Positions 1 through 64,000 of a stretch of DNA of 64,000 bases are shown here, one piece after another (the first letter of the stretch is position 1; every line of letters begins with the position of its first letter). The DNA comes from a phage. Where the stretch lies: the NCBI GenBank assembly GCA_025812035.1, contig GCA_025812035.1_4719.1; one strand, written 5' to 3'. The notes beneath the pieces were generated by a model that was not told where the DNA came from, searched no databases, and saw only the letters and a list, made by a program, of their open reading frames with translations. Both the position numbers and the translations under genes were made by a program.

Positions 1-188
1 ACACCCATCGGTTTCCACGACGTAAGGAGATCCTGATACAGCATCGGATGGACGTTATTAATCGCTGTGAATTTATCATCGAAAAGACTCACGCTTGGAT
101 GTTCGGCATTCGCAAGCTCAAAATAAATTCTTTCGAGCAATGCCTTTACCGCATCGCGTGTCTTATCAATCGGGCCAACAGAAGCCAT
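1..188 (-). CDS. hypothetical protein, N-terminal part only (gene runs off the window start)
   Basis: ATG at 186..188 on minus strand, open to position 1; same strand as neighbours. Confidence 0.4.
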   Translation of the reverse strand, partial: MASVGPIDKTRDAVKALLERIYFELANAEHPSVSLFDDKFTAINNVHPMLYQDLLTSWKPMG

Positions 189-202
189 TTAAATTATCCT
201 CG

Positions 203-469
203 TTAAAAAGTACCCATGACGGATAGGGCAACATGGTCTTTGTTCGCACGTGCTTGTATCGACATATCGAGACCGTTTTTCTTAATATGCCAACGTGCTA
301 CCAGTTCCGGCTGGTCAACAGAATACAGCCCTTCTCGATGTTGATTCAACCATTTAGCAATCGGATGCAATTTATCAGGATTAACCACACCCAATTCCAA
401 GCCACCCGGGGTTAATGGTTTAGAATAAAAGTCAAGTGCGTTCCGTAAAAAGTCATCCTCGATACTCAT
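203..469 (-). CDS. hypothetical protein (88 aa)
   Basis: complete ORF in minus-strand array; start overlaps stop of upstream small ORF (ATGA). Confidence 0.5.
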   Translation of the reverse strand: MSIEDDFLRNALDFYSKPLTPGGLELGVVNPDKLHPIAKWLNQHREGLYSVDQPELVARWHIKKNGLDMSIQARANKDHVALSVMGTF

Positions 470-582
470 CGTAGCATACCTACCATGCCAATTATGGCAA
501 ACAGTATACCAACAGCGCTATATGCAAGCAGTGCTTTAGCAACCCAAGATTTTATTTCAGCACACTCTTCATGGTTCACCAT
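466..582 (-). CDS. small membrane protein (38 aa, hydrophobic C-terminal helix), not in ORF track
   Basis: ATG 580..582 preceded by GAGGTG; translation MVNHEECAEIKSWVAKALLAYSAVGILFAIIGMVGMLR; stop overlaps next start. Confidence 0.4.
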   Translation of the reverse strand: MVNHEECAEIKSWVAKALLAYSAVGILFAIIGMVGMLR

Positions 583-658
583 TTTTTTCACCTCGTTTGG
601 TTATTGTCTGATCTCATACCTTTACCTAAGCGTACCCCGCCATTAAGACGGGGGCTTA

Positions 659-1033
659 TCACCAGAGACGATTACCTTCCTCATCCCACCACGCGATTGC
701 TTGCGTCGACTCAAATGAGTTAGGACGTAATACCATACCCTTACGGTCAACGATTAACCGCAATTCGGTACCGAACCATTCAATCGAGATAAACAAACCT
801 TGACGAATGATTGCTTGATAACCTGATAGCCGGTCAAAGAGTCGTTGAAAGAGTTCATCGTGTTCGCACGACGTTAACGCTTCTGAATAACGTTGCATCG
901 ATCTTGCATCAGTAGGTAAACGTGTTTTACAGTTCCACCACGACACAGCGTACATCAATGCGGCGTTACGCAACCGTAACGATTGAACCGGCGTTAGTTG
1001 CCGTCCTTCAACATCATCGATAATGACATACAT
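659..1033 (-). CDS. hypothetical protein (124 aa)
   Basis: complete ORF in minus-strand array. Confidence 0.5.
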   Translation of the reverse strand: MYVIIDDVEGRQLTPVQSLRLRNAALMYAVSWWNCKTRLPTDARSMQRYSEALTSCEHDELFQRLFDRLSGYQAIIRQGLFISIEWFGTELRLIVDRKGMVLRPNSFESTQAIAWWDEEGNRLW

Positions 1034-1039
1034 TGCGTC

Positions 1040-1228
1040 TTATTCCGCGTTTGTTTCCTTAACATGGACACATTCCGCATCGATAGTCACACCGGTAGAA
1101 CGATTGGTCTCGTTGGTATAATCGAATCCGCTGTTGAACAACATTGCGAACGTGTTATTATCCATACGAGCAAAGGTCTCCGCAATACGATCGGGATGAA
1201 AATCGGTGCGGTTGATGGTCGATTTCAC
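1040..1228 (-). CDS. hypothetical protein (62 aa), GTG start
   Basis: AGGAG 6 nt upstream of GTG at 1226..1228; overlapping plus ORF 998..1243 judged spurious. Confidence 0.35.
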   Translation of the reverse strand: MKSTINRTDFHPDRIAETFARMDNNTFAMLFNSGFDYTNETNRSTGVTIDAECVHVKETNAE

Positions 1229-1267
1229 AAAAAACTCCTGTAAACAATTTAATTATTGGTATTAAGA

Positions 1268-1753
1268 TTAAAGCAGGATCTGCGGACAGCAGCATGATTC
1301 GTAACCACCTTCATGCGGTAACGTATTGCTGGTGTCAGGCCAGACAAGCTGAATACCTGCAACTTTCTTACCGTATCGGGCGGCAGCAGCTATCGCATAC
1401 ACTTCATTGAAGGATTCAATATCCTCAATTTCGCGTACGTCGAGACGCAACGTTTCGCCCGTACCCTTCAAAGTCAGATTGCCATCGAACGCGCCTAACG
1501 GGATGGTCTTTGCTTTCACCATGAAGTTACCCAGCTTGTTGATTGCTGAACCGAGGGCTGGGCAGTAACCGGATACGAAGATTTCCGGCATCCCATGTTC
1601 GGTTAGACCAACAGTATACATAAAGCCAGGCTCGTCGCTTCCCTCATCAGGAGCGACACTGATAATAGCCCACTGCTTTTTCTCGATATATTCTTCGACA
1701 AAATCGTCCAGTTTTGAAAAATTGTTTTCATTAAGTTTAACTGTGTTACTCAT
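1268..1753 (-). CDS. hypothetical protein (161 aa)
   Basis: complete ORF, minus-strand array. Confidence 0.55.
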   Translation of the reverse strand: MSNTVKLNENNFSKLDDFVEEYIEKKQWAIISVAPDEGSDEPGFMYTVGLTEHGMPEIFVSGYCPALGSAINKLGNFMVKAKTIPLGAFDGNLTLKGTGETLRLDVREIEDIESFNEVYAIAAAARYGKKVAGIQLVWPDTSNTLPHEGGYESCCCPQILL

Positions 1754-2027
1754 GTTCTTTATCCTTTAATGCGTTTTCTAACCAGCGGACATAACTTTCA
1801 CGATAAACATGAATATGTCTTTTACCGTCGCGAAAGTTAGGGTCAATAAGATGAATCGCAGCGTGGGTTGAGGCAGCCGCATGCTGCAAATGTTTTCGTG
1901 TTAATCGTCCACGTTTTACCCAGCGTTGAATATACCGCGCATCTGCTGCGAGACAGGTACGTTCATCGATGAAAGGTACCAATACCTGAACGATACTACC
2001 GTAATACACCATCGAACTGTTGAACAT
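1746..2027 (-). CDS. hypothetical protein (93 aa)
   Basis: complete ORF, minus-strand array. Confidence 0.45.
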   Translation of the reverse strand: MFNSSMVYYGSIVQVLVPFIDERTCLAADARYIQRWVKRGRLTRKHLQHAAASTHAAIHLIDPNFRDGKRHIHVYRESYVRWLENALKDKEHE

Positions 2028-2057
2028 CTGCGTCTCCGTGCAAATGGATGAAGCTGA

Positions 2058-2363
2058 TTAGTGAAGAATTACCGTTTGCATCCGTCTCTCGTATTCGGAT
2101 TGCAACTCGTCATAACGACGATTAACTCTTTCAATAGCATCGTCTATATCTTCGAGGGAGAAGTCTTTTGTTCTTCCGCGTGACGATTCTAGTCGATATA
2201 TAAAAGCATCGCGCATACCTTCAGCGGCGGCAAGTTCACACATCGCGTGATGCTTATCTTCATGGAATATGATGACTGGCTTATCGTATTCACTTGCAGT
2301 AAAGTAGTTACGAATTTCAGCCAATCGTTCCTCTGAGATTGTTACACTGATATTTTCGCTCAT
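2058..2363 (-). CDS. hypothetical protein (101 aa)
   Basis: complete ORF, minus-strand array. Confidence 0.5.
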   Translation of the reverse strand: MSENISVTISEERLAEIRNYFTASEYDKPVIIFHEDKHHAMCELAAAEGMRDAFIYRLESSRGRTKDFSLEDIDDAIERVNRRYDELQSEYERRMQTVILH

Positions 2364-2375
2364 CTTGTATCCCTC

Positions 2376-2708
2376 TTAAAGTTTTAACGTATTGACGCCG
2401 CTTATAAAGGCGTTGATTTCATTGTCGATGTTACCAGTTTGTTCGATAATCTTCTCCACCATCAATCTTGGTTTGTTGTAAGCGATACTTACAGCATCAG
2501 GGCCATTTCCATACATGCTCGCGACGTAAATTCGAAGTTCTTTTAAACGATCAAGTAACAACTGTGTGATATCCAGAACTTCTTCTGTGGCGGTCCGTGT
2601 GTTGCTTTCGCGTAACTTGTGCTCTAACAGCGATGTCGCGGCATCGAGCATGGATGTGTATTTACGATAGTTATAAATATCAATTATAGCTGTCTGATTC
2701 ATATACAC
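2376..2708 (-). CDS. hypothetical protein (110 aa)
   Basis: complete ORF, minus-strand array. Confidence 0.5.
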   Translation of the reverse strand: MYMNQTAIIDIYNYRKYTSMLDAATSLLEHKLRESNTRTATEEVLDITQLLLDRLKELRIYVASMYGNGPDAVSIAYNKPRLMVEKIIEQTGNIDNEINAFISGVNTLKL

Positions 2709-2713
2709 GTTAT

Positions 2714-3082
2714 TTATTTATCGGGGTCTGGAAAATAGTAAAATCGCCAATGCAAAATAGAAATCGCATTTCTTATTTGATTCGCACGAACACAGCGTCC
2801 GAGAAAGGATTTGTAGCAAGAATCGCAATCCATAAACAACTCGTGGCTCGATTTCATCAAAACCACGATGTCTCTTATATACGAATTGCAGTACTCGATA
2901 AACGGATCTGTATCGTACGTATATTTCCTCGCACTACCTATCCCCAACTCTCTATTTAACTCACGACAATTTATCATGAGCTTCACATAACGGATAAGCC
3001 GAACGAAGTCACGTAAATTACGATTAAACCAATATCGATACCAAAATGACTGTATGCCCCAAACAGTTCTATTTAACTTCAT
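2714..3082 (-). CDS. hypothetical protein (122 aa)
   Basis: complete ORF, minus-strand array. Confidence 0.5.
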   Translation of the reverse strand: MKLNRTVWGIQSFWYRYWFNRNLRDFVRLIRYVKLMINCRELNRELGIGSARKYTYDTDPFIEYCNSYIRDIVVLMKSSHELFMDCDSCYKSFLGRCVRANQIRNAISILHWRFYYFPDPDK

Positions 3083-3710
3083 TGATACCCTCTATTAGTT
3101 GTACGGCAACTTCTCTTTCGGTGTTATAAAAGAACTTGCGATGGAACTGAACAAGAAGTTTTTCGAATTTACATTGAACGATCTTTTTACGTTCGATGTG
3201 ACCCAGGGAGAGCAAAGCACCCATGCAACGTACTGCTTGTTCGAGAACTTGTTTCGCGGTATCGTGATCGTCAGGCAACGGTAAATCTTCCTCATCATCT
3301 TTAGCGATAAGGCGTCTGATGATGTTATCAATACGTATCTCATCACCGTTAATAAAAGCCCCCTTCTCCCAGTCATCGAATCGTTGATGGATTCGACGTT
3401 GTAAGTTGGCCCTGTCTTCCATTAACTCTTTCAACTGGTTTTCTAAGTTGAATACGGTACGGCGATCTGTTTCAGTGAATCTTTCCGACTCTTTGTACCA
3501 CCAATCATTACGTGCCAGTAAATCATTGACACGCGATACCATCCGACGACATTCACCAACAAGTCCATCACCATTCGGTAGCTCTGTACCGAAATAGCAT
3601 TTGTATTTATAACGCATAACACGGATTAAATGTTTTGCTAGAAAACCTTGTTTTTCCAGTTTCTTCTTCAGTTGCGTGTATTTCTCTTCTTTTGTTTCCA
3701 TTAATTCCAT
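3069..3710 (-). CDS. hypothetical protein (213 aa)
   Basis: complete ORF, minus-strand array. Confidence 0.55.
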   Translation of the reverse strand: MELMETKEEKYTQLKKKLEKQGFLAKHLIRVMRYKYKCYFGTELPNGDGLVGECRRMVSRVNDLLARNDWWYKESERFTETDRRTVFNLENQLKELMEDRANLQRRIHQRFDDWEKGAFINGDEIRIDNIIRRLIAKDDEEDLPLPDDHDTAKQVLEQAVRCMGALLSLGHIERKKIVQCKFEKLLVQFHRKFFYNTEREVAVQLIEGINEVK

Positions 3711-4099
3711 GATGTTGTACCTCGTTCAGCAATCAGGAGGGTCGTGGTTGTGCTTTTCACTAATCTATTAAAGTCTTGATATATCCGCCTGAGGGATGAT
3801 TTCAAATCGCAATAACGACTGAAATAAGCCTTCAGGTCATCTTTTGTCACCGTCTCCGTATTTATTTTCGTAGAAACACCGAGATCGATAAACTCTTTTC
3901 TTAATTGGGATAATTCGTCAAGAAGTCGATGATGGCTTAGATAAATAATAGATTTATCGGATAATAACTCGCCGGTTATCCGGCTCTGGCGTTCATCGAG
4001 ATATTGGAGCCGCCATTCAATTCGCTTGCGTAATTTATCAAGTAAATCAACAAAAGCGGTATAGCTGTTAACGGCTAGGTTAACTTGACTCGCTATCAT
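3701..4099 (-). CDS. hypothetical protein (132 aa)
   Basis: complete ORF, minus-strand array. Confidence 0.5.
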   Translation of the reverse strand: MIASQVNLAVNSYTAFVDLLDKLRKRIEWRLQYLDERQSRITGELLSDKSIIYLSHHRLLDELSQLRKEFIDLGVSTKINTETVTKDDLKAYFSRYCDLKSSLRRIYQDFNRLVKSTTTTLLIAERGTTSWN

Positions 4100-4446
4100 T
4101 CCACATTCTCCGTTATATGCTTTAAACTGTTACGTATACTTCTCAATCGATGGTTAAATCCGGAACGATAACATTTCCGTTCAAACCGTGCCGCTCGCGA
4201 TTTATTCGCCTGATGAAGCTGTTCGTTCACCTGCGACGCTATACGTAAACGCTCTAATAAAGACCTCAGCCGAACGACAACCAACGGCTGTTCTTTCACC
4301 TTCTCTAGTTTGAGTAAATTGTCAACACGAAACTTTATTTCGATAATCTGATTCCTGTTTTTGCGGTACTGATGAATATACCAACATCGACGAAAATAGG
4401 CGATGCTAAACATAGGGTAGGTCCTTTTCAACGCCACCTCCAACAA
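4096..4446 (-). CDS. hypothetical protein (116 aa)
   Basis: complete ORF, minus-strand array. Confidence 0.5.
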   Translation of the reverse strand: MLEVALKRTYPMFSIAYFRRCWYIHQYRKNRNQIIEIKFRVDNLLKLEKVKEQPLVVVRLRSLLERLRIASQVNEQLHQANKSRAARFERKCYRSGFNHRLRSIRNSLKHITENVE

Positions 4447-4657
4447 TAAAACGGATTAGGTGCTTTATGGTATTTATAAATACCCACTTTCTTCCGTCTG
4501 CCTTTACCCGGTCCTCGTTTAATACGTTTGTTATAAACACGACCCAAATATCGAGTGACGATAGATCGGGATAAATACATCGGATCGATATAATCCAGAG
4601 TACCCGCTTCTGTTTCTTCGAGACATTGCATACGTAACTCCTCTTTCCTCTAAGAAG

Positions 4658-4864
4658 TCAATCCAGCATAAGCCATGGCATCGCTTTCGCGATAGAATCC
4701 ACCGCAGCATTTGCTATCCTTCGTTCAGTCATTGGCACCACGTGCGCAACGAACCGTTTCCCTTTATTGCAACCTTTCTTGTGTTTTCCTTTGACTAAAC
4801 GAACACCGATCATGTCGTTGATAACATGATTTAGTATGTAGCGCTGTAGAGAATTAATCATCAC
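4658..4864 (-). CDS. hypothetical protein (68 aa)
   Basis: complete ORF, minus-strand array. Confidence 0.35.
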   Translation of the reverse strand: MMINSLQRYILNHVINDMIGVRLVKGKHKKGCNKGKRFVAHVVPMTERRIANAAVDSIAKAMPWLMLD

Positions 4865-5012
4865 TTTTACTCCAGGCAGAGAAGACCCTCGGTTTTAGTT
4901 CTATCTGTCCGCATATCCAGGTGTATCTCCATTTACCTTTACGAGGACCTTTCTTATTTTTAACGCCTATCAGAATACGATAGGGATATGACCAAGTCAT
5001 TCTAAACCCCCC

Positions 5013-5306
5013 TTAATGCAGCCGCTTCTCGAAGTCAGTTTTAAGAAGCACCACTCTTTCATCGATGGTATCCAACGCTTTCAGTAATGATTTACGCTGT
5101 TCCTTTGTAAGCATCTCCGTCTTAAGACGCTTGTTAATTGTTACTTTAAGCTGCACCGCTAGAGTCTGAACAAGCACGCTATCAGCTTCTATCTCGTAAC
5201 TATTTTCTGGCGGTGATAGCACCTCGCTAACGCCAGCGAGATAACAACCTATAACGGTCATTCGTCTATCCATTGCTTCCAGCAACTCAGAACTTACTTC
5301 ATCCAC
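5013..5306 (-). CDS. hypothetical protein (97 aa)
   Basis: complete ORF, minus-strand array. Confidence 0.45.
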   Translation of the reverse strand: MDEVSSELLEAMDRRMTVIGCYLAGVSEVLSPPENSYEIEADSVLVQTLAVQLKVTINKRLKTEMLTKEQRKSLLKALDTIDERVVLLKTDFEKRLH

Positions 5307-5375
5307 GATAACCCTCCGCGAGTTTCTCTATTTCGTTCTGTGTTGCGGGTGGATACACCCACCCGCATCGTTAAT

Positions 5376-6395
5376 TTACACCGCCACCTTAGCCTTGATA
5401 GCCGGATGCGATTGATATCCAACGAACACAAAGTCTTCGTAACGGTAATCCGTAATACTTTCCGGTTTACGTACGATCGTTAGCTTCGGTAATGGATACG
5501 GCTCACGACTGAGCTGCTCTTTAACCTGTTCGAAGTGGTTGTGATAGATGTGACAATCTCCACCAGTCCACACGAACTCACCGACGTCCATATTCAGCTG
5601 TTGGGCAAGCATATGCGTTAACAACGAATATGAGGCGATGTTAAAGCTCCAACCCAAGAGCGTGTCGCACGAACGCTGATAAAGCTGACAGGATAAAGCA
5701 CGTGTTGGTACGTTATGTGTGTTCAACCAAAGTTCTATTTCACTACGTCGTACATCATCCATAACCCACTGGGTTCTTAGTACGTCGTTGCGTCGGACAT
5801 AATCAACGCGTTCATCGATCGTGAGTTCGTGGGTATAGAACTGATAGAAACTGTGGCACGGGGCGAGGTGCATGTCGTCTAAATCGCCTACGTTCCACGC
5901 GCTAACGATGATCCGTCGAGAATCAGGATCTTCTTTAAGCTGACGCATCACGTTTGCAATCTGATCGTGATGTTTAACATACACGAGGTGTTTTAGCATA
6001 CCGTCGTTAAGAATACCACAATACTCGTAACCGCGTTGCATCAACTCGCGAGTACGTTCTGTATCGTGCGGAACAACCACTTTGTAGTCAATCCATTCCC
6101 GCCATTGGCTACCGTAAATCGGTCCTAGATTCCCTTCTTCGTCAGCCCACTCATTCCAAATACGAACACCGTTATCTTGAAGATAAGCAACGTTTGTATC
6201 ACCATTAAGAAACCAGAGCAGTTCGTGGATAACGCTCTTAAGGTGAATCTTCTTAGTGGTTACCAGCGGGAATCCTTTCTTCAAGTCAAAACGCATTTGA
6301 CGTCCGAATACCGAACGGGTACCAGTACCTGTGCGGTCGGCTTTATCGCGACCATTATCCATGATGTCTTGCAAAAGGTCCAAATACTGTTTCAT
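5376..6395 (-). CDS. thyA: thymidylate synthase (ThyA type) with two in-frame insertions
   Basis: N-terminus [46 protein letters not shown], catalytic LAPCH, C-terminal LPKL..KPESI; 339 aa versus about 264 aa for E. coli ThyA. Confidence 0.9.
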
Positions 6396-6604
6396 TTTAA
6401 TCCTCTAAGTGTTTTAACTAGTTCCTGTAATTTGTAATGATATTTAGAATCGCTTAACGTGTAGCAGCAACCACGTAACACGTTATACGCGAAATCAGCT
6501 TGTAAACCACGAACCTTCGGATCCGATGATAGGTTCAATGACGCATCATCAAAAATCCACGCTTCAATGTTCCTCTTAGATTCCTTCGTTAACATCGTTC
6601 TCAC
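6392..6604 (-). CDS. hypothetical protein (70 aa)
   Basis: complete ORF, stop/start overlap with thyA. Confidence 0.4.
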
Positions 6605-6666
6605 CTCGTAGTAAAAGTAAATAGGATTTGTCGAGACGCCCTAATTACTTACAACGTAGGTTCTCC

Positions 6667-7551
6667 TCAATAACGGCCGTAGCGTTCCTCGAGCCGTTCT
6701 GGTTTTCTCAGAAGGCTATCTTTAAGCGGTACGACGTCGATATCAACACTCTCTGAGTAATAGCCGTTAGAACTACCATACCAACGGATGACAACACAGC
6801 CCTTCGCAGTGCGGATATGGTAGAATGTCCATTGTGTACGTTCGCTATAATAGCCGTAGTCATCGGTTCTTTCCTCGGTTCTTTCTTCAGCACTGAGTAT
6901 CTTTTCACCGATGATATCGTTAATATCGCCCTCAATGTCTTCAAGATACACCTCTTCGCAGCAATCCTGCTGATGACAGAATTCGACAACGTTTCCATCG
7001 CCGCGATAGAAAAGAAGGGCGATACCGTTTCGTAATTGCTCGCTCGTTACATCAGACACGCAATGCAAACTTTTATCGTCGGTTATCACCAAGACATTGT
7101 TGATTACATGCCCGGCAAGCGCTCCAATCTTATTTACCGTAACAATCGGACGAACCGGTTCAGATTGAACGATAGGAATACGGACACAACCAATTAAGGC
7201 CATCCGTCCTTTCGTTGGTCTAACCGCAAGATAAGGTGATTTTCTTGGGTGGTTATGTAGTCGTATTTCTACTTCGTTGAATTTAATCCCGTATGAACAC
7301 AGAAAATAATTGAATAGTTTACGGAATTCCTCGGTTGCTTCTTGCAACGTGATGTTATTTACTGTGAGTTTATGTCCCCTAAACACCCGGGTTAAATCGA
7401 TAACATCCAGTGTTTTGAAATATATTTCCGTAAGGGGATGACCCGTGTATTCCAGGCAAGTAATTGTTCTTTGAACCACGATTTTAGGCGGTGCGCCTTT
7501 AAAACGTTTCAGGTATTTAACGCGATAACGGGTATGATCTGACGTTAACAT
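6667..7551 (-). CDS. hypothetical protein (294 aa; start moved to internal ATG)
   Basis: ATG at 7549..7551 preceded by GGAGAGGAG; the longer track ORF would run through the terminator hairpin at 7627..7647. Confidence 0.55.
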   Translation of the reverse strand: MLTSDHTRYRVKYLKRFKGAPPKIVVQRTITCLEYTGHPLTEIYFKTLDVIDLTRVFRGHKLTVNNITLQEATEEFRKLFNYFLCSYGIKFNEVEIRLHNHPRKSPYLAVRPTKGRMALIGCVRIPIVQSEPVRPIVTVNKIGALAGHVINNVLVITDDKSLHCVSDVTSEQLRNGIALLFYRGDGNVVEFCHQQDCCEEVYLEDIEGDINDIIGEKILSAEERTEERTDDYGYYSERTQWTFYHIRTAKGCVVIRWYGSSNGYYSESVDIDVVPLKDSLLRKPERLEERYGRY

Positions 7552-7614
7552 TTTAATCTCCTCTCCTGGCTTCAGAGAATTCTCAAAATCCGTTAGTTTT
7601 GATAGACGGGATAA

Positions 7615-7647
7615 GACGGCATAAAAGCCTCCCGTATTGGGAGGCTC
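7615..7647 (-). terminator. GC hairpin followed by TTTATGCCG
   Basis: stem AGCCTCCC/GGGAGGCT, then TTTATGCCGTC on the minus strand. Confidence 0.5.
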
Positions 7648-7658
7648 CATTAATCGGC

Positions 7659-8207
7659 TTATTTCACAAGGACAGCGAATTCGAGAACGTAAATAGCTTC
7701 ATCGTCCATCGGATTTGTCGTGGTATAACCAACGAAGCAATAACCCATAAGCGAGATAAACTCGCTAAGTTTATCGATGACTGATGCCTCGATACGATCG
7801 TCAACAGACAGACGACATTTACGGGTTATGCTACATCCGCGAGGAACGCCAGATAATACGGATAGGAAATGCACGATCCGGTTATTGGTTGTGAACTGTG
7901 CATAATCGTCGTAGTGTTTAAGGTCTTTCATCGTAACCTCTACCGCCACACGGCGATCGGGTGCTACGTATTCAGAGTACGCATACGATGCGATCGTACG
8001 ACGATCTTCAGTTAGGTAAGTATTCCCATCAGGATGATAGCTTTCGATTGTTCCGTCTTCATAGGTGATGGTTACAACAGGTGCGCCGTATTCGTCGCGA
8101 CCGAAATCAACTTTACATTTGTCCGAAAGCGGTAGAACCGTACAAGGCTTTGCATTGTTCTCATCAGGGAGATCGTAACCACTCATCATTTTCAAGAACA
8201 TAGACAT
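7659..8207 (-). CDS. hypothetical protein (182 aa), paralog of 8294..8827
   Basis: shares NNAKP and TIA(S/T)YAYS segments and overall length with the adjacent ORF. Confidence 0.55.
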   Translation of the reverse strand: MSMFLKMMSGYDLPDENNAKPCTVLPLSDKCKVDFGRDEYGAPVVTITYEDGTIESYHPDGNTYLTEDRRTIASYAYSEYVAPDRRVAVEVTMKDLKHYDDYAQFTTNNRIVHFLSVLSGVPRGCSITRKCRLSVDDRIEASVIDKLSEFISLMGYCFVGYTTTNPMDDEAIYVLEFAVLVK

Positions 8208-8293
8208 AATAGAACCTCATGATAATAGATAATAGAAATGATAGATAGTACAACAAATTGAGGGGGTATTATCCCACCCCCTCGTAGGGATTG

Positions 8294-8827
8294 CTACTTA
8301 ACGATCGCGATGATTTTGCCGCCCGCACCGGCGTAATATGCCGTTAACTTACCAGTAAACAACTCTTGTAAAAGACGATTTACGTGACTAACAAAGTTAG
8401 GATTGTCTGATTTTACAAAATCGATGTTTCGCGTTTGTTTTATATCACGATCGATTAAGCGTATTTCCAACAACGCACAAATAAGGCGATCGTCGAGTTT
8501 ACCACTCGTATCCAGCACTTCCCCATACTTCGTAGCACGGACGTCCGCATACATACGGTCAACATCATCCTTCCCAAAACCACAGGAATAGGCGTACGTT
8601 GCGATGGTATTACCATTGTCCATCACGTAAACGTTACCGCCTGGGTAATCGATAAATCGTTGATCCTTATCACCATGAGCGACGAACTCCAGTGTCGGTC
8701 TACCCATCGAATCACGGTTGAATTCAATTGTGGTCAAGCGATCTGGTACCACATGCAACGTAAACGGTTTTGCGTTGTTACGATCGCTAGTATCGCAGTT
8801 AGCCATTACTTTTACAATAACACTCAT
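8294..8827 (-). CDS. hypothetical protein (177 aa), paralog of 7659..8207
   Basis: tandem duplicate of neighbour. Confidence 0.55.
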   Translation of the reverse strand: MSVIVKVMANCDTSDRNNAKPFTLHVVPDRLTTIEFNRDSMGRPTLEFVAHGDKDQRFIDYPGGNVYVMDNGNTIATYAYSCGFGKDDVDRMYADVRATKYGEVLDTSGKLDDRLICALLEIRLIDRDIKQTRNIDFVKSDNPNFVSHVNRLLQELFTGKLTAYYAGAGGKIIAIVK

Positions 8828-8901
8828 GTTTTATTCCTTAGTAGTCCTAGTAGTAGTATTGAGGAATTTCACCTCATTAGATAGTCTATTTTGGTAATGT
8901 T

Positions 8902-9201
8902 TTACTGAAACAAGACATTAAATTCGACGAGATACCCATCGGATCTATCACCACGATATCTGTTGCAGAAAACACCGAATTTCATCAAGAACTCACATAA
9001 CTCTTCGGCTTTGTATAGCGGAATACGATTTTCGTCGAGCAGAGGGCACTTATGGCTAACCCGCTCCGACGAATCAACGCAACACAAATAAAGAAGGAAT
9101 CGAACAATAGCTCGGTTCTTAGTGAAGCTCTCGAATTCACCTGCGGTTCTGAACTCATCGAGGAGCTTTGTCGTTTTCTTCAATCGTTCACGATCAAGCA
9201 T
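8902..9201 (-). CDS. hypothetical protein (99 aa)
   Basis: complete ORF, minus-strand array. Confidence 0.45.
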   Translation of the reverse strand: MLDRERLKKTTKLLDEFRTAGEFESFTKNRAIVRFLLYLCCVDSSERVSHKCPLLDENRIPLYKAEELCEFLMKFGVFCNRYRGDRSDGYLVEFNVLFQ

Positions 9202-9213
9202 GTTAACCTCAAT

Positions 9214-9256
9214 ACGAACATAACCCTCCTCCTTCCCTTACGGGTTGGAGGAGGGG
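9214..9256 (-). terminator. GC hairpin followed by TTATGTTCG
   Basis: stem ACCCTCCTCC/GGAGGAGGGG. Confidence 0.45.
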
Positions 9257-9264
9257 ATATGCTG

Positions 9265-9579
9265 TTATTCTGTTTTCGGTGTTGAACCGTTCTTCTTGAA
9301 GTCGGATTCGTATTTCACGTTAGAATCGAGAACCTCACGAACGGTTTTATCCGTACAACCACGAGCGATGTATGCATTAAGATCGTCACGTAATTTACGC
9401 ATCGTTGTTTTATCCGCATCAGAAACATCTGACTTGGTAAGACGGAATGCGATTGCGTCGCGAATCTTATTCAGCATTGCTGGGTTATTACGCTGTTCTG
9501 TAAATACCGCTTTGATGAATTTATCGCTATCTTTCGAAGCGATGGCGGCATCAAGAATCTCAATATGCTTTTCAGACAT
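9265..9579 (-). CDS. hypothetical protein (104 aa)
   Basis: complete ORF, minus-strand array. Confidence 0.5.
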   Translation of the reverse strand: MSEKHIEILDAAIASKDSDKFIKAVFTEQRNNPAMLNKIRDAIAFRLTKSDVSDADKTTMRKLRDDLNAYIARGCTDKTVREVLDSNVKYESDFKKNGSTPKTE

Positions 9580-9630
9580 CTTCTTTCCTTTATTAAACGA
9601 TCATCGTCATATTCATTGCGCGTGACGTCA

Positions 9631-10860
9631 TCACTTCAGAAGCTTAGACGCCGCCATGCTACGTGCCTTCGCAACGTCATACGCATCCATGATCGCGTCG
9701 CCGATAGCGGTATGACGAATCAACGGAATACCCATGTCTGGATACTCTTTGGTGCCTAAGATGGATACTGGTTTGTCTTGATACGCGGCAAGCATCGAAC
9801 GGATATCCTGAACCTGGTTATACCGACAAACTGGCTTAAAGCCTGCTTTACGGAACCAATGCTCTAATTGAGGCCAATCTGTTTCACCGCGAGCAAGATA
9901 ATAGAAGGTATCTTTACCGTAGTATTCGGTCATCTCATCACGGATATTGTTAACAAATGCATTTACTGTAGCAATGGCTTCTTTATAGTCCATCACTCCG
10001 TCATGCTGAAAACAATAGTCGCGCGCTTCCTTCGGTGCTTTGGTTTGCCACCATTCTACCGTGGACTTACTAATATCACCGCCATCAGCGATTTGACCGT
10101 AAACGTCAGGGAAGATATCTATACGTGGGCCGTTAATAACAGATTCTGGATTAGCCAGATCGAAGAACAAGATGCCGATTTCCAGCAATACCCCGTTCTT
10201 TTCTAGACTGAGATTCTCCACATCCAGGCAAAACGCAGGTTTCTCTACCGCTGAAAAATCAAAATATTCTTCGAGACGCGGCGTTGGTTCGGCGGCGAAA
10301 AACGTCTCATGAATGAACTGGGCGAATGTCTTATTCATTGCTACTAAGTCAATGCCCAATTTACTTAGCAGAGGTATAATCGCGTGGTCATTCTGCTGTA
10401 TCACCACCCACTCTCGGCTTTTGATAGAACGACCAATTGAGTAAAAGAGATGAACGATGTCTAACGGTTTGTACGGAGCCTCAAAAGTTGTTCCCTGGAA
10501 CGACTCAGCCAGCGCCTTATGCGTTTCTTCACGATGATTCATCAGTTGGAGAATAGCGCGGCGCAGATAATACCGTAATGTTATCTCGTGAAGGTGTGAT
10601 ATATCTTCCTGAAATAACGTCATGAAACCGTGGTATGTATAATGCTCGCCTCTTTTAATTTCGTCGAAGAGTTCTTTGTTCCCCTTTATTTCTTCTGGTG
10701 TTACCTGTTTGATTTGATCGTGGATAATGTTGAGCAGGTCACTGCCGTGTACCTTAAACAGTTTTTCAACGCTAAAATCGGGTAATGTCGCAATTGCTGC
10801 GTACATTAATGTTTCTGCGGGATTAAGTTCTTTATTGTCAATTGTGATGGTTAAAGCCAT
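9631..10860 (-). CDS. DnaQ-like (DEDDh) 3'-5' exonuclease domain protein
   Basis: C-terminal half has FCLDVEN (Exo I D-x-E) and HTAIGDAIMDAY (Exo III H-x4-D); start set at ATG 10858..10860 preceded by GAGG. Confidence 0.6.
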   Translation of the reverse strand: MALTITIDNKELNPAETLMYAAIATLPDFSVEKLFKVHGSDLLNIIHDQIKQVTPEEIKGNKELFDEIKRGEHYTYHGFMTLFQEDISHLHEITLRYYLRRAILQLMNHREETHKALAESFQGTTFEAPYKPLDIVHLFYSIGRSIKSREWVVIQQNDHAIIPLLSKLGIDLVAMNKTFAQFIHETFFAAEPTPRLEEYFDFSAVEKPAFCLDVENLSLEKNGVLLEIGILFFDLANPESVINGPRIDIFPDVYGQIADGGDISKSTVEWWQTKAPKEARDYCFQHDGVMDYKEAIATVNAFVNNIRDEMTEYYGKDTFYYLARGETDWPQLEHWFRKAGFKPVCRYNQVQDIRSMLAAYQDKPVSILGTKEYPDMGIPLIRHTAIGDAIMDAYDVAKARSMAASKLLK

Positions 10861-10885
10861 TTTATTATACCTCATCGAAATCAAA

Positions 10886-11227
10886 TTAGTTAAATTCAGG
10901 TTTATCAGCAGCCAGACCAAGTCCAGCCAGTATTACGTAATCATACCAAGCTTTTACTTTCGCTTTCGCATCATCTAAACTATCTGCGTTGATGTGCGGA
11001 AACTCATCGTTGACTGGGAAAGGTAAATCGCAGTCGTAGCTTGTATAGTCTTTCCAACCTTTCCATTCGATAGTTAGAGGACCAAAAACGGTCTCAGCAA
11101 CAACATGGTTATAGCGACAGTTTTCACATGGCGGGTGCTCTTCCGACCAAACAAGCTCATGTCGCGCTAAAAGTTGTTGTACGACCGATAATGGTTGCTC
11201 TTCATTAAGTTCGATACTGTCTATCAA
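10886..11227 (-). CDS. hypothetical protein (113 aa)
   Basis: complete ORF, minus-strand array. Confidence 0.45.
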   Translation of the reverse strand: MIDSIELNEEQPLSVVQQLLARHELVWSEEHPPCENCRYNHVVAETVFGPLTIEWKGWKDYTSYDCDLPFPVNDEFPHINADSLDDAKAKVKAWYDYVILAGLGLAADKPEFN

Positions 11228-11820
11228 CGTATACCCTCCTTTTCTTTATCGTAATTACTACAAATATTGACAAACGCAGTATTATCAGACAGCATGCTGA
11301 CCATCTGACGGATTGCGGCCAACGGTTCAAGTTTAGGATTGATTGATTCACCGGTCAACGCGCTTATTGCCCGTGTGATCTCAACCAAATCGACGTTCGG
11401 GTCGTTATCATCAATAATGAGCAGACTCTTCGCTGGTTTCTGACGACGTTTGATGATTAACAAATACGTGATGAGATTCTCACGCCAAGCGTCAGAATCC
11501 AGATTGCGTATTACGGTTAACGCACGACGCTCTTCCGCCCATGATGGTTTCTCACGGATAACAGGCATGTAAGATAATTGCTCAGCAAGCCCTTTCAAGC
11601 TGACGCGGTTGGTGCCACCAGGATGCTCACTAATCCGCAGCATCTCGGTTAACAGACGGACATATGCGGCTGTTGTAGAAACACCCCGCAGCGGCAGGAA
11701 CAAATTATGTCCCGGAACCCCATCGTGACTCAGCGGTGCGATATACGCCATGAATCGCCGAATATCATCGTCGGTCTGTTCTCCAGCAACGAACTTAAAC
11801 GCTTCACGTAAAACGCTCAC
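11224..11820 (-). CDS. hypothetical protein (198 aa)
   Basis: complete ORF, minus-strand array. Confidence 0.5.
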   Translation of the reverse strand: MSVLREAFKFVAGEQTDDDIRRFMAYIAPLSHDGVPGHNLFLPLRGVSTTAAYVRLLTEMLRISEHPGGTNRVSLKGLAEQLSYMPVIREKPSWAEERRALTVIRNLDSDAWRENLITYLLIIKRRQKPAKSLLIIDDNDPNVDLVEITRAISALTGESINPKLEPLAAIRQMVSMLSDNTAFVNICSNYDKEKEGIR

Positions 11821-12106
11821 TATGAAGTCTCCTTAATGTTTCTTGCATACGTAGTCTCTTCGGCAGATATAGACGTTTGTATAGATCAACTAACAGATAA
11901 CGCATAACGGAAGCAACCACCAGGTATTCACCTTCGGCTTCCGAATAGCGTATCATGTTAATTGGGTAATTCAAATAAGAATAAGAAAAGAGATCATCGT
12001 TGGTGAGGCGATGATCTTCAAGATACTGGCGAAACAATTCTGCTAAGGCATCGTACTCCATTCCGTAGTAACACAACGATACCTGTCTTACCGACAGTCG
12101 TTTCAT
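11804..12106 (-). CDS. hypothetical protein (100 aa)
   Basis: complete ORF, minus-strand array. Confidence 0.4.
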   Translation of the reverse strand: MKRLSVRQVSLCYYGMEYDALAELFRQYLEDHRLTNDDLFSYSYLNYPINMIRYSEAEGEYLVVASVMRYLLVDLYKRLYLPKRLRMQETLRRLHSERFT

Positions 12107-13059
12107 GCTGGGTTACCTTTTAGTTTTTCACGTATCATGTCAACAACGCGTGAGGGATCAGAAATAACATTGGTGATAAGATGATCGATAGGCAGGTCGA
12201 GAACGATTTTCTCCAGCTGGAAAGTCGTATCGTTACAGCGCACACCGTAGAACATTCCTTCTTTAAACACAACCTCGTATGAAATGGGGAGCTGGTTGAT
12301 GATGGTGTTGGCATAGTCACCCAACCACATCGACCCTGCCATCAGATGCACACAAATCAAATGGCTCATACGCACATCCTTGTTCTTCTTGTTAGCATCT
12401 CCGGTTTTCGACATGGTGACCAGAAGCTCACCGATCTTACTCAACAAACCGTCATATACCCCAAAGAACTTAATCAGTTGTTGGGCACCTAACGATATAA
12501 ATGTTTCTCGTGGTAAAACACAACACACCTGCGGTAACGTTCCAACCCCATAAACGCAACTGTGTGGTGATAATGGAAGCAAATCAGCAACCGCATCCTT
12601 GATGTTGTTATACTCAACGATATCGTTGAACGGTGAAAGACCTTTCGTAACCGGTTTATCAATCGCTACATCGAACTCCGCGAACGTCCATGCTGCTTTA
12701 CGAGGTTCCCCTTTCTGGTATGGTGGAGCCAGTACAGCAACAACACGAAGCCGGTATTCGTTGGTATCGCGTAGCTTAAGTTGAATGCCTTCACCGTCGC
12801 CTTTGCGCACGAGCGTGTAGCGGCTTGCGCAACCGTCGCAGACCACCGTTGGTTCATGTTGGCCGTATGCGGCAAGCATCGGTTTACTAAGATCTTTATC
12901 GCAACGACTGCAGCGATGATCCTGTTCCTGGTAACTGATTTTCACACCGAGACTCCCTTTATTAATGCAATACGCGATCTGCTGGAATTGTCGAAGCGTT
13001 GCTGGCAGACAGATCCGTCGCTTTACGATCAGGACTGAATCGACGAGCGTTCTCTTCAT
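12103..13059 (-). CDS. hypothetical protein (start uncertain; possibly internal ATG near 12882)
   Basis: ORF overlaps upstream gene by 98 nt if longest start is used. Confidence 0.5.
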   Translation of the reverse strand: MKRTLVDSVLIVKRRICLPATLRQFQQIAYCINKGSLGVKISYQEQDHRCSRCDKDLSKPMLAAYGQHEPTVVCDGCASRYTLVRKGDGEGIQLKLRDTNEYRLRVVAVLAPPYQKGEPRKAAWTFAEFDVAIDKPVTKGLSPFNDIVEYNNIKDAVADLLPLSPHSCVYGVGTLPQVCCVLPRETFISLGAQQLIKFFGVYDGLLSKIGELLVTMSKTGDANKKNKDVRMSHLICVHLMAGSMWLGDYANTIINQLPISYEVVFKEGMFYGVRCNDTTFQLEKIVLDLPIDHLITNVISDPSRVVDMIREKLKGNPA

Positions 13060-13918
13060 GATAGTTGACGGGGTTATCCTGTTTTAACAGTTCCATTGCT
13101 TCATCAAACGCCAACTCACGAAATCCTCTTGGATAGAGGAACAGAGGCTCATCAACATCCAGCCCTTTAACAAACCCATGCGACAGCCAGACACTACCAT
13201 CAGCACTGTAGAGAACCGGCTCAACATCGTAATCCAAAACGTATTGATACCAGTAATTAAACAGTTGGGCGATCCACCGATTACGTAATAAGTAATCGAT
13301 CACAATCGCACTACGCACGCTATGACACCAGCCGATCTTACCATCAACTTTCTGCAACAACGTACCGTCGTTTGCTTGATGAATAACCGCATTAAATAAC
13401 CACGCAAGATCGGTTGCGAAAAGCGCCGCTTCTTGAATATCGTTAATGTAGCGCACGGGTATCGTCAGATGGGTGCGGTAATGCGCCATCGCCTCTTCGT
13501 AGTTGTCTCCATCGATGCAGAGAATACCGTTTGGCGATAGATGTCCTTGATTCAACGACTGGTTGATGTAAAGATCGGTAATCTCGTTAATATGTTCGAC
13601 GGTACCCAAGGTTAACTCGGACATAAAACGACCGATATCAACAGACATTGATGTACCGGAAACAAACGGATTAGCCGGGTGAGTTGTATTCGAGAAAATA
13701 ATTGACCAAACCGCTTCGTGTTTTTCATCCGACGGGACGAACGAAATATGCCGTTCTGCGCTATCGTCATCAACAGCTACCTTTACTGTTTTCAAACAGC
13801 TGGTACAAACATAGCACGTGTTCGGCAGTGGCATATCCGAAAACATATCGTAACGAATTGATGCGAGAGAAATATCATATCCACAATGGGGGCATGTGTT
13901 ATCGATAAGCGTTTTCAT
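12962..13918 (-). CDS. hypothetical protein (318 aa) with N-terminal Cys pairs (CPHCG..CYVCTSC)
   Basis: complete ORF; possible zinc-ribbon at N-terminus. Confidence 0.5.
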   Translation of the reverse strand: MKTLIDNTCPHCGYDISLASIRYDMFSDMPLPNTCYVCTSCLKTVKVAVDDDSAERHISFVPSDEKHEAVWSIIFSNTTHPANPFVSGTSMSVDIGRFMSELTLGTVEHINEITDLYINQSLNQGHLSPNGILCIDGDNYEEAMAHYRTHLTIPVRYINDIQEAALFATDLAWLFNAVIHQANDGTLLQKVDGKIGWCHSVRSAIVIDYLLRNRWIAQLFNYWYQYVLDYDVEPVLYSADGSVWLSHGFVKGLDVDEPLFLYPRGFRELAFDEAMELLKQDNPVNYHEENARRFSPDRKATDLSASNASTIPADRVLH

Positions 13919-14184
13919 TGTTGAATTCCTTTTGATAAAAATAACTGGATATCGGTAAGCTGGTCTTCAGGAACATCATCGGCGGCAGTTAGAACCTTAG
14001 GGCCGTGTTCGCTGAGGTAAGCTTCCTGTTGAAGATGATAAAGTCGATTGGCTTCTTGGAACTCACTGTCCGTCATGTAAACCAACTTAAACTTCGAGCG
14101 TTTATTCGGATTATATTTCTTATTACGTTTCTTTGGTTTCTTCGCCATAATAGCCTCGTGAAGGTGGATGGGTTTACCATCCAC
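13915..14184 (-). CDS. hypothetical basic protein (89 aa)
   Basis: complete ORF; Lys/Arg-rich N-terminal segment. Confidence 0.4.
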   Translation of the reverse strand: MDGKPIHLHEAIMAKKPKKRNKKYNPNKRSKFKLVYMTDSEFQEANRLYHLQQEAYLSEHGPKVLTAADDVPEDQLTDIQLFLSKGIQQ

Positions 14185-14195
14185 CTTCCTCCATG

Positions 14196-14717
14196 TTAAA
14201 GTGCGTTCATCTCTTCAGGTGTACGTACAGTACGAGTGCTGGGATCGACCATTGCTGGCACGCCTGCCGGACATTTACGGACATCGATTCGCATCTCCGG
14301 TTCAATCGGACGAACGCGATAGGTTTTGCCGTCGTCGGTTAACACCGAAATCGTCAACGCCTGGTTCAGCTCATTAACGAAATTCACTAAACGCTGTTGT
14401 CCACCCTTCGTCCAGAAGTTAAGATCGGTTTCACCGTTGAAATAACTGATTCCTTCAGCTGTTCCAATCGTGATTTTAACGATGCCTGGATAATCACGAA
14501 GAAGGGGTGCTTGATAGCCTTCGTCTTCCGTATCCAATTTTACCCATGCGCCTCCTGTGGATAAGCAGTTAACTTCCAGGGCGGTTGGCGCACTAACTTC
14601 TGCTGATGACCAGGTATACATCGTGCCTAGTTTAGCGTGTCCGGTTTCCAGTTCGCTGTAATCCCAAGCATGTGCTGATGCTGTAATAAAGAAAGCCGCA
14701 AGAAATAACTTTTTCAT
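14196..14717 (-). CDS. secreted or periplasmic protein with signal peptide
   Basis: N-terminus MKKLFLAAFFITASAHA followed by W; typical signal peptidase I site. Confidence 0.55.
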   Translation of the reverse strand: MKKLFLAAFFITASAHAWDYSELETGHAKLGTMYTWSSAEVSAPTALEVNCLSTGGAWVKLDTEDEGYQAPLLRDYPGIVKITIGTAEGISYFNGETDLNFWTKGGQQRLVNFVNELNQALTISVLTDDGKTYRVRPIEPEMRIDVRKCPAGVPAMVDPSTRTVRTPEEMNAL

Positions 14718-14772
14718 TCTTTTCTATTCCTATTAAAAGTGACCGATTTCTGTGGTCAGGATTGCTAATAAA

Positions 14773-15234
14773 TTAATTCCGGTTTTGTTTCCGTATCGCA
14801 CGGTTACGTTTACGTTCTTGGTCCTTGACTGTACCAAGAAACTGCTTTAATTCTGACGGTTTGATCGTGCCCTCGCGCACCACACCGTTTTGTTCGATAT
14901 GGTACGACCAATAACCAACTTCAGCCGTTAAGGTTAACGTTGTCGGCTGTTCATCGGGTAACGATCGGGGTGAGAAAATAAAGAGTAATTCAAAAGGTGT
15001 TTCTCGGCTGATGATAGGACGGATACTAACATCAAGACCCTCCCATCGCTGAGGTTTAAATATTCCTCCAGCAGCAATGATTGTCTCCGAGCGTTGATCT
15101 ACAAGCTCGGCTAATTCACGATCATCGTTGAAATAAATATCGTGAAGAATATCTGTGTCGATAAAAAACCCGCGTTCCAAATCGTGACGAACAATGGAAT
15201 TCTTCATTCTGCTGCCTTTGTTGTTTGTTTTCAT
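14773..15234 (-). CDS. hypothetical protein (153 aa)
   Basis: complete ORF, minus-strand array. Confidence 0.5.
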   Translation of the reverse strand: MKTNNKGSRMKNSIVRHDLERGFFIDTDILHDIYFNDDRELAELVDQRSETIIAAGGIFKPQRWEGLDVSIRPIISRETPFELLFIFSPRSLPDEQPTTLTLTAEVGYWSYHIEQNGVVREGTIKPSELKQFLGTVKDQERKRNRAIRKQNRN

Positions 15235-15283
15235 GTCCTATACGAACACGAAAAACCGTTAATTTTTACCATAACCACGTGCG

Positions 15284-15559
15284 TTAAAATTCCACACCAC
15301 GACCTGTCATCGACGAAGGAACCGCGCGATAATAGAAGTAGATGTAATGGTCACGATGGCTAAAATAGTTTTTGCAAGCATAGAACTCTCCGGATCCAAT
15401 GAATGATTTAATACGTGTAACTTGAGGGTGTCGTGCGATTAACGCCTGTATGACGATTTCCATTTGGTGTGCACTCAAACCAGGTCGAGCTGCAACATGA
15501 TAATGAAGCTCCCTAAGAAATCGTTTCCAGGGGTCGGATTGGGTCGATGATCGAGACAT
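15284..15559 (-). CDS. hypothetical protein (91 aa)
   Basis: complete ORF; GGAG RBS upstream. Confidence 0.4.
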   Translation of the reverse strand: MSRSSTQSDPWKRFLRELHYHVAARPGLSAHQMEIVIQALIARHPQVTRIKSFIGSGEFYACKNYFSHRDHYIYFYYRAVPSSMTGRGVEF

Positions 15560-15588
15560 CTTTATCTCCTTAACGGTTGCTGGTAACG

Positions 15589-15617
15589 CGGCATAAACCC
15601 TCCCCGAAGGGAGGGTG
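15589..15617 (-). terminator. GC hairpin followed by TTTATGCCG
   Basis: stem CCCTCC/GGAGGG, then TTTATGCCGCG. Confidence 0.5.
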
Positions 15618-15625
15618 ATTAACGA

Positions 15626-16183
15626 TTACTCCATCCATACTTCTTCGTCGTAATGATTTTCTATCGCATTACGCCAAAAACGCACGGTGTCTAAACTAAT
15701 CGGTGCATAAAAGTGCTGGTCGACGCCTACATTAAGTCCGTTGGCTTTCGCTAACATACAGCGATGAATATGTCCGAATAGATTGAAGTAGCCTGGGTTT
15801 CTTTCGCTGGGTTTATGGCAGAGCCAGTAGGATTCGTCATTGCTGATTGGCAACACCAACGGATGTTCATAAACCGCAGCAAACCCCATACCGAGCAGTT
15901 TATCACGCCAAGCTTCGAAGCTTAACCCTGTTGCTCTGCATGCGTCTTCGTCCCAATTCCCCAACACCAATTGAACCTGGATATCAGAACGAATGGCTTC
16001 CACGAACTCAAACTTACCCCAATCACCCAAATGCCATAAGACACTGTTCTTTGGAAGATTGTTGATGGCTTTCAGCATATGCTGGTTCATATCAGCGACG
16101 CTTGCAAACGGGCGACGTGAATACTTCCAGGTACGCTCGCTATCAAAATGGGTATCCGACGTAAAGAAGATGGGTGGGGTCAT
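15626..16183 (-). CDS. calcineurin-like metallophosphoesterase
   Basis: motifs SDTHF (D-x-H), GDWG, GNWD, GHIH. Confidence 0.6.
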   Translation of the reverse strand: MTPPIFFTSDTHFDSERTWKYSRRPFASVADMNQHMLKAINNLPKNSVLWHLGDWGKFEFVEAIRSDIQVQLVLGNWDEDACRATGLSFEAWRDKLLGMGFAAVYEHPLVLPISNDESYWLCHKPSERNPGYFNLFGHIHRCMLAKANGLNVGVDQHFYAPISLDTVRFWRNAIENHYDEEVWME

Positions 16184-16662
16184 TGATCTAATTGCTCCAG
16201 AAACGCACGTCCCGATTTACTTGCTCGTAAATGTTGTTCTGCGGAAGTAAGCAATACGTCAGTTGGTGTATATGCGACGCTACCTTTCCACTCCGTTTTC
16301 AACTTACCCTTTTCGATACTGAACTGAATCAGTTGTTGGGTGCCGAAGTTAAGCGTGTTCGTCGCGGCACTAAATACACCGCCCATCATGCTGTAACCAA
16401 AGACTTTCGCATCTTCTGCGTAAAAGTCATTGTCAATCAATTTGCTCTGAAGCTCAAGTTGGTCGGACGGCAGCAGCCCACCATCAAAGATACTTAAAAT
16501 ACCCGCCAGGCGATAGAGACTCACCTTTCCTGAAACACCTACCACGTAGTTGCCGTACTGTGTTTCCTCCAGTTTGCCAACAACGGTGCGATCGTCGGAG
16601 GTTTTCATCGAAACCTCGATACCGTCCTCAACTTCCGTTAACGTTAAATCAACAATACTCAT
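16180..16662 (-). CDS. hypothetical protein (160 aa)
   Basis: complete ORF, stop/start overlap with neighbour. Confidence 0.5.
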   Translation of the reverse strand: MSIVDLTLTEVEDGIEVSMKTSDDRTVVGKLEETQYGNYVVGVSGKVSLYRLAGILSIFDGGLLPSDQLELQSKLIDNDFYAEDAKVFGYSMMGGVFSAATNTLNFGTQQLIQFSIEKGKLKTEWKGSVAYTPTDVLLTSAEQHLRASKSGRAFLEQLDQ

Positions 16663-16685
16663 TTATTACTCTCCGCGTTCTCGTT

Positions 16686-17372
16686 TTAACACATGATTTC
16701 GCCATGTTTCTTTTCAACATACATATAAACGTCATCCAAATAAGCGATGAGTTTATCACGATTCGCACAAAGCGATTTAATCATTGCAATCTCTCTCATG
16801 TAAAGCTGCTTACCTAATGCCGGATAAGTAATCCAAGCATAGCCGTCAGGGGCAAATTTAGAAATAAGATAATCAGCAGTTTCCTGCAAGGCGAACTCTT
16901 TGCTCATCTGACCGTAACGATGCTCGATTGCACGGATACCAAAACGTTCGCTGTCAAGACGACCCATATCCGCCAAACGAAGAACCTGTGAAGCAACCGA
17001 GCTGCGAGGACCGGAATAGGAGGCGCGATGTTCAGCAATAAGCACGCGTATCTCCTCGATGTCTTCCGGTGTGAAAATATCTTGCTCGTTACGAAGCAAA
17101 ATAACTGACGCACGAATACCACCGATAAGGTGGTGGTATGTTCTGTTTTCGTGGCAAGCAATATCATGCATAAAAGCAGCGGTTAATAAACGACGACGTT
17201 CCGTGGGTCTAATGATACCAACCACGTCAGCAAGTTCATTTGCCAGTTCGACAACCGCGAGTACATGCTCTTCTTGATGCGCAAGATCATTCTTACGAAT
17301 ATTTTCAATTACTTCGGCGCGTGTTTCCTGAGTTAAGAACTTTAAACAATCCAACGAATATAAAGATTTCAT
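16686..17372 (-). CDS. HD-domain phosphohydrolase
   Basis: H..HD..H pattern (AAFMHDIACHEN..HH..D); conserved promoter-like motif 49 nt upstream. Confidence 0.6.
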   Translation of the reverse strand: MKSLYSLDCLKFLTQETRAEVIENIRKNDLAHQEEHVLAVVELANELADVVGIIRPTERRRLLTAAFMHDIACHENRTYHHLIGGIRASVILLRNEQDIFTPEDIEEIRVLIAEHRASYSGPRSSVASQVLRLADMGRLDSERFGIRAIEHRYGQMSKEFALQETADYLISKFAPDGYAWITYPALGKQLYMREIAMIKSLCANRDKLIAYLDDVYMYVEKKHGEIMC

Positions 17373-17420
17373 CGTACGTACCTCTTTGAATCGGTAAATA
17401 TATTAATAAATATTGTTTAC

Positions 17421-17445
17421 TCACGTAAGTAATATAGCCGTGAAA
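17421..17445 (-). promoter_or_regulatory. conserved promoter-like motif (minus-strand sense TTTCACGGCTATATTACTTACGTGA)
   Basis: one of four near-identical copies, 49 nt upstream of the HD hydrolase gene. Confidence 0.45.
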
Positions 17446-17494
17446 GGATTTGCATTGGTCCGTTTCGATGACCATCGTATTTTATGGATTGTCG

Positions 17495-17506
17495 AATGAC
17501 GTCATT
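17495..17506. promoter_or_regulatory. perfect 12-bp palindrome AATGACGTCATT in divergent intergenic region
   Basis: identical site at 48303..48314. Confidence 0.35.
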
Positions 17507-17589
17507 TTTAAAGGGACATCCCCGGCCTCCTCCCCGGGAAAGGTGCGGGGAGGAGTTTTTACATACTTTCTATTAATTCGAGCGCGATT

Positions 17590-19671
17590 ATGTTGGATAG
17601 AATAAATCGTCTAATGAACCGAATAGCGGTTAAAAATCAGAGTAACAACACCGTGCATATCGGGGGTATCGATGCCTGGCGTCTTTCAGATGACATTCAG
17701 AGAATATGGGGTACCTCCCGATTTATGAAACATATGTTTCGTAATTTCTCTTCCAGTGGACTCAGTCTTCACAACTTTTACCTTCCCGATTTCGTTTATA
17801 TTCTTGAAACGATCATCGAGGCAAAGAATACCCGCAGTAACAAACGCATGCTGAAACACCTTATCGAGGTGCTGCTGCAGGAAACATGGCTGCAAAATAC
17901 CACAATCGAGCAACCTGCAATCCTCGATAAAGCGCGCATGAAGAAAATGATGACGCTTTCTTTGTTCGATTATCAAGATGAGTTTATCGACATCTATAAC
18001 CGTAACGTACCTAAATATCGACTGAAAGGATACGTGTGTGCGATGGGTGCCGGTGCCGGTAAAACTATTACCGCCTTGGCCTTAAGTGCCGCCATGAACG
18101 TCGACGTGTTTGTGGTGTGTTGTCCTAAAAATACGATGCGTTCAGCATGGCAATCCGATGTAAACAAAGCCATCGTTGACCCTGCAACAGAAACCGCGTT
18201 CTGGTCAGATACCATGCCACCATCACAACTACAGAAAAGCGATAAGTACTATTTCCTGCATTACGAATCGATGGGCTTATTAAACGATGTAATGATCAAA
18301 CATAAACGTACAGCGAAACGCGTTCTTATTGTTGTTGACGAAAGCCATAACTTCAACGACAAGAACAGTCAACGTTCCCAACGATTGGTTGATCTTGTAC
18401 AGACGATGCGTCAGACCATGAATGCGGATGTGCATGTCTTGTTTATGTCGGGTACGCCTGTTAAGCAGATGGGTTCTGAGATGATCCCGTGTTTAGGTTG
18501 TATTGACCCGATGTTCCAAGGACAGGTGGTCGATAGCTTCAAATCAATTTACGGTTTAACCAGCAGCCGTGCTAACGATATCCTCAGACATCGTCTTGGG
18601 TTCATGATGCACGTTGTACCTAAAGAAGCTTATCGTAAAACCCGCCCGGAAGTTCAGGACGTTTACGTGAAACTTCCTAACGGTAGCGATTATACCATCT
18701 CGAGTATCCGTGACGATATGGCGATATTTGTACGCGATCGGGCTAAGTATTACAAGGATAACTGGGGGCATTACCGAAAGATCTTTGATGACGCCTTGGA
18801 TTATTACCGTAAAACTATCCGTACTGATGGAGAACGTAGAGAGCTGTCTCGATATGAATCGATTGTCGCTCGTTTCCAGAAAGGTTACGATCCTGTCAGA
18901 GACAAAGAAGATGCGATGTTCTGCAACGCGTTTGAAAAACGTTCCATCATGCCGGTTCTTCCTTCCGATTTAAGGATCGCTTTCAAAGACGCCAAGAGCG
19001 TCATCAAGTACGTTGGGTTGAAAATTCAGGGTGAAGCGTTAGCTCGTGTTCTAGGTGCTGCCCGCATTCGGTGTCATGTCGACATGGTGGAGTACATTGA
19101 CTTCGAAGGGTACATCAACAACGCTGAAGCCAAGGTGTTGATCTTCACGTCGTATGTTCAGGTGGTTGAACGTGTCGACACCATGCTTCGCGATGCTGGT
19201 TTCTTACCTGAACCGATTTACGGGAAGACTAACAAGAACATCAACCAGATACTTGCTCGTTTACGTGACGATCCTGACAGCGGTCCCGCTATCGCAACAT
19301 TTGATAGTTTGGCTGAAGGGGTTCCAATGCTGATGTGTAATGTGGGCCTTTTCCTGAACAACCCATGGCGTTCGTCTGATGAAATTCAGGCCATCAGCCG
19401 TCTCGATCGTGTAGGGCAAACGCAACCTGTTCGGATTTATCGTTTCATGTTAGACACAGGAAGTGAGGGTAACGTTTCTACACGTAGTCATGAGATCATG
19501 GAGTTAAGTCGACAGCTTGTTGAAGAAATCACTGGCGTCAAATACGTAGTGAACAAGCAAGATGATGTTAACTTGCAAGAAACGTTAGCGATGGAAGGAT
19601 ACGATCAATACGTTACCGTAAACCCTAAGGAATACGATATTAAACCGCGGTCTGTGTTCTTGGAATGGTGA
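17590..19671 (+). CDS. SNF2-family ATP-dependent helicase
   Basis: Walker A MGAGAGKT, DESH box (VVDESHNF), motif VI QAISRLDRVGQTQPVRIYRF; terminator hairpin directly downstream. Confidence 0.75.
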   Translation: MLDRINRLMNRIAVKNQSNNTVHIGGIDAWRLSDDIQRIWGTSRFMKHMFRNFSSSGLSLHNFYLPDFVYILETIIEAKNTRSNKRMLKHLIEVLLQETWLQNTTIEQPAILDKARMKKMMTLSLFDYQDEFIDIYNRNVPKYRLKGYVCAMGAGAGKTITALALSAAMNVDVFVVCCPKNTMRSAWQSDVNKAIVDPATETAFWSDTMPPSQLQKSDKYYFLHYESMGLLNDVMIKHKRTAKRVLIVVDESHNFNDKNSQRSQRLVDLVQTMRQTMNADVHVLFMSGTPVKQMGSEMIPCLGCIDPMFQGQVVDSFKSIYGLTSSRANDILRHRLGFMMHVVPKEAYRKTRPEVQDVYVKLPNGSDYTISSIRDDMAIFVRDRAKYYKDNWGHYRKIFDDALDYYRKTIRTDGERRELSRYESIVARFQKGYDPVRDKEDAMFCNAFEKRSIMPVLPSDLRIAFKDAKSVIKYVGLKIQGEALARVLGAARIRCHVDMVEYIDFEGYINNAEAKVLIFTSYVQVVERVDTMLRDAGFLPEPIYGKTNKNINQILARLRDDPDSGPAIATFDSLAEGVPMLMCNVGLFLNNPWRSSDEIQAISRLDRVGQTQPVRIYRFMLDTGSEGNVSTRSHEIMELSRQLVEEITGVKYVVNKQDDVNLQETLAMEGYDQYVTVNPKEYDIKPRSVFLEW

Positions 19672-19678
19672 TTAAGAA

Positions 19679-19711
19679 GCTCTGCCTGATGTCAGGCAGA
19701 GCTTTATGCTG
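19679..19711 (+). terminator. hairpin followed by TTTATGCTG after the SNF2 helicase gene
   Basis: stem GCTCTGCCTGA/TCAGGCAGAGC, then TTTATGCTG. Confidence 0.6.
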
Positions 19712-19748
19712 CGTTTACTGCAAAATCGTATGACGTATATACGTCGTA

Positions 19749-21227
19749 ATGATTAAAAATAGGGCAGAACACATGAAACTCAAACAAAGCTGGAAAAACG
19801 AACTCCTTGCATTAGTAAACAGCAAAAACAGTTTACAACTGACATTAGACGACGTAAAATTTGAACTAACCGAACCGGTAAGCGAAGTGCCTGGAACGGT
19901 CGTTGTTACGATCAAACCGAACGATAATAGTCGCTACTTTAACGAGCAGTCTCTGACCTACGTCCGTCGAGACATTGCTAAAAACTTCACCGGGATTCCG
20001 TTACGGGTTATCGTTAAAAAAGATACCGCCGTAAGGGATATCATCAGTACGATTGCTAAACGTTACGGACTGGTATTTGATACCACTGTCGACTTCCTCG
20101 AATCAGAACTGAATAAGCAAATTACTTTCGCAGACACCGGTATTAAAGACGTTACGGTTCCGGTTGCCAATACGTCTTATGTTTGGGCCGGTAATCTTCA
20201 GTTCAATATCGCTAACGATACGTTAAGCTTGATTACTATCATCAAGAAAACCGATCTTACGAATCTGGTTTATCTGGATGGTGTTGAAGCTGACACATCG
20301 GGGTCGTTACTGTTAGCAACCGCAGCACTTGTTAACGAACACGTAAATGAACCGATGGTTGAAAACGAAGATATCGTTAATGAATTCATTAACGTTCTTA
20401 ATGCTCTAGCCAAATATGGTGACATAACCGGCGATGAATTAGATGCCGCCTTACAAGCGTACGATGAAGCAGAAAACAGGAATAAAACCACGGTAATAAC
20501 TCTTGGTGATATCGAGTGCGTTGCAACCGAAAAAGACGATTGGGAAATTGGACATTTACGCGGTCGGATGGTTCTCGCGCTCAAATCCGATAAACAACCG
20601 GAGCTCGATAACACGTTCAGGTTGTTTACGAATGGTGGTGATGTATCGCTAACGTTAAACACAATGAAAGATATAAGTATCGATTGGGGTGATGGGAATA
20701 AAGTAACGTTGGATGCCGAAGAAAGATACGCGCACCACACATATGCCGACAATAACCAATACCAAATCGAAATTGTGTCTCGTACGGACCCAGATGTGCT
20801 GCGACCAAATTATATTTCTGGGAGTGAGATAACCGAAGTAATTCACTGGGCTACTACTTCAACAATAGCTCTGAATTTTGTTGGATGCGATAATTTAGCG
20901 ACTGTTCCAGATGAGATCCCAACTTCGTGGACAACGTTGGACAGCATGTTTGAAAGTTGTACGAATTTGAATGATCCGTCTATCTCTAACTGGAATACAA
21001 GTAACATCACATCAATGAATGGTATGTTCGGCGGATGCACTAAATTTAACCAACCTTTAGCTGCCTGGGATGTCAGCTCGGTAACTGACATTGGTGGTAT
21101 GTTTGTCGGGTGTAGCAGTTTTAACCAAGATTTAAGTGGATGGCGATTACCGTCTGGAGTAAACCACCGCGATTACGATAGTGGTGCTTTCTCGTGGCAG
21201 ACGGAACATAAACCGACGTTCAAGTAA
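19749..21227 (+). CDS. protein with C-terminal DUF285/BspA-type repeats (possible start at ATG 19773)
   Basis: tandem repeats of MF..C..(L/F)N...S.W(N/D)(T/V)S.(I/V)T.M..MF over the last 100 residues. Confidence 0.6.
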   Translation: MIKNRAEHMKLKQSWKNELLALVNSKNSLQLTLDDVKFELTEPVSEVPGTVVVTIKPNDNSRYFNEQSLTYVRRDIAKNFTGIPLRVIVKKDTAVRDIISTIAKRYGLVFDTTVDFLESELNKQITFADTGIKDVTVPVANTSYVWAGNLQFNIANDTLSLITIIKKTDLTNLVYLDGVEADTSGSLLLATAALVNEHVNEPMVENEDIVNEFINVLNALAKYGDITGDELDAALQAYDEAENRNKTTVITLGDIECVATEKDDWEIGHLRGRMVLALKSDKQPELDNTFRLFTNGGDVSLTLNTMKDISIDWGDGNKVTLDAEERYAHHTYADNNQYQIEIVSRTDPDVLRPNYISGSEITEVIHWATTSTIALNFVGCDNLATVPDEIPTSWTTLDSMFESCTNLNDPSISNWNTSNITSMNGMFGGCTKFNQPLAAWDVSSVTDIGGMFVGCSSFNQDLSGWRLPSGVNHRDYDSGAFSWQTEHKPTFK

Positions 21228-21247
21228 AAAAAAAATAGTTAGCATAT

Positions 21248-21288
21248 CTTCCTCCCCGCCCATAACGGGCGGGGAGGAAGGTTTATGC
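21248..21288 (+). terminator. 14-bp perfect GC hairpin between convergent genes, followed by GTTTATGCGC
   Basis: stem CTTCCTCCCCGCCC/GGGCGGGGAGGAAG, loop ATAAC. Confidence 0.6.
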
Positions 21289-21297
21289 GCTTATGAC

Positions 21298-21636
21298 TTA
21301 GAACCAGAGTTCTTTCATGAAGTAGGCTTCCATATCGTAGATAAGCCACTCATCAGGGATTTCTAAAGGATCGTCTTCGGTTAAGGTCAGCATGTGCAGG
21401 GCGAACGCACGCTTAATATCTTCCAGCAGCTTATCGTCACCGTAATCTTCGGGTAGTTTATTATCAACCAACTGGGTTTGTTTATAAACATCACGGAACG
21501 CTTCAGGACTATGTTTGTCCATTGGGAATTGTTCGGCAGCCTGGACCATCGATAACGTCCAGCTCACAACGTTGTAACGTTCGTCGTTAATTCCACTGAA
21601 CTTATCATCGATTAAACAAATTTGTTGTACGTTCAT
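21298..21636 (-). CDS. hypothetical acidic protein (112 aa)
   Basis: complete ORF. Confidence 0.5.
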   Translation of the reverse strand: MNVQQICLIDDKFSGINDERYNVVSWTLSMVQAAEQFPMDKHSPEAFRDVYKQTQLVDNKLPEDYGDDKLLEDIKRAFALHMLTLTEDDPLEIPDEWLIYDMEAYFMKELWF

Positions 21637-22526
21637 TCAATTTCTCCATTCTTATCTTGGTCGCAGTCGCATTCTTCGTTGTTCTTCTTACTTAAACGTA
21701 AGACACCGAGTGCAGCATGCTTGAGTTCTTGCAAGGCGCTTTTCAGCTGACCTTCTTCGTCGAAATCAAAATACTTCTCGTTGTAGCTTAATGCTGGAAT
21801 CATATTTACGAGAGGTTCGATGGCAGGCATCAGCATTTCAATGACGACCTTAGGGTCAACAAAACGTTCAAACCCTTCAGGAAGTTTACTTGCCACAACC
21901 TTATCGTTCTTGATGTAGAATTTGTTCTTGAACAAATCGTCAAGAATAGCGTTTTCTTCATCCGTGCGTTCCGCATAAGGACGATCGATCATCTGAACGA
22001 AAACACCATTCAATGTTTCAGGTACAGATGGATTTTCACGAATCGAAACCCCACCAGGAATCTCAATATCGATCTTCGCCCACTCAACTACCTGATGGTC
22101 TCGCGTGTAGATAACATCTACTTCCCACGCCAGACCGTCAGGACTTTCTACGGTGTAACGTGTTTTCGCTTGACCTTCCGGAGCCATACGCTCAATGGCA
22201 TCAAACATCTCGACCGGAATTTCTACTTCGCTTTCCGTCGCGTCACCTGGACCGCGATACACCTTCGTGGTCATGATGTATTTCGGTTCTTCGTTACCGA
22301 TCTGTATCGCACGTGCGCGCACCTGACCTTTCACACCACCAACGGCTGTGTTATCGAACAACCATTGATGTTGCACCATATGTTCAATTTTCGATGCTAC
22401 TTGACGAAGACGTTCAACGCCATCTTCGGCCAGTTTGCCAAAGAAGACCAGCTCACGTTCCTGCTGTGTCTCACCACTTAACATCATTAAATTGGCGATT
22501 TGTTTCACGCCTCTTACTTTTGACAT
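21633..22526 (-). CDS. hypothetical protein (start moved to ATG 22524..22526)
   Basis: GGAG RBS before internal ATG; longer form would run into hairpin 22544..22561. Confidence 0.5.
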   Translation of the reverse strand: MSKVRGVKQIANLMMLSGETQQERELVFFGKLAEDGVERLRQVASKIEHMVQHQWLFDNTAVGGVKGQVRARAIQIGNEEPKYIMTTKVYRGPGDATESEVEIPVEMFDAIERMAPEGQAKTRYTVESPDGLAWEVDVIYTRDHQVVEWAKIDIEIPGGVSIRENPSVPETLNGVFVQMIDRPYAERTDEENAILDDLFKNKFYIKNDKVVASKLPEGFERFVDPKVVIEMLMPAIEPLVNMIPALSYNEKYFDFDEEGQLKSALQELKHAALGVLRLSKKNNEECDCDQDKNGEIE

Positions 22527-22594
22527 ACATGCTCCGGTTATAAGGGTCTGTTTCCAGACCCCTCGTTGATTTTTGATTTCACCAAACGCTATCG

Positions 22595-24856
22595 TCACAA
22601 TTCGAAATCTTCATCGATAACGCGCTGTGTGAGCACCTTGTCACTGAAGAACTCTACTTTGCGCTGATGGTATTTACGGTGCGCTTCGATAGAGGTACAC
22701 ACCAGATACCAGAACGTTGGCGTCATTCCTTCAAACTTCCCTTTCAGCTGACGCAGTCGCCCCAACACCTGAATGTTACCGGTTCGTGATCCCATCGCTA
22801 ACGTCATGAACGCCATCACCAAATCAGGGAGGTCGATACCTGTCCCCGCCGATTTCACGGTTGTAACGCTGATATCGTTATCCAACAAGACCATGAAATC
22901 TTCTTCAGCGGTATAAGGACCGATCTCTAACTCGGGAATACGTTCACTGAGATAGTGCGACAATGACTTACACATATCAACGGTTGCACAATACACCAGC
23001 ATCTTCATACCTTCCTGATACTGGTTCATGAAACCTTTGATGATAACCGTATAGATAAAGTTGAAATACGCGAGTTTGAGTTGCTTATTCTTCATGATAG
23101 ACTGTTCGAATATCGTGTGTGAATAAGAACCCCCAAAGCCTTTGTATCTGATTTTATCTGTACTACGTAGTCGATACGTCACGGCATTTACCGCAATGTA
23201 TTTCTTGTATTCGCCTTTTGCGAAACGCGCTTCTTTCGGATACATCAAATACAACATCCGCTCGATGAACGGATCATCGGATACCGCTGTTGCCGACAGA
23301 TAAATGATTTCCGGAATATTGGCGTAACACTTGACTTTAAACAAGAAATGCAAGGCTTCGTGACATTCGTCGTGAATCAGTAGACCTATACCCGTCTTTT
23401 CCCAAAACTCAGCGGGATGGAAGGCGTATGGCGCAACGCAGTTATTCTTCTCGTAGTCCGCAATATAACGTTGGAACATGTTCAAGGAGAATAACGCGAT
23501 TTTGAAATCCAGCTCGCCTTGTTCCACCAACGTCTGGAATTCCAGCATGCTGTAACGAGGAATGTCGGGATGCGGTGGATCCTCCTTAGCGTTCCCGCGT
23601 ATCTCAATAACGTCCCCTGGTTCCATTCCGAAGAAGTTCAGCAATGAGCTTCGCCAACCTGGCATATACCGTGGAGAGAGTATGATGCCTGTGCGTACAC
23701 CACGTCGAAACACGATTTCCTGTGACATCGCGGTGTTGTGTGTGACGATGTGGTCTTTAATGACATAAAGGCTTTCGTCATTATCCACCGTGATGCAACG
23801 TGCTTTCGCTTTAACTGTCGGTACGATGCTATCAATCGCTAAACCAGGAAGCCTGTTAACAGGGAGATCGTCTGGAATCTCAACGTCGTCAGGAATAAGC
23901 TTAAGTAAATCGGAATGATAAATTAATGTCTCCATCGTGTAACTATCGATGGGGCATTTATACGCAATTCCTCCTAACTGATACGCCAACTCCCAAACCT
24001 TGGTTGTTATCTGTGAATCAACGGTTCTGACCGCAAGGTGAGCCTGTCCGTTTTCGATTCGCAACTCACAACGACCTTTGACCACCACCTTAAATTCTTC
24101 GAGACCTACGAGTTCTTTCGGTTCGTAAAGTCGGATTCTTATCGGACGGGGTCTGGCAGGTTTATCGTAAAGACATTCCATGATTTCGTCTGTGCTGAGA
24201 ACCTTATCGGGGTCAGTACAACGCCAGAGATGATCGCCACAAGCTTCAACCATTCTACCGTCCTCAAAGAAGATAGCATAAAGCTGAATATTGTCATGAT
24301 CGAAGATCGCTGTAACGTTGGTCGGTAGCCCATTCGCACCAATAACCCGATCCCCTACTTGAAGCTCACCAATCGGCTTCCAACCACCTGGAACCTTTAC
24401 AGGCGTATGAAGCGCTAGCGCTTTGCCACTGCCTGTTTGAGCGGTGTTTAGGCTCATTCTGAAGGGGGTATCCTTACCCCCGTTCATGTACTCCAGCCAT
24501 TCTTGCTGATCTTCTCGCCACGGAAACTTCCATTTCTTTACGAACTCCACTTCCTTACCGGGTACCGGATCATGGTAAACGATCTCCAGCCACTCTTTTC
24601 GGATTCCTCGGGAAAAGATAAAATCCAAAAACGATTTCAACTGTTCGCGGAGTAAGTATACCTCGCTATAATCGCTTCTCGCTGCGGCATACGTGTTTAT
24701 GGTATCGGTAACCATTCTCCGTGTACGAGGGTCACGTCGTTTCCTCAGATGCAAACAACGGTCTCGAAGGTAATGGCCGATAAGATGGGCAAATCGAAGT
24801 CCGTATCCGCTCAGCTTCATGCCATGCGAGAAGACGTCGATACGAGCTAACTTCAT
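22595..24856 (-). CDS. SF2 (DExH-box) helicase precursor containing an in-frame intein in the P-loop
   Basis: Walker A AQTGSGK interrupted, DExH box LLIHDECHEA, motif III LSATA, motif VI QVLGRLRQ; start codon overlaps stop of the beta' C gene. Confidence 0.7.
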   Translation of the reverse strand: MKLARIDVFSHGMKLSGYGLRFAHLIGHYLRDRCLHLRKRRDPRTRRMVTDTINTYAAARSDYSEVYLLREQLKSFLDFIFSRGIRKEWLEIVYHDPVPGKEVEFVKKWKFPWREDQQEWLEYMNGGKDTPFRMSLNTAQTGSGKALALHTPVKVPGGWKPIGELQVGDRVIGANGLPTNVTAIFDHDNIQLYAIFFEDGRMVEACGDHLWRCTDPDKVLSTDEIMECLYDKPARPRPIRIRLYEPKELVGLEEFKVVVKGRCELRIENGQAHLAVRTVDSQITTKVWELAYQLGGIAYKCPIDSYTMETLIYHSDLLKLIPDDVEIPDDLPVNRLPGLAIDSIVPTVKAKARCITVDNDESLYVIKDHIVTHNTAMSQEIVFRRGVRTGIILSPRYMPGWRSSLLNFFGMEPGDVIEIRGNAKEDPPHPDIPRYSMLEFQTLVEQGELDFKIALFSLNMFQRYIADYEKNNCVAPYAFHPAEFWEKTGIGLLIHDECHEALHFLFKVKCYANIPEIIYLSATAVSDDPFIERMLYLMYPKEARFAKGEYKKYIAVNAVTYRLRSTDKIRYKGFGGSYSHTIFEQSIMKNKQLKLAYFNFIYTVIIKGFMNQYQEGMKMLVYCATVDMCKSLSHYLSERIPELEIGPYTAEEDFMVLLDNDISVTTVKSAGTGIDLPDLVMAFMTLAMGSRTGNIQVLGRLRQLKGKFEGMTPTFWYLVCTSIEAHRKYHQRKVEFFSDKVLTQRVIDEDFEL
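23735..24421 (-). other. intein (229 aa, residues A146..N374 of the helicase precursor)
   Basis: inserted between GSGK and T of Walker A; ends ..VTHN followed by Thr; Ala at position 1, DHLW and RCITV segments resemble the class 3 Trp/Cys/Thr arrangement. Confidence 0.55.
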
Positions 24857-26859
24857 AACGTGAATACATCCTCTGGTTTAGGTTCTTTACGCGGTAAAAG
24901 CATGTAGTCGATCGGATGATCCGGCTTCATGGTTGGGATATAACTGTTCGGGTTTTGGAACGCATCCAGCTGCTCTTGGTGGGCGAACTTCATACTCAAG
25001 GAGCGCATGTTCATGTTCTTCTTGAAGGTACTGAAGTATCGTGTTGTTCCCTGTTTCGGCATGCGATAATCTTTCGTGTGTGGCGAACGAATCATGCTAG
25101 CGTAGAGAATAACATCGAGATGCGAGAGGTTCATTCGCAGACGCTGGGCACATAGACGATGCCAATAATACAGCACGTTTGCAACTTCTTCCGGCGTTGC
25201 TTCGTCTTCCGAAAGGAATCCAGCACTGAAAGAACCTTTCCCGAATTTGAATTCACGTTCGATTTCTTTTGCGTATTCCATCATGTTTTTGTGGATTAAC
25301 GGCATCTGGAATAACGTACGTGAATTGTCCCAATGTTTCAAGTCGAAAATCACAATCCCATCGGACGTCACTTCCCAGCTATGGCGTTTGAGATAACGGA
25401 TAAACGCTTTACTCGGCACAACGGGACGCCCACAGAAATCGAAATTGACTTTGAGCTTACGATAGCTTTCATCTTTCCTGTCGTAAATCTCCATATCACA
25501 AAGCGTCATGTTAAACAAACGCTGCGGTATCAGCGAACTGATTTCTTCCGCTTCTGCTACGTCGTACAACATGTTGGCAAGACCTAACTTCATCTTAATC
25601 AACACATGTTTACCTTTCAGCTCACGTGCGAGTTTGATGTCGTTCATGTTCTGGCTGTAGCGAAGGATATGTTGATATTCCGGCGGGATCGGTGCTGTGG
25701 ATACCGTCGACGAACCATCGTGGTGTTTGGTAGAAAGAATGTTCTGTGTTACCTGTTGCGAACAGGTACGCGCTGCACCATCGCCAACATTATCGGTTAA
25801 TGCGAAGTTATGGCTTAATTCACCATAACACGTCGTGCACACCCCGGCTGGATCGGGATGATGGCAATAGTTAACGGAGCGCATACGCACTGTCGTGCCG
25901 ATTAATTCTTTCATATGCGGCTGTATCGCTACCAATGAACCGTCGTCGCGAATAATGAATCGACCGTGGAATCCACGTAGGTCGGTCTCATCACGGATTG
26001 GCATCGGGATGGTCTCTTTACTACCACAATCACCAGGATGGAGTCGTTGTACAACCGCTGTCGCTATCTGAAGTTCACGACCGAAATACTCAGACTTTTT
26101 AATCTGCTCTTTGTTGAACAGCAACGATTTCGCTGCAGAACGGCTTTCTTTCAAGCTGTCGGGAAGAGAGATCAAACCGGCTGCGTATGACCGCATTACC
26201 GGGTCACGGAATATCTCGGAGTTAATATCAGTTAAGAATCCACGCATTCCGATACATTGCAACACCTGCCCGATCGAAACGTGTTCGGTTCTTACCGCAC
26301 GTGCGATAGGGTTAGCATGCAACGTTTTATCGGTGCTTAACACCTTCGTCAGTTTCTTGTATGCGCTTTCGATGCCTTCGCGGGTAGGCTCCGCTTCAGC
26401 GATGATTTTCTTAACTTCAGGGTGTACGGTAATCTGATAAAAATCGTCCGCGCAAATAGTTGTTACGTATTCCTCCAACGCATACGTAAAGAAGTTATAT
26501 ACGTTATTAAACATATCGAACAGTGCTTTCCAGAGAACCTCGCGATTCTCTTGCGGATAAGCATACATGCACTGACGATATGCGGCGCTTTGCAACGCAA
26601 CCGATGAACCAGCGGTAAACTTGCGTTTATCGACCAGGTTCTCTTTTGTCAACGGTGTCTCAGGGTACATGCGATGCACAGACCAATGCATGTAGCTAAA
26701 GAAAATGCGTCGCGCACGCAGTTCATGAACACCATCATCCATCTCGATATACACGCGGTCATTAGGCTGTGCCCACTCGAACACCTCATCAACAGGCCAA
26801 TGCATAAGCTCGCGTGCCCGCACACGGCGTTTCGTGCCGGTCATCTGTGTTGTAGTCAT
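24853..26859 (-). CDS. multisubunit RNA polymerase beta'-like subunit, C-terminal fragment
   Basis: segment VRMRSVNYCHHPDPAGVCTTCYG..ARTCSQQVTQNILSTKHHDGSS parallels E. coli beta' RSVVSCDTDFGVCAHCYG..GEPGTQLTMRTFHIGG. Confidence 0.65.
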   Translation of the reverse strand: MTTTQMTGTKRRVRARELMHWPVDEVFEWAQPNDRVYIEMDDGVHELRARRIFFSYMHWSVHRMYPETPLTKENLVDKRKFTAGSSVALQSAAYRQCMYAYPQENREVLWKALFDMFNNVYNFFTYALEEYVTTICADDFYQITVHPEVKKIIAEAEPTREGIESAYKKLTKVLSTDKTLHANPIARAVRTEHVSIGQVLQCIGMRGFLTDINSEIFRDPVMRSYAAGLISLPDSLKESRSAAKSLLFNKEQIKKSEYFGRELQIATAVVQRLHPGDCGSKETIPMPIRDETDLRGFHGRFIIRDDGSLVAIQPHMKELIGTTVRMRSVNYCHHPDPAGVCTTCYGELSHNFALTDNVGDGAARTCSQQVTQNILSTKHHDGSSTVSTAPIPPEYQHILRYSQNMNDIKLARELKGKHVLIKMKLGLANMLYDVAEAEEISSLIPQRLFNMTLCDMEIYDRKDESYRKLKVNFDFCGRPVVPSKAFIRYLKRHSWEVTSDGIVIFDLKHWDNSRTLFQMPLIHKNMMEYAKEIEREFKFGKGSFSAGFLSEDEATPEEVANVLYYWHRLCAQRLRMNLSHLDVILYASMIRSPHTKDYRMPKQGTTRYFSTFKKNMNMRSLSMKFAHQEQLDAFQNPNSYIPTMKPDHPIDYMLLPRKEPKPEDVFTL

Positions 26860-27004
26860 TATCGCTTTCCGATTTAAATGGTTTTATCATACGGTTTACC
26901 AATTCCGTTGGAATTTACTATCGCTGTGATAGCATTGGGAATCCCTTCCCTTAGGTTATGTAGGTGTTAATATATCTCCACTACTGACGTAAAGGTCAGC
27001 AGCA

Positions 27005-27490
27005 TTATCCAGCTTTCTGTTGTAAAGCGTATGGATCCATAGCGTCCGACATATCAGCAAAAACGGTGAGAATAAACCCCTTTATCTGTCTCACTTCAGT
27101 GACACGAAATCCTTTATCGTTACGATATACGTTTTCCTCACCAACTAACTTTGGCCGAATAGCATAAACCCCATCAACAAACGGGAATGTCGAATACGGA
27201 TAAACACCAATACGAATGATGTTTGGGTGATCGCCTAGAAGGTCACGTCCGAACTTATCGACTCGACCATAGATCGTTCCATCCGTACCTTCCACTTCAA
27301 TGAGGTTATTTCGAATATCCTGAAATAGCTGCTCTAACGTGTCAGCGGGGTACGTGTATGCGATACCTAACGCAGGATCCTCGATCGTTTTGACACTGAA
27401 TCCGTTAAGCCAAACAATCCGTTCATCTGCCCATGTATCTTTATATATTGTTAATCCATCGCCGTATATGTTGGCGCGTGCTATCTCCAT
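27005..27490 (-). CDS. hypothetical protein (161 aa)
   Basis: complete ORF. Confidence 0.5.
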   Translation of the reverse strand: MEIARANIYGDGLTIYKDTWADERIVWLNGFSVKTIEDPALGIAYTYPADTLEQLFQDIRNNLIEVEGTDGTIYGRVDKFGRDLLGDHPNIIRIGVYPYSTFPFVDGVYAIRPKLVGEENVYRNDKGFRVTEVRQIKGFILTVFADMSDAMDPYALQQKAG

Positions 27491-27651
27491 AATCTCATTT
27501 CCTCTTCTACGTTAGGATAGATGACATGTTGGATATATGTTGCCTTTGCATATATTGCTTTATTTCCGTCAGAAATAACGGAAAAATAAACAACAACATA
27601 AAACCCTCCCACCTCCACGCGGGAGAGGGAGGGCGATTGGTTAATCTTTCG

Positions 27652-28014
27652 TTACTCTATACTGTCTTCTTCTGTATCTTCCTCTTCGGAACCATCGAAC
27701 GTTTTCTGCACTACCGTGGTATCCCAGTTAGCGGCGTAATCGGCCATCGCCTCACGTAACGCTTCTTCACCAGCATCACCAGCCAGGTCAAGTATGACCA
27801 ACCCTTGTGCGACGTTTTGAGCAACGGTATCAATAACGGTAGCATCTTCTTCGAAACTACGTACCGGCTCAATGGTGCCTACGTCAACAGCATAGTTCGT
27901 GGTTGCTGTAAGCACTGCGACTTGTAACGCATTGCTATCCTCATCGTGCAGTGCTGCTTCAATACCGATCGGACGGGCCAGTTCTTGCAGTGTCAATTTG
28001 CGAATTAAGTTCAT
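27652..28014 (-). CDS. hypothetical acidic protein (120 aa)
   Basis: complete ORF. Confidence 0.45.
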   Translation of the reverse strand: MNLIRKLTLQELARPIGIEAALHDEDSNALQVAVLTATTNYAVDVGTIEPVRSFEEDATVIDTVAQNVAQGLVILDLAGDAGEEALREAMADYAANWDTTVVQKTFDGSEEEDTEEDSIE

Positions 28015-28037
28015 TATGTCTTTTCCTCAGGTGAATG

Positions 28038-28388
28038 TTAGCAATCGTTTAAAACTTTTTCAATACGGTGGTTGACGAGTTCATTGAACGACTCTTCAAC
28101 TTGTTCGATAATTTCATCAACATCGATATCCAATTGTTGGGGTTGAATAACGTGCTCTTTCATGGTTTCTAGCCAGTATTCGGCTTTAACCATAACGTTA
28201 GCTACTTGTTCGACCTGGCTGCGTATGTCGATGATCTGGCAGTCTGGATTTTTAATGTCGATGATGTGTCCGTGATGACTGATAAAACCGAGCTTATTCG
28301 ATGCCTTTACCGCATCGCGGGCAAGTTCTTGCAAGATTAAATTATTTACGTAGTTCACTGCTACGGAACGATTTTCTTTATCACTCAT
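28038..28388 (-). CDS. hypothetical protein (116 aa)
   Basis: complete ORF. Confidence 0.45.
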   Translation of the reverse strand: MSDKENRSVAVNYVNNLILQELARDAVKASNKLGFISHHGHIIDIKNPDCQIIDIRSQVEQVANVMVKAEYWLETMKEHVIQPQQLDIDVDEIIEQVEESFNELVNHRIEKVLNDC

Positions 28389-28455
28389 ACCAGGGATCCT
28401 CTTTTAAGTGGTCACATTCTAGTGTTAAGCAGTTAAAATAAACCGTCCCTTTAAT

Positions 28456-28496
28456 CAGCATAAACATCCTCCTCCCACCACATGGGCAGGAGGAGG
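28456..28496 (-). terminator. GC hairpin followed by TTTATGCTG
   Basis: stem CCTCCTCC/GGAGGAGG. Confidence 0.45.
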
Positions 28497-28507
28497 CGTA
28501 ATATACA

Positions 28508-28921
28508 TCAGAAAGGTGTGCGGTTTTTATATTCGAATAGTGTCTGAAGGACGCATCGCGCTAGCGAGTTTTGTAATTCGATACGTCCTTGTTCTCCGAA
28601 CAGATCCAACACCATCATCCCTTTTGCTGTTTTCTCTGCCACTTCTTCACAAATCTGTAAATTGTACATGTCGTCATTACCGAGTTCCTTTCGACCGATC
28701 GAACTGACATGCATCAACTCACCTTTACTATCGCGAACATCGGAGAATGCATCATAGACCGCATCGATGTTCGCAGAACGCGTCAAACCCTCCGCTTCAC
28801 GCCATTCTCGGTATGTATCATCAAGCGTTTGTTCCTCGCTCGAGGTCGTTGATTCACCGTTAGTAGTTGGACGAATCAAATTGGGTGTTATCATTGCTAT
28901 TACGCTATCGTAATGCTCCAT
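28508..28921 (-). CDS. hypothetical protein (137 aa)
   Basis: complete ORF. Confidence 0.45.
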   Translation of the reverse strand: MEHYDSVIAMITPNLIRPTTNGESTTSSEEQTLDDTYREWREAEGLTRSANIDAVYDAFSDVRDSKGELMHVSSIGRKELGNDDMYNLQICEEVAEKTAKGMMVLDLFGEQGRIELQNSLARCVLQTLFEYKNRTPF

Positions 28922-28932
28922 CGTTTACCTCG

Positions 28933-31101
28933 TTAGCTTTCACAGTCATCTGCGTCGATGATTTGTCCGCCAGCAACGTTCAGTTGATGATACAGAATCC
29001 TCAACGCACGGTTACCGCCAATGGGATACTTCTCGAAGTTGGTCGCAATAGGAATCGCTGATGGCTTATCGGTCGCATAGATACTCTCAGTGATGCTATC
29101 CACCTGTTTTGGATTGTTCGCATAGTCCATAAAGACGCTCGCGAACCATCCGCCAGCAAAGGCGGTAACTTCACGATGTTCAGATTCACCGCAGTAACGA
29201 GTCGGTTGCTCTTTACCAGGAGAACTGTATTTATCGCTATTACTGAGTTTCGACGGTAACCCATGTGCTTGAAGTTTAGGGATACCCACCGCCGACCAAT
29301 CGTTCGCCGTTTTCTCCAACATCATGATGTACGTGTCGCCGATCGCAATAGCGTTCTTGGTTGTCCGCCACTGCCCAGAACGCCCACGGTACCGTACAGG
29401 ACCTTTCTTCAACGGGAACTCACGAATCAGATTCTCCATACGTTCTGAACCTGCTGCGATACTGTCTGTCGGGATATAAACCTCCGTACCATGGCGTTGT
29501 ACGTACCGTAAATGATCCCATTTATCCTCATCCGTGATACAGTGTTTCTCAACAACCTGTTCCACGAATTCAGGACTGACGATATAGTAGTAACGCATCA
29601 ATGTGTTCCATGCTGTCTCCAGATCACCGGCATCCATCACCGGTTTCAGCTCACGCATGATCTGGTCACCAACACCGTTGATGTATGGCGCATTAACACG
29701 ACTTAAGCTCATCCTTTTGATTACTGTACTATCGTCGAACATGAAGTCCGCAACATTGCCCCATTGGTCAACCGGCATCTCATCGTCTTCCATGATGTCG
29801 GTTACGACGAATTTATCGCCAGCCATCCCAGTGAATTTAAACCCGATGCCCGGAACAACGTCGTACGTGTATGTGATAGTCACACGCCAATCATCAAGAT
29901 TCTCTTTACGATAATCGCGGGTCGGCAACACATGACGTAGCTGTCCGTTAGGGTTGCGGATATCAATACCGTGTTCAGCATCAGCCAGGTTCAACCACCA
30001 CATCACGGTTTGATGATGGCGTATTGGTGTACCGACACGTTCACGTTCGTACTTACGAACAGCATCCTGAATCCGGGTGTAAAGCAAACCGATCGCGTTC
30101 TCGTATTTCAGGAATTGACGATACGGAGGACGCATCTTCTCTTCCATCATAATCGCACGCTCGCGGGCTTGACGTCCAGAACGACGGTGTCGATCGCTGA
30201 CAACATCAATATCCGTTACACGCGCATTCGGTTCGGCGTAAGTGAGATCATCGTAAACATAATCCACACGCTGAAGATTGCATGTCATCATGTCAACAAC
30301 GCTGAGAATAGGATCTATTTCACGTGTTGCTGCAAGTAACCCATCTTTACGAATACGCTCACCGTTCTCGGGTATCGCTTGATATACCTCGTCATCACCG
30401 TAGAGATTGATTGGGTATCGCGATTTACCTGATGTAATTGTTCGCTTCTCAATACCGGTACTGGTGAAATGCTTCAATACACCACGACGGGCAACACCAC
30501 CATCTTCAATACACTGGTAGAAGCTACCGAAACACACCTTGCAATCGCGACCGTAACCCCACTCGCGTGTTTCTTGATTGATCGCTGGGCTTTCCATCAA
30601 ACGAGAATATCGCGGTACGATCTGGCCTCGACGAAGGGAATGGAACAAATTGGTTGGTCGAAAACGGAAACCGTACTGCTGATGCATGATGTGATGCTCA
30701 GGCACTTCAAGCAATCGTAGTTCATGGCGGTTACCATCCTCTTGGTTTTCATACAGCACGTAATGCATCGTGTTTGTTTTGATGCTGTTTGCTGTATGCC
30801 CCGGCTGAAAACGTGGGATGATATCTATGATGCGAGATTCAACTGGAAACTCTACTGACCACGTGTTCTGTCCGTACTGGTATTCGATCCCCGTCGTCAG
30901 TCTGGACGGCTTCGCATCCTTGATAACTAAGGCTTGACTAAGGTGACCGCCAAACATCGCAGCACGCTGCGCTGAGTTATAATGCAATAGCCCGTTAAGT
31001 CCAGTCCCTACACCAGTATACTCCTGTTTAATGGGGATGATTTTACCTTCAGCGATTGCCTGCTTCACAGATTCATAAAGAGGTTTTTCTTTATAATGCA
31101 T
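28933..31101 (-). CDS. multisubunit RNA polymerase beta-like subunit, C-terminal fragment
   Basis: NSAQRAAM (compare beta GANMQRQA), FTGMAGDKFVV..DEMP (compare KMAGRHGNKGV..EDMP), GESEHREVTAFAGG (compare GEMEVWALEAYGAA); start at ATG 31099..31101 with AGGAAG RBS. Confidence 0.7.
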   Translation of the reverse strand: MHYKEKPLYESVKQAIAEGKIIPIKQEYTGVGTGLNGLLHYNSAQRAAMFGGHLSQALVIKDAKPSRLTTGIEYQYGQNTWSVEFPVESRIIDIIPRFQPGHTANSIKTNTMHYVLYENQEDGNRHELRLLEVPEHHIMHQQYGFRFRPTNLFHSLRRGQIVPRYSRLMESPAINQETREWGYGRDCKVCFGSFYQCIEDGGVARRGVLKHFTSTGIEKRTITSGKSRYPINLYGDDEVYQAIPENGERIRKDGLLAATREIDPILSVVDMMTCNLQRVDYVYDDLTYAEPNARVTDIDVVSDRHRRSGRQARERAIMMEEKMRPPYRQFLKYENAIGLLYTRIQDAVRKYERERVGTPIRHHQTVMWWLNLADAEHGIDIRNPNGQLRHVLPTRDYRKENLDDWRVTITYTYDVVPGIGFKFTGMAGDKFVVTDIMEDDEMPVDQWGNVADFMFDDSTVIKRMSLSRVNAPYINGVGDQIMRELKPVMDAGDLETAWNTLMRYYYIVSPEFVEQVVEKHCITDEDKWDHLRYVQRHGTEVYIPTDSIAAGSERMENLIREFPLKKGPVRYRGRSGQWRTTKNAIAIGDTYIMMLEKTANDWSAVGIPKLQAHGLPSKLSNSDKYSSPGKEQPTRYCGESEHREVTAFAGGWFASVFMDYANNPKQVDSITESIYATDKPSAIPIATNFEKYPIGGNRALRILYHQLNVAGGQIIDADDCES

Positions 31102-31132
31102 AGGACTTCCTATTATCGAATTGAGGTACGTT

Positions 31133-31486
31133 ATGTCTAACACGCCCCTGAACGACTTCCTTAAGACAAACCCCGATGACCTCATCCACGATCTTGATTT
31201 CAGGAACGTTGTTGAGATGCATCTGGAATATTTCAAAAATGCCGGACTGGTCTCTACAATAGACATACCACCCGAACGCGCCTACGAATTCGATGGTAAC
31301 TTTTATGGATTGTGTCGTGTTCTGCTTGGCGAGGGCAGTGAAACAATGCACTGGATCACCATGAGACTCAGTGGTTATCGTGACCCTACGGAATACACCG
31401 CCGATGTTCTAACCATGAAGATTGTCGATGCAAGCGCAATCAACACACTAAAACAGCAATATCGTACAATCCACTACAGCGCTTAA
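31133..31486 (+). CDS. hypothetical protein (plus-strand island)
   Basis: ATG 31133 preceded by GAGGT; followed by hairpin plus TTTATGCCG terminator. Confidence 0.45.
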   Translation: MSNTPLNDFLKTNPDDLIHDLDFRNVVEMHLEYFKNAGLVSTIDIPPERAYEFDGNFYGLCRVLLGEGSETMHWITMRLSGYRDPTEYTADVLTMKIVDASAINTLKQQYRTIHYSA

Positions 31487-31490
31487 GATA

Positions 31491-31531
31491 ACCCTCCCGC
31501 GACGTTAAGCGTAGGGAGGGTATTTATGCCG
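31491..31531 (+). terminator. GC hairpin followed by TATTTATGCCG after plus-strand gene
   Basis: stem ACCCTCCC/GGGAGGGT. Confidence 0.5.
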
Positions 31532-31550
31532 TCGTCTATGGTTTAACGCA

Positions 31551-32831
31551 TCAGAAACGATTTACGGTACGTCCTGTCCACGCATTCAAGATGCTGTTAC
31601 GTTCCATCTCAGCGCGACGACGTAAACCGTTTGGCGTCTGCGGTGCTGGCGGCATCCCCCATCCAGCAGGCTGCATACCCATACCTGGCCAAGCGGCATT
31701 ATTGAACGTCGTACCGTTGCGTTCTGCGACACGGCTCATCAACGCATCAAATGCGCTATTCCCTGCCGGTTGGTTACCGCCACTTTCCCATTGATTAGGT
31801 TGAACCGGAGCGGTTTTACCTAACAGGTTATCGATCACATTGCCCGTTGCACCAGGACGCGACTGCATGCCTTCATGTGCGGCTGCTGATGGGTTTGGCT
31901 TAACCGTCGGCTGTGGACGACTGTTCAGCGTTACACCCATGTTGTATTTCGCTGGCGGAATCTGACCACGATGTTGGTTAATCGGTTCAAAATCCTCGAC
32001 CCAGGTAACATCGCAATAACCATTCTCTTTACCGTCGTACTTGTCACCAAACAGTTTGATGAGATTGTTCAGCGGTTCCATCAACTTAGCGAAGCTGTGG
32101 ATAAGACAATCGAAATAGGGGGCATGTGGATCGCTTGACCCAGCATTATACGTTTCACTGACTTCACCTGCGTGCGGAATAACGTACTCAACCAGGTTTC
32201 TCAACATGTTAAGATCTTTCTTGGAAATCTCAACACCACACCAGTACGTTTTCTTATCTTTCGTGCTGATGTGTTCTTCTTCCATGAACGGGAACGTAAC
32301 TACCGCAACACGGGTCATCTTCTTACCCATATAGGTTGCGCCAGTACGACGAAGATAAATTTTAGACAACGTATACGGCGTGTCACGCTTCAACCAAACG
32401 GTGACCAGTTTACCTAACGTCGTTAACGTTTTATCGCTGGCATCCGCAAGGATGTTGAAGAACTCTTTTTGTTTCGGACCGAAACGTTTTGCTTCTTTAG
32501 GGTTGATTGCGGTTTCAACCATCCAAATCAGCATGGAGCACAGTGTAGCGTTAAAACGAACAACCATCGCACGGCGCAGGAACTGAAGCACTTCCGATTC
32601 ACCGTTCATCACGTCTTCACTTAGCGGATGGAACAACACACGTTCAGCCAACTGATTTCCGGTACGAACTTCGGGAACCGGCATCAGCAACGGCATGCTT
32701 TCCACGGTAGCGGCAACTGCAACAACTTTACCATCCCCATCCGTAAAACGATATTCTAATTCGTGGGCATCGTTCTCAAAATAGTTAACGCTTTGTAGCG
32801 CTTTACGATAAGCTTCAATAAGCTTCGACAT
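31551..32831 (-). CDS. hypothetical protein with Gly/Pro/Gln-rich C-terminal region
   Basis: ATG 32829..32831 preceded by AAGGAAA; low-complexity C-terminus. Confidence 0.5.
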   Translation of the reverse strand: MSKLIEAYRKALQSVNYFENDAHELEYRFTDGDGKVVAVAATVESMPLLMPVPEVRTGNQLAERVLFHPLSEDVMNGESEVLQFLRRAMVVRFNATLCSMLIWMVETAINPKEAKRFGPKQKEFFNILADASDKTLTTLGKLVTVWLKRDTPYTLSKIYLRRTGATYMGKKMTRVAVVTFPFMEEEHISTKDKKTYWCGVEISKKDLNMLRNLVEYVIPHAGEVSETYNAGSSDPHAPYFDCLIHSFAKLMEPLNNLIKLFGDKYDGKENGYCDVTWVEDFEPINQHRGQIPPAKYNMGVTLNSRPQPTVKPNPSAAAHEGMQSRPGATGNVIDNLLGKTAPVQPNQWESGGNQPAGNSAFDALMSRVAERNGTTFNNAAWPGMGMQPAGWGMPPAPQTPNGLRRRAEMERNSILNAWTGRTVNRF

Positions 32832-32888
32832 ATTACATTTCCTTTTTCTTTTTACGTCAACGGTCCCCCTCAACAGGGGACCTATGGA

Positions 32889-34475
32889 TTAGAAGTTGCC
32901 TTTGGTAGTTACCGCATCCACCAAGTTGAACAAATCAACGCTCAGCTTATAAACCTCCTGCTGGCTACGGTTGAGCAGCGGGCTGTATGCGGACGGGTTG
33001 ATGTTCGGCATGGTGTACGGAATCGGCGCAGAGCCATCAACGCTGATCTTGAACTGGCTGTCCAGGAACAGGTTAATCGCACCGCTCACCATAACCGCAT
33101 TCGGGTTGTTACCCAACATGGAGGGTAGGATATTGGTAATCATGTCGGAACGCATTTGTTCAGCAGCACGGTTACAATCGTATCCTTTAATGAACGGTAC
33201 GGCATCGGTAACCGCAACCGCCCACTGACCAGGCATGATACCGAGTTCTGGGTGACCATGGTTGTCCGCGATGAAACGGAACGACTCCAGCATGCGATAT
33301 GTCATCGCAGCAGGCATCATCGCAGCAAGCGATGAGCAGTACAATGTCGGATAATCGATAACGTCCCAGCTCTGGCTATCGGTTGGCATCCAACCAAACT
33401 CGGTGGTTGCTGATGTACCACGACGGGCCTCCACATACGGGAATAGCGTTAAGACATCACGGATATGTTCGCCGAACATCCGTTTCATGTCGGCCCAACT
33501 CATGCTACCACTGAAAGCGAATCCTTCATCACGCATAATTGCACCGAATACGGGATGCGCAACCAACGGTTCTTCACGAACGGCTTGAGCTGCTTCTACG
33601 TAAATATCTTCGTTCTCAGCGCTACCTGGATGAGACCCACTTTCGTACGTCTGGCGGATAGCACCAACATTATCGAACGCCTTCCTTAAATAGATAGTCG
33701 GGATGTTCGTATCAACACTGGCTGGTTTGATTTTCTCCGTTGCGAAACACATCGCCGCTTCCACGCCACGAAAAACCGGTTCGGGTTGTGGTGCGTAGGA
33801 TGTACGATTAACCACATCAGCGTAGGCGGGATCGAACTGCTGCATCACGTTCTGCATGGCTGGGTCCATGAATTGGTTATCAAAACCGCCCTGACCCACC
33901 CAGCGTGCCGTCGATGCATACGTCAGCGTATCCTGAACACGAGTACTGAACTGGACGTTGCGGTTAACGGGGTCATATGCACCGGTCAAAAGGTTCGTTG
34001 CGTCCATCGGGGTTGCACGAACGATTTGCTTACCGAACATATCCGTCGTGGTTGTTTCGGTGACCTGGATTACGTTCGTGAAGAAGAACACCAGTTCGTT
34101 CGGTAGATCGATCGCACGTGTTGTAAACGCATCGAGGCTTACAGAATGGTCGGTGTATCCAGAAATGTAGTGGACACGCTTGGTTCCTGGTGCAAGAGCC
34201 AAGGATTCTTCCACAGCCATCATGAAATGGAAACGGCGTGTACCCCAACCATTCGCAATTTCCGAAACCCCCTCAGGTTCCGCAGACTGTTGCAACAAGC
34301 CGGTCGCAAGCTTATTGATTGCTGATGGTGTTGTTGCCGTACCGAACTTCGTCGTGTTGATAAAGTCTTCGATACTACGCATGCTGTCTGCGTGGAATCG
34401 TAGCGGGCGACGTTGTACATTGTTATACGGTGCGGTTTCAACCATCAGTATTTCACGAACATTCATCGGGATCAT
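32889..34475 (-). CDS. hypothetical protein (528 aa), possibly structural
   Basis: long ORF with strongly biased codon use. Confidence 0.55.
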   Translation of the reverse strand: MIPMNVREILMVETAPYNNVQRRPLRFHADSMRSIEDFINTTKFGTATTPSAINKLATGLLQQSAEPEGVSEIANGWGTRRFHFMMAVEESLALAPGTKRVHYISGYTDHSVSLDAFTTRAIDLPNELVFFFTNVIQVTETTTTDMFGKQIVRATPMDATNLLTGAYDPVNRNVQFSTRVQDTLTYASTARWVGQGGFDNQFMDPAMQNVMQQFDPAYADVVNRTSYAPQPEPVFRGVEAAMCFATEKIKPASVDTNIPTIYLRKAFDNVGAIRQTYESGSHPGSAENEDIYVEAAQAVREEPLVAHPVFGAIMRDEGFAFSGSMSWADMKRMFGEHIRDVLTLFPYVEARRGTSATTEFGWMPTDSQSWDVIDYPTLYCSSLAAMMPAAMTYRMLESFRFIADNHGHPELGIMPGQWAVAVTDAVPFIKGYDCNRAAEQMRSDMITNILPSMLGNNPNAVMVSGAINLFLDSQFKISVDGSAPIPYTMPNINPSAYSPLLNRSQQEVYKLSVDLFNLVDAVTTKGNF

Positions 34476-34476
34476 T

Positions 34477-36063
34477 TTATTTTTTTCCTCTTAAATTTAC
34501 TACGTGTTCATTTAATCGAACAACTAATTGCACAAGCTGCTGACGGATATCTGCTGGACAAAGCATCAACCCTTTACGATCAGCTGGGACTTTCTCAAGA
34601 ATTTCCGGGCCTGCTGCTGAAACATCCCAGTCCCATTCACAAAACGCATCGGCTACCATGTTAATACCGACAACCGGTAAAGTTGTACGTTCATCTTCAT
34701 ACATGGCATGCGGATACAATTTATTGACGGTAATAATCTCCTGTGGTTTTAACTGGTGGATAATCTGATAAACATCGTCACGTTTAACCTGGATACCTAC
34801 GGTCAGCGCGGCCAGTTGAGGAAAGCCCCAATGGTCTAATAAGCAAGCTGCAATTGCTAACGCTTTTGCCTGATGCACGGCTTCAATCGGTGAAAGACTT
34901 CTCGCCGGAAGATGGCTATCAAGCAGCCATTGCGCCAGCGCTCGGCATCCGCGGTTGATTGGTTTTAACTCAACGGTGTCATCGTGTTTAGCGTACGTGT
35001 ACCCATCGTAACGTTTTGCGATACGTGCGTACATGTCCTCAACTTTACCGTAAGGTGCTGTTTCGTCGACGTCGTGAAGCACCCGTTCCATCTGGGTAAG
35101 ATACGCAATATCAAGGATGAGCACGCGCGGTGAACGTTTATCTTTCACCATCAGTGCATCAATCACACCTTGGCTATCTTCATCTTGCGCGTTCCCTCGT
35201 GGGGTTTTCTCGCGAATAGGTCCACTGAAACGTCGTTCCGTACAAAGGTTATTCACGTAGCTAAAGATCAGTGTCACTAGGTGTGTACAGCTCACCAACA
35301 CCCCATCTTTAACAACAGGCTGTACGGCTTGGTCCAAATCACGTACTGCGAGACGTCTGACGATGGCTTGTGAACGCAACCAACCTGGCACTTTCTCCGT
35401 TGACATGTAATCCACTGTCATCGACAACGTGATCTTTTTATCACCCGTCTGTGCACGGATATAGTCTTCCAGTCGGTCGTAAGCAGCGATGTCGTGAATG
35501 CGTGTTTTATACATCAACGACATAGCCACTTCTTCTTTACGTACCGTCCCGTACGTTTTCCCAGCATCGATCAGAAACTCTGCCCAAATCGGCACCATCA
35601 GACGAACGTAGATCGCTAACGCCGTTAACTCAACGTAATCATTTCGTAAATAGGTTTTCTCGGGTATATCGTCCTCGCCTAATGTCGTTTTCATGTCTGG
35701 TGGTAATTTTACCCAGCCTGGGGTATTACACAACGCCAGAATCTCTTCATACACAACCGGTTTGTAGATTTCACCGACAGCGCGGCTCAACTCCTCCATT
35801 TGTTGTTGTGGAGCAATGTAGTTATCCATCGCCTCACGTGCTTTAACGAACCCTTCAAAGATGTCGTCGATGCGACGTGGGTTCTTTTGTTCTATCCAAG
35901 CGAGATACTTGTTAATCTCCCGCATCTGATTGCTGGCCATATCCCCATCGATCTTGATGTAGCCCTGACCTGAAAATTCCACGGTACGTCCATCACGATG
36001 TTTGATGAGATAGTGATCCAGCTTTTCTTTGCCTTGCGTCGTAATGACCGGCACAATGTGCAT
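34477..36063 (-). CDS. hypothetical protein (528 aa)
   Basis: long ORF; conserved promoter-like motif 54 nt upstream. Confidence 0.55.
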   Translation of the reverse strand: MHIVPVITTQGKEKLDHYLIKHRDGRTVEFSGQGYIKIDGDMASNQMREINKYLAWIEQKNPRRIDDIFEGFVKAREAMDNYIAPQQQMEELSRAVGEIYKPVVYEEILALCNTPGWVKLPPDMKTTLGEDDIPEKTYLRNDYVELTALAIYVRLMVPIWAEFLIDAGKTYGTVRKEEVAMSLMYKTRIHDIAAYDRLEDYIRAQTGDKKITLSMTVDYMSTEKVPGWLRSQAIVRRLAVRDLDQAVQPVVKDGVLVSCTHLVTLIFSYVNNLCTERRFSGPIREKTPRGNAQDEDSQGVIDALMVKDKRSPRVLILDIAYLTQMERVLHDVDETAPYGKVEDMYARIAKRYDGYTYAKHDDTVELKPINRGCRALAQWLLDSHLPARSLSPIEAVHQAKALAIAACLLDHWGFPQLAALTVGIQVKRDDVYQIIHQLKPQEIITVNKLYPHAMYEDERTTLPVVGINMVADAFCEWDWDVSAAGPEILEKVPADRKGLMLCPADIRQQLVQLVVRLNEHVVNLRGKK

Positions 36064-36112
36064 AACAACCTCTTTTCGCGGTTCCCTGTTAAAACGTCTT
36101 CAGTGACGTCTA

Positions 36113-36136
36113 CCACAAAGGTAATATAAGCGTGAA
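36113..36136 (-). promoter_or_regulatory. conserved promoter-like motif copy
   Basis: GCTTATATTACCTTTGTGG on minus strand, 54 nt upstream of gene 34477..36063. Confidence 0.4.
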
Positions 36137-36267
36137 TAATTTTGGATTCCTGCTGAGTTATCGCTCAGCATGCAAGGCATCCCGCCGAAGCGAGACACCT
36201 TGCATTAACGGAAAATATTCGCGTTACCTTCTGAATTAATGATTCAGAATGCGATGCTAAAGCGTTA

Positions 36268-37056
36268 TTAGAACGCTAAGCCATCAAAGGCTATAGACGG
36301 ATCGTCGTCGTCATTTGCGCTTGGTGCATCCCAACGGGTATCAGGGGCTGCTGGAGCCGAACTTGATGCGTTAGAGTTACCGTTGTACTGGCCGTTACCA
36401 GCATTACGGTTACCACCGCCGTTGTTATTGTTACGATTATAGCTGTTGTTGCCATTACTTACACTACGGCTTTCACCGTCGAAATTGGTTGCAAGGATGC
36501 TCGGCAACACCGCACGATGAATACGTACGAATTCCAACGCACAAAGCGGAGAAACAATCCCGATCTGTAATGGTTGTCCGGATTCATCGACCAAAGAGTG
36601 GAAACGTGGTGGCTTGAATACGAACTGAATGTTCGGTTTTTGGTACGCTGTTACAGCAATATATACCGAACCATCATCATTCTTACCAACCCATGTTGTA
36701 CTTTCGGTAATCTGCTTTTTCTTACCAGGGTTATTGCGATCGTCGATAACCTTTTCGTTCTTCATCGCAAAGCGTTGACCCGGTTTACCCTTAGCAACTT
36801 GCTCAAGGATCGCAAGTAGGTTATAGAACGCATATGAACTCATGCGCGCCCAGATACTTTCGGCGCGACCCTGTTGGTCTTTACGACCTGTATAAACCGT
36901 GATACGCGGTTGATTTTTAGCAACGCTAATTTTCAATGAGGGGATTGAATTACCGCCCTCAACCTTTTCGTCCGCCCACAGTTTCCAGTTGTTGTCGTCG
37001 TAAGCCGTAGGAATAATGTTTCCTTGTGGTTTACTGCCCGAATTCCAATTGCTCAT
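36268..37056 (-). CDS. hypothetical protein with Asn/Gly-rich linker and acidic C-terminal tip (SSB-like tail)
   Basis: C-terminus ..NNNNGGGNRNAGNGQYNGNSN..DDDDPSIAFDGLAF, similar in architecture to SSB tails ending DDDIPF. Confidence 0.5.
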   Translation of the reverse strand: MSNWNSGSKPQGNIIPTAYDDNNWKLWADEKVEGGNSIPSLKISVAKNQPRITVYTGRKDQQGRAESIWARMSSYAFYNLLAILEQVAKGKPGQRFAMKNEKVIDDRNNPGKKKQITESTTWVGKNDDGSVYIAVTAYQKPNIQFVFKPPRFHSLVDESGQPLQIGIVSPLCALEFVRIHRAVLPSILATNFDGESRSVSNGNNSYNRNNNNGGGNRNAGNGQYNGNSNASSSAPAAPDTRWDAPSANDDDDPSIAFDGLAF

Positions 37057-37129
37057 TTTCAGCCTCGTTACGTAGTGTGAATCAATTTCTGGTTCAGATG
37101 ATAGTTAATATTAGTTAAAAATTACAGCG

Positions 37130-37927
37130 TCAGCGAAACATGTCCAACAGAAAACGTTTTGCAAAGGGGTCGCGTAACTGGTTGACACCGAAGCGTGTAC
37201 GGTCTTCCGTTGTTAATGGATTCCACTGACTCTGTTTCGCAAGGTCTAACAACATCCTTTTTATTTTCACCGGCCCGCTGTTGAATTGTACAGCTTGATC
37301 CCCGAACGTTCCCAACGTCATCTTTGTAAACGGAAGGTTCGCAACCTCTGGACGATCTCCACCAGTAAGTTTGGTCGACCACTGATGTTTTCGTTTCAAG
37401 GTTCCGGTATGGCTTTCTACCAAAATAAGTTCACCAAAACCGGTTCTTGCCAACAAGTCAGAAACATAATGCGTAGTGATATACGATGTCTTGGTTATCG
37501 TAGGTAATTTACAATCCATCGATTCGATATTGGGAAGTCGATCTACAGACGCCATCAACCCACGATAAAGTGTGGCAAGTCCTTTTTGTTTTTCGGTGTG
37601 TGGCTCCTTGTGTATGGCGTGCGGATAGACACGCTTTATTGATGCATAGGTTGGCGCATATATCCGTAAACGAATATGGGGAACGAGTTCATTCACCAAC
37701 TGCCTTAGCTGCAGCAACTCGTTTTGAAAATCCCCCGTTATCATCGATAATGGTAATTTATGCTGTTCAACGTCTTCAAAGCTTTCAACAAAATTGCGTG
37801 CTAAAGTACGCAGGTTGAACAGCCAATCCATCGGTGTTTCTGGCTGTTGCTGCACGGCTGATAATGTTGCTGACGTCCCCACCGATAAAGGATAATCGCC
37901 TAACGTGCGGGCGTACATATCGCTCAT
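37130..37927 (-). CDS. hypothetical protein (start at ATG 37925..37927)
   Basis: AAGGAG RBS before internal ATG. Confidence 0.5.
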   Translation of the reverse strand: MSDMYARTLGDYPLSVGTSATLSAVQQQPETPMDWLFNLRTLARNFVESFEDVEQHKLPLSMITGDFQNELLQLRQLVNELVPHIRLRIYAPTYASIKRVYPHAIHKEPHTEKQKGLATLYRGLMASVDRLPNIESMDCKLPTITKTSYITTHYVSDLLARTGFGELILVESHTGTLKRKHQWSTKLTGGDRPEVANLPFTKMTLGTFGDQAVQFNSGPVKIKRMLLDLAKQSQWNPLTTEDRTRFGVNQLRDPFAKRFLLDMFR

Positions 37928-37946
37928 ACCCCACAACTCCTTCTTA

Positions 37947-39089
37947 TCATGGCAACGTATCAAGCCAAGCAGAAACCTTTAAGGCGTCAACGTTCGGGTA
38001 TTTATTACGGATGCGTTCGACCAACAAACGCTTAACGTTGTCCTTTGTCAAGTCCCCACCTTTCTCAATAACGTTATTGACAAAACTGTTCTTTAATAAC
38101 GACTGGTTGTTTTTGGCATCCGTTTTAATCGACCAGACAAAGCCGGGATACAAAGAAGGGATAGAACGAAACGTTTTCGCTGCGTCGTCTTCCTTATCAC
38201 AGCGTATTCGAATATGATCGCCCTTCTTCAATGAGGCCAATTCCCGTTCCAACACGCGGACGATTTCATCGCCAACAAGACCGTGCAGTTTTATCGTCTT
38301 GTAGATATCTGCTTTCTTGTTCTCGACAAATTCCCACTGATCGTTAAACGATTCGGTTAGCATATAACGAAGGTATCCTTTCGGACCTTCTTCGCCATGC
38401 GCCAAGCGACCAAACGAACCACCAACCATGATACGACCTTTCTGGGATTGTAGGTGAATATGCCCACTTACAATCCATCCCTGGGTCTTCTCTACCATTG
38501 CGTTATACGCATCGCTGCTATGAACACATGTCGCTTTTAATGCTTCTGGTGGAAGCTGATATTCAAACGCGCCGTGCATCAGAATAAAGTCCGGGGATCC
38601 CTTCTCGTCAATAAGTCGGTTCACAGCCGACAACGTCACATCTGGATCGTGGCTATAGTTATCTGGAAGATAAAGCACTTTTAAACCGAAGTCTTCATCA
38701 ACCATGCAGAGATCGTCGTAATAACGGACTTTCGCTCCTATCTCCATAACCTCGTTCTGCTCGACGAACCATTGGCTTTGCTTCTGGTCGTGTAAATTGG
38801 TGCCTTCAAGAAAGATCAAGGTGATATCATGTTCTCTCGCATACCGTAACAACCAGGTACCCCAGGCACGAACAGCAACCACGTCGCTCGTCACAAACGT
38901 CGTAATGCGATCGAAGACATCGCCACTAAATGTAATCACATCGAGTAATGCGGGATCTTCTTTTGTGATGTAGTAACGTAACTGGCTAATCAGGTTTACT
39001 GTTGGTGTTTGACGATGGATAAAATGAATATCCGATAAATTGATTCCTCGTAATACCCCAGGCGTTTTATTTCGACTGAAGTCTCGCAT
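37947..39089 (-). CDS. Mre11/SbcD-like metallophosphoesterase nuclease
   Basis: motifs LSDIHF (D-x-H), SGDVFD (GDxxD), GTNLHD, MHGAFE, SGHIH in the usual order. Confidence 0.5.
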   Translation of the reverse strand: MRDFSRNKTPGVLRGINLSDIHFIHRQTPTVNLISQLRYYITKEDPALLDVITFSGDVFDRITTFVTSDVVAVRAWGTWLLRYAREHDITLIFLEGTNLHDQKQSQWFVEQNEVMEIGAKVRYYDDLCMVDEDFGLKVLYLPDNYSHDPDVTLSAVNRLIDEKGSPDFILMHGAFEYQLPPEALKATCVHSSDAYNAMVEKTQGWIVSGHIHLQSQKGRIMVGGSFGRLAHGEEGPKGYLRYMLTESFNDQWEFVENKKADIYKTIKLHGLVGDEIVRVLERELASLKKGDHIRIRCDKEDDAAKTFRSIPSLYPGFVWSIKTDAKNNQSLLKNSFVNNVIEKGGDLTKDNVKRLLVERIRNKYPNVDALKVSAWLDTLP

Positions 39090-39871
39090 CAGAATTCCTC
39101 TAAGTTGTTGCTACTAATAGTCCCTGTCGTTGACGGTATGTTACCACTACCCATTGACGATGTTGGCGAAGAAGTTCTGGTCAGATTCAATCCGTTTAAT
39201 AGCCCACGCTCTTTTACCGTACGACGCGAACCATCACGAACGTCGTAAAGGGGTACGTTATAATGATCGAAAATCCGAAGCCATTGTACGTAATCAGCGA
39301 CAACATGGTCTTTGCTTTCATTCGGAGCAAAGCGGTCAAGCTGATGGTCGACGTAAGCTTTTGCGCTTTCAGGATTGAAGTTATACTGACGGCGTGCTTT
39401 GTCCACCATCGCAAGGAAACATGTATTGGGGTCACGATTGATATACGAACGCGTCCTGATGAATATAGCTGGTACCGTAAATAACACCTTGTTGTTATTC
39501 CCATCAGCGACAATATTAACAGCACGATGGGGTTGGCCTGCTATCTTACACCAATCGTGAACAATGGTGCTATTACTCAACATCTCCGCGTATTCAGGAT
39601 CCTGCGAAAACATACCTGCGAACGGATACAAGAAATGTTTAACGAACAGCGATTCGGGCAGGATGTTGGGGCGCGTCATCTCCTGTAAACCTTTTCGTAG
39701 AAGCTCGCTGTTGTCTACCAGCTCCTGCCACATGTCCGGTCTTGTTTTCGGGATGGACGGATCCTGAGCACGGCGAATGCGTTCTTCTTCATTTACAACC
39801 ACCACCCCAGCCGGATACCCCAATAAATCCGTTCCTTTGCTAGCATTGTTATTAGTTTGGTGCGCCTTCAT
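39089..39871 (-). CDS. hypothetical protein (260 aa)
   Basis: complete ORF. Confidence 0.5.
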   Translation of the reverse strand: MKAHQTNNNASKGTDLLGYPAGVVVVNEEERIRRAQDPSIPKTRPDMWQELVDNSELLRKGLQEMTRPNILPESLFVKHFLYPFAGMFSQDPEYAEMLSNSTIVHDWCKIAGQPHRAVNIVADGNNNKVLFTVPAIFIRTRSYINRDPNTCFLAMVDKARRQYNFNPESAKAYVDHQLDRFAPNESKDHVVADYVQWLRIFDHYNVPLYDVRDGSRRTVKERGLLNGLNLTRTSSPTSSMGSGNIPSTTGTISSNNLEEF

Positions 39872-40259
39872 TTACTTCCTCCTGCCACTTGACAAAATTA
39901 CCACGCTCGGACCGCAGAACGCCACTCAAATCGTACGACATGCCTTTCTCTGTGACGATCCCTCCAATCTGAAGATCCACACGCTCCGTAGTCGGATCGA
40001 TATACTTGACACGGACTTTCAATTCCACACGATCGTAATAACGCATTAAATAATCGTACAACATCCGGTATGTCGCATCTTCCAATTTGGGTGCGCTGTA
40101 CTGCGATGTTGCAATAAGGTACGGCAGTGAAACGATAGAGCCTTGATAGCAATACGATTGGGAATAATTCGATATTGCAAAATTGGTCATTAACCCGTCC
40201 AACTTCTTACCCGATGCAGTTAAAAAGCTCGACAGTCCTGGTAAAGGATTCGATGCCAT
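39852..40259 (-). CDS. hypothetical protein (135 aa)
   Basis: complete ORF. Confidence 0.45.
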   Translation of the reverse strand: MASNPLPGLSSFLTASGKKLDGLMTNFAISNYSQSYCYQGSIVSLPYLIATSQYSAPKLEDATYRMLYDYLMRYYDRVELKVRVKYIDPTTERVDLQIGGIVTEKGMSYDLSGVLRSERGNFVKWQEEVNEGAPN

Positions 40260-40272
40260 GAGGAACTCCTCT

Positions 40273-40722
40273 TTAAGCGTAATTCATTCCGGCCAATCTA
40301 TCGTAGTTAGGCATGTGTCCTAACTTCAGTTCGATAGGCATGGATACATTGGTGCGCGGCGCGTAAAATGTTCGCGTATGCATATCGATATACCCACAGT
40401 CCAAATAAACAATATCGGACAACTCCGCTGGATGTTTAGGTGCTGGAATCTTTAGTCGATTGTAGCATTCGAGCTGCCACCAAGCATGAAAAAAGTTATT
40501 GTAGGCGTACGATTTACTGTTGGCGACTTTAAGTCCATAGATCACCCATAACGCCGCCATGAAGTTGGTCGCATTAACTCGCATCGGCTGCTCATTATTA
40601 AGCATGTACGTATAGGTAAATAACGGTGTATTGCCGTCACCGAAACGTCCGACCAAGGTAGTGTTTGTGCGTTCGACCTCAAAGGAAAAATGCTGGCTGC
40701 TATTACCATCAAAATGAATCAT
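40273..40722 (-). CDS. hypothetical protein (149 aa)
   Basis: complete ORF. Confidence 0.5.
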   Translation of the reverse strand: MIHFDGNSSQHFSFEVERTNTTLVGRFGDGNTPLFTYTYMLNNEQPMRVNATNFMAALWVIYGLKVANSKSYAYNNFFHAWWQLECYNRLKIPAPKHPAELSDIVYLDCGYIDMHTRTFYAPRTNVSMPIELKLGHMPNYDRLAGMNYA

Positions 40723-40840
40723 TCTGTTCTCCCCAAGCTTTTCATTTCATAGAGTGGTGGAAATTCGTAGAAAGTTACAAAAATAAAAAAGAATGGGCAG
40801 CCCCTCCCCACCCGAAGGTAGGGAGAGACCACAGATATAT

Positions 40841-41305
40841 TTAAACCAAAGCCGCGATAACGTCATTAACGTTACGGCCTCGTAACTCTGCCGCCAAACG
40901 AATAATTTCATCCAGGGAACGGTTTGTACGAATCTTAGCTACTTTCCAATTTTCAGGATACTGTTCGAAGTTAAGTAACCAAGTCATTACCTTTGCTTGT
41001 TCCACACCGTTAAGTTTGATGGTTGTACGCGGATTGGCTTTGAACCACTTCTTGCTCAGCTGTGCCATACGGCGAACAGGATAAGCGTAAGCGCGGGTCC
41101 AGTCTTTGGACAGATTGTCGAGTAATTCACGGTAGCTGCTGTCGTAGTCTTTGTTGATACGACGTAATAACCAGTTGGCGGTCATTTGATAAAGTTTATC
41201 ATCTTCACGTAAACGCATACCTGCTACCGCTAAATAAATGATAAGACCTGCACCCATGATGAGAGACAGGATAAACAGAACTTGGTTTTCTTGTGCTAAA
41301 GTCAT
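40841..41305 (-). CDS. membrane-anchored protein (N-terminal transmembrane helix)
   Basis: N-terminus VLFILSLIMGAGLIIYLAVAG; conserved promoter-like motif upstream. Confidence 0.5.
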   Translation of the reverse strand: MTLAQENQVLFILSLIMGAGLIIYLAVAGMRLREDDKLYQMTANWLLRRINKDYDSSYRELLDNLSKDWTRAYAYPVRRMAQLSKKWFKANPRTTIKLNGVEQAKVMTWLLNFEQYPENWKVAKIRTNRSLDEIIRLAAELRGRNVNDVIAALV

Positions 41306-41390
41306 TTTACTATCCTCGGATTTCGTTAGGATTTGATTTCCAATATAAGGACGATGTGATATGCCTTATACAGTCGATTGATGTTGTACA

Positions 41391-41415
41391 TCACCTAGGT
41401 AATATAGCCGTGAAA
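41391..41415 (-). promoter_or_regulatory. conserved promoter-like motif copy
   Basis: TTTCACGGCTATATTACCTAGGTGA on minus strand, 86 nt upstream of gene 40841..41305. Confidence 0.45.
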
Positions 41416-41424
41416 AATGTTGGA

Positions 41425-42222
41425 TTAACGTGTTCTCCTATCACGGTGGGTATATGACTGAAGACCAATGTCCATATGCGGTAACGTCAATGTCTGCCAG
41501 ATCTGGCGTGCGTAACGATCGAGCGTATGATCGTTGGTAACACAATCAACGGGTTCAATGAGGTGAGTTGTATACTGGCTTTTCTCAGAGAAAGGTTCGA
41601 TGTTGGCCGTATCCCCTAATCCGCTTTTCACCGTGAAGACGAGACGTGTGATTATCATCGCCTTATGTTGCTGTTCGTTATAGCGAAGGCTACGATATAC
41701 CGCATAGCTTCCTCCTTTTAAGCTTCGGGTATAACGAAGATCGGAGGTTGTCTCGGAAATCTGATACAACATCCAATCCAACGTATCTCGCCAGTACGCA
41801 TCATCCACATCAGGAACCGTGATACCGTACCGCGTAGGCAGCAAATCTAAAAGCAGTTTATACAGTCCGCGACGTAAGCCATGCTCTTCTGTTTCCGATA
41901 AACCGTTTCCAACGTAACGTGAGATACGTGTACGTAAATACATACGGATGAACATGTTTGCCATCAGCGATTTCGCGCTACTACTGGTGTCCTCGAAACG
42001 ATCGACGCTGAAACTCGTTTCAATCAACCGTCCATTAAAATACAACGCGGCAACGTACATCGCATTACTGCTATCTCGTTCGATGTTTAAACGACCGCAG
42101 ATGTTGGCTGCATCATTCATGGTAAATTCTAATTTATCATGTTCGATACGGTAAATAATATCTTCTTGGGTTGCCAGGCTCGCGATGCGGCGGTAGCCCG
42201 GAGAAGTGCGTTTTACACTCAT
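41425..42222 (-). CDS. hypothetical protein (265 aa)
   Basis: complete ORF. Confidence 0.5.
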   Translation of the reverse strand: MSVKRTSPGYRRIASLATQEDIIYRIEHDKLEFTMNDAANICGRLNIERDSSNAMYVAALYFNGRLIETSFSVDRFEDTSSSAKSLMANMFIRMYLRTRISRYVGNGLSETEEHGLRRGLYKLLLDLLPTRYGITVPDVDDAYWRDTLDWMLYQISETTSDLRYTRSLKGGSYAVYRSLRYNEQQHKAMIITRLVFTVKSGLGDTANIEPFSEKSQYTTHLIEPVDCVTNDHTLDRYARQIWQTLTLPHMDIGLQSYTHRDRRTR

Positions 42223-42256
42223 GATTGTCCTCGTTTTTCAATTTAAGATTACATAC

Positions 42257-42290
42257 GGCATAAACCCTCCCCGCCTTATGCAGGGAGGGT
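42257..42290 (-). terminator. GC hairpin followed by TTTATGCCG
   Basis: stem CCCTCC/GGAGGG, then TTTATGCCGTATG. Confidence 0.5.
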
Positions 42291-42304
42291 AGCCATTGAA
42301 TGGA

Positions 42305-42943
42305 TTAACCTAATTTACCACCGGCGATGTTGGTGAAATCTTCGCCGTCAGGAACTTGCAATAGAATACGTGCCATGTCCCAGTTGGTTAGTGTGATTGC
42401 TTTATCATCGATACTCAGTTCTGGTAGGTCGAGTTCATGATCGTCAAACTCGTAGGAAATACTCCACGTTTCATCTGTTTTAGGATCGGTTATCAGCACA
42501 CCGTCTGTTACACGCATGTAGTCCGGATGCAGCTCATTACTGAATGTGCTGAACGGATCGGTGTAACATTCAGCATACCCCTCGATCTGCTGACGCTGCG
42601 CCTTCGTACGTAAATCAGGGCACGCCATGATGAGTTGTCGGGATATGCCGTTTGCAGCTCGGAAATCCTCCACGGTGTTACATGGCATAACCACATCGTC
42701 GTGGAAGATGTTCTCCGATTGTCTCAGCAAAGTCTTACGGAGTTCAGCATAGTTTATCTGATTGAATGCGTCGAACGTTGCTAACGATTCAGCGTAAAAA
42801 TGCTTTACGTGTTCGCTTGCGCCGCCGAGACTATTCATCAACTTGTGACCGTACTCCATGAAACTTTTATCGAGACCGGAGGACATTTCTCCGAACCTCA
42901 GTGCACGATAACTGTCTCGTCCACCTGTAAATATTTGCGCCAT
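42305..42943 (-). CDS. hypothetical protein (212 aa)
   Basis: complete ORF. Confidence 0.5.
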   Translation of the reverse strand: MAQIFTGGRDSYRALRFGEMSSGLDKSFMEYGHKLMNSLGGASEHVKHFYAESLATFDAFNQINYAELRKTLLRQSENIFHDDVVMPCNTVEDFRAANGISRQLIMACPDLRTKAQRQQIEGYAECYTDPFSTFSNELHPDYMRVTDGVLITDPKTDETWSISYEFDDHELDLPELSIDDKAITLTNWDMARILLQVPDGEDFTNIAGGKLG

Positions 42944-42958
42944 TACAGGCGTCCTCCT

Positions 42959-43183
42959 TTAGCAATGGTTGTTAGTTGCTTCTATTTCGTCAAGATAAGG
43001 TTCTACGTCATCGCCCTCCACGAATTCGTTGAACCAGCAGTCAATGGTAGAAATAACCGGTGACTGGTGTTCACATTTCTTAGATACCTTAAAAGGTACG
43101 TTATTATCCATCATACCGAGTTCGGGTCGAAAACGCCCGAAATGTTTCGCAGTCCAAATGTCTGGGACGATATGGTTGTTCAT
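42959..43183 (-). CDS. RNA polymerase beta' N-terminal fragment, exon 3 (begins MNNHIVP..)
   Basis: MNNHIVP..ELGMMDNNV parallels beta' MAVHVP..ALMMSTNNI directly after the catalytic DGD; preceded by G at 43184. Confidence 0.6.
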   Translation of the reverse strand: MNNHIVPDIWTAKHFGRFRPELGMMDNNVPFKVSKKCEHQSPVISTIDCWFNEFVEGDDVEPYLDEIEATNNHC

Positions 43184-43574
43184 CGTGGTGTTCAGCATGA
43201 GTCGCTACCTCATACCCGCAGCTTTACCTGCAGCTTCCGGTGTTACCGGAATGTCCAGAATACATCTTATCCATATTCCAAATGGAACGTAGGACTTCCG
43301 CGCTGGATCTCGCTTGAGACCACGTATTCGTTGAACCTGCGTTGTTTCACATTCTTGCAAACAAGAATGCCGTATTGCTACGCAACAACCAGGCTGCTGA
43401 TCGAACATTGTCATGTACGGTAGGCATCCCCGAAGGGACTGTCATTGAAGCCGCGTACATCCGCTACCTTGTTTCTACCTTATCGGTTCCTCTTACGAGG
43501 CGTAGCGGCCTTAGCCCTTCCCAGCAATTCACGGAATCCAAGCTCTTCCTTTCGGAAGGCAGGGCCTATGATTA
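43184..43574 (-). ncRNA. candidate ORF-less self-splicing intron 2 (group I-like)
   Basis: P-like GAAUUGCUGGGAAGGG (43515..43530) and Q-like GAUCAGCAGCC (43392..43402); starts after U, ends with G; several local hairpins; P1 and P7 not resolved by eye. Confidence 0.45.
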
Positions 43575-43587
43575 AGCGTCACCGTCG
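43575..43587 (-). CDS. RNA polymerase beta' micro-exon (13 nt, c-GAC-GGU-GAC-GCU, encodes DGDA)
   Basis: only placement that rebuilds NADF-DGD-A-MNNHIVP in frame with U at both 5' splice sites and G at both intron 3' ends. Confidence 0.5.
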
Positions 43588-45028
43588 CTTACGTGCACCG
43601 ACGTTTATTAACTCATGGTTATCCACTGAAATACGGCGTTAGGGAAATAATCCTTCTTGCCGCGTTTTGAGATTTGCAATGCCATATTACTCGGAGACAA
43701 TCTGTAATGCCATGCTGCTTCATCGATAGAACTAAACTTCTTTGTTTCGCCGTTATCAAAGATGATTTTCAACGCTAGTTTAGGTAAATCGTCTTCCGTT
43801 TCTACTAGTTCGAAAGAATCGATATTCTCTGCCAGCGTTAACGGATCAACAGGTAATATCAGCCAACCAGCACGCTGCAATCCTCCACGTAGACTAATTT
43901 GTTTATTCAACGCAGGGGTAGCCATGCCAACTAACTTAGCAGCCAGCTTGCGGTCTTTAATATAAAGACGATAATCTCCGGTATTATTAATAGCATACAC
44001 ACCAAAGTTATTGAACGATACCTTTCCAGCATCGGAACTAGTAAAGCCTACAAAGTCGTGGCTGTCGGTAGCCACGTCGTATTTAAATGCTAATGGCTTG
44101 TTTCGACTGCCGCTAAGATACTTCTTGGCTGTAGATACCGATATGTTGAGATATCGTCCAATAGCATTCAAACTTTCTAGTTCGATGATTTCTCCTGTCA
44201 ATATGTCCTTTAACCGAACATTACCCATCGGTATTGGTGGTTTACCGACATAACCCAATTCACGATATGCGTGTTTCAAGTTATCTGAATCAGTAGCCCA
44301 TTCCAAATTTTCTAGTCTGTTATCCCAACGCACTCCATTAAGATGATTAGGGACACGACGGATTATACCTGACGTCGGATCTGGGTTAAATGTTTCAAGG
44401 ACGATCTGATGATGGTATTTCACTTTGTTGTTCCTAGTGAAAGCGCGATAGTTGTTTTTGCCCGACTTGGGTGGTTCAGTACGAAACAACACTGTCAGAC
44501 TAGACACATCTACTATCGTACCGTTCTTATTAACAACGATACCATCAAAACCATTAACAGGACGATAATCAGACAAACAATCTTCAGAAATTGCCTGTCC
44601 AACTAAAGGTTCACTCAATTTGACCTCCTTTATAAAAGAAGTCGGTGCACGTAATTATCGACTATATCTTCATCCTCGTTGCGAGGAGTCTCCCGTTTTG
44701 GTCTGTGTTTAACAGAGCCTACTCTACTCGACATCGCGTCTTTCGATAGTCTGTGAGCACACATCTTAACGAACATTCGTGGATTCCTAAGCAGGTGAAC
44801 GTTCTTGTTGAGATGCTTCGCTGCGGATTATTCCCGTCCTACCTCTTTTACCATACCCAGTTCATTACGCTGGCCCTCATCTGTGTCACCACGATGAGTT
44901 GGTGTGTAGTCCGATTACAGAAACTTCCCGTCAATTAGAGAGTTTTAACTACGTTCCTGTTACCAGAAACCCGACTCCGACGATATCAATTAAATCAACG
45001 TAAATTATTGATTTAATTGAAGAAACTG
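43588..45028 (-). mobile_element. group I intron 1 with embedded HNH homing endonuclease gene
   Basis: IGS GAGUCGG (44971..44977) pairs with exon end CCGACUU with terminal U-G; P AAUUGACGGGAAG (44924..44936), Q AAUCCGCAGC (44820..44829), R ACAGACUAUCG (44744..44754), S AAGAUAUAGUCG (44659..44670); 12-bp stem 44641..44652 with 43591..43602 loops out the ORF; ends with G at 43588. Confidence 0.7.
43608..44618 (-). CDS. HNH homing endonuclease (intron-encoded), UUG start
   Basis: HHQIVLETF..NHLNGVRWDNRLENLEWATDSDNLKHA HNH motif; AAGGAGGT RBS before UUG; lies entirely inside intron 1. Confidence 0.75.
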   Translation of the reverse strand: MSEPLVGQAISEDCLSDYRPVNGFDGIVVNKNGTIVDVSSLTVLFRTEPPKSGKNNYRAFTRNNKVKYHHQIVLETFNPDPTSGIIRRVPNHLNGVRWDNRLENLEWATDSDNLKHAYRELGYVGKPPIPMGNVRLKDILTGEIIELESLNAIGRYLNISVSTAKKYLSGSRNKPLAFKYDVATDSHDFVGFTSSDAGKVSFNNFGVYAINNTGDYRLYIKDRKLAAKLVGMATPALNKQISLRGGLQRAGWLILPVDPLTLAENIDSFELVETEDDLPKLALKIIFDNGETKKFSSIDEAAWHYRLSPSNMALQISKRGKKDYFPNAVFQWITMS

Positions 45029-46284
45029 AAGTCGGCATTATAACCTTTCAAGATCATCACGCTTAACCCGATGGTGTTATCCTGCGGATCGCGTTTAACC
45101 TTGGTGATTTCAAGACATTGGTTACTGCTTCGGTCAAGTGATGGATTTCGAACAAAACCACACACAATCCCATCAAACGGTGTATCAGCAATAAGCTCAT
45201 CGTGCAGCTCGCTCATCATCGGATGATAATTACGGACATGTTCCGCAACGAACGCACGTGCTGCTCTTGGTGAATAACCACGATGGAATAACTTGGATTG
45301 GATATGTTCTTTATTGGTTAATGTAAATGGCGCGTATGGGAAATGCAGATGATAATAACGATGGTTCGCTGTTATCGAACTGATTACGGTACGCGTGGTG
45401 AATGGATGTAATGTACCTAATATGTTTTTACGTGTGATACCTTTCTTCTTACCGATGAACTCATCGAAAATCGCCGAGTGGTACTGCAGCAGCTTCAGTT
45501 GTACTTTCGCCATCCAGTTTTCTTTCTTTCTGGCGCTCAAAGGTGTTGTTGGGTGATAGATACTATTCAATGTACCGATAGCATCGATCGCACCTTCCAT
45601 TTTGCTATCTGCATAACGACCGGTTGGTGTATTCTCGATAACGAACATCATGGCGGCAGGAAAACTGATATACTGGCTGAAGAACTTATCGCGATGAATG
45701 CGGGTGAATTCTCGTAGCGTATCAACTTTCTCCGTGTTCTTCGGTCCGCGTAACGTAGGTCCTTTATACAAGATCTCCATGATGCGATCGAAGTTCTGTA
45801 TAAAGCTATTTATCCCACGTCGTATCCCGAATACATCGAATTGCTGCTCCAGATAGTTCTTGAGTTCGATGGGTCGTTTTACGTTTGGACGGTAACTGGC
45901 ATCAATGAGCCACGTCATCGTTTCAAAGCTTTTGATATTCAACTCGCTTGCCAGCACGAGATGGACCAACGGGTTAATAAACGCATCAATTCCTTCAGGA
46001 ACACGCGCCCAAACCGTCGAACGAATCTCTTGTTCTGCTGGGTAGGTTACAACCGTTTTACAGTTTGGACACACCGTGCCAAGCAGCTCACCACGATTGT
46101 AGAAACCACATCCACATTGTGGTGTGATATCCAACGTATCGCTGGAGTAAACACGGGTGATAAAACTGTTTAATTTCTTCTTCTCTTCGACGACTTTTGT
46201 GTCGTAATCATTCAACAAAATAGGCGTAAAAGGAAGTTCTGCGAGCTGTCTATCGAAACTCACGATATCGAGCATGATGGCCAT
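45029..46284 (-). CDS. RNA polymerase beta' N-terminal fragment, exon 1 (ends ..YNADF)
   Basis: zinc finger CGCGFYNRGELLGTVCPNCK and ..NPSL.R...Q.....IGL..ILKGYNADF parallel E. coli beta' up to NADF; unspliced frame stops 5 codons after NADF. Confidence 0.75.
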
Positions 46285-46320
46285 GGGGTATCTCCTACAA
46301 ATGAAAAAGAACGTTAGGAC

Positions 46321-46350
46321 GTATAAGGGAGGGAGGTTGCCCTCCCTCCC
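46321..46350 (-). terminator. 10-bp perfect GC hairpin after the 631-aa gene, followed by TTATAC
   Basis: stem GGGAGGGAGG/CCTCCCTCCC, loop TTGC. Confidence 0.6.
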
Positions 46351-46376
46351 GTCAGATTACATCGAACGTTCTTCCA

Positions 46377-48272
46377 TTAGAACAGGTTGAATGCCCCACC
46401 CATGTTGTTACCACCAACGTTCGGACGATCGCTGCGTGCGTAGATGCTACCGGAGATATTACCCAGACCACGAGCACGTGCTGCCATGTTACCACGAACA
46501 GCGGTACCCGCCAGATGCTGGATATTCTCAGGACGGATGGTGAAGCCAGCTTCAGCAGCTGCTTCAATCAACGCAGCAAGCGCTTGCGGTTCGAAGTCGT
46601 AACGCATTGCCCAACCGGTTTGTTCCCAGCTACCAGACAGAACACGATCGATGATTTCGTGACGAGCGACAACACGCTGAGACATCGACATATCGGTACG
46701 GTCGAAGCTGTCTTCCCATGCTTCTACGGTATCCGGGTTAGTGATGTTCATCATGTACAGATCGTCCATATCGCGAATATCGTGACGGTTACCATCCTGG
46801 TGGTTGTAGTGACCCAGCGGGATACGGTTACCGGTAGCGTAGACCAGCGGTTGACCGTATTGATATTTCTTGCTGAAGCAGCCCAGGGTAGTATCATCGA
46901 AGGCACGGAAGAGTGCTTTGTAACCTTCAGAGACTTCCCGAACATCAGCCTCAACATTACCCGTATAGATCTTCTCAGCCGCCGGGATCATACGCAACAG
47001 CCAGCTGTATTCGCCTTCTTCCGGCACGTCGATAGAAATCAGCAGGGACGGATACAGTACCTGTTGCAGGAACTTGTAAATCTGCTCATTGGTTTGAGTA
47101 GACAGATCCAGCGGTGCGGTAACTTCCGGATCCAGCACCATCGCCAGAGCACCCGGGTTATGCGGACCGATACCACGAGCAGCGTTGCTGATTAAAGACT
47201 GCGCCCATGCCATGCCGCTGTTCAGCGTAGCAATGGTACCAATCAGACCCAATACAAAAGTATTCGGTGTGAATGCGTCCAGCTCCAGCGGGTAAGCGCT
47301 GGTCATCACGTAACGCGGCTGGTATTGTACAGTCGGCGGTACCGGATAACCGTTAACCAGAACAGGACCTTGGTTGAAGGTCGGGTTCTGCGGGCTGTAG
47401 GTCAGGTCGATATAGCCGGTAGTTGCGACCAGACGCTGCTGGCTATCGTAATCGCTCATCGCTTGACGGATGCGGTTAGAGATAGTTACAGTGATGTCGG
47501 AACGCACTGGGTTACCAACGATATCGCTGTCCTGCATACCGCTGGTGTTATACTGAACGCTGCTGATCGGCTGATCGCTTGCCATCATGCCCAGGTTGAA
47601 CTGCGGCAGGCCCAGTTTATCACCGAGACGGATTTCGATTGCGGTTTGGATTGCGTTATCTGCAGCAGACAGCAGGGTGGTTGCCAGGTGTGCAGATTCA
47701 GCGGTGATTTCATTGGTCACCACAGCCAGACCAGCGATACGAACAGTACCATTAGCCTTGCCACCAATAGCCGCATACATTGCCGCCATGACTTCGTTGA
47801 TGAACGTGCCGTTCAGGTTATCAACCCAGGTACGCGGTACCAGAATGTTACCATGCGGACCTTGTTCTTCACGACGCGGCAGCGGAGCCAAACCGGCAAC
47901 CAGCGGAAGCACATAACCGAAGAAGTGGTTATGATCACCAACTTTCGCACCACTCATAACCACCAGGGTCGGATACGGTACACTGTACTGACCAGGATCG
48001 ACAGTCACCATGATGAAGTCGTCTTTAAAGCCTTTATCTTCCAGTTCTTTTTCCATCAGACGACGGAGGTTCAGTACTTGCTCAGAACCGGTGTTACGGC
48101 TAATACGACGACTCAGTGTACGGTTGATCGTACGCATCGTATGAGTCACTTTAGGCTGGCCAGCAAAGTCTGCAGCGGTTTCCAGCGCTTCATCTGCACG
48201 TTGTGCGGTGCGGGTTTCAGCTGCACGAATTTCTACATTATCGTTACCGTTTTTACGTACGTCTAAGCCCAT
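46377..48272 (-). CDS. abundant 631-aa protein; candidate nuclear-shell (chimallin-like) or major structural protein
   Basis: very strong codon bias; disordered N-terminus and Gly-rich C-terminal tail; conserved promoter-like motif upstream and strong GC hairpin downstream. Confidence 0.6.
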   Translation of the reverse strand: MGLDVRKNGNDNVEIRAAETRTAQRADEALETAADFAGQPKVTHTMRTINRTLSRRISRNTGSEQVLNLRRLMEKELEDKGFKDDFIMVTVDPGQYSVPYPTLVVMSGAKVGDHNHFFGYVLPLVAGLAPLPRREEQGPHGNILVPRTWVDNLNGTFINEVMAAMYAAIGGKANGTVRIAGLAVVTNEITAESAHLATTLLSAADNAIQTAIEIRLGDKLGLPQFNLGMMASDQPISSVQYNTSGMQDSDIVGNPVRSDITVTISNRIRQAMSDYDSQQRLVATTGYIDLTYSPQNPTFNQGPVLVNGYPVPPTVQYQPRYVMTSAYPLELDAFTPNTFVLGLIGTIATLNSGMAWAQSLISNAARGIGPHNPGALAMVLDPEVTAPLDLSTQTNEQIYKFLQQVLYPSLLISIDVPEEGEYSWLLRMIPAAEKIYTGNVEADVREVSEGYKALFRAFDDTTLGCFSKKYQYGQPLVYATGNRIPLGHYNHQDGNRHDIRDMDDLYMMNITNPDTVEAWEDSFDRTDMSMSQRVVARHEIIDRVLSGSWEQTGWAMRYDFEPQALAALIEAAAEAGFTIRPENIQHLAGTAVRGNMAARARGLGNISGSIYARSDRPNVGGNNMGGAFNLF

Positions 48273-48302
48273 TTGGGATTCCTCTTTTCTTAAACTTTAT
48301 TA

Positions 48303-48314
48303 AATGACGTCATT
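48303..48314. promoter_or_regulatory. perfect 12-bp palindrome AATGACGTCATT
   Basis: identical to 17495..17506. Confidence 0.35.
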
Positions 48315-48336
48315 GAATCAGCTTCTACTCGCTCAT

Positions 48337-48361
48337 TCACCTAGGTAATATAACCCTGAAA
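48337..48361 (-). promoter_or_regulatory. conserved promoter-like motif copy
   Basis: TTCAGGGTTATATTACCTAGGTGA on minus strand, 65 nt upstream of the 631-aa gene. Confidence 0.45.
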
Positions 48362-48385
48362 TTTTTTTCAATATTGGTGTAACCG

Positions 48386-48410
48386 TATTGAACGATATAA
48401 ACCCCTAGGT
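48386..48410 (+). promoter_or_regulatory. inverted copy of the promoter-like motif facing the plus-strand gene 48527..49621
   Basis: GATATAAACCCCTAGGTGAATG; CCTAGGTGAATG is a perfect inverted repeat of 48338..48349. Confidence 0.35.
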
Positions 48411-48526
48411 GAATGCTGCCGAGAAGCAACATTCTTTCTACATATAATCAGGATATGTCTGTAAACTTTTACTTCTCTTATTGAGAGTAACATCATATCC
48501 GCTTACTACCTTCTTACGGAGTTCGT

Positions 48527-49621
48527 ATGTTTCGTGTTTTAAATAACCTCCCGCGAACATCATCGGGTGTGCAACCCATCCCTCAGAAAGACTATCTGAT
48601 ACGCGAAGTTCAAAGAAACCTACAAACAATCCAGAACCACTATCAGGGTTTTACCTTCGCGGTTCAGAGTGATCACATCCTTGCGTTGCTGCTCGCACAG
48701 CTCCCTATGAGATACGACATCTCTGTACAAACTTACTACGACATGATTCTCGATCTTACACCAGAATTGGGTAATCGTGTTAAGTTGACAACATCGAGAT
48801 ACGCAGGTAAGTTATTCGACGGAGCTTTCTATCCGGGATTGCATGAAGCCATCATCGCAACCGGTGAAAGCCGTCTTATTTCACGGGATGTTCTTGACAA
48901 CTGGCGTAATTGGTCACCGGTTAGAATCGTGACGCACCCGTACGCAAATCTTCGTTACATTCCTCTTCACCGAAAACAGGTTGAAGAAGGACGAGGTTTC
49001 GCGGTCATCATGGTCGATGTACCTTTATTAGCATTACAGTATCGAATGTGGTCTTTGGTCATGGGCCATAACGTCGACGGTAAATGGGTGGTTAAAGAAC
49101 CGGTTACGAGCTTCCTTGCGAGTTTTCCATTGGTTAACGCATTATACTCACACAACGATGTTGTCATACGCAACCGTTGTTTGTGGGTACCTCCGGCTAA
49201 GAATCCACTCAAGTCGCCGATTTACGTTAACGACCTGGATAACGTATTCAGTCAAGTCGTGCTGTCCGTACAACATCATTTATTACGAAGAAGACGAAGC
49301 TACACCGACATGCTTAAACAGATACCGAGTTTATACGGGGATCAGTACCAAGCAACCCGAATGGGCTACACCGTCGATCTTCGACAAACCCGATGGGCAA
49401 GGGATCTAGGCTGTATGTCATTATGGCAGCAGCTCGTCACACTGCAAAACGTATCTGAAAGCGTCGGGTTCAGCAGTCAAATCGATAATGATCTGTACCG
49501 CGCCGCCGACCGGAGTCTGAAAGAAGGTAGCTGGGAATCCTCTCCGTTACCCGGCGATTTGCGGCGTGAAGTTATCGCACAGGTTGCCGACCTCTTAAAA
49601 ATTCTTCCTGCTGGGACATAA
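48527..49621 (+). CDS. hypothetical protein (364 aa, plus-strand island)
   Basis: long ORF; inverted copy of the promoter-like motif upstream; hairpin downstream. Confidence 0.5.
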   Translation: MFRVLNNLPRTSSGVQPIPQKDYLIREVQRNLQTIQNHYQGFTFAVQSDHILALLLAQLPMRYDISVQTYYDMILDLTPELGNRVKLTTSRYAGKLFDGAFYPGLHEAIIATGESRLISRDVLDNWRNWSPVRIVTHPYANLRYIPLHRKQVEEGRGFAVIMVDVPLLALQYRMWSLVMGHNVDGKWVVKEPVTSFLASFPLVNALYSHNDVVIRNRCLWVPPAKNPLKSPIYVNDLDNVFSQVVLSVQHHLLRRRRSYTDMLKQIPSLYGDQYQATRMGYTVDLRQTRWARDLGCMSLWQQLVTLQNVSESVGFSSQIDNDLYRAADRSLKEGSWESSPLPGDLRREVIAQVADLLKILPAGT

Positions 49622-49624
49622 TCA

Positions 49625-49685
49625 CCTCATCCCTTTCCTTGCATCCTCCCAACCCGTAAAGGGAAGGGAGGATGAGGGTATTATG
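49625..49685. terminator. long hairpin between convergent genes
   Basis: CCTCATCC..GGATGAGG outer stem with inner CTCCC/GGGAG; TTATG on both flanks. Confidence 0.45.
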
Positions 49686-51839
49686 TTACTCTGCGGCTTC
49701 TTGCTTCGGTAAATAACTTGCAGCGATATCTTGAGCTAACAATGTATTATTTTTATTCGAGATGAAAATACCGTAACTTTCCATCAACGCGTAATACGAA
49801 CGAACAAGCGTAGAGATCAGTCGACGAATATCCATACCTTGAATAAAGATATCAGGAAGCCCGGAGGCTTCGATCACCGGTAATGGTATCGTTAAATTAC
49901 TTATTGTTTTCTTATCGTTACGTACAATCCAATCGCGGAAACGTTGTTGTAACCCTTTATCCTCCCATGAATCAATCCAATCATTAAGAAGCGTTTTGTT
50001 CTTCGTCGCCAACGGCACACGAACCCCAACATAAGGAGGTTCGGAGCAATGGCCGTACGATTGAGCAAACACCTCTTCCCACATATCGTAAGACTGTTTC
50101 GTTACTGCAACATGTGGTTTCACTTTAACACGTGTTAAGAAATCGGGGTCACCTCGTTTCATTGACTCAACGATTTCGTTTTCTAACGAGATGATATCAT
50201 CAAGAACCAATCGAATACTGATCTTCTCGTTACGTAACAGCTTATCCATGATACCACACATCATCCGCTCAACACGTTGGACGATCATCTTCGGCGCTGA
50301 TGCGTCGCGCATAACTGGGCCTTTCAATTCCAGCTTCGGTGGATTGATAGGAACCCCTTCACGCATGGTCATGTAACCGTAATAGTTTTTACCCATCGAG
50401 GTTAACGACAGGATCAAGAACATATATTCGTTCTTCATTTCCATCACGTACATATGCTCTTTCGCCACACCGATATTACCAGAGCACATCGCCATCAGAT
50501 GAACCGTGATCTGTGTAACCAGATAGATAAGCGTGTTGGCTAAGCGCGTCGAAACTGGATTGATCTCCATATTCCCAAATCGCCACTGAACCCACTCCTG
50601 ACAGGTAAATACCGTTGAGTCGGTATCGGACAACACCCCCACTTCACGGATCGCTGATGGGAAAGCATAAACACCCGCCGGTTGGTTCTCGGTACGCCAG
50701 AACGCCATAATCAAGTCAGCGTAACCTTGAATACGTTGCAACATTAATTTTGTCGTTGCTGCGGTAAGACGATAACCAAGTTCATTTCCTTTTTCTAGCG
50801 CGACGTAAATCGCTTCTCCATTCAAGAACTCCGTGCATTGTGCTGTAATCCATGCGACGGTGTTGTTATCCATGGAAGCAATAATGGCTTTAGCTTCTTC
50901 CATCGTTTCAACAGGTTCGGATGCCAGTTCACATAACGAGTCAAGAAAATGACGAACGAATTCAGGATTAAGCTCACGTAACGAGTACAGGTTATTGCTG
51001 TACATATAGCAAGCGCGTTCCAACGGGGTTAAACCAGTGATTAGCTCCCGGATGACCAATTCTTTCTCTGGGTCGAAAGTGTACCGATGCAAGCATTTCG
51101 ATACGTTAGCCCAAACCTCTTCCGGCGTAGGGTAATGCAGTTTGTATTTTACCATCACCTGCTCAATGGCGTTACGATCGCTATTGCGAACAATGCTTAC
51201 GATGTTTTCAATTGCGATATCACAATCGTAATAATGGAAATTGCCTGCCAGGAAGCGTTCATTGTTCGCATTGGCCGAACCTGAAGCGCAGCGACATGTT
51301 GTTGTTAAACTCGGATGCGCAATCGGATTATAAAACGGATTAAACTTGGACGCCTGTGTTCCCGACAAACTGTTGTTATCTAACTTGGTGTTGGTTTGTC
51401 GTTTATCGTGTAGTTCAGCTTCGTCTTTACGTCCGTGTGCTTGTGCTATCGACATTTGTTTCTTTTGTTTCTTACGCAACTTACCGTTTTCAACCGCAAA
51501 GTCGCTTAGCACGCTGGAACGTGTCTCGCGTGGATAACAGTTAGCCCATACCGGCGTGATAATTAAATTATTTTCTTTAATATCGTTGAAATATTGACTG
51601 AACTTGATGACTTCTTTTTCTCGATTTCCTTCGGTACGCTGTGTTAAAACAAGACAGTCGGGATCAACCATCCCGTATTTTCCGCCAGGACGTACCGTAT
51701 CAAGAACAAACTGCAGCGCTTCCTGCTGCGATATCCCACGCATGCGCATTAAGAACAGGGTATAATCCTGCACCGCTTCTTTGGTCATATCCAACGTACG
51801 ACCGTATCCGTTTTCATCGTAAAAGAACGGATTTTCCAT
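49686..51839 (-). CDS. large hypothetical protein (717 aa) with LSDTDS motif; possible nucleotidyltransferase
   Basis: long ORF; GVLSDTDSTVF resembles polymerase motif C, other motifs not confirmed. Confidence 0.55.
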   Translation of the reverse strand: MENPFFYDENGYGRTLDMTKEAVQDYTLFLMRMRGISQQEALQFVLDTVRPGGKYGMVDPDCLVLTQRTEGNREKEVIKFSQYFNDIKENNLIITPVWANCYPRETRSSVLSDFAVENGKLRKKQKKQMSIAQAHGRKDEAELHDKRQTNTKLDNNSLSGTQASKFNPFYNPIAHPSLTTTCRCASGSANANNERFLAGNFHYYDCDIAIENIVSIVRNSDRNAIEQVMVKYKLHYPTPEEVWANVSKCLHRYTFDPEKELVIRELITGLTPLERACYMYSNNLYSLRELNPEFVRHFLDSLCELASEPVETMEEAKAIIASMDNNTVAWITAQCTEFLNGEAIYVALEKGNELGYRLTAATTKLMLQRIQGYADLIMAFWRTENQPAGVYAFPSAIREVGVLSDTDSTVFTCQEWVQWRFGNMEINPVSTRLANTLIYLVTQITVHLMAMCSGNIGVAKEHMYVMEMKNEYMFLILSLTSMGKNYYGYMTMREGVPINPPKLELKGPVMRDASAPKMIVQRVERMMCGIMDKLLRNEKISIRLVLDDIISLENEIVESMKRGDPDFLTRVKVKPHVAVTKQSYDMWEEVFAQSYGHCSEPPYVGVRVPLATKNKTLLNDWIDSWEDKGLQQRFRDWIVRNDKKTISNLTIPLPVIEASGLPDIFIQGMDIRRLISTLVRSYYALMESYGIFISNKNNTLLAQDIAASYLPKQEAAE

Positions 51840-51901
51840 AAATCCTCCAAAAGTTATTTAGACTGTCTACATCATCTCGTATATCTGTTAAAAAAGAAGG
51901 A

Positions 51902-51941
51902 CGGCATAAAAAGAACCGATCCAGCCGAAGCCAGATCGGTT
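51902..51941 (-). terminator. hairpin followed by TTTTTATGCCG
   Basis: stem ACCGATC/GATCGGT. Confidence 0.45.
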
Positions 51942-52137
51942 TAAATGGATAATAACTGACAGAAAGATATCGATGATGTTCGTGAAACAAGATCTTCTCT
52001 CGTGTACATTGATGCCAGATCAGAGGGAGGTTGTAGCACGAGAGGTGGTTCGCCAAAGAAGGAATAAACACGCGAACCTATCTTAGTTTCACTGATGGCA
52101 CTAACCACTCAAAATATATAGTACTGTATGTAAAAGT

Positions 52138-52551
52138 TTACTGATTAATCAAGTCGTTAGCAACGATCTTGGTGTAACCTGCTTGATTGAGAATTTGATT
52201 AATTTTCGTCACGTCGGTCGCATCCTCAATAATGATGCTGGGTTTATAGATCAACGTCTTAGTAACGATGATTGTACTCTCCTTAATCCAAGGAATCCCT
52301 AAAATTACATACTCGCCATCCGCAGTGATGACCTCAACGTAGTTGTACTTCGTCGGATCGTTCGGTACACTAGATGGGAGTCGGGAATAAATCTGTTGAT
52401 GTATAGCGTCTACATCGCGGCCGTTGCGTACAGCCGTACGATAGTTGTATACGGCACTAATTTCTACTCCGTTGAAGTTAACCCCAAGTTCTGAAGCGTA
52501 CACGTCAAAACTCACAACAGAGCCAATCTTTTCTAAATCAGAAGCTGGCAT
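52138..52551 (-). CDS. hypothetical protein (137 aa)
   Basis: complete ORF. Confidence 0.5.
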   Translation of the reverse strand: MPASDLEKIGSVVSFDVYASELGVNFNGVEISAVYNYRTAVRNGRDVDAIHQQIYSRLPSSVPNDPTKYNYVEVITADGEYVILGIPWIKESTIIVTKTLIYKPSIIIEDATDVTKINQILNQAGYTKIVANDLINQ

Positions 52552-52566
52552 AATAGCACCCTTTAT

Positions 52567-52962
52567 TTAAAAAATGTATTCATATCCGAAAGCCGTCGCT
52601 GACCAAACTCGGATAGATGATAGTGTTCCGCCACGATAAAACGTTTTTGTGAACTCCATATCCTGGACAACACGATAATAGACACGTCCGATGATACGTA
52701 CAATAAGGTATCGCGGTAACGATCGCTCCTCGCAGTACTCATCGATAAAGTCATCGTCGATATCCGATAAGACAACATCTGCGATTTCTTGCAGTAGGTT
52801 CCTCATCAGCATCTGCCTTCCTTCGGTACCCCATCCAGACAAACAGTAATCATCTTCTGCCTGACTATAGATGTCGTTAACCGCCTGTTCGAGCAGCTGC
52901 TCAAGATAGTAGTCATCGCGTTTTATAACGTGGCGACGGCGCTCAATGGCGTATTTTTCCAT
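52567..52962 (-). CDS. hypothetical protein (131 aa)
   Basis: complete ORF. Confidence 0.45.
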   Translation of the reverse strand: MEKYAIERRRHVIKRDDYYLEQLLEQAVNDIYSQAEDDYCLSGWGTEGRQMLMRNLLQEIADVVLSDIDDDFIDEYCEERSLPRYLIVRIIGRVYYRVVQDMEFTKTFYRGGTLSSIRVWSATAFGYEYIF

Positions 52963-53411
52963 CCTGTGTTTCTCTTGTTTGGCGTATGTATTAACGACGC
53001 CACAGTCTTATCTGGATCGTCCCACAACGCACGACGAAAACTGGATACTACCATAACGGTAGGATAGATTTGCACAACCTCCCACCCGTAACGATGCGCG
53101 TTAGTCGTACGTCCGACATTAAACAAACATAGCTGATTTAAGAAACAAAGCTGCATCTTCGTAAACAACATGGTATCTTCGCGTTTAACGTATCCGAGAA
53201 TATAAGCATTCTCGAACGCCTCACGCGACAAGACGGGACGATTAAGATACCGCAACGCTAACACCAGCAACGTCGTTATACGCAACGGATCTTCCGGGTC
53301 ATTCATGCTGTTCAGCTCAGCTTGTAACCAGTCAGGAATAGTAACCGTCAGACGATAGGTATCTGTTCCGCGATCAACCACATTCAACGTTGAAAAAGGC
53401 AACATATCCAT
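52923..53411 (-). CDS. hypothetical protein (162 aa)
   Basis: complete ORF. Confidence 0.45.
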   Translation of the reverse strand: MDMLPFSTLNVVDRGTDTYRLTVTIPDWLQAELNSMNDPEDPLRITTLLVLALRYLNRPVLSREAFENAYILGYVKREDTMLFTKMQLCFLNQLCLFNVGRTTNAHRYGWEVVQIYPTVMVVSSFRRALWDDPDKTVASLIHTPNKRNTGWKNTPLSAVATL

Positions 53412-53949
53412 GAATTCCTTCTATCTCGAGGTTATTCTCGCCTGTCTTCGGTAATAACCCACTGGCTGTTAACATCTGTGTCATCGAGTAGTCAAAACAC
53501 GGAAATATAAGGTTAACGGTTTCCTGGATCGCATCAACATAACTATAAATGGCTTCATAGTACTCACCGTCATGATCCACGCTAACCAGGTTCTGGCACA
53601 GTTCTTCGCTTATCATTTCATATACCGGCGGATAAAACGAATGAAATGGTCGCTGCATACGTAACGACCAGTACTCGTACGTTGTATACTGAAGCACGTC
53701 ATAAGCCGATACGTTAATGCGATCGAAGAAAGCGTACTTGTCCATGTGCTGGTACAGCATCGCCAGCACGGTTTCCAAGCACACTGATATCCGTACACCG
53801 TCATCTTTTCCGTTAAGGAAATTAGGTTTCTGCCGATAGCGTACAAATGCTGACGGCTTTGATTGTACTATTCCACCACCAACCATAACGTCATACTCGT
53901 ATCTAACGTAAAATTGAAATGCCACCAATCTTCTACACGTGGGATCCAC
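53374..53949 (-). CDS. hypothetical protein (191 aa)
   Basis: complete ORF. Confidence 0.45.
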   Translation of the reverse strand: MDPTCRRLVAFQFYVRYEYDVMVGGGIVQSKPSAFVRYRQKPNFLNGKDDGVRISVCLETVLAMLYQHMDKYAFFDRINVSAYDVLQYTTYEYWSLRMQRPFHSFYPPVYEMISEELCQNLVSVDHDGEYYEAIYSYVDAIQETVNLIFPCFDYSMTQMLTASGLLPKTGENNLEIEGIHGYVAFFNVECG

Positions 53950-54353
53950 GTACGAAGGATCTGGTTAACTTCGCTTCGCATTACCGATAAACGACAACGA
54001 AAGTCAAACTTCTCTTCATGACCGTAGTCTTCATGCAAGAAAACTTCATCCAAAACGAACTCAAGTTGCATGTCGACATCGCGACCCGAGATATTTCGTT
54101 TATACAGATACAGTTCAATCGTGTCGTAAAGCAGTGTATGAATATCATAATTTCCGTTCGGTGAGAAGTAAGGTAATCGCTCATCGAACATCGTAAACAG
54201 ATATTCACTGTAGTTTAATAACGGGATGATGTACCGACGTCCTGTCTGTGGTGTGCGAATATGTATCGAAACCTGACTTGGACGCGGAATAACCGACGGC
54301 TTAGAATCGTCTCTCTGAAATTGCTCTAAAGATCGCAACAAAGGTGGCCGCAT
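53868..54353 (-). CDS. hypothetical protein (161 aa)
   Basis: complete ORF. Confidence 0.45.
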   Translation of the reverse strand: MRPPLLRSLEQFQRDDSKPSVIPRPSQVSIHIRTPQTGRRYIIPLLNYSEYLFTMFDERLPYFSPNGNYDIHTLLYDTIELYLYKRNISGRDVDMQLEFVLDEVFLHEDYGHEEKFDFRCRLSVMRSEVNQILRTWIPRVEDWWHFNFTLDTSMTLWLVVE

Positions 54354-54930
54354 TGTAACTCTCCAACGCCCAATTATAAGGCCCTTCTAACATGTGTTCC
54401 CATACGTGAATAAACTCACTACCGAAGACAGGCTCCAGCGCCATGGTAAGATTCGTAAGTTCTGACGCAGCCACGTGGTAAGCATCGACATGCCTATCCA
54501 TCGACGGATCGTCTTCATTGAAAATACGTTCTGTGTCGCCAGCCCGTTCAATAAGTTCGATGATGAGATCTGTCCATGTCTCGTGACACGTCATCGTTTC
54601 CTGTTCTCGACTTAGTATGCCGATGTCTGCGTGAACGCTGGACTCGAACCGGTCTAAAAGGACCCGAAGAACGTGCACCTTGTCGATGTATTTCACCGTT
54701 ATCCAAGAAAGCGGTTGCCATCGACCCAGCATCCATCCGGTACTCGGGAACCCCAAACTCATATAGTACGGGTTGCACGGGACCGAGGACGGAGCGACGT
54801 TGTTTAAATCGTTCCTTAAGGGCAAGGCCCTGTTTAATGTAAACGGGTTCATTGGCGAGTTGTTCTGCTTTTCGTTTTGCGTGAGCCAATCGAAGTTCTT
54901 CCAATTGCCCAAGCCATTCGAATTGTTCAT
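54301..54930 (-). CDS. hypothetical protein; N-terminal 380 nt overlap the upstream ORF in the +1 frame
   Basis: AGGAG RBS before ATG 54928..54930; see frameshift finding. Confidence 0.4.
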   Translation of the reverse strand: MNNSNGLGNWKNFDWLTQNEKQNNSPMNPFTLNRALPLRNDLNNVAPSSVPCNPYYMSLGFPSTGWMLGRWQPLSWITVKYIDKVHVLRVLLDRFESSVHADIGILSREQETMTCHETWTDLIIELIERAGDTERIFNEDDPSMDRHVDAYHVAASELTNLTMALEPVFGSEFIHVWEHMLEGPYNWALESYNAATFVAIFRAISERRF

Positions 54931-55525
54931 CTGTTAGCTCCTGGGGACGTTCAACAACCACACCAGATGGGCAGACATTGATCGTAATGTTAATTGACGG
55001 CATTGCCATCACACGAGGATTACTGTTGCGTACGTGGACAACATGTTCGGTTGCTGATTTACGATCGACGCAATACTCTGTTTCTTGGAACTCAAATGCT
55101 TTTAACGGTGTTGGTTTTGTTTGACGTTTTGGAACACGACCAAGATCAACAATATAGGCGTAATCACAAACACGTTCTATTCCGTAAATACGGTTATCCG
55201 ACCAGTTCTTACCAAACAGCTTGTTGTGATGATAAGATAGATATTCGGTTACCATACCCTGAACAACATCGAAGTCTTCTCGAAATTCAGGCTGGTACCA
55301 AATCGGACCGAGAATATCTGCGAACGATTCATGACGATATCGAGGATCGTGTCGGGTCCAGGTCATTCTCTGGTTAAGGTCGAAATCAACCAACAATTCT
55401 GTTAATTGCAGTTTTTCCTTCGGAGAAAGCTGGCGTTGATGATGCAAACTCAGGCAATCGATAAGCGGTAATGAAACCCACGATGCTAATGTGTACAAAT
55501 CGATCCTGGCTAATCTCTTGGTCAT
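54548..55525 (-). CDS. hypothetical protein; C-terminal 40 aa Arg-rich and probably not native
   Basis: coding-like through ..KERFKQRRSVLGPV then degenerates; overlaps 54301..54930. Confidence 0.4.
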   Translation of the reverse strand: MTKRLARIDLYTLASWVSLPLIDCLSLHHQRQLSPKEKLQLTELLVDFDLNQRMTWTRHDPRYRHESFADILGPIWYQPEFREDFDVVQGMVTEYLSYHHNKLFGKNWSDNRIYGIERVCDYAYIVDLGRVPKRQTKPTPLKAFEFQETEYCVDRKSATEHVVHVRNSNPRVMAMPSINITINVCPSGVVVERPQELTDEQFEWLGQLEELRLAHAKRKAEQLANEPVYIKQGLALKERFKQRRSVLGPVQPVLYEFGVPEYRMDAGSMATAFLDNGEIHRQGARSSGPFRPVRVQRSRRHRHTKSRTGNDDVSRDMDRSHHRTY

Positions 55526-55616
55526 ACTCTTTTCCTAAGTCCCCATTGTTTATACACACGATATCTGGGAATAGTTAAAATATACGGCGTATAGCGAAAC
55601 AGGAGAGTTTCTGACG

Positions 55617-55937
55617 TCATTTTCTCCCTCTTCGAATACCACCGATACCTCTTCGATCCAAGACGTCCCATGCACGTTTTATTTCATCCTCCGTTGCTCT
55701 GGTATCTGGAGGGACAACCATAACACAATCGTGGAATGGCCAGTGCGTCGGTCTAGGGTCAGCAAATAGATTATCCCATTCAAGCGTCCATGATTGCTTT
55801 GAACGATTATAGTAGATCGTAAGGTACGTATTAGTGTACGCTGGGTAACCACGCATAACTTCAACATCTTTACGATCCTGCCGTTCCTGATTCCAATCGT
55901 TAAATCGTTTTCTTATTTTATCCCATCGCTTTCCCAT
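55617..55937 (-). CDS. hypothetical protein (start at ATG 55935..55937)
   Basis: AGGAG RBS before internal ATG; longer form would include the terminator hairpin. Confidence 0.45.
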   Translation of the reverse strand: MGKRWDKIRKRFNDWNQERQDRKDVEVMRGYPAYTNTYLTIYYNRSKQSWTLEWDNLFADPRPTHWPFHDCVMVVPPDTRATEDEIKRAWDVLDRRGIGGIRRGRK

Positions 55938-55950
55938 GCTTTCTCCTACA

Positions 55951-55982
55951 CGGCATAAAAGCCTGCCCCGAAGGACAGGCTC
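55951..55982 (-). terminator. GC hairpin followed by TTTTATGCCG
   Basis: stem AGCCTG/CAGGCT with GC-rich interior. Confidence 0.5.
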
Positions 55983-55990
55983 GATAGAAC

Positions 55991-56191
55991 TTAACGACCA
56001 TCCAATTTCAACGAAGGATGGTTGACGATATGTGCGTGTTTTGCTGGGTCGTATGGCAGATATGGAAAATAACCATGCCATTCACGACCTTGGCATTTCG
56101 TACACACGAACTGACCACCGCTCCGTTGATTCTCGTAAGCGAGTTCAGTACTATCAACATGACCGCAACGTTCGCAGATAAACAGCGACAT
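55991..56191 (-). CDS. small zinc-ribbon protein (66 aa)
   Basis: CERCG..(18)..CTKCQG Cys pairs. Confidence 0.4.
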   Translation of the reverse strand: MSLFICERCGHVDSTELAYENQRSGGQFVCTKCQGREWHGYFPYLPYDPAKHAHIVNHPSLKLDGR

Positions 56192-56228
56192 AACGCATCC
56201 CCATTCACTTGAACCTTTCGGTTCTGCA

Positions 56229-57209
56229 TTAGAATAGCAAGAAACCGCTGTTCTTCGCTTCCGCTACAGTTTCGTCACCAACTTTCGGTGCCTGTTGACG
56301 CGCGTTACGATGTTCAATGTAACGTTTCGCTTCGTCAGCGATTTGTTTGATAATACCCCCTAAACGATCGGTACTTAAAACAAACGACGTCGCTTCACGG
56401 ATTGGGCTGCTGTCAGGCACAAAACCGTCACAACTGTAAATAGCGTTAACACCCATGACTTTTGTCGCGTCTTTCGGATAAAGCGTACAGAAAGCAATGG
56501 GGCTATCGTTCTCTTTTGTCCAATCGTATCCCATGAACGTATTCAGTTCGGTGATCGTTGGTTCCAAACCGGTAACACGTGGATGGTTCAAGAAGTTTTC
56601 CAGGTCAGCGCTGTCAAGACGACGGTTCTCACCAGAAAACAGAACACAAAGCTGGCTAATAACAACCTGCACGTCCAGGTTGACATCCTGCTCCGATTTC
56701 CCATTTTCGCCATTCATGTGATAGCTGACGATCACCGGACGTTTCAACCCTTCTGCGGCTGCCATCAGTCCTTTAAAGGTGCGGTCTGCGTTGATCGTCT
56801 GACGCTCATCATCGAACGAGGCAACGATGCAACATACCACACGTTCACCGCGTTCCAGCAGGTTAGCAACCAACGCAGGACCTGCAACAGAACCCGAACC
56901 ACCGCTTAAACTAAAGACCACGATATTAAATTTACCTGGCGTATGTTTGTTGAGAATACCTGGGATTTGTGAACAGATCAGTTCAGCGTTCTCGTCACGC
57001 TTCTTACCCGAACCGTCTAACTCGCGGCCTGCTGCATCTTTAAAGATGTAAATATGATCATCGTCCAGTGTGCTATCGCGTAGGTTAGCACGGCTGGTAT
57101 CGACATACGTCATGCTGTGTAATCCTTTCGCGACTTCGCCTTCAAACGCTGAGCCGATTTCGCCACCACAACCGCCGACAGCCCAAATATGTACTTGGTT
57201 CTCTTGCAT
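56229..57209 (-). CDS. phuZ: PhuZ-like phage tubulin (tubulin/FtsZ GTPase fold)
   Basis: N-terminal AVGGCGGEIGSA nucleotide-binding segment and SLSGGSGSVAGP tubulin signature (GGGTGSG-like); length 326 aa. Confidence 0.75.
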   Translation of the reverse strand: MQENQVHIWAVGGCGGEIGSAFEGEVAKGLHSMTYVDTSRANLRDSTLDDDHIYIFKDAAGRELDGSGKKRDENAELICSQIPGILNKHTPGKFNIVVFSLSGGSGSVAGPALVANLLERGERVVCCIVASFDDERQTINADRTFKGLMAAAEGLKRPVIVSYHMNGENGKSEQDVNLDVQVVISQLCVLFSGENRRLDSADLENFLNHPRVTGLEPTITELNTFMGYDWTKENDSPIAFCTLYPKDATKVMGVNAIYSCDGFVPDSSPIREATSFVLSTDRLGGIIKQIADEAKRYIEHRNARQQAPKVGDETVAEAKNSGFLLF

Positions 57210-57273
57210 GTGAACTCCTAACTTAGTATGTATTTAACGCACAATGAATCTTTCTTTACTAAAGGGGTGACCC

Positions 57274-58116
57274 ATGGGTGCTATTGACTACAGTGTAGAT
57301 CGTATCTGTCGTACAATACCGGCAGATATCCTACAGTATTGCTATATCGATCGTTACGACTGGCGTAACCGATATCCACGTTCCGTCGAAGACATCATTA
57401 CCGATTGGGTAATTCGTAAACGGGTTATCGGCGACATTGATATCTACGGGGGACTACAAACCGTTGTTCCCCTTGATGATGCAGGTGTTACTATCGAAGA
57501 AGTCACCATTAACTGTTATGTTTTCCATATTCCATTGGAAGCCACACAGGGACGTTATATCACGTCCGCATTATCCATTATTTCAGGGAGTGTGAACAAC
57601 TACGGTATAAACTATAACGGTCAATGGGGCGCTTTCAACCAAACCCAGTTCCAACGACAGCTTTGCGGATGGAACCCTGCAAGCAACACATTACAGCAAG
57701 GGATGAACGCATTCGGTCCCATGAACGTTCTTAGTACAGCGAACGTTGATATCATCGCTCCTAACACCATCATGGTGAACAACGTCACGCCTGTGCAGTT
57801 TCCACTGAGTCTACGTTGTTTCCTTGCCCACGATCCGGAACTCACCAACCTCAGCATGGAGGTTTGGAACGACTTCTACAAACTCTGTTTATATGCCACA
57901 CAAAGTGACATTTACAACAGAACCGTTATCCGTCTTGATAGAGGTGTTACCGCACAAGGACAAGAAGTCGGTGCATTCAAGGAATACATCGACCGCTTTG
58001 CTGACGCTGAAAACACGTATCAAGAATTCCTGAACGAAACGTGGGCAGGTGTTGCCGCATGGAACGATCCACAAACTAAACGTCGCGCTATTCGTTTGCA
58101 AACCGGTTACTTCTGA
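57274..58116 (+). CDS. hypothetical protein (280 aa, plus-strand island)
   Basis: ATG preceded by AAAGGGGTGA; hairpin downstream. Confidence 0.5.
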   Translation: MGAIDYSVDRICRTIPADILQYCYIDRYDWRNRYPRSVEDIITDWVIRKRVIGDIDIYGGLQTVVPLDDAGVTIEEVTINCYVFHIPLEATQGRYITSALSIISGSVNNYGINYNGQWGAFNQTQFQRQLCGWNPASNTLQQGMNAFGPMNVLSTANVDIIAPNTIMVNNVTPVQFPLSLRCFLAHDPELTNLSMEVWNDFYKLCLYATQSDIYNRTVIRLDRGVTAQGQEVGAFKEYIDRFADAENTYQEFLNETWAGVAAWNDPQTKRRAIRLQTGYF

Positions 58117-58643
58117 TTAGCTACCGCTTCCTCCCTCGGTGTTTTCGAGGGAGGTATTTGCCGTTTGAATACTTTCAGCATGTTCGCAAATTTAGCCGCG
58201 ATGACACAGGCCGAAGCCGATAGTTTATTGCTGAAGATAAGATCGTCCGGCAAACAATCGAAATGAATACCGTATTCGGTCTTTGTCTCTTCAACAATCA
58301 ACGACAACGCTGGTCTTGTCTTCTTAATGTCGGTGGTATACAAACGTAAGAACGTTTCACCGTCTTCGCTATCCGTTAAACGATAAGCGTTTCCAGAAAA
58401 CTCAACGTGTGGTGTAACGATATATTGAACACGATCGTCGGCAGGATGGATATTTAACCAACGTGTCATATCGCTGCTACTCACATTTTGCATATTTACT
58501 ACGGTAAAAGCAAATAGCGTATCGTTTTGTTTGGAATAATGCAACACATATGCCGCATCTTTCTTTCCGTGAATCCCTTCAATATACTCTATTAACGTAT
58601 AGCCTGATTTATATAGCTTTACTTGCGGTTTCTCGTTCATCAT
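58107..58643 (-). CDS. hypothetical protein (start at ATGATG overlapping upstream stop)
   Basis: ATGA overlap with 58640..58939. Confidence 0.5.
   Translation of the reverse strand: MMNEKPQVKLYKSGYTLIEYIEGIHGKKDAAYVLHYSKQNDTLFAFTVVNMQNVSSSDMTRWLNIHPADDRVQYIVTPHVEFSGNAYRLTDSEDGETFLRLYTTDIKKTRPALSLIVEETKTEYGIHFDCLPDDLIFSNKLSASACVIAAKFANMLKVFKRQIPPSKTPREEAVANQK
58130..58163 (+). terminator. GC hairpin followed by TATTTGCCG after plus-strand gene
   Basis: stem CCTCCCTCG/CGAGGGAGG. Confidence 0.5.
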
Positions 58644-58939
58644 AACAACCCTTCCCGTTTCATCGCAGCACGCATACTTGCGTAAAGCGCATTCTTCATT
58701 GCACCTGGACGCAACGGATAACAAATCTCATATCGACGTCCTTGTTTCACAGCAATTTTCCTTCCATTCAAAAACAGCGTGCCATTATCCAGCAGCAACT
58801 CACCTTGTAGTACCATGAGTCCTGCTTTAACGTGACGTCCTTCTTCTTTAGTTAAGACCTTATAACCGTGTTTATCCAGTAACCACAATTCGTAGATACC
58901 GTGCGCAGCCTTCGGCATTACTTTCTTCTTCGTCGTCAT
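58640..58939 (-). CDS. hypothetical protein (99 aa)
   Basis: complete ORF. Confidence 0.45.
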   Translation of the reverse strand: MTTKKKVMPKAAHGIYELWLLDKHGYKVLTKEEGRHVKAGLMVLQGELLLDNGTLFLNGRKIAVKQGRRYEICYPLRPGAMKNALYASMRAAMKREGLL

Positions 58940-58951
58940 GGAAGATCCTCC

Positions 58952-59326
58952 TTAAACCCCTTGTCGGACCATCACCAACCGGAGCATGTTGTATTCCAAT
59001 GTAGCGCTTTCTAATTCGAATTCATATCGATACCAGAAATTCGGTTCTAATTGACCTACAACACATTTACGAACTTCGGTCTGCACCTTCCTTGACAATC
59101 CCTGTAATAGTTGCGTTATCTCCGGCTTGAAGTAATACGCCAAACCTAACTGGTCAGAATAAAACAGGCCACAATCAAAGATGGCCTGTAAAATAACATA
59201 TTCAACCATCAGGTGTCGCGCGTCAGGTTCAGGAAACGGCGAACGTAAAGCGAGGTCTAACACATCGACGATTGGGCCGACATAAACGGCGGCACGGTAC
59301 TCACGAATAACACTGATGTTATCCAT
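58952..59326 (-). CDS. hypothetical protein (124 aa)
   Basis: complete ORF. Confidence 0.45.
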   Translation of the reverse strand: MDNISVIREYRAAVYVGPIVDVLDLALRSPFPEPDARHLMVEYVILQAIFDCGLFYSDQLGLAYYFKPEITQLLQGLSRKVQTEVRKCVVGQLEPNFWYRYEFELESATLEYNMLRLVMVRQGV

Positions 59327-59339
59327 GGTAGCCTATTCG

Positions 59340-60164
59340 TTAACTGTCGCTTTCCGACGTATCGATGTAGTTGAAAATACGATCCCGTAAACACTCGTAA
59401 CGAGGCAACGCGCTAAGAATGATCATCTTCAGCTGCATCGCGATCGATGTACGTTCTTCGTCCGATGCGTCGTCTCCCCATTTACCCGGCATAACCTGAA
59501 TGGGTTCGTTCGGATCATGCGGAAATATAAAACTTAACAACAGATAATCCGTGCGGAACTCCCACACTTCCCGACCGTCGTTATCGGTTTCTTTACGCAA
59601 TGTGAAGAGTTGACGTTCGGTGGTTGGATCCAACATCAATGGTCGACCACGGACGATCTCCAGTTTACGCGGACTGACGAACGTTGTACGTTCCGGAAGG
59701 TACTTTTCAACATCGTCTGTATCCAGCAAGAACAAAATGATATCGTCGAAATACTTCGGTGCGTACGTGTGTATCGGTTCACCGTCGGTATACGAAGAGA
59801 TCTCTTGAAGTATCGGCGTCTTATACGAGAAGTTCTGGCACGAACCACGAGTGATCGGTAAGGTGTTCCACTGATGCTCTGTAGACAATTCAACAGGCAC
59901 CAACGGATAGTCATCAATGAACACCACACACGTTGTGCTGACGGGTATTCTTCCATCGTTGCCTGGTTCAAAAACCAAACGTATCTTACCGGTAATTAAC
60001 GCCATCTCATCCGGCATTAAATGGCTTGCTGAACGGGCGAGTCTGAAACCGCTCGCCTGTTTATAAGGTTCGGGTTTATATCCACGTACGATAAGAGAGA
60101 TATCCGCAAGTTCAACGCTCACGAATGCGTTTTCGGTATCTTCATTGTTCGTCGTTAACGTCAT
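59340..60164 (-). CDS. hypothetical protein (274 aa)
   Basis: complete ORF. Confidence 0.5.
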   Translation of the reverse strand: MTLTTNNEDTENAFVSVELADISLIVRGYKPEPYKQASGFRLARSASHLMPDEMALITGKIRLVFEPGNDGRIPVSTTCVVFIDDYPLVPVELSTEHQWNTLPITRGSCQNFSYKTPILQEISSYTDGEPIHTYAPKYFDDIILFLLDTDDVEKYLPERTTFVSPRKLEIVRGRPLMLDPTTERQLFTLRKETDNDGREVWEFRTDYLLLSFIFPHDPNEPIQVMPGKWGDDASDEERTSIAMQLKMIILSALPRYECLRDRIFNYIDTSESDS

Positions 60165-61179
60165 TGTTCATTTTCTCCGTTACAACAAATCGTTCAAGTT
60201 CACGTAATAAACGCTCTTTTAACGCAGGATCAACTTCCGGAGCATGTTTATCACGATACCATTCTGTCCCGTTGTATTGCAGGCTAACATGCCATGTTCC
60301 TAACGGGCTTTCCTCTGCAGCAGCGATGAAATTCTTAACACCGGTTTTGGTAGGATACTCCATGATAGGAACAGCCTGCTTCAGATCCATTACAGTAAGA
60401 TCCTGGAAGTTATAATCCAGGAGCGTTAACGCACGATTCTTGCGTAACAGTAACCCGCAATCCAAGATAGTGAAATCGATACCCCAGAAACGTAACTTGC
60501 CTCCAACCCCAACAGGAGTATGGCCACGATAAACCGCAAGATAAATTTCACCTTTATCGGTTTCTTTGTTGTATCCGGCAATGAAAGCCGCTGTGATTAA
60601 TGGTTGGTGTCCTTTTGCTAAGAAGACGGGGTGGTTTTGATACAACCAGTCACTACGAATCAGATCGGTAACCTGACCTAAACGTGCGGTTGGTACCATC
60701 GTTGATCCTAAAGTCTCATCAACAGGAATCTGATAATACTCGAACAGAACACCGTCGACTTCTTCGGTAGCGTAAGGGGTACGTGCGGGATCGTTAAGCA
60801 GCTTACGGAGTTTTGTGTCGATTTCATTAACGCGATTATCATGTTCTTTCTCACGGCTACCGATCACAAAAGCAACAAGATTGCGTACGCTAACAAAAAC
60901 ATCATCTTTTTCCGTGTCACTGAGATCAGCTTCATCAGGCATTGTTGTCCAATGTAGTGGTCCTTCAACAACCTTAAGCCATTTATCTTCGCGTTCAGGA
61001 TAAACAAAAGGCTTATGCACAGGAACACTGGTGTGCTGAACACGTAATAACAGATTGCATAACGACGGTAATGTTTTCTCTAAAGGTGGGACAATACCTG
61101 ATGTAACGGAAATAACGTAGCGATTAAGAACAAGAGAAGCTGAATAGGTAATGTTATCTAATCCTGGTAATTGATCCAT
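60142..61179 (-). CDS. hypothetical protein (345 aa)
   Basis: complete ORF; AAGGA RBS; 300-nt AT-rich leader upstream. Confidence 0.5.
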   Translation of the reverse strand: MDQLPGLDNITYSASLVLNRYVISVTSGIVPPLEKTLPSLCNLLLRVQHTSVPVHKPFVYPEREDKWLKVVEGPLHWTTMPDEADLSDTEKDDVFVSVRNLVAFVIGSREKEHDNRVNEIDTKLRKLLNDPARTPYATEEVDGVLFEYYQIPVDETLGSTMVPTARLGQVTDLIRSDWLYQNHPVFLAKGHQPLITAAFIAGYNKETDKGEIYLAVYRGHTPVGVGGKLRFWGIDFTILDCGLLLRKNRALTLLDYNFQDLTVMDLKQAVPIMEYPTKTGVKNFIAAAEESPLGTWHVSLQYNGTEWYRDKHAPEVDPALKERLLRELERFVVTEKMNNDVNDEQ

Positions 61180-61433
61180 GATAGAAATCCTTAGTATGTT
61201 TGATATGTTGTTTAATTGACATATTAAGTTTAAAAGAGGTTATGTTTTACGTATGGTTAATAAAGTATTCTTATCTCTATTAAGTTACGTTCTATCTAAA
61301 GATAGTAAACTGATATAATGCTCCCCACCGCCCCATTCTCCCAAGTAATACTGGCCTACCGGCCCTCTCCTTTTTAAGGGAGAGAGTAAGCATTCAGTAT
61401 TGCTCAAATGAATAAGCAAAACAGTATAAACTT

Positions 61434-61456
61434 ACCGTCTTGAGATTTCAAGACGG
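61434..61456 (-). terminator. hairpin followed by U-rich tract
   Basis: stem CCGTCTTG/CAAGACGG. Confidence 0.45.
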
Positions 61457-61481
61457 CGTAGTAACTATTTGTCTCTTTAGG

Positions 61482-61820
61482 CTAACAACCTATTTCTGCG
61501 TAAACCTTCAACGATTCGAATACATCTTCCTTCTTTATCATCGTCTTGTATAAACGTGATTGAGCAATGATCTTTATCCATTGTTGAGGATCGTGTAAGT
61601 TCACATTTTCAAAACAAGGTGAGGTATTAGCTCCATCGAGTCGGATATACCCTAAGAGCAATCCATCATGATGACCTCGACGGATTTCGATGTGTGGTTT
61701 GAAGAAGATACGATTGTCTGGTGGATACCAGCTTACAGTGTAGTAATGGTTTCCTGAAACAACGGTTTCATGAACGGTTTTTGTTTCGCCGTCAATAGCC
61801 GCGTTTACGCCGGGAATCAT
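61482..61820 (-). CDS. hypothetical protein (start at ATG 61818..61820)
   Basis: start overlaps stop of upstream gene; terminator hairpin 61434..61456 downstream. Confidence 0.45.
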   Translation of the reverse strand: MIPGVNAAIDGETKTVHETVVSGNHYYTVSWYPPDNRIFFKPHIEIRRGHHDGLLLGYIRLDGANTSPCFENVNLHDPQQWIKIIAQSRLYKTMIKKEDVFESLKVYAEIGC

Positions 61821-62419
61821 TAATTTTTGAAGCATGGGACATAAACCTCCATCAACATCGCATAAAGCGCACCGAGCCCATGCAGGACTCGGTCGGGGGC
61901 GAAGGTTGGCGTGTAACACACTTGTTCGGTTGGTGCTTGTTGACGAAAATCTAACGGATCTCCATTGATAAGCATCTGTAGAAGATCAACATCATCTTGC
62001 AGCGTATCTTCATCGATGTATGCATCAACACAAAGCAGTCGGTGTAGCTGCTCTGGTTTAATTGAAATACCCACAACCATGCAGTTGTTGTAGGTGGCGT
62101 TGTCCAGAAAGAAGTGAATGACGCCTGCTTGAGGATCGCCGCCGTAGTGTAGCCAACGCGTAAAGCCAGCTGACATCATCCACAACGGATTGTGTTGCAG
62201 TGCACTGACGACGCGGGTCTCGAATTCCAAACCAAACTTCTGGAAGATCGCACCCATCTGGAAACGATCTTCATCGAGACGGTAACGGAATATACAGGCA
62301 TCGGATCCTGTTGAGTTGTCGTACACCGAAAGAAACCCGCGATGGATTTCCACGGTAACATTGTTGTCGTCAAGCGTGGCACTTGCAGTGCCGTTAGAAA
62401 AGGTTGGAACAAAGCTCAT
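61820..62419 (-). CDS. hypothetical protein (199 aa)
   Basis: complete ORF. Confidence 0.5.
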   Translation of the reverse strand: MSFVPTFSNGTASATLDDNNVTVEIHRGFLSVYDNSTGSDACIFRYRLDEDRFQMGAIFQKFGLEFETRVVSALQHNPLWMMSAGFTRWLHYGGDPQAGVIHFFLDNATYNNCMVVGISIKPEQLHRLLCVDAYIDEDTLQDDVDLLQMLINGDPLDFRQQAPTEQVCYTPTFAPDRVLHGLGALYAMLMEVYVPCFKN

Positions 62420-62967
62420 CTTGTAATCCTTAATTTACCTGAATGAATTATCGTTGATGGGTCCACGATGCGACCGTATTTCGCGCTACGTAATACACGA
62501 TGCCCAAAGAAGTCAGCGGTTTCCAAAACAACCGTATAACAACCGAGTTGATGTTGGTGTCCCCAAAACCGTTCAATGGGAATCCAGCAGGGCGTCATGC
62601 CCTTGTGTCGCCAATCCGTAACGCAACCGAATTCAGCAAACTGTTCAGTAAACCACTCATCAATATCGGTATCCGTAAAGAGAAACACGTGGTCTTTAAC
62701 CAGATAAGCAAACCCCGGATAAAAAAGCTGAGGGTCATCCGGGTCACGAAGATAAACACGAAGTTTATCTAGCGTACCCTCGATAACGATTGTATCGGGT
62801 AATCCTGGTGGTGTGAACCGAAGTTGGAAGTTATCCTCGTTTGCCGAGGCGTTAACCAAATACCCCAATTGAAGGGGTCGATGCAATTCGAAAAGGTTGA
62901 ACGTTAATGCATATTCGATATACTCTAATCCTATATTCATGTCTGACCTATGTGGTATGGATGACAA
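62416..62967 (-). CDS. hypothetical protein (183 aa)
   Basis: complete ORF. Confidence 0.5.
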   Translation of the reverse strand: MSSIPHRSDMNIGLEYIEYALTFNLFELHRPLQLGYLVNASANEDNFQLRFTPPGLPDTIVIEGTLDKLRVYLRDPDDPQLFYPGFAYLVKDHVFLFTDTDIDEWFTEQFAEFGCVTDWRHKGMTPCWIPIERFWGHQHQLGCYTVVLETADFFGHRVLRSAKYGRIVDPSTIIHSGKLRITR

Positions 62968-63078
62968 CGCTTTGCCTTCCGCGAGTGTAATCAGGAAGGT
63001 AATGTAGGTTTATTTTAATCTCCATTTCGCGATGATATGACAGTCTTTATTACGTTTACCATCTGAGGGAGCATGCTC

Positions 63079-64000
63079 ATGTCTTCTATTTTACAGGTGT
63101 TTAATGCGCATGCGGAAGGCATTGACATCGACGAGTATTTTGTTAATCAGGTTATCCGTTACGCGACGCGCTTCCGTACGCAAGACCAAGAACACATGCG
63201 TTTTTTCGGTGGGGTTCTGTTAGGCGTGCAAAAAATCCGGTTCACAACAAAACATAACGATATGTGGTTTTCCGACGTCTTGATGATGGATGAAGAAAGC
63301 TTACGACGCGATTTGAGTAAACTGCCCTTTTACAATACGCAGACCAACCGCGTTGCATCGAATGCGTTTAATCTAAGTTGCTGTTGGTTGCTCTATGCGA
63401 TTTTCCATAGCAAACGAATCAAAAAAGAAAAGGTTCGTGAAGCCGGGATGCTTGCAGCAATGCAAGTCCTTCATTATAAATTCATTTGTGGTTTGGTAGC
63501 ACGACGTTACCCTTATAACGCCGATCCGGCTATTGCCATTAAGGCGTACGATGAGTTGACACTCAAATCGGGTATCAAACGCATGAATAGCTGGAACGAG
63601 TACATCGATGAGCGCTGTAATGCCATCATCGCGCGTAATAGTACACATTTCAGTCGCTGGTCAACCCTGGAACCTGACAGTGTCGCCGAACGATTCGTGC
63701 GTGATGTGAATACCGGAATCCGTAAAGTTATCAACCGTATCACCGATACGTACTACGCGATGTATGAAGAAGGTAAGAAAATCGGCACGTCTTCTCAAAC
63801 CGTAGAGTTGGACGATGGTCTCGCTGTCCGCGATATTAAACGTAACGAAACCACGTATCGTCAATACCTGTTCGAAATCGCTTATGATCGAACAAGTTTC
63901 GTTAAACGCGAACTCATGGTTGTCATCCTCGACGTACATCATACCACCAATCTCCTATCCCTTGAGCGAGCATTAAGCTACATCAGTGCTAACGTAGAAC
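63079..64000 (+). CDS. hypothetical protein, N-terminal 307 codons (gene runs off window end); not in ORF track
   Basis: ATG 63079 preceded by GAGGGAGC; open frame to position 64000; three short antisense track ORFs here are in different frames. Confidence 0.5.
   Translation, partial: MSSILQVFNAHAEGIDIDEYFVNQVIRYATRFRTQDQEHMRFFGGVLLGVQKIRFTTKHNDMWFSDVLMMDEESLRRDLSKLPFYNTQTNRVASNAFNLSCCWLLYAIFHSKRIKKEKVREAGMLAAMQVLHYKFICGLVARRYPYNADPAIAIKAYDELTLKSGIKRMNSWNEYIDERCNAIIARNSTHFSRWSTLEPDSVAERFVRDVNTGIRKVINRITDTYYAMYEEGKKIGTSSQTVELDDGLAVRDIKRNETTYRQYLFEIAYDRTSFVKRELMVVILDVHHTTNLLSLERALSYISANVE

What the first reader, a model, noticed from the sequence alone, without database searches (positions are those of the whole stretch)
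46377..48272. Highly expressed 631-aa protein: candidate nuclear-shell (chimallin-like) protein or major structural protein
This ORF has the strongest codon bias in the window, a disordered N-terminus and a Gly-rich flexible C-terminal tail ending in a short hydrophobic tip, and is flanked by a conserved promoter-like motif and a perfect 10-bp GC terminator. Its size is close to what I recall for phage nuclear-shell proteins and smaller than phiKZ-type major capsid proteins. That recollection is not verified, so both assignments stay open. The embedded plus-strand ORFs 46515..47195 and 47325..48266 are antisense artefacts.
Basis: inference. Interest (0 to 1): 0.6.

Follow-up and report, generated by a model that had tools for sequence, protein, structure and literature searches.

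The report
Phage nuclear-shell protein chimallin (ChmA)
This gene encodes chimallin, the already well-studied protein that Goslar-type giant phages of E. coli use to build a nucleus-like shell around their DNA; it is 96% identical to the Goslar protein whose structure is solved, so it is a correct but ordinary identification.

Summary
The ORF 46377..48272 (-), 631 aa, is real and is chimallin (ChmA), the phage nuclear-shell protein. It aligns end to end with the solved Goslar chimallin (PDB 7SQT/7SQU/7SQV; E = 0, 1377 bits), with 607 of 631 residues identical. It passes Pfam PF25677 (96.9 bits against a cut-off of 27) and PHROG 4795 'nuclear shell protein'.

The window is collinear with Escherichia phage Goslar 126654..188633 at about 92% nucleotide identity. 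The Goslar major capsid protein is a different gene (gp41) outside this region, and the ORF matches no capsid family, so the capsid alternative is rejected.

- **Codon bias:** it is the strongest in the window (Nc 35.2, E. coli-optimal codon fraction 0.74 against a median of 0.47).
- **Promoter motif:** a conserved motif (TTTCAsGsyTATATTAC...GTG) sits 72 nt upstream, has four copies in the window, and fits the phiKZ-type promoter consensus.
- **Hairpin:** a perfect 10-bp GC hairpin follows the stop codon, nested in a larger stem that ends in a T-run.
- **Antisense ORFs:** both plus-strand ORFs are artefacts (synonymous:nonsynonymous 5:37 and 3:48, against 88:24 in the sense frame).

The identical protein occurs on roughly 238-240 kb contigs in many public metagenome assemblies. 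Novelty: already known. Side observations: a class-3-like intein in a helicase P-loop, and a variable group I intron/HNH site in an RNA polymerase gene.

The parts
46377..48272 (-). chmA: chimallin / phage nuclear-shell protein, 631 aa
   Evidence: ORF. (PDB 7sqt, E = 0, residues 1-631). (PF25677, 96.9 bits). (PHROG 4795). (607/631 residues identical to Goslar YP_009820873; 98 of 124 nt differences at codon position 3).
48333..48377 (-). Promoter-like motif. Core TTTCAGGGTTATATTACCTAGGTGA at 48361..48337; TATATTAC at 48352..48345, 72 nt upstream of the ATG. Inferred early (virion RNA polymerase) promoter.
   Evidence: four copies in the window, all on the minus strand, all kept at orthologous sites in Goslar; predicted promoter consensus for phiKZ (TATATTAC) and 201phi2-1 (...TTTRARR_BTATATTACDWHDGTG); the 115 nt upstream of the ATG are 100% identical to Goslar.
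48280..48286 (-). Shine-Dalgarno-like AAGAGGA; GAGG ends 8 nt before the ATG
   Evidence: Read directly from the sequence.
46305..46375 (-). Compound stem-loop after the stop codon. The inner perfect 10-bp GC stem with GCAA loop is at 46350..46327. The outer stem runs into TTTTTCATTT (T-run 46308..46304). Inferred terminator and/or 3' mRNA stabiliser.
   Evidence: sequence. (-40.3 kcal/mol, z = -6.8, 0 of 200 shuffles fold as well). (the whole 92-nt intergenic spacer is 100% identical to Goslar). The simple terminator scan did not call it.
46515..47195 (+). Antisense ORF, 226 aa: artefact, not a gene
   Evidence: synonymous:nonsynonymous 5:37 against Goslar, and two in-frame stops in the Goslar counterpart.
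47325..48266 (+). Antisense ORF, 313 aa: artefact, not a gene
   Evidence: synonymous:nonsynonymous 3:48 against Goslar, compared with 88:24 in the sense frame.

Best explanation
The ORF is chmA, the gene for chimallin, in a Goslar-like Chimalliviridae jumbo phage of Enterobacteriaceae.

How it works, by direct orthology to Goslar chimallin:
- The gene is transcribed early from the injected genome. This step is inferred: a phiKZ-type promoter motif lies 72 nt upstream of the ATG.
- It is translated at very high rate by host ribosomes. It has a strong Shine-Dalgarno sequence and the most host-adapted codon usage in the window.
- The protein self-assembles into a flexible square lattice of tetramers that closes into the phage nucleus.
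- Within each tetramer, the N-terminal segment of one protomer docks on its neighbour.
- The glycine-rich C-terminal tail carries two short docking segments (CTS1 and CTS2, the latter the hydrophobic tip ...GGAFNLF) that reach across to neighbouring tetramers. The flexible linkers between these segments give the shell its plasticity.
- The shell encloses the replicating phage DNA and excludes host nucleases and ribosomes.

What is shown here: identity, orthology, purifying selection, codon bias, conserved flanking motifs and genomic context. What is taken from the literature on the 96%-identical ortholog: lattice assembly, essentiality and early expression. What is inferred: the roles of the promoter motif and the hairpin.
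For: - **Solved-structure match:** one search gives phmmer E = 0 and 1377 bits over residues 1-631 against PDB 7sqt/7squ/7sqv 'Chimallin'. Weaker but significant matches go to PhiPA3 PhuN (2.2e-20) and the 201phi2-1/PhiKZ-type chimallins (about 8e-12).
- **Family models:** PF25677 Chimallin_Phikzvirus scores 96.9 bits against a cut-off of 27. PHROG 4795 'nuclear shell protein' scores 2.1e-54.
- **Orthologous position:** the megablast hit is 94.3% identical to Goslar at the gene annotated 'nuclear shell protein', with the same neighbours: RNA polymerase subunit, gp245, divergent DNA polymerase and PhuZ.
- **Collinearity:** the window is collinear with Goslar over 61.2 kb at about 92% identity.
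- **Purifying selection against Goslar:** 607 of 631 residues are identical, codon changes are 88 synonymous to 24 nonsynonymous, and 98 of 124 nt changes fall at codon position 3.
- **Purifying selection among close relatives:** six metagenomic copies differ by 7-16 nt, all synonymous.
- **Docking segments:** residues 1-75 carry one substitution and residues 575-631 carry two, so they are essentially unchanged.
- **Expression signals:** codon bias, and the promoter motif with its literature consensus.
- **Literature on the ortholog:** Goslar chimallin structure, NTS/CTS1/CTS2 and lattice (PMC9365700). ChmA knockdown blocks nucleus formation and Goslar replication (PMC10541120). Chimallin is early-expressed and the major capsid protein is gp41 (bioRxiv 10.64898/2026.04.21.720040). 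Of 60 Goslar-like phages, 59 encode a chimallin with more than 90% similarity to Goslar's (bioRxiv 10.1101/2024.12.31.630880).
Against: Nothing found contradicts the assignment. Four caveats apply:
- No experiment exists on this exact variant, which has 24 substitutions.
- The promoter motif's activity and its timing class are not demonstrated for Goslar-like phages in anything I read.
- The hairpin lacks a T-run directly after the inner stem and was not called by the terminator scan.
- Chimallin peptides were detected in Goslar virion preparations. The authors attribute this to co-purified nucleus fragments.
Confidence: 0.98

Rival explanations
1. It is a major capsid or other virion structural protein (HK97 fold).
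For: Only generic features fit: high codon bias and a size of 631 aa. Chimallin peptides were seen in mass spectrometry of Goslar virion preparations.
Against: No capsid family matches in Pfam or PHROGs; only chimallin families do. The protein is 96% identical to a solved non-capsid structure. The Goslar major capsid protein is gp41, a different gene outside the collinear region. The authors explain the mass-spectrometry signal as co-purified nucleus fragments.
Confidence: 0.01
2. It is a chimallin ortholog whose three variable patches (residues 76-94, 436-474, 561-574) are functionally diverged. On this reading the shell of this lineage differs in partner or host-factor recognition, for example escape from a host factor or altered docking of import, export or capsid-docking proteins.
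For: In one search, 17 of the 24 substitutions against Goslar fall in these three patches, and several are non-conservative (Y76E, T80K, R81G, L474Q, L563Q, Q566A). In one search the same patches vary among four Goslar-like lineages, with mosaic sharing. The window matches L010 at 76-90 and L011 at 561-574, while residues 95-435 are almost invariant.
Against: Synonymous changes are also raised in the same segments (9-10 synonymous changes per 40 codons, against 1-6 in most other segments). This fits recombination or relaxed constraint on surface loops rather than positive selection. Only four lineages were compared. I did not map the patches onto the structure.
Confidence: 0.1

Closest known systems
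Chimallin (ChmA) of Escherichia phage vB_EcoM_Goslar: gp189 in GenBank MK327938 numbering, HOV27_gp246 / YP_009820873.1 in RefSeq; PDB 7SQT, 7SQU, 7SQV
   Same: Same length (631 aa) with no indels and 96.2% amino-acid identity. Same genomic position and neighbours. The 115 nt upstream and the 92-nt downstream spacer, including the promoter motif and hairpin, are identical.
   Different: There are 24 amino-acid substitutions, clustered at residues 76-94, 439-474 and 561-574. Gene nucleotide identity is 93.5%. The host genome is about 92% identical to Goslar over the window, below the usual 95% species line if that holds genome-wide.
Chimallins of Pseudomonas phages 201phi2-1 (gp105, PDB 7SQQ-7SQS), PhiKZ (8IGG) and PhiPA3 PhuN (8FNE, 8FV5)
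   Same: Same family and fold, with the same NTS/CTS1/CTS2 lattice logic. The matches cover residues about 62-600. PMC9365700 reports an r.m.s.d. of 1.8 A between Goslar and 201phi2-1 protomers.
   Different: Goslar and 201phi2-1 share only about 19% sequence identity. CTS2 is shorter in the Goslar type and makes a distinct set of contacts.
phiKZ-type promoter consensus of Chimalliviridae (TATATTAC core)
   Same: The motif upstream of chmA contains TATATTAC, preceded by an A/T-rich run and TTTCA, and followed by ...GTG. This matches the predicted promoters listed for 201phi2-1, OBP and N1M2.
   Different: The Goslar-type motif has its own flanks (TTTCAsGsy ... CyTnnGTGA). Its use by the virion RNA polymerase is inferred, not shown here.

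Membership tests
Chimallin / ChmA (Pfam PF25677; PHROG 4795) | Sequence match to the curated family profile above its gathering threshold | tested here: met
   PF25677: 96.9 bits against a cut-off of 27, covering residues 20-596. PHROG 4795: E = 2.1e-54, covering residues 19-629.
Chimallin / ChmA (Pfam PF25677; PHROG 4795) | Full-length homology to an experimentally characterised shell protein with a solved structure | tested here: met
   PDB 7sqt_A: E = 0, 1377 bits, residues 1-631. 607 of 631 residues identical, with no gaps.
Chimallin / ChmA (Pfam PF25677; PHROG 4795) | Extended N-terminal segment (NTS) and two C-terminal segments (CTS1, CTS2) joined by flexible linkers, which mediate lattice assembly | tested here: met
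   Tested by sequence only. Residues 1-75 differ from Goslar at one position (N7K) and residues 575-631 at two (N609S, V621G). The segments were resolved in the Goslar structure. The tail is Gly-rich, with 9 Gly in the last 45 residues. Exact Goslar segment boundaries were not retrieved; the numbering I have is for 201phi2-1.
Chimallin / ChmA (Pfam PF25677; PHROG 4795) | Encoded in a Chimalliviridae genome alongside core genes: PhuZ tubulin, split multisubunit RNA polymerases and a divergent family-B DNA polymerase | tested here: met
   - PF20286 divDNApol, 676.7 bits, at 49686..51839.
- Tubulin-like ORF at 56229..57209, orthologous to Goslar PhuZ. It scores 30.5 bits, just under the Pfam cut-off of 33.
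- PHROG 2987 RNA polymerase subunit at 45013..46284.
- Further RNA polymerase beta subunits, by collinearity with Goslar.

Chimallin / ChmA (Pfam PF25677; PHROG 4795) | Self-assembles into a square lattice and encloses phage DNA in infected cells; essential for replication | not testable with these tools
   Shown for the Goslar ortholog (PMC9365700; PMC10541120), not for this allele.
Chimallin / ChmA (Pfam PF25677; PHROG 4795) | Early, abundant expression | tested here: inconclusive
   Indirect evidence only: extreme codon adaptation and a phiKZ-type promoter motif. The literature calls chimallin early-expressed. No transcript data were available for this window.
HK97-fold major capsid protein of phiKZ-like phages | Sequence match to a capsid family, or orthology to the Goslar major capsid protein | tested here: not met
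   No capsid family was hit in Pfam (E up to 0.1) or PHROGs. The ortholog is Goslar gp246 (chimallin), whereas the major capsid protein is gp41.

The most novel reading that the evidence does not exclude
The three small hypervariable, mosaic patches of this chimallin allele (residues 76-94, 436-474, 561-574) mark shell surfaces under diversifying selection or frequent recombination among co-circulating Goslar-like phages. Candidates include contact sites for host anti-shell factors or for lineage-specific import, export or capsid-docking partners. The rest of the protein is frozen.
Probability: 0.1. Interest if true: 0.35.

Novelty: already known. Interest (0 to 1): 0.08.

Why it matters
It matters little for discovery. 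Chimallin is the defining, structurally solved protein of nucleus-forming jumbo phages. Goslar-like phages carrying chimallins more than 90% similar to Goslar's have already been catalogued from bacterial assemblies.

The result is useful in two ways:
- **Regulatory elements:** the perfectly conserved promoter motif and the compound 3' hairpin around the most highly expressed gene are practical starting points for defining Goslarvirus transcription signals.

Tried and rejected
- **Capsid reading:** rejected. No capsid profile matched, and the Goslar major capsid protein is gp41.
- **Simple terminator scan:** it found no terminator in 45900..48800. Folding showed the GC hairpin sits inside a larger stem followed by a T-run, so the simple scan was too strict.
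- **Sigma-70 scan:** no enrichment, 2 sites against 3.4 expected. There is no sign of a host-type promoter.
- **TATATTAC octamer alone:** only weakly enriched (5 matches against 2.5 expected; 8 of 100 shuffles reach 5). The extended 25-nt motif is what is significant. The position-weight-matrix scores are circular for the four seed sites and are used only to show there are no further strong copies.
- **Rfam at gathering threshold over the whole window:** no match.
- **E. coli complete genomes and PLSDB plasmids:** no match to the chmA region.
- **GTDB species-representative genomes:** no relative found.
- **Searches not run:** structure prediction and the large protein-database searches. A solved structure at 96% identity makes them redundant.
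- **Biopython Sharp-Li CAI table:** not installed, so I used a hand-listed E. coli optimal-codon set instead.

Full report
**Observation**

The minus-strand ORF 46377..48272 (ATG to TAA, 631 aa) is present exactly as described. It is compositionally exceptional within the window:
- GC is 52.5%, against about 45% for the window.
- The effective number of codons is 35.2, the lowest of 66 non-overlapping ORFs of at least 100 aa. The next lowest among ORFs of at least 250 aa is 44.2.
- The fraction of E. coli translationally optimal codons is 0.736, against a median of 0.472 and a runner-up of 0.615. The optimal-codon list is from my own knowledge.

The N-terminus is enriched in charged and polar residues. 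The last 45 residues hold 9 glycines and end in GGAFNLF. A Shine-Dalgarno-like AAGAGGA ends 8 nt before the ATG.

**Identity**

- A sequence search of the Protein Data Bank returns Goslar chimallin (7SQT/7SQU/7SQV) at E = 0 and 1377 bits over residues 1-631. Weaker hits go to the PhiPA3, PhiKZ and 201phi2-1 chimallins.
- Pfam PF25677 (Chimallin_Phikzvirus) scores 96.9 bits against a curated cut-off of 27.
- PHROG 4795 'nuclear shell protein' scores E = 2.1e-54.
- Megablast against phage genomes finds only Escherichia phage vB_EcoM_Goslar, at 94.3% identity. The match falls on the gene annotated 'nuclear shell protein' (HOV27_gp246, YP_009820873.1), which is gp189 in the numbering of the structural paper.
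- A direct comparison shows no indels. There are 124 nucleotide differences, 98 of them at codon position 3, and 24 amino-acid differences, giving 96.2% identity.

**Context**

The whole window is collinear with Goslar 126654..188633. About 61.2 kb aligns at roughly 92% identity. The neighbours are the same as in Goslar:
- an RNA polymerase subunit gene immediately downstream (PHROG 2987);
- the divergently transcribed gp245 homolog;
- the divergent family-B DNA polymerase (PF20286, 676.7 bits);
- the PhuZ tubulin homolog at 56229..57209;
- further RNA polymerase beta subunits.

This is the Chimalliviridae core gene set. The exact 631-aa protein is on record in 84 blocks of public assemblies, mostly on long contigs up to about 240 kb. 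The six copies I read differ from the window by 7-16 nucleotides in the gene, all synonymous. Their flanks are about 99% identical to the window. A published survey already lists 59 Goslar-like genomes in bacterial assemblies, nearly all with a chimallin more than 90% similar to Goslar's. The chmA region has no match in the RefSeq complete E. coli genomes, PLSDB plasmids or GTDB representative genomes.

**Rival reading**

The capsid alternative fails. No capsid family matches the protein. The Goslar major capsid protein is gp41, present at 1,615 copies in a T=27 capsid, and it is encoded outside the region collinear with this window. Chimallin was detected by mass spectrometry in Goslar virion preparations. 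The authors attribute this to co-purified nucleus fragments.

**Antisense ORFs**

Both plus-strand ORFs exist, but their substitution pattern against Goslar is the reverse of a coding pattern.

| Frame | Synonymous:nonsynonymous codon changes | Note |
|---|---|---|
| Sense, 46377..48272 (-) | 88:24 | |
| Antisense, 46515..47195 (+) | 5:37 | two in-frame stops in the Goslar counterpart |
| Antisense, 47325..48266 (+) | 3:48 | |

They are by-products of the strongly biased sense-strand codon usage.

**Flanking signals**

The 254-nt upstream spacer is 97% identical to Goslar, and the 115 nt next to the ATG are 100% identical. That is more conserved than the coding sequence itself, at 93.5%.

The spacer contains TTTCAGGGTTATATTACCTAGGTGA (48361..48337), 72 nt upstream of the ATG.
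- Allowing three mismatches, the window holds one further copy (41415..41391), where shuffles give none.
- Two looser copies bring the total to four (17445.., 36137.., 41415.., 48361..).
- All four are on the minus strand, each lies about 56-93 nt upstream of a minus-strand gene start, and all are retained at orthologous sites in Goslar.
- The motif matches the predicted promoter consensus tabulated for phiKZ (TATATTAC) and 201phi2-1 (...TTTRARR_BTATATTACDWHDGTG).

That these are the early promoters, read by the injected virion RNA polymerase, is my recollection of the phiKZ literature and remains an inference here. It agrees with chimallin being described as early-expressed.

Downstream, the 92-nt spacer is 100% identical to Goslar. 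The perfect 10-bp GC stem with a GCAA loop (46350..46327) has no T-run directly after it, and the simple scan misses it. It sits inside a longer stem (46375..46305) that ends in TTTTTCATTT. The whole element folds at -40.3 kcal/mol, with z = -6.8 against shuffles. A terminator and/or 3'-end stabiliser is the likely role. This is not shown.

**Mechanism**

This section rests on orthology, with the experimental steps taken from the literature.
- Chimallin protomers form C4 tetramers through the N-terminal segment.
- The tetramers are linked into a flexible square lattice by CTS1 and CTS2, which are joined by disordered linkers.
- Goslar chimallin has the same architecture, with a shorter CTS2.
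- ChmA knockdown arrests Goslar at the early vesicle stage and abolishes replication.

In the window's allele, residues 1-75 and 575-631 differ from Goslar at only three positions. The assembly elements are therefore intact.

**Variation**

Seventeen of the 24 substitutions fall in three patches, at residues 76-94, 439-474 and 561-574. Among four Goslar-like lineages (the window, two IMG/VR contigs and Goslar) the same patches vary and are shared in a mosaic way. Residues 95-435 are almost invariant. Synonymous differences are also raised in those segments. This points to recombination or relaxed surface loops rather than demonstrated positive selection. It is the only mildly open question left.

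**Verdict**

The finding is already known, so interest is low.

**Noticed in passing**

1. The helicase gene 22595..24856 (-) carries a 229-aa in-frame insertion exactly between GSGK and T of its Walker A motif. Goslar lacks it.
   - It begins ALALHTP, contains HLW and RCITVDN, and ends VTHN followed by Thr.
   - It matches DnaB-intein structures 6RIX, 6RIY and 6BS8 at E = 3e-12 to 1.1e-11. It also passes TIGR01443 (intein C-terminal splicing region), at 18.4 bits against a cut-off of 15.6.
   - I recognise the Ala1 plus Trp-Cys-Thr pattern, from my own knowledge, as that of class 3 inteins.
2. The RNA polymerase subunit gene next to chmA is split.
   - Exon 1 ends near 45019-45035.
   - A group I intron core lies at 44642..45019 (RF00028, 47.8 bits, just under the gathering score of 50, E = 1.3e-10).
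   - An HNH/NUMOD1 endonuclease ORF follows at 43608..44618.
   - The remainder of the subunit (profile positions 424-475) lies in the 79-aa ORF 42959..43198.
   - Relatives that are 99% identical in the flanks carry different contents at this site. Some have the same arrangement, some have two tandem group I intron matches and no HNH, and some lack the 1.47-kb element.
3. Two ORFs are absent from Goslar: 3701..4099 and 6667..7650.

Noticed in passing
window 23735..24421 (-), inside the helicase ORF 22595..24856: A 229-aa in-frame insertion lies between GSGK and T of the Walker A motif of the SF2 helicase (Goslar gp164 homolog). Goslar lacks it. It starts ALALHTP, has HLW and RCITVDN, and ends VTHN|T. 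It matches DnaB-intein structures 6RIX/6RIY/6BS8 (E = 3e-12 to 1.1e-11) and TIGR01443 intein_Cterm, above its cut-off. This looks like a class-3-type (Ala1, Trp-Cys-Thr) intein in a Chimalliviridae helicase P-loop. Pfam Hint models do not reach significance.
   Followed up: yes
window 42959..46284 (-); relatives L004-L009: The RNA polymerase subunit gene (PHROG 2987) next to chmA is interrupted. Exon 1 runs to about 45019-45035. A group I intron core lies at 44642..45019 (RF00028, 47.8 bits, E = 1.3e-10). An HNH/NUMOD1 endonuclease ORF lies at 43608..44618. About 400 nt of unassigned sequence follow. Exon 2 lies within 42959..43198. The called 423-aa ORF therefore ends in intron read-through. 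Genomes 99% identical in the flanks differ at this site: same arrangement (L005, L007), two tandem group I intron hits without HNH (L004, L009), or the 1.47-kb element missing (L006, L008). Splice junctions were not determined.
   Followed up: partly
window 17417..17461, 36109..36153, 41387..41431 (all on the minus strand): Three further copies of the extended promoter-like motif (TTTCAsGsyTATATTAC...GTG) lie upstream of the homologs of Goslar gp159 (HD-domain protein), gp175 and gp182. All are conserved at orthologous Goslar positions. The gp182 homolog (40841..41305) has the second-highest optimal-codon fraction in the window, 0.615.
   Followed up: partly
window 3701..4099 (-) and 6667..7650 (-); also 20321..21194: Two ORFs have no counterpart in the collinear Goslar region. 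One is 132 aa with no PHROG match. The other is 327 aa and matches PHROG 2650, of unknown function. In addition, a stretch of about 870 bp within the homolog of the Goslar BspA-like leucine-rich-repeat protein gp161 is too diverged to align.
   Followed up: partly
window 48402..48411 and 48336..48345 (-), in the chmA upstream spacer: A 10-bp inverted repeat, TTCACCTAGG ... CCTAGGTGAA, brackets the promoter motif. Its distal arm is not conserved in Goslar (TTCGCCTAGG), so it is probably without significance. The spacer is shared with the divergently transcribed gene 48527..49621 (+), which may have its own start signals there.
   Followed up: no
chmA residues 76-94, 436-474, 561-574 (window about 47991..48047, 46851..46967, 46551..46592): Amino-acid variation among four Goslar-like chimallins is concentrated in three short patches, with mosaic sharing between lineages. 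Residues 95-435 are nearly invariant.
   Followed up: partly

What the first reader, a model, noticed from the sequence alone, without database searches (positions are those of the whole stretch)
54548..54930. Two ORFs overlap by about 380 nt in +1 register: possible frameshift or indel
ORF 54548..55525 looks like real coding through ..EQFEWLGQLEELRLAHAKRKAEQLANEPVYIKQGLALKERFKQ, then becomes Arg-rich and implausible for its last 40 residues. ORF 54301..54930, one nucleotide downstream in frame, has an AGGAG RBS and becomes convincingly protein-like from about WITVKYIDKVHVLRVLL. The switch falls near 54700..54800, where there is a UUUGGGGUUCCC run. This could be a programmed +1 frameshift giving a fused protein of about 480 aa, an indel error, or two truly overlapping genes.
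Basis: inference. Interest (0 to 1): 0.45.

Follow-up and report, generated by a model that had tools for sequence, protein, structure and literature searches.

The report
Two genuinely overlapping jumbo-phage genes
The two reading frames are most likely two separate genes of a Goslar-like jumbo phage that share up to 383 bases in different frames, each with its own start signal, so this is neither a frameshift nor a sequencing error; it is an ordinary kind of viral gene overlap that public annotation has cut short.

Summary
On the minus strand, ORF A (55525..54548, 325 aa, Goslar gp198) and ORF B (54930..54301, 209 aa) overlap by 383 nt, with B in the +1 frame.

It is not an indel. Nine related loci (seven distinct sequences, 87-96% identical; seven further loci, one identical to Goslar, were aligned) align over 1311 nt without a gap.

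It is very unlikely to be a programmed frameshift. Two distant, syntenic relatives (A about 30% identical) keep the same +1 overlap, of 320 and 191 nt. In all three lineages the first ATG of ORF B, at the 5' edge of the open frame, follows a strong Shine-Dalgarno site: CAGGAG, GGAGGA, GGAGGA. The UUUGGGGUUCCC run is not conserved in the distant relatives.

Substitution patterns split the overlap in two:
- **54930..54779:** only frame A is constrained, so B's first ~50 residues are free to vary.
- **54778..54548:** third positions of both frames are constrained (p = 1e-9 and 1e-5). B's most conserved motif, WQPLSWITVKY..LLDRF, lies here, under A's Arg-rich tail.

GenBank's 98-aa gp197 is truncated. 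B's exact start and the function of both proteins remain unproven. Interest is low to moderate.

The parts
54548..55525 (-). Gene A, 325 aa, the ortholog of Goslar gp198 (QBO63990). It has a conserved body (residues 1 to about 255) and an Arg-rich tail predicted to be unstructured (about 258-325).
   Evidence: ORF. Goslar annotation. Third-position variation pattern. Distant homologs P0006 and P0007. AF2 shows no confident structure after residue 247 (low-confidence model).
54301..54930 (-). Gene B, 209 aa if started at the SD-ATG. Goslar annotates only its last 98 aa as gp197. It has a variable N-terminal extension (about residues 1-51) and a conserved core that starts near WQPLSWITVKY.
   Evidence: ORF. 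The same full-length ORF is present in Goslar, L009 (215 aa) and L010 (175 aa).
54938..54942 (-). Shine-Dalgarno AGGAG for gene B, embedded in gene A codons Q-E (CAG GAG), 7 nt upstream of B's ATG.
   Evidence: Sequence. Duplex energy with the anti-SD is -6.6 kcal/mol; the equivalent sites in L009 and L010 give -9.5 and -9.3. Of the 19 AGGAG-N4-10-ATG sites on this strand, 13 lead into ORFs of at least 67 aa.
54928..54930 (-). Proposed start codon of gene B. The ATG is formed across A's Asp-Glu codons (gATGaa) in the conserved TDEQFEW motif. A frame-B stop codon lies two codons upstream.
   Evidence: The site is invariant in all close relatives. L009 has its ATG at the same position. In L010 that ATG is followed by a stop, and a new SD-ATG lies 39 nt downstream.
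54779..54927 (-). Overlap part 1. Only frame A is constrained here. B's N-terminal extension is encoded in A's alternative frame and evolves freely.
   Evidence: A third positions (= B second positions) vary at 20/51 sites, against 83/198 in the A-only region (p = 0.75). Every such change is non-synonymous in B.
54548..54778 (-). Overlap part 2. This is the dual-constrained region: B's most conserved core (..WQPLSWITVKYIDKVHVLRVLLDRF..) lies over A's tail (..FLDNGEIHRQGARSSGPFRPVRVQRSRRHRH..).
   Evidence: A third positions vary at 5/77 sites (p = 1e-9 against A-only). B third positions vary at 13/77 sites, against 34/65 in the B-only region (p = 1e-5). Between the window and L009, A's third-position identity reaches 0.8-0.93 while A's amino-acid identity is 0.13-0.47.
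54746..54757 (-). It allows +1 re-pairing in principle (GGG-G, CCC-G), but nothing else supports a shift here.
   Evidence: Sequence. The aligned positions in L009 (CUUUACUUUGACCCGCAC) and L010 (AAGACAUACCCAAACCGG) do not share it. The following frame-A codons are GUU and GAG, with no stop. The local RNA fold has z = 0.18.
54760..54762 (-). Alternative internal start for B (Met57). It sits just where B's constraint begins in the Goslar group but has no SD.
   Evidence: Conserved in the close relatives. SD energy is +0.6 kcal/mol. L009 and L010 have no ATG at the aligned position.
54592..54594 (-). ATG that corresponds to the GenBank start of Goslar gp197 (the 98-aa version). It is not the true start.
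   Evidence: Goslar annotation. This codon is Leu in L002-L004, and gene callers there call no gene at all. B-frame conservation extends about 125 codons upstream of it.
54301..54353 (-). A 53-nt overlap between the end of gene B and the start of the next gene (161 aa, Goslar gp196), which has its own GGAGAG SD. It serves as an internal control: dual coding here also suppresses variation.
   Evidence: Only 1 of 53 columns varies. SD energy is -6.4.

Best explanation
Gene A (325 aa) and gene B are two separate protein-coding genes of a Goslar-like nucleus-forming jumbo phage. They sit on one polycistronic message and overlap out of frame, with B in the +1 frame. Ribosomes translating A read through to the TGA at 54548-54550. 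Other ribosomes start independently at an internal Shine-Dalgarno site (AGGAG, 54942..54938) and ATG (54930) that are written into A's codons, and they make B. B's first ~50 residues are read from the alternative frame of A's conserved TDEQFEW-helix region and are free to vary, as expected for an overprinted, probably disordered extension. A's last ~70 residues are read from the alternative frame of B's most conserved segment and form a basic tail predicted to be unstructured. No recoding is needed. What is shown: the ORFs, the absence of indels, conservation of the overlap and of the SD-ATG in three lineages, and the two-part constraint pattern. What is inferred: that the SD-ATG at 54930 is the start actually used (about 0.65-0.7; the rest goes mostly to a start further in), and that both proteins accumulate. 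The biochemical function of both proteins is unknown. The genes are restricted to the Goslar-like clade and lie between the PhuZ tubulin gene and the DNA polymerase gene.
For: 1. There are no indels. The window and seven further related loci (seven distinct sequences; L006 equals Goslar), down to 87% identity, align gap-free over 1311 nt.
2. HMMER against 1.84 billion representatives found distant A homologs P0006 (E = 6e-36, about 30% identity) and P0007 (E = 9e-16). Their contigs L009 and L010 are syntenic (tubulin, small gene, A, five small genes, SH3DP, DNA polymerase). Both carry a +1-frame ORF B that overlaps A by 320 and 191 nt.
3. B's motif is conserved inside the overlap: WQPLSWITVKYIDKVHVLRVLLDRF, ISWMTMKYVKPVNIIRLLLDRF and WQPLCWVTVSYVNKLMVLRF.
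4. In each lineage, the first ATG of ORF B lies at the 5' edge of the open frame and follows a strong SD, with energies of -6.6, -9.5 and -9.3 kcal/mol. Every alternative start gives +0.7 to -4.3. L010 has lost the ancestral ATG position and has a new SD-ATG 39 nt downstream.
5. A 5-mer SD precedes about 3% of internal out-of-frame ATGs but about 40% of gene starts.
6. Resampling codons while holding protein A fixed gives P(open frame + ATG + SD) = 0.0044, 0.032 and 0.039.
7. In the overlap 54778..54548, third positions of both frames are constrained (p = 1e-9 and 1e-5), and B's third-position variation jumps right after A's stop.
8. The neighbouring B/gp196 overlap behaves the same way.
Against: B residues 1-51 show no detectable amino-acid constraint. 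That is also what is expected if they are not translated. In the Goslar group, B's constraint begins just upstream of an internal ATG (Met57, 54762). At deep divergence there is no independent sign that A's tail sequence is selected: B third-position identity is 0.41 in the overlap against 0.35 outside it. The tail's resemblance between the window and L009 is therefore largely a by-product of B's conservation. No proteomic or ribosome-profiling data were found. Only three lineages exist, so the statistics rest on few independent observations. The structure models were too poor to help.
Confidence: 0.82

Rival explanations
1. There are still two overlapping genes, but B starts further in, at Met57 (ATG 54762..54760) or another internal codon. 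The true overlap would then be about 215 nt, and the SD-ATG at 54930 would be unused or minor.
For: In the Goslar group, constraint on frame B begins at 54778, 16 nt before this ATG, and residues 1-51 evolve as if untranslated. Met57 is conserved in all close relatives.
Against: This ATG has no SD (+0.6 kcal/mol). L009 and L010 have no ATG at the aligned position. In L010 the only ATG upstream of the conserved WQPLCW motif is the SD-ATG at 5653. This model leaves unexplained why all three lineages keep a strong SD, an ATG and an open 50-73-codon extension.
Confidence: 0.12
2. A programmed +1 ribosomal frameshift at UUU GGG GUU CCC G (54757..54745) fuses A residues 1 to about 257 to B residues about 60-209. 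This would give a protein of about 407 aa alongside full-length A.
For: GGG-G and CCC-G allow perfect or near-perfect +1 re-pairing of the P-site tRNA. The run sits at the point where constraint passes to frame B. The 52 nt around it are invariant in the Goslar group. All three lineages keep the same +1 frame relation.
Against: The run is absent at the aligned positions in L009 and L010, and no other shared slippery motif exists. No slow or stop codon follows it: the next frame-A codons are GUU and GAG, and A stays open for 70 more codons. There is no significant local RNA structure (z = 0.18) and no Rfam element. Unlike the downstream ORFs of known frameshift systems, B has its own strong SD-ATG and a long open extension in every lineage. 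No lineage has the two parts fused in frame.
Confidence: 0.04
3. A sequencing or assembly indel, or a recent frameshift mutation (pseudogene), has split one ancestral gene.
For: Such an error would explain the frame switch in a single genome with no other information. The homopolymer-like GGGG/CCC run is the sort of place where indel errors occur.
Against: The window and seven independently assembled relatives, including the published Goslar genome, have exactly the same frames with zero gaps. Lineages at about 30% protein identity keep the same two-frame layout. Both frames are under purifying selection.
Confidence: 0.01
4. The GenBank-style model: B is only the 98-aa C-terminal part that starts at 54594, overlapping A by about 47-50 nt, and the rest of ORF B is non-coding by-product.
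For: This is how Goslar gp197 is annotated. A weak SD (AGGAA, -4.3 kcal/mol) precedes that ATG.
Against: That ATG is Leu in L002-L004. The most conserved B-frame motif lies upstream of it in three lineages. A's third positions are strongly constrained upstream of it (5/77).
Confidence: 0.01

Closest known systems
Out-of-frame overlapping gene pairs created by overprinting in phages. From my own knowledge: lambda Rz/Rz1 (Rz1 in the +1 frame of Rz), phiX174 D/E and A/B/K, and the MS2 lysis gene over coat and replicase.
   Same: Two proteins are read from the same nucleotides in different frames. The second gene has its own ribosome-binding site inside the first. The newer, overprinted segments are compositionally biased and probably disordered (B's Asn/Ser/Pro-rich N-terminus, A's Arg-rich tail). 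Synonymous variation is suppressed where both frames matter.
   Different: This is a partial, terminal overlap in a 240-kb jumbo phage, where genome compaction is not pressing. It is not an embedded gene in a tiny genome. Both genes appear to have extended into each other: A's C-terminus lies over B's core, and B's N-terminus lies over A's body. No lysis or other function is known for either.
Programmed +1 ribosomal frameshifting. From my own knowledge: E. coli prfB (CUU UGA C with an upstream SD) and Listeria phage PSA capsid and tail genes.
   Same: The frame relation is +1, and the window has codons that could re-pair in +1 (GGG-G, CCC-G).
   Different: There is no stop or hungry codon at the site, no SD-like stimulator at the correct spacing, and no conservation of the site. 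The downstream frame has its own SD-ATG.
The conserved -1 frameshift in tail assembly chaperone genes (lambda G/GT type; from my own knowledge).
   Same: A conserved two-frame arrangement of adjacent phage ORFs that annotation pipelines often mishandle.
   Different: The direction is wrong (-1, not +1). Those systems use a slippery heptamer and have no independent start on the downstream ORF. The genomic context also differs: this locus lies between the tubulin and DNA polymerase genes, not in the tail module.
Annotated gene overlaps of more than 50 nt in dsDNA viruses (Schlub and Holmes 2020, PMC7017920).
   Same: That survey found at least one annotated overlap longer than 50 nt in 61% of dsDNA virus reference genomes, so the class is common.
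   Different: Most such annotated overlaps are unverified. Here the overlap is supported by conservation across about 30%-identity lineages and by constraint in both frames, yet it is under-called in the public annotation (about 50 nt instead of 383 nt).

Membership tests
Programmed +1 ribosomal frameshift site | A P-site codon that lets its tRNA re-pair in the +1 frame, conserved among orthologs | tested here: not met
   GGG-G and CCC-G are present in the window and its close relatives, but the aligned sequences in L009 and L010 have no such run and no shared alternative.
Programmed +1 ribosomal frameshift site | A slowly decoded A-site codon (a stop or a rare codon) immediately after the slip codon | tested here: not met
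   The following frame-A codons are GUU and GAG. Frame A has no stop for another 70 codons.
Programmed +1 ribosomal frameshift site | A stimulatory element (an SD-like sequence about 3 nt upstream, or a downstream RNA structure) | tested here: inconclusive
   The GGGG could act as a weak SD 2 nt before CCC, but this rests on inference only. The fold of 54620-54800 is no more stable than shuffled sequence (z = 0.18). There was no Rfam match.
Programmed +1 ribosomal frameshift site | The downstream frame lacks its own initiation signal and is open only from near the slip site | tested here: not met
   ORF B extends 50-73 codons upstream of its conserved core and begins with a strong SD plus ATG in three lineages.
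Programmed +1 ribosomal frameshift site | A trans-frame fusion protein is detected | not testable with these tools
   No proteomic data for Goslar gp197 or gp198 were found.
Genuine overlapping protein-coding genes (overprinting) | Both reading frames stay open across the overlap in related genomes, including distant ones | tested here: met
   All aligned Goslar-group loci (seven distinct sequences) plus L009 and L010 keep both frames open.
Genuine overlapping protein-coding genes (overprinting) | Independent translation initiation signals for the internal gene | tested here: met
   SD energies are -6.6, -9.5 and -9.3 kcal/mol before the first ATG of ORF B in three lineages. The codon-resampling null gives 0.0044, 0.032 and 0.039. 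Actual use of the site is not shown.
Genuine overlapping protein-coding genes (overprinting) | Purifying selection in both frames, seen as suppressed synonymous variation in the overlap | tested here: met
   This holds for 54778..54548: A third positions vary at 5/77 sites against 83/198, and B third positions at 13/77 against 34/65. It does not hold for 54930..54779, where only A is constrained. At deep divergence only B's constraint is visible.
Genuine overlapping protein-coding genes (overprinting) | Both protein products are detected | not testable with these tools
   No expression data are available.

The most novel reading that the evidence does not exclude
The most novel reading not excluded is that a minority of ribosomes translating A shift +1 at UUU GGG GUU CCC G in the Goslar group. 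This would make a ~407-aa A-B fusion in addition to separate A and B. It would be a lineage-specific +1 recoding site with no stop or hungry codon, in a nucleus-forming jumbo phage. A milder novel reading is that the pair is a case of reciprocal overprinting, in which each gene has grown a disordered extension inside the other's frame and B's unconstrained 50-residue leader is kept only to place its ribosome-binding site.
Probability: 0.05. Interest if true: 0.6.

Novelty: new member of a known kind. Interest (0 to 1): 0.25.

Why it matters
The main value is as a correction and a caution.
- **Annotation:** the reference annotation of phage Goslar, a model nucleus-forming jumbo phage, truncates gp197 to 98 aa. 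Gene callers on related contigs either truncate it or miss it altogether. The real gene is probably 209 aa, and at least about 150 aa.
- **Method:** a frame switch with a slippery-looking run should not be called a programmed frameshift without orthologs. Here the orthologs settle the question.
- **Biology:** this is a clean, testable example of a long (190-383 nt) overlap kept across deep divergence in a large dsDNA phage, where compaction is not an obvious driver. It belongs to an operon whose genes all overlap serially, which hints at translational coupling of a set of small proteins next to the tubulin and DNA polymerase genes.

Tried and rejected
- **Family and structure-sequence searches.** Pfam and PHROGs scans of A, B and their distant homologs gave nothing significant. 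A PDB sequence-profile search found nothing for A and only noise for B (calmodulin and ankyrin at E of about 0.5).
- **Structure prediction.** The AF2 model of B from a single sequence had pLDDT 35. The model of A from a 5-sequence alignment had pLDDT 46. Both are too poor for fold searches, so I ran none.
- **More lineages.** tblastn of the fused protein against 50,697 phage records found only Goslar. Scans of IMG/VR and of the metagenome contigs, with single proteins and with the A alignment, returned only close relatives. Profile searches with the A and B alignments added no further lineage.
- **Paralogy.** BLASTP showed no paralogy between B and the neighbouring small genes.
- **RNA elements.** The RNA fold around the switch is no more stable than shuffled sequence. 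Rfam gave only a sub-threshold snoRNA hit. The promoter and terminator scan found nothing above expectation.
- **Literature.** Searches for Goslar gp197/gp198 and their accession numbers found nothing. The chimallivirus core-genome supplement does not list them.
- **A's tail.** I first took the similarity of A's tail to P0006 as independent proof that the tail is selected. I rejected that after one search showed the similarity is carried by A's third positions, which means it reflects B's conservation.

Full report
**What is there.** The window is a close relative of Escherichia phage vB_EcoM_Goslar, a nucleus-forming jumbo phage. The 2-kb region around the finding is 94% identical to Goslar. 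Genes here run on the minus strand.
- ORF A is 55525..54548 (325 aa) and corresponds to Goslar gp198.
- ORF B is 54930..54301 (209 aa). Goslar annotates only its last 98 aa as gp197.
- The two ORFs share 54548..54930 (383 nt), and B is in the +1 frame of A.

**Not an error.** I collected nine related loci: Goslar (L001 = L006), three Logan contigs at about 87% identity (L002-L004), L005, two IMG/VR contigs (L007, L008) and an ENA contig (L011). The window, Goslar and L002-L005 align over 1311 nt without a single gap. So do the window and seven of the loci in the second alignment, which contains seven distinct sequences. L005 and L008 were missed by my extraction pattern in that second run. Independent assemblies with identical frames rule out a sequencing indel or a recent pseudogenising mutation.

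**Where each frame is under selection.** Coordinates below are window coordinates.
- **From A's start to 54779**, variable sites fall overwhelmingly on A's third codon positions (83 of 198 in the A-only part). This includes the first 152 nt of the overlap, where 20 of 51 vary (p = 0.75). Every one of those changes alters the amino acid in frame B. B's first ~50 residues are thus unconstrained.
- **From 54778 to A's stop at 54548**, total variation drops more than two-fold. A's third positions vary at only 5 of 77 sites (p = 1e-9). B's third positions vary at 13 of 77 sites, against 34 of 65 just downstream of A's stop (p = 1e-5). Both frames accumulate a few non-synonymous changes.
- **A built-in control:** the 53-nt overlap between the end of B and the next gene (gp196-like, with its own GGAGAG SD) is almost invariant, with 1 of 53 columns variable.

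Suppressed variation in this operon therefore tracks dual coding. RNA structure does not explain it: the fold of 54620-54800 has z = 0.18 against shuffles, and Rfam finds nothing.

**Distant relatives decide the question.** A full HMMER scan of 1.84 billion representative proteins with ORF A found only two more lineages:
- P0006: 334 aa, 29-32% identical, E = 6e-36.
- P0007: 280 aa, 28-29% identical, E = 9e-16.
- P0008 is a fragment of the P0006 lineage.

Their contigs (L009, L010) are syntenic with the window: DUF7484 gene, PhuZ-type tubulin, a small gene, A, five small genes, an SH3DP gene and the DNA polymerase. The gene callers placed a ~105-aa gene after A in both contigs. The ORF lists show that this gene is the tail end of a longer +1-frame ORF overlapping A:
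- L009: 5686..6333 (215 aa), overlap 320 nt.
- L010: 5653..6180 (175 aa), overlap 191 nt.

B's best-conserved motif lies inside the overlap in all three lineages: WQPLSWITVKYIDKVHVLRVLLDRF, ISWMTMKYVKPVNIIRLLLDRF and WQPLCWVTVSYVNKLMVLRF.

**Each lineage gives B its own start.** The first ATG of ORF B lies at the 5' edge of the open frame and is preceded by a canonical Shine-Dalgarno sequence in all three lineages:

| Lineage | SD and start | Duplex energy with the anti-SD |
|---|---|---|
| Window | CAGGAGcuaacagAUG | -6.6 kcal/mol |
| L009 | CGGAGGAuuuaaccgAUG | -9.5 kcal/mol |
| L010 | UGGAGGAcuuaaaacAUG | -9.3 kcal/mol |

- In the window and L009, the ATG is formed across the Asp-Glu codons of A's conserved TDEQFEW motif.
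- In L010, that ATG is followed by a stop after 12 codons (11 sense codons), and a new SD-ATG sits 39 nt downstream. This looks like replacement of a start under selection.
- All alternative starts are weak. Met57 gives +0.6, Met67 -3.3 and the GenBank-type start -4.3. The gene-caller starts in L009 and L010 give +0.3 and -3.1.
- On this strand, 13 of 19 AGGAG-N4-10-ATG sites open ORFs of at least 67 aa.
- A 5-mer SD precedes about 3% of internal out-of-frame ATGs, against about 40% of gene starts.
- Resampling A's synonymous codons while keeping its protein fixed yields an open extension plus an ATG plus an equally strong SD in 0.44%, 3.2% and 3.9% of samples for the three lineages.

**Why not a +1 frameshift.**
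- The run UUU GGG GUU CCC G would allow +1 re-pairing (GGG-G, CCC-G), but it is followed by ordinary codons and not by a stop.
- No structure or stimulator is detectable.
- The aligned stretches in L009 (..CUU UAC UUU GAC CCG CAC..) and L010 (..AAG ACA UAC CCA AAC CGG..) share neither this run nor any other slippery motif.
- No lineage encodes A and B fused in one frame.
- Known frameshift systems have downstream frames without their own start. Here the downstream frame has the best SD in the neighbourhood.

I put the fusion at about 4-5%.

**What remains uncertain.**
1. **B's true start.** Within the Goslar group, constraint on B starts just before Met57 (54762). That fits an internal start as well as it fits a domain boundary. 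The cross-lineage SD-ATG evidence makes 54930 the better candidate (about two-thirds), but only initiation mapping or N-terminal peptides can settle it.
2. **Whether A's tail is functional.** Ribosomes on A must translate the tail, because the first stop is at 54548. Within the Goslar group, A's first positions are constrained. Between the window and L009, however, the resemblance of the tails (LDNGE.. and ..RPVRVQR) is carried by A's third positions (identity 0.8-0.93), which are B's second positions. B's third positions are no more conserved inside the overlap than outside it (0.41 against 0.35). L010's A stops 45 codons earlier. The tail is basic, and a low-confidence AF2 model predicts it to be unstructured. 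The simplest history is that A's C-terminus was extended over B's ancestral core, and B's N-terminus was extended over A's ancestral body.
3. **Function.** No Pfam, PHROG, PDB or literature link was found for either protein.

**Comparison with known systems.** The arrangement works like classical overprinted phage gene pairs with an internal ribosome-binding site (Rz/Rz1, phiX174 D/E; from my own knowledge). It belongs to the common class of viral overlaps longer than 50 nt: 61% of dsDNA virus reference genomes have at least one (PMC7017920). It fails four of the five defining tests for a programmed +1 frameshift site. It is a new, well-supported member of a known kind. Its practical consequence is an annotation fix for Goslar gp197 and its relatives.

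**Verdict.** Two overlapping genes without recoding: 0.82 for the main model, plus 0.12 for the variant with a start further in. Programmed frameshift: about 0.04. Error or pseudogene: about 0.01. Interest: 0.25.

Noticed in passing
window 52138..54353 (-); L009 6377..8588; L010 6140..8295: The genes downstream of B form a chain of small genes (161, 170, 160, 131 aa, then a 137-aa SH3DP gene). Successive genes overlap by 19, 32 and 40 nt, and B overlaps the first of them by 53 nt. Similar serial overlaps of about 19-41 nt recur at most of the corresponding junctions in both distant lineages. This suggests translational coupling of a conserved module between the tubulin and DNA polymerase genes.
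   Followed up: partly
L001 (Goslar MK327938) 4398..4694 = gp197; L002-L004 have no gene call between 4978 and 5173: Public annotation truncates gene B to 98 aa in Goslar. On the ~87%-identity contigs, where the annotated ATG is a Leu codon, gene B is not called at all.
   Followed up: yes
L009 5001..5066: The gene caller starts the A homolog P0006 22 codons upstream (MPVCLYIRKVLCVLLMGERDII) of the position that aligns with Met1 of the window and L010 proteins (MRHSFYRLDL). The real start is probably 5067.
   Followed up: partly
window 56229..57209 (-): A 326-aa PhuZ-type tubulin gene (Goslar gp201), with AGGAG before its ATG. On related contigs its product carries a Pfam Tubulin hit.
   Followed up: no
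window 54576..54842 (+): An 88-aa antisense ORF lies opposite the dual-coded stretch and is also open in Goslar. It is most likely a by-product of the strong sequence conservation there, not a third gene.
   Followed up: no
window 55617..56081 (-): The mechanical ORF is 154 aa, but Goslar annotates 106 aa (gp199). The window has an AGGAG-ATG at 55937 that matches the shorter version. L005 calls only a 65-aa gene here, so this small gene is variable among relatives.
   Followed up: no
window 54626..54715 (-): Within the overlap, the 90 nt that encode B's SWITVKYIDKVHVLRVLLDRFESSV are the most conserved stretch of the whole locus (4 variable sites among relatives). A 13-nt string, UUAGACCGGUUCG, is identical to L009 even though A is only about 30% identical at the protein level.
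   Followed up: partly

What the first reader, a model, noticed from the sequence alone, without database searches (positions are those of the whole stretch)
56229..57209. PhuZ-type tubulin together with a split multisubunit RNA polymerase suggests a nucleus-forming jumbo phage
ORF 56229..57209 has the tubulin/FtsZ nucleotide-binding N-terminus (AVGGCGGEIGSA) and signature loop (SLSGGSGSVAGP), as in PhuZ of phiKZ-like phages. The same window encodes beta C (28933..31101), beta' C (24853..26859) and beta' N (46284..42959) as separate polypeptides, the hallmark of phiKZ-like virion and non-virion polymerases. The two beta' halves lie about 20 kb apart and may belong to different polymerase sets; no beta N-terminal fragment was found in the window.
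Basis: partly seen in the sequence, partly recalled or inferred. Interest (0 to 1): 0.6.

Follow-up and report, generated by a model that had tools for sequence, protein, structure and literature searches.

The report
Goslar-like nucleus-forming phage: PhuZ tubulin

Summary
Observation confirmed. ORF 56229..57209, on the minus strand, encodes a 326-aa tubulin/FtsZ-type protein with both quoted motifs. It is 98.8% identical to PhuZ of Escherichia phage vB_EcoM_Goslar, which has been characterised experimentally and solved structurally. The whole window is about 93% identical in DNA to Goslar and collinear with it.

All RNA polymerase pieces in the window are orthologues of the phiKZ non-virion polymerase: gp55, gp71-73, gp74 and the fifth subunit gp68. 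So the two beta' halves belong to one set, not two. No virion-polymerase piece and no beta N-terminal piece is present.

It is split by two group I introns, one carrying an HNH endonuclease. Between them lies a 13-nt micro-exon that encodes the catalytic DGD. Three related genomes with different intron layouts give the same spliced protein, and the guide helix of the first intron shows compensatory changes. Goslar's annotation does not record this exon.

Verdict: an ordinary, already known system. The micro-exon is a modest side finding.

The parts
56229..57209 (-). PhuZ phage tubulin, 326 aa; orthologue of Goslar PhuZ (HOV27_gp234, called gp201 in Birkholz 2022) and phiKZ gp39
   Evidence: ORF. 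PHROG 4733 E=2.4e-68. PDB 9pm9 E=2.5e-218 and 3zbp E=2e-29. 98.8% identical to Goslar. Four aa and 46 nt differences from Goslar; D202 conserved.
46377..48272 (-). Chimallin (ChmA), the nuclear shell protein; orthologue of phiKZ gp54
   Evidence: Pfam PF25677 at 96.9 bits against a cut-off of 27. PHROG 4795 'nuclear shell protein'. PDB 7sqt Goslar chimallin at 1377 bits.
45029..46284 (-). nvRNAP beta' N-terminal subunit, exon 1 (phiKZ gp55 orthologue); ends ...GGT TAT AAT GCC GAC TT
   Evidence: blastp to phiKZ gp55 E=2e-65. PDB 7ogp_A E=8e-62. PHROG 2987 positions 1-419 of 478. Splice site derived.
43588..45028 (-). Group I intron A, 1441 nt: catalytic core 45019..44642; guide sequence 44984..44971; a 14-bp stem (44654..44641 with 43602..43589) enclosing the HNH ORF; last base is G
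   Evidence: Rfam Intron_gpI 47.8 bits, E=1.6e-10, just under the cut-off of 50. Stem and guide sequence located. P1 and P10 pairing with compensatory changes against L011. An ORF-less copy exists in L011.
43608..44618 (-). Intron-encoded HNH homing endonuclease, 336 aa, with a NUMOD1 domain
   Evidence: Pfam HNH_3 31.1 bits and NUMOD1 24 bits. PHROG 59. Annotated as HNH endonuclease gp186 in Goslar.
43575..43587 (-). 13-nt micro-exon C GAC GGT GAC GCT. It completes the Phe codon and encodes D-G-D-A, which includes two of the three aspartates of the DFDGD motif that binds the catalytic Mg2+
   Evidence: It is the only GAYGGNGAY on this strand in the 42900..45100 stretch searched. The 1846-nt exon 1-exon 3 interval would give about 0.11 such sites by chance. 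It restores the frame and the sequence NADFDGDAMNNH. It is conserved in Goslar, L010 and L011 between different introns, and L010 differs only at synonymous positions.
43184..43574 (-). Group I intron B, 391 nt, no ORF; homologous to the catalytic core of the phiKZ gp55 intron; ends ...CTGAACACCACG
   Evidence: Aligns with the phiKZ intron core, which scores 75.6 bits as Intron_gpI. RNAalifold on 6 copies gives 83 pairs, 31 with compensatory changes. Copies in L010 give weak Rfam hits. The window copy itself has no Rfam hit.
42959..43183 (-). nvRNAP beta' N last exon (MNNHIVPDIW...NNHC, then stop); equivalent to phiKZ PHIKZ056.1
   Evidence: PHROG 2987 positions 424-475. blastp to phiKZ gp56.1. 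PDB 7ogp_A residues 443-495.
   Evidence: blastp to phiKZ gp68 E=6e-33 over the full length, in the syntenic position. Role of gp68 taken from PMC8287921.
28933..31101 (-). nvRNAP beta C-terminal subunit (phiKZ gp71-73 orthologue); uninterrupted here, whereas phiKZ has the gp72 ORF between gp71 and gp73
   Evidence: blastp to gp71 E=9e-42 and gp73 E=8e-39, collinear. PHROG 3295 E=8e-181. Aligns to rpoB positions 856-994 of 1096. Start codon as in Goslar gp171.
24853..26859 (-). nvRNAP beta' C-terminal subunit (phiKZ gp74 orthologue), 668 aa
   Evidence: blastp to gp74 E=4e-95. PHROG 3015 E=5e-170. Aligns to rpoC positions 668-910 of 1147.
49686..51839 (-). DNA polymerase (phiKZ gp50 orthologue); context showing the conserved gp39-to-gp75 gene block
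   Evidence: blastp E=7e-137. PHROG 2927 E=3e-205.

Best explanation
The window is a 64-kb segment of a Goslarvirus, a Chimalliviridae jumbo phage of Enterobacteriaceae that differs from the type phage Goslar by about 7% in DNA. ORF 56229..57209 (minus strand) is its PhuZ. PhuZ is a tubulin/FtsZ-fold GTPase that polymerises with GTP into dynamic filaments. In Goslar these filaments form a vortex around the chimallin-enclosed phage nucleus and rotate it, and a D202A mutant acts as a dominant negative (shown for Goslar; inferred here from 98.8% identity with D202 kept). The same gene block, collinear with phiKZ gp39 to gp75, encodes chimallin and four of the five subunits of the non-virion RNA polymerase that transcribes middle and late genes: beta' N (gp55-like), beta' C (gp74-like), beta C (gp71-73-like) and the sigma-like gp68 homologue. 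The beta N subunit (gp123-like) and the whole virion polymerase lie outside the window. The beta' N gene must be spliced twice. Intron A (with HNH) and intron B flank a 13-nt exon, and splicing yields a 497-aa protein with an intact NADFDGD catalytic loop (inferred from sequence, comparison and covariation; not shown at the RNA level).
For: Identity and synteny with Goslar. PhuZ family. D202 kept and purifying selection (46 nt but only 4 aa differences). Function of Goslar PhuZ and the D202A mutant: PMC9891218. Chimallin. RNAP orthology: every window fragment has its only or best phiKZ hit in gp55, gp68, gp71+73 or gp74, and gp80, gp149, gp178, gp180 and gp123 find nothing. Subunit roles: PMC8287921. 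Beta and beta' C-terminal register confirmed against rpoB and rpoC models. Splicing model: group I core A; the solved phiKZ gp55 chain is the spliced product of PHIKZ055 and PHIKZ056.1; a unique DGD-coding piece; an in-frame 497-aa product; four genomes with three different intron layouts give the identical junction; P1 of intron A has two compensatory double changes and its P10 is 7 bp; the B-type introns share a fold with 31 covarying pairs.
Against: Nothing contradicts the PhuZ and nucleus-forming assignment. Pfam Tubulin falls 2.5 bits under its gathering score, as expected for a divergent phage tubulin. For the splicing model: no RNA or peptide data exist. Rfam scores intron A just below threshold (47.8 against 50) and does not detect the window copy of intron B at all. 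P1 of intron B is only 3-4 bp by my own reading. In L010 the base before the second 5' splice site is C rather than the usual U.
Confidence: 0.95

Rival explanations
1. The ORF is a bacterial FtsZ, or a plasmid or prophage TubZ-type partition tubulin, and the RNAP pieces are host rpoB/rpoC fragments in a chromosomal or plasmid context.
For: The N-terminal GGxGG and the SGGSGS signature are shared by all tubulin/FtsZ proteins.
Against: All 174 matching phage records are jumbo phages, and the best non-Goslar hits are annotated PhuZ. There is no match in 5,426 complete E. coli genomes, 72,556 plasmids or 185,579 species-representative genomes. Chimallin is adjacent. NCBIfam rpoB and rpoC scores are 15-37 bits against cut-offs of 800-1400, so these are not host genes.
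Confidence: 0.01
2. One reading: the two beta' halves, about 20 kb apart, belong to different polymerase sets, one virion and one non-virion.
For: phiKZ-like phages do carry two split RNAP sets, and the two halves are far apart in the window.
Against: Best and only phiKZ hits are gp55 (E=2e-65) and gp74 (E=4e-95), both non-virion subunits according to PMC8287921. phiKZ gp55 and gp74 are themselves about 19 kb apart in the same gene order. The virion subunits gp180 and gp80 find nothing in the window at E<=0.1.
Confidence: 0.02
3. The beta' N gene is not spliced through a micro-exon. Either it is a decayed gene, or it is expressed as two separate polypeptides (423 aa ending ...NADFSFFN, plus 79 aa), as Goslar's GenBank and RefSeq annotation implies. 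On this view the DGD-coding 13-mer is a chance occurrence inside one long intron.
For: Goslar annotates two separate CDSs and one 'Intron_gpI' feature. A GAYGGNGAY site is expected about 0.11 times by chance in the interval. Rfam does not detect intron B in the window.
Against: Without the 13-mer the enzyme would lack the last two aspartates of the DFDGD motif, which binds the catalytic Mg2+ in phiKZ gp55 (PMC8287921). Joining exon 1 directly to exon 3 shifts the frame to ...NADL followed by a stop (read from the sequence). The DGD(A)-coding piece sits between different introns in L010 and L011, with only synonymous changes, and always restores the same 497-aa protein. The guide sequence of intron A pairs with both the end of exon 1 and the start of the micro-exon, and it covaries with synonymous exon changes. 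Two independent group I cores are present.
Confidence: 0.07

Closest known systems
PhuZ of Escherichia phage vB_EcoM_Goslar (RefSeq HOV27_gp234, YP_009820885; 'gp201' in Birkholz et al. 2022, PMC9891218; PDB 9pm9/9pmk by sequence match)
   Same: 326 aa, 98.8% identical, same genomic neighbours, D202 conserved. The expected function is the same: a filament vortex that rotates the phage nucleus.
   Different: Four conservative substitutions (G49D, E229D, S255N, E266D) and 46 nucleotide differences. The host phage differs from Goslar by about 7% in DNA, three insertions and one replaced segment.
PhuZ of Pseudomonas phages phiKZ (gp39, PDB 3zbp) and 201phi2-1 (gp59, PDB 3r4v/3j5v)
   Same: Same fold family and same position in the conserved gp39-to-gp75 block. 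They are GTP-dependent filament formers in nucleus-forming phages.
   Different: Only about 28-31% identity. The Pseudomonas phages build a bipolar spindle that centres the nucleus, whereas Goslar PhuZ forms a vortex and does not centre it (PMC9891218). The C-terminal tail does not align with phiKZ beyond residue ~291.
phiKZ non-virion RNA polymerase (gp55, gp68, gp71-73, gp74, gp123; PDB 7ogp)
   Same: Four of the five subunits have orthologues in the window, in the same order and orientation. The gp55 orthologue is likewise interrupted by a group I intron with an HNH ORF at the NADFDGD codons.
   Different: phiKZ has one intron, after the Asn codon, with the HNH ORF placed 5' of the core. 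The window has two introns and a 13-nt exon, with the HNH ORF 3' of core A. The gp71-73 orthologue is uninterrupted here. gp123 lies outside the window.
[quoted passage not shown]
   Same: Several group I introns lie within one gene, with a very short internal exon. In L010 the two flanking introns are close relatives of each other.
   Different: The exons here are 13 nt (18 nt in L010), shorter than those precedents. They encode active-site residues of an RNA polymerase. L011 packs three introns around two 13-nt exons. Splicing and exon skipping have not been tested.

Membership tests
PhuZ (phage tubulin of Chimalliviridae) | Tubulin/FtsZ GTPase domain with a glycine-rich T1 loop and a T4 signature loop | tested here: met
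   AVGGCGGEIGSA and SLSGGSGSVAGP are present. Pfam Tubulin matches residues 9-151 at 30.5 bits, E=5.6e-7, slightly below the cut-off of 33.
PhuZ (phage tubulin of Chimalliviridae) | Full-length homology to experimentally characterised or solved PhuZ proteins | tested here: met
   PHROG 4733 'tubulin PhuZ' matches residues 1-323 at E=2.4e-68. PDB 9pm9 E=2.5e-218, 3zbp E=2.2e-29, 3r4v and 3j5v E=3e-15.
PhuZ (phage tubulin of Chimalliviridae) | Conserved aspartate needed for GTP hydrolysis (Goslar D202; the D202A mutant is dominant negative) | tested here: met
   Position 202 is D within ...RRLDSADLENF.... The role of the residue comes from PMC9891218.
PhuZ (phage tubulin of Chimalliviridae) | C-terminal tail that contacts neighbouring subunits in the filament (known for 201phi2-1 PhuZ; from my own knowledge) | tested here: inconclusive
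   The last 60 residues are identical to Goslar PhuZ. phmmer alignments to phiKZ and 201phi2-1 stop at residues 291-297, so tail homology was not shown.
PhuZ (phage tubulin of Chimalliviridae) | GTP-dependent polymerisation into dynamic filaments in infected cells | not testable with these tools
   Shown for the 98.8%-identical Goslar protein by GFP fusions and cryo-ET (PMC9891218); not shown for this sequence.
Chimalliviridae (nucleus-forming jumbo phages) | Encodes chimallin (ChmA), the nuclear shell protein | tested here: met
   ORF 46377..48272: PF25677 at 96.9 bits; PDB 7sqt at 1377 bits.
Chimalliviridae (nucleus-forming jumbo phages) | Encodes a split multisubunit non-virion RNAP and a virion RNAP | tested here: inconclusive
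   Four of the five nvRNAP subunits are in the window. The gp123-like subunit and all vRNAP subunits are absent from the 64-kb window. They would be expected elsewhere in the genome, which was not examined.
Chimalliviridae (nucleus-forming jumbo phages) | Conserved core-gene block collinear with phiKZ | tested here: met
   Nineteen window ORFs, in order, match phiKZ gp39, 50, 52, 54, 55, 56.1, 59, 64, 65, 66, 67, 68, 69, 70, 71, 73, 74 and 75.
Group I self-splicing intron (intron A, 45028..43588) | Catalytic core P3-P9 recognisable by a covariance model | tested here: inconclusive
   Rfam RF00028 scores 47.8 bits, E=1.6e-10, with full model coverage, but 2.2 bits under the gathering score. The same feature is annotated in Goslar.
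Group I self-splicing intron (intron A, 45028..43588) | P1 helix between the end of the 5' exon and an internal guide sequence with U.G at the splice site; P10 with the 3' exon; terminal G | tested here: met
   Exon CCGACUU pairs with guide GAGUCGG (7 bp, U.G at position -1). Micro-exon CGACGGU pairs with AUCGUCG (7 bp). The intron ends ...GUAAG. Against L011 there are two compensatory double changes in P1.
Group I self-splicing intron (intron B, 43574..43184) | Catalytic core recognisable as group I, or homologous to a known group I intron | tested here: met
   The window copy has no Rfam hit. It aligns throughout with the phiKZ gp55 intron core, which scores 75.6 bits. The L010 copies score 26-28 bits. 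The shared fold has 31 covarying pairs.
Group I self-splicing intron (intron B, 43574..43184) | P1 with U.G at the 5' splice site; terminal G | tested here: inconclusive
   An automated search found no guide pairing of 5 bp or more. By my own reading, GCU pairs with GGC plus one U-A pair (3-4 bp). The intron ends ...CCACG. The L010 copy has C rather than U at position -1.
Group I self-splicing intron (both introns) | Self-splicing that joins the exons in RNA | not testable with these tools
   No transcript data are available. Splicing is inferred from the need for DFDGD and from comparison.
Intein (insert 23735..24421 in the helicase) | C-terminal His-Asn followed by a Ser/Thr/Cys nucleophile; a Hint domain; in-frame insertion at a conserved site | tested here: met
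   The junction reads ...IVTHN|T and restores the Walker A motif GSGKT. TIGR01443 intein_Cterm scores 18.1 bits against a cut-off of 15.6. Hint hits are weak. The insertion is exactly 687 nt relative to Goslar.
Intein (insert 23735..24421 in the helicase) | N-terminal Cys or Ser nucleophile (class 1 inteins) | tested here: not met
   The first residue is Ala (K|ALALHTPV). This fits class 2 or class 3 inteins instead. W, C and T residues sit where the class 3 'WCT' motif would lie, but that placement is from memory and was not tested.

The most novel reading that the evidence does not exclude
In Goslarviruses the codons for the catalytic NADFDGD loop of the non-virion RNA polymerase beta' subunit are a hot-spot for group I intron invasion. 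Two or three introns are packed within about 30 coding nucleotides. They leave 13-nt exons (18 nt in one genome), one of which carries the Mg2+-binding DGD. Public annotation of Goslar misses this exon and lists the gene as two unrelated CDSs. Production of the polymerase for middle and late genes would then depend on two or three accurate self-splicing events on one transcript, because skipping the micro-exon gives a frame-shifted, truncated beta'. The intron layout varies between close relatives: the HNH ORF is present or absent as a clean stem-bounded module, an intron is replaced by a paralogue, and one genome has an extra intron. I found no description of this in the searchable literature. 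The exons are shorter than the precedents cited there (23 nt in Twort, 34 nt in Coxiella).
Probability: 0.5. Interest if true: 0.45.

Novelty: already known. Interest (0 to 1): 0.2.

Why it matters
The main finding adds nothing beyond placing this window in the genus Goslarvirus. That genus has a well-studied type phage (nucleus, PhuZ vortex, solved chimallin) and was recently expanded to 237 genomes recovered from bacterial assemblies (PMC12768965). What the re-analysis does contribute is corrected annotation. All RNAP pieces in the window belong to the non-virion enzyme. The gp68-like subunit and chimallin are present. The beta' N gene needs a 13-nt micro-exon that RefSeq does not record for Goslar. 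Anyone who expresses Goslar nvRNAP recombinantly, or designs knock-downs or proteomics against it, needs the spliced 497-aa sequence. The variable intron layouts also offer a natural system for studying intron competition at an enzyme active site in nucleus-forming phages.

Tried and rejected
(1) Rfam at gathering thresholds over the whole window found nothing. The group I hit for intron A appears only at the E-value threshold, and intron B is not found even at E<=10, so I had to rely on homology to the phiKZ intron.

(2) There are no tRNAs in the window.

(3) Searches for intron-less or variant alleles in complete E. coli genomes, PLSDB plasmids and GTDB species representatives all came back empty. 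Only IMG/VR gave relatives.

(4) I considered a single long intron with the HNH ORF 5' of the core, as in phiKZ. I rejected it because two complete cores are present and no DGD would be encoded.

(5) I considered that the repeated CCGACTTC (45034..45027 and 44645..44638, read by eye) marks the ends of a short intron A. I rejected it because the product would read NADFFYKGGQIE followed by a stop, and because the second copy is part of the 14-bp stem that encloses the HNH ORF.

(6) An automated search for a guide pairing of 5 bp or more for intron B found none. Its P1 remains weak.

(7) Pfam and NCBIfam give no family for PhuZ, for the gp68-like protein or for beta' N at curated cut-offs. PHROGs and PDB were the informative sources.

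(8) I did not run structure prediction, because a solved structure of a 98.8%-identical protein exists.

(9) The Twort paper (PMC22036) is not held in the library, so its exon sizes were taken from PMC10136302.
Full report
**1. The observation**

An ORF occupies exactly 56229..57209, but on the minus strand; the plus-strand reading is full of stops. It encodes 326 aa. AVGGCGGEIGSA lies at residues 10-21 and SLSGGSGSVAGP at residues 100-111.

- Pfam's Tubulin/FtsZ GTPase domain matches residues 9-151 at 30.5 bits, just under the 33-bit cut-off.
- PHROG 4733 'tubulin PhuZ' matches end to end at E=2.4e-68.
- Against solved structures the top hit is 9pm9/9pmk at E=2.5e-218, almost residue for residue. 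Next come phiKZ PhuZ 3zbp (E=2.2e-29) and 201phi2-1 PhuZ 3r4v/3j5v (E=3e-15).

**2. Where the window comes from**

Megablast of three window segments finds a single phage, Escherichia phage vB_EcoM_Goslar (NC_048170 / MK327938), at 90.6-94% identity and collinear. A local block comparison shows five collinear blocks of 87-93% identity, three insertions in the window and one replaced segment.

PhuZ is 98.8% identical to Goslar's. It has four conservative substitutions against 46 nucleotide differences, which indicates strong purifying selection.

Goslar is an experimentally established nucleus-forming phage. Its chimallin forms a shell around the DNA. Its PhuZ ('gp201') forms a vortex of filaments that rotates the nucleus. 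PhuZ(D202A) blocks vortex formation and rotation (PMC9891218). D202 is conserved in the window.

The genus Goslarvirus has since been expanded from 1 to 237 genomes (38 species) recovered from Escherichia, Salmonella and Shigella assemblies (PMC12768965). A 93%-identical relative is therefore not unexpected.

**3. Surroundings**

Using Goslar's annotation and a local blastp against phiKZ proteins, the window read on its minus strand reproduces the phiKZ block from gp39 to gp75.

| Window coordinates | phiKZ orthologue | Identity |
|---|---|---|
| 56229..57209 | gp39 | PhuZ |
| 49686..51839 | gp50 | DNA polymerase |
| 48527..49621 (plus strand) | gp52 | not named in phiKZ (structural head protein note) |
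| 46377..48272 | gp54 | chimallin |
| 45013..46284 and 42959..43198 | gp55 and gp56.1 | nvRNAP beta' N |
| 42305..42943 | gp59 | unnamed |
| 39089..39871 | gp64 | unnamed |
| 37947..39089 | gp65 | SbcD-like |
| 37130..37963 | gp66 | unnamed |
| 36268..37056 | gp67 | unnamed |
| 34477..36063 | gp68 | nvRNAP fifth subunit |
| 32889..34475 | gp69 | unnamed |
| 31551..32873 | gp70 | unnamed |
| 28933..31101 | gp71 + gp73 | nvRNAP beta C |
| 24853..26859 | gp74 | nvRNAP beta' C |
| 22595..24856 | gp75 | helicase |

Chimallin is confirmed independently: Pfam PF25677 at 96.9 bits and PDB 7sqt, Goslar chimallin, at 1377 bits.

**4. Which polymerase?**

According to the phiKZ nvRNAP structure paper (PMC8287921):

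- The virion RNAP consists of gp178, gp149, gp180 and gp80.
- The non-virion RNAP consists of gp55 (beta', carries DFDGD), gp74 (beta', bridge helix and trigger loop), gp71-73 (beta, double-psi beta-barrel (DPBB) and flap), gp123 (beta) and gp68 (sigma-like).

Every RNAP fragment in the window hits only non-virion subunits: gp55 E=2e-65, gp71 E=9e-42, gp73 E=8e-39, gp74 E=4e-95 and gp68 E=6e-33. tblastn with gp80, gp149, gp178, gp180 and gp123 against the whole window returns nothing at E<=0.1.

NCBIfam places 24853..26859 on rpoC positions 668-910 of 1147, and 28933..31101 on rpoB positions 856-994 of 1096.

The suggestion that the two beta' halves might belong to different sets is not correct. 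They form one set and are separated by about 19 kb, as in phiKZ. The absence of a beta N fragment is confirmed, and the gp123 gene lies far from this block in phiKZ as well.

**5. The 'beta' N' span is an intron-split gene**

Between 46284 and 42959 there are three ORFs. PHROG 2987 covers profile positions 1-419 in the first ORF and 424-475 in the last. The middle ORF is an HNH/NUMOD1 endonuclease.

The first ORF ends ...GYNADF-SFFN-stop, inside the universal NADFDGD motif. A group I core follows immediately (Rfam 47.8 bits, E=1.6e-10, at 45019..44642). Goslar carries the same 'Intron_gpI' feature.

The solved phiKZ gp55 chain is named 'PHIKZ055...PHIKZ056.1' and reads ...KAPNADFD...LNLTLMPDVY. 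So the orthologous phiKZ gene is spliced, and its DFDGD binds the catalytic Mg2+.

In the window the last exon begins at ATG AAC AAC CAT (MNNHIVPDIW). It follows ...CTGAACACCACG, which resembles the phiKZ intron end ...CTGAACAATACG. That leaves four codons, DGDx, unaccounted for.

The only GAYGGNGAY on this strand in the 42900..45100 stretch searched lies at 43586, in the context ..GTAAG|C GAC GGT GAC GCT|TAATCAT... About 0.11 such sites would be expected by chance in the 1846-nt interval between exon 1 and exon 3.

The resulting model is:

| Element | Window coordinates | Length |
|---|---|---|
| Exon 1 | 46284..45029 | 1256 nt |
| Intron A | 45028..43588 | 1441 nt |
| Micro-exon | 43587..43575 | 13 nt |
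| Intron B | 43574..43184 | 391 nt |
| Exon 3 | 43183..42959 | 225 nt including the stop |

This gives an in-frame 497-aa protein reading ...GYNADFDGDAMNNHIVPDIW.... From memory, the spacing matches E. coli NADFDGDQMAVH.

**6. Tests of the splicing model**

(a) Intron A. Its guide sequence AUCGUCG|GAGUCGG (44984..44971) pairs 7 bp with the end of exon 1 (CCGACUU, with U.G at the splice site). It pairs 7 bp with the start of the micro-exon (CGACGGU). The intron ends in G.

(b) The stem around the ORF. A perfect 14-bp stem (44654..44641 with 43602..43589) encloses the HNH ORF and stops one base before the 3' splice site.

(c) Intron B. It aligns along its length with the core of the phiKZ gp55 intron, which scores 75.6 bits as group I. 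RNAalifold on six B-type copies gives 83 pairs, 31 of them with compensatory changes.

(d) Natural variants from IMG/VR:

- L009 is Goslar itself and has the same layout as the window.
- L011 lacks exactly the stem plus the HNH ORF. It has a third intron upstream, which leaves a second 13-nt exon, ATAATGCAGATTT.
- L010 lacks intron A. It has a B-like intron inserted 5 nt upstream, which leaves an 18-nt exon GACTTTGACGGTGATGCC. This differs from the window's DGDA codons only at synonymous positions.

All four genomes splice in silico to the same 497-aa protein with the identical junction.

(e) Covariation. Between the window and L011, synonymous exon changes (GCC GAC -> GCA GAT) are matched by guide-sequence changes. 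These give two compensatory double changes in P1.

(f) Rfam. It detects the additional introns in L010 and L011 at sub-threshold scores of 26-46 bits.

Weak points:

- There is no RNA evidence.
- P1 of intron B is only 3-4 bp.
- Intron B of L010 has C rather than U before its 5' splice site.
- The window copy of intron B has no Rfam hit.

I put the model at about 0.85-0.9.

**7. Mechanism**

Shown for the near-identical Goslar proteins, and inferred here: the virion RNAP (outside the window) transcribes early genes. These early genes include chimallin and the nvRNAP subunits encoded in this block.

The beta' N transcript must lose introns A and B by self-splicing to encode the Mg2+-binding loop. 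Skipping the micro-exon would read ...NADL followed by a stop, as can be read from the sequence.

The five-subunit nvRNAP, in which the gp68-like protein takes the place of sigma, transcribes middle and late genes inside the chimallin shell. PhuZ polymerises with GTP into dynamic filaments that rotate the nucleus, and D202 is needed for the dynamics.

**8. Comparison and novelty**

The PhuZ and nucleus-forming reading is already known: the protein is 98.8% identical to a characterised and solved one.

Introns carrying HNH endonucleases in chimallivirus RNAP genes are known. Examples are phiKZ gp56, seen, and PhiPA3 gp210 in the vRNAP gene (PMC11620839, PMC12908238).

Tandem group I introns around short exons are also known: a 23-nt exon in Twort orf142, a 34-nt exon in Coxiella 23S rRNA (PMC10136302), and a small exon in phiNIT1 (PMC11878797).

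Three things appear to be unrecorded:

- The 13-nt exon that carries DGD.
- The packing of up to three introns in one catalytic loop.
- The layout differences among Goslarviruses.

Goslar's RefSeq record lists the two end ORFs as separate CDSs. The papers I could search do not mention the arrangement.

**9. Verdict**

The finding is ordinary and already explained. I give it low interest (0.2), with a moderately interesting side observation.

Noticed in passing
window 42959..46284 (minus strand); L010 5252-5976; L011 5244-6365: The nvRNAP beta' N gene is split by two group I introns around a 13-nt micro-exon (43587..43575) that encodes the catalytic DGD. The Goslar RefSeq record annotates the end pieces as separate CDSs (gp247 and gp185). 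Relatives have other layouts: three introns with two 13-nt exons in L011, and a paralogous intron with an 18-nt exon in L010.
   Followed up: yes
window 23735..24421 (minus strand), inside the helicase ORF 22595..24856: A 229-aa intein-like insertion sits exactly in the Walker A motif (TGSGK|ALALHTPV...IVTHN|TAMSQ). It is absent from Goslar and phiKZ gp75. It passes the TIGR01443 intein C-terminal cut-off. It starts with Ala rather than Cys or Ser, so it may be a class 2 or class 3 intein. PHROG hits to unrelated intein-bearing terminases, primases and helicase loaders come from this segment.
   Followed up: partly
window 44641..44654 with 43589..43602: A perfect 14-bp helix encloses the HNH ORF of intron A. 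In L011 the helix and the ORF are missing together, replaced by a single C (..GATAA-C-AG|). The endonuclease gene therefore behaves as a discrete, stem-bounded module that is gained or lost.
   Followed up: partly
window 6667..7561 (ORF 6667..7650, minus strand): An 895-nt insertion relative to Goslar, beside the thymidylate synthase gene. Its 327-aa ORF carries DUF7448 (85.6 bits) and matches PHROG 2650 of unknown function.
   Followed up: partly
window 20321..21194 (within ORF 19749..21227, plus strand): The C-terminal part of a protein with DUF7941 and DUF285 domains (annotated in Goslar as a BspA-family leucine-rich repeat surface protein) is replaced by unrelated sequence of similar length compared with Goslar. 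Its N-terminus matches virion structural PHROGs, so this may be host-range variation in a receptor-binding protein.
   Followed up: partly
window 3700..4092: A 393-nt insertion relative to Goslar (7 nt at the same place in Goslar). Its content was not examined.
   Followed up: no
window 28933..31101 (minus strand): The nvRNAP beta C gene is one uninterrupted ORF here and in Goslar. In phiKZ the orthologue is split into gp71 and gp73 by the gp72 ORF. Intron occupancy of the RNAP genes therefore differs between chimallivirus lineages.
   Followed up: partly
window 43184..43574 compared with Goslar (alignment A1 columns ~297-355; A2 columns ~210-270): One peripheral hairpin of intron B is replaced. 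The window has a longer element containing the perfect 8-bp hairpin CATTCTTG-TTTG-CAAGAATG, where Goslar, L010 and L011 have CTCC-GTTCA-GGAG. This 36-nt difference may explain why Rfam misses the window copy.
   Followed up: no
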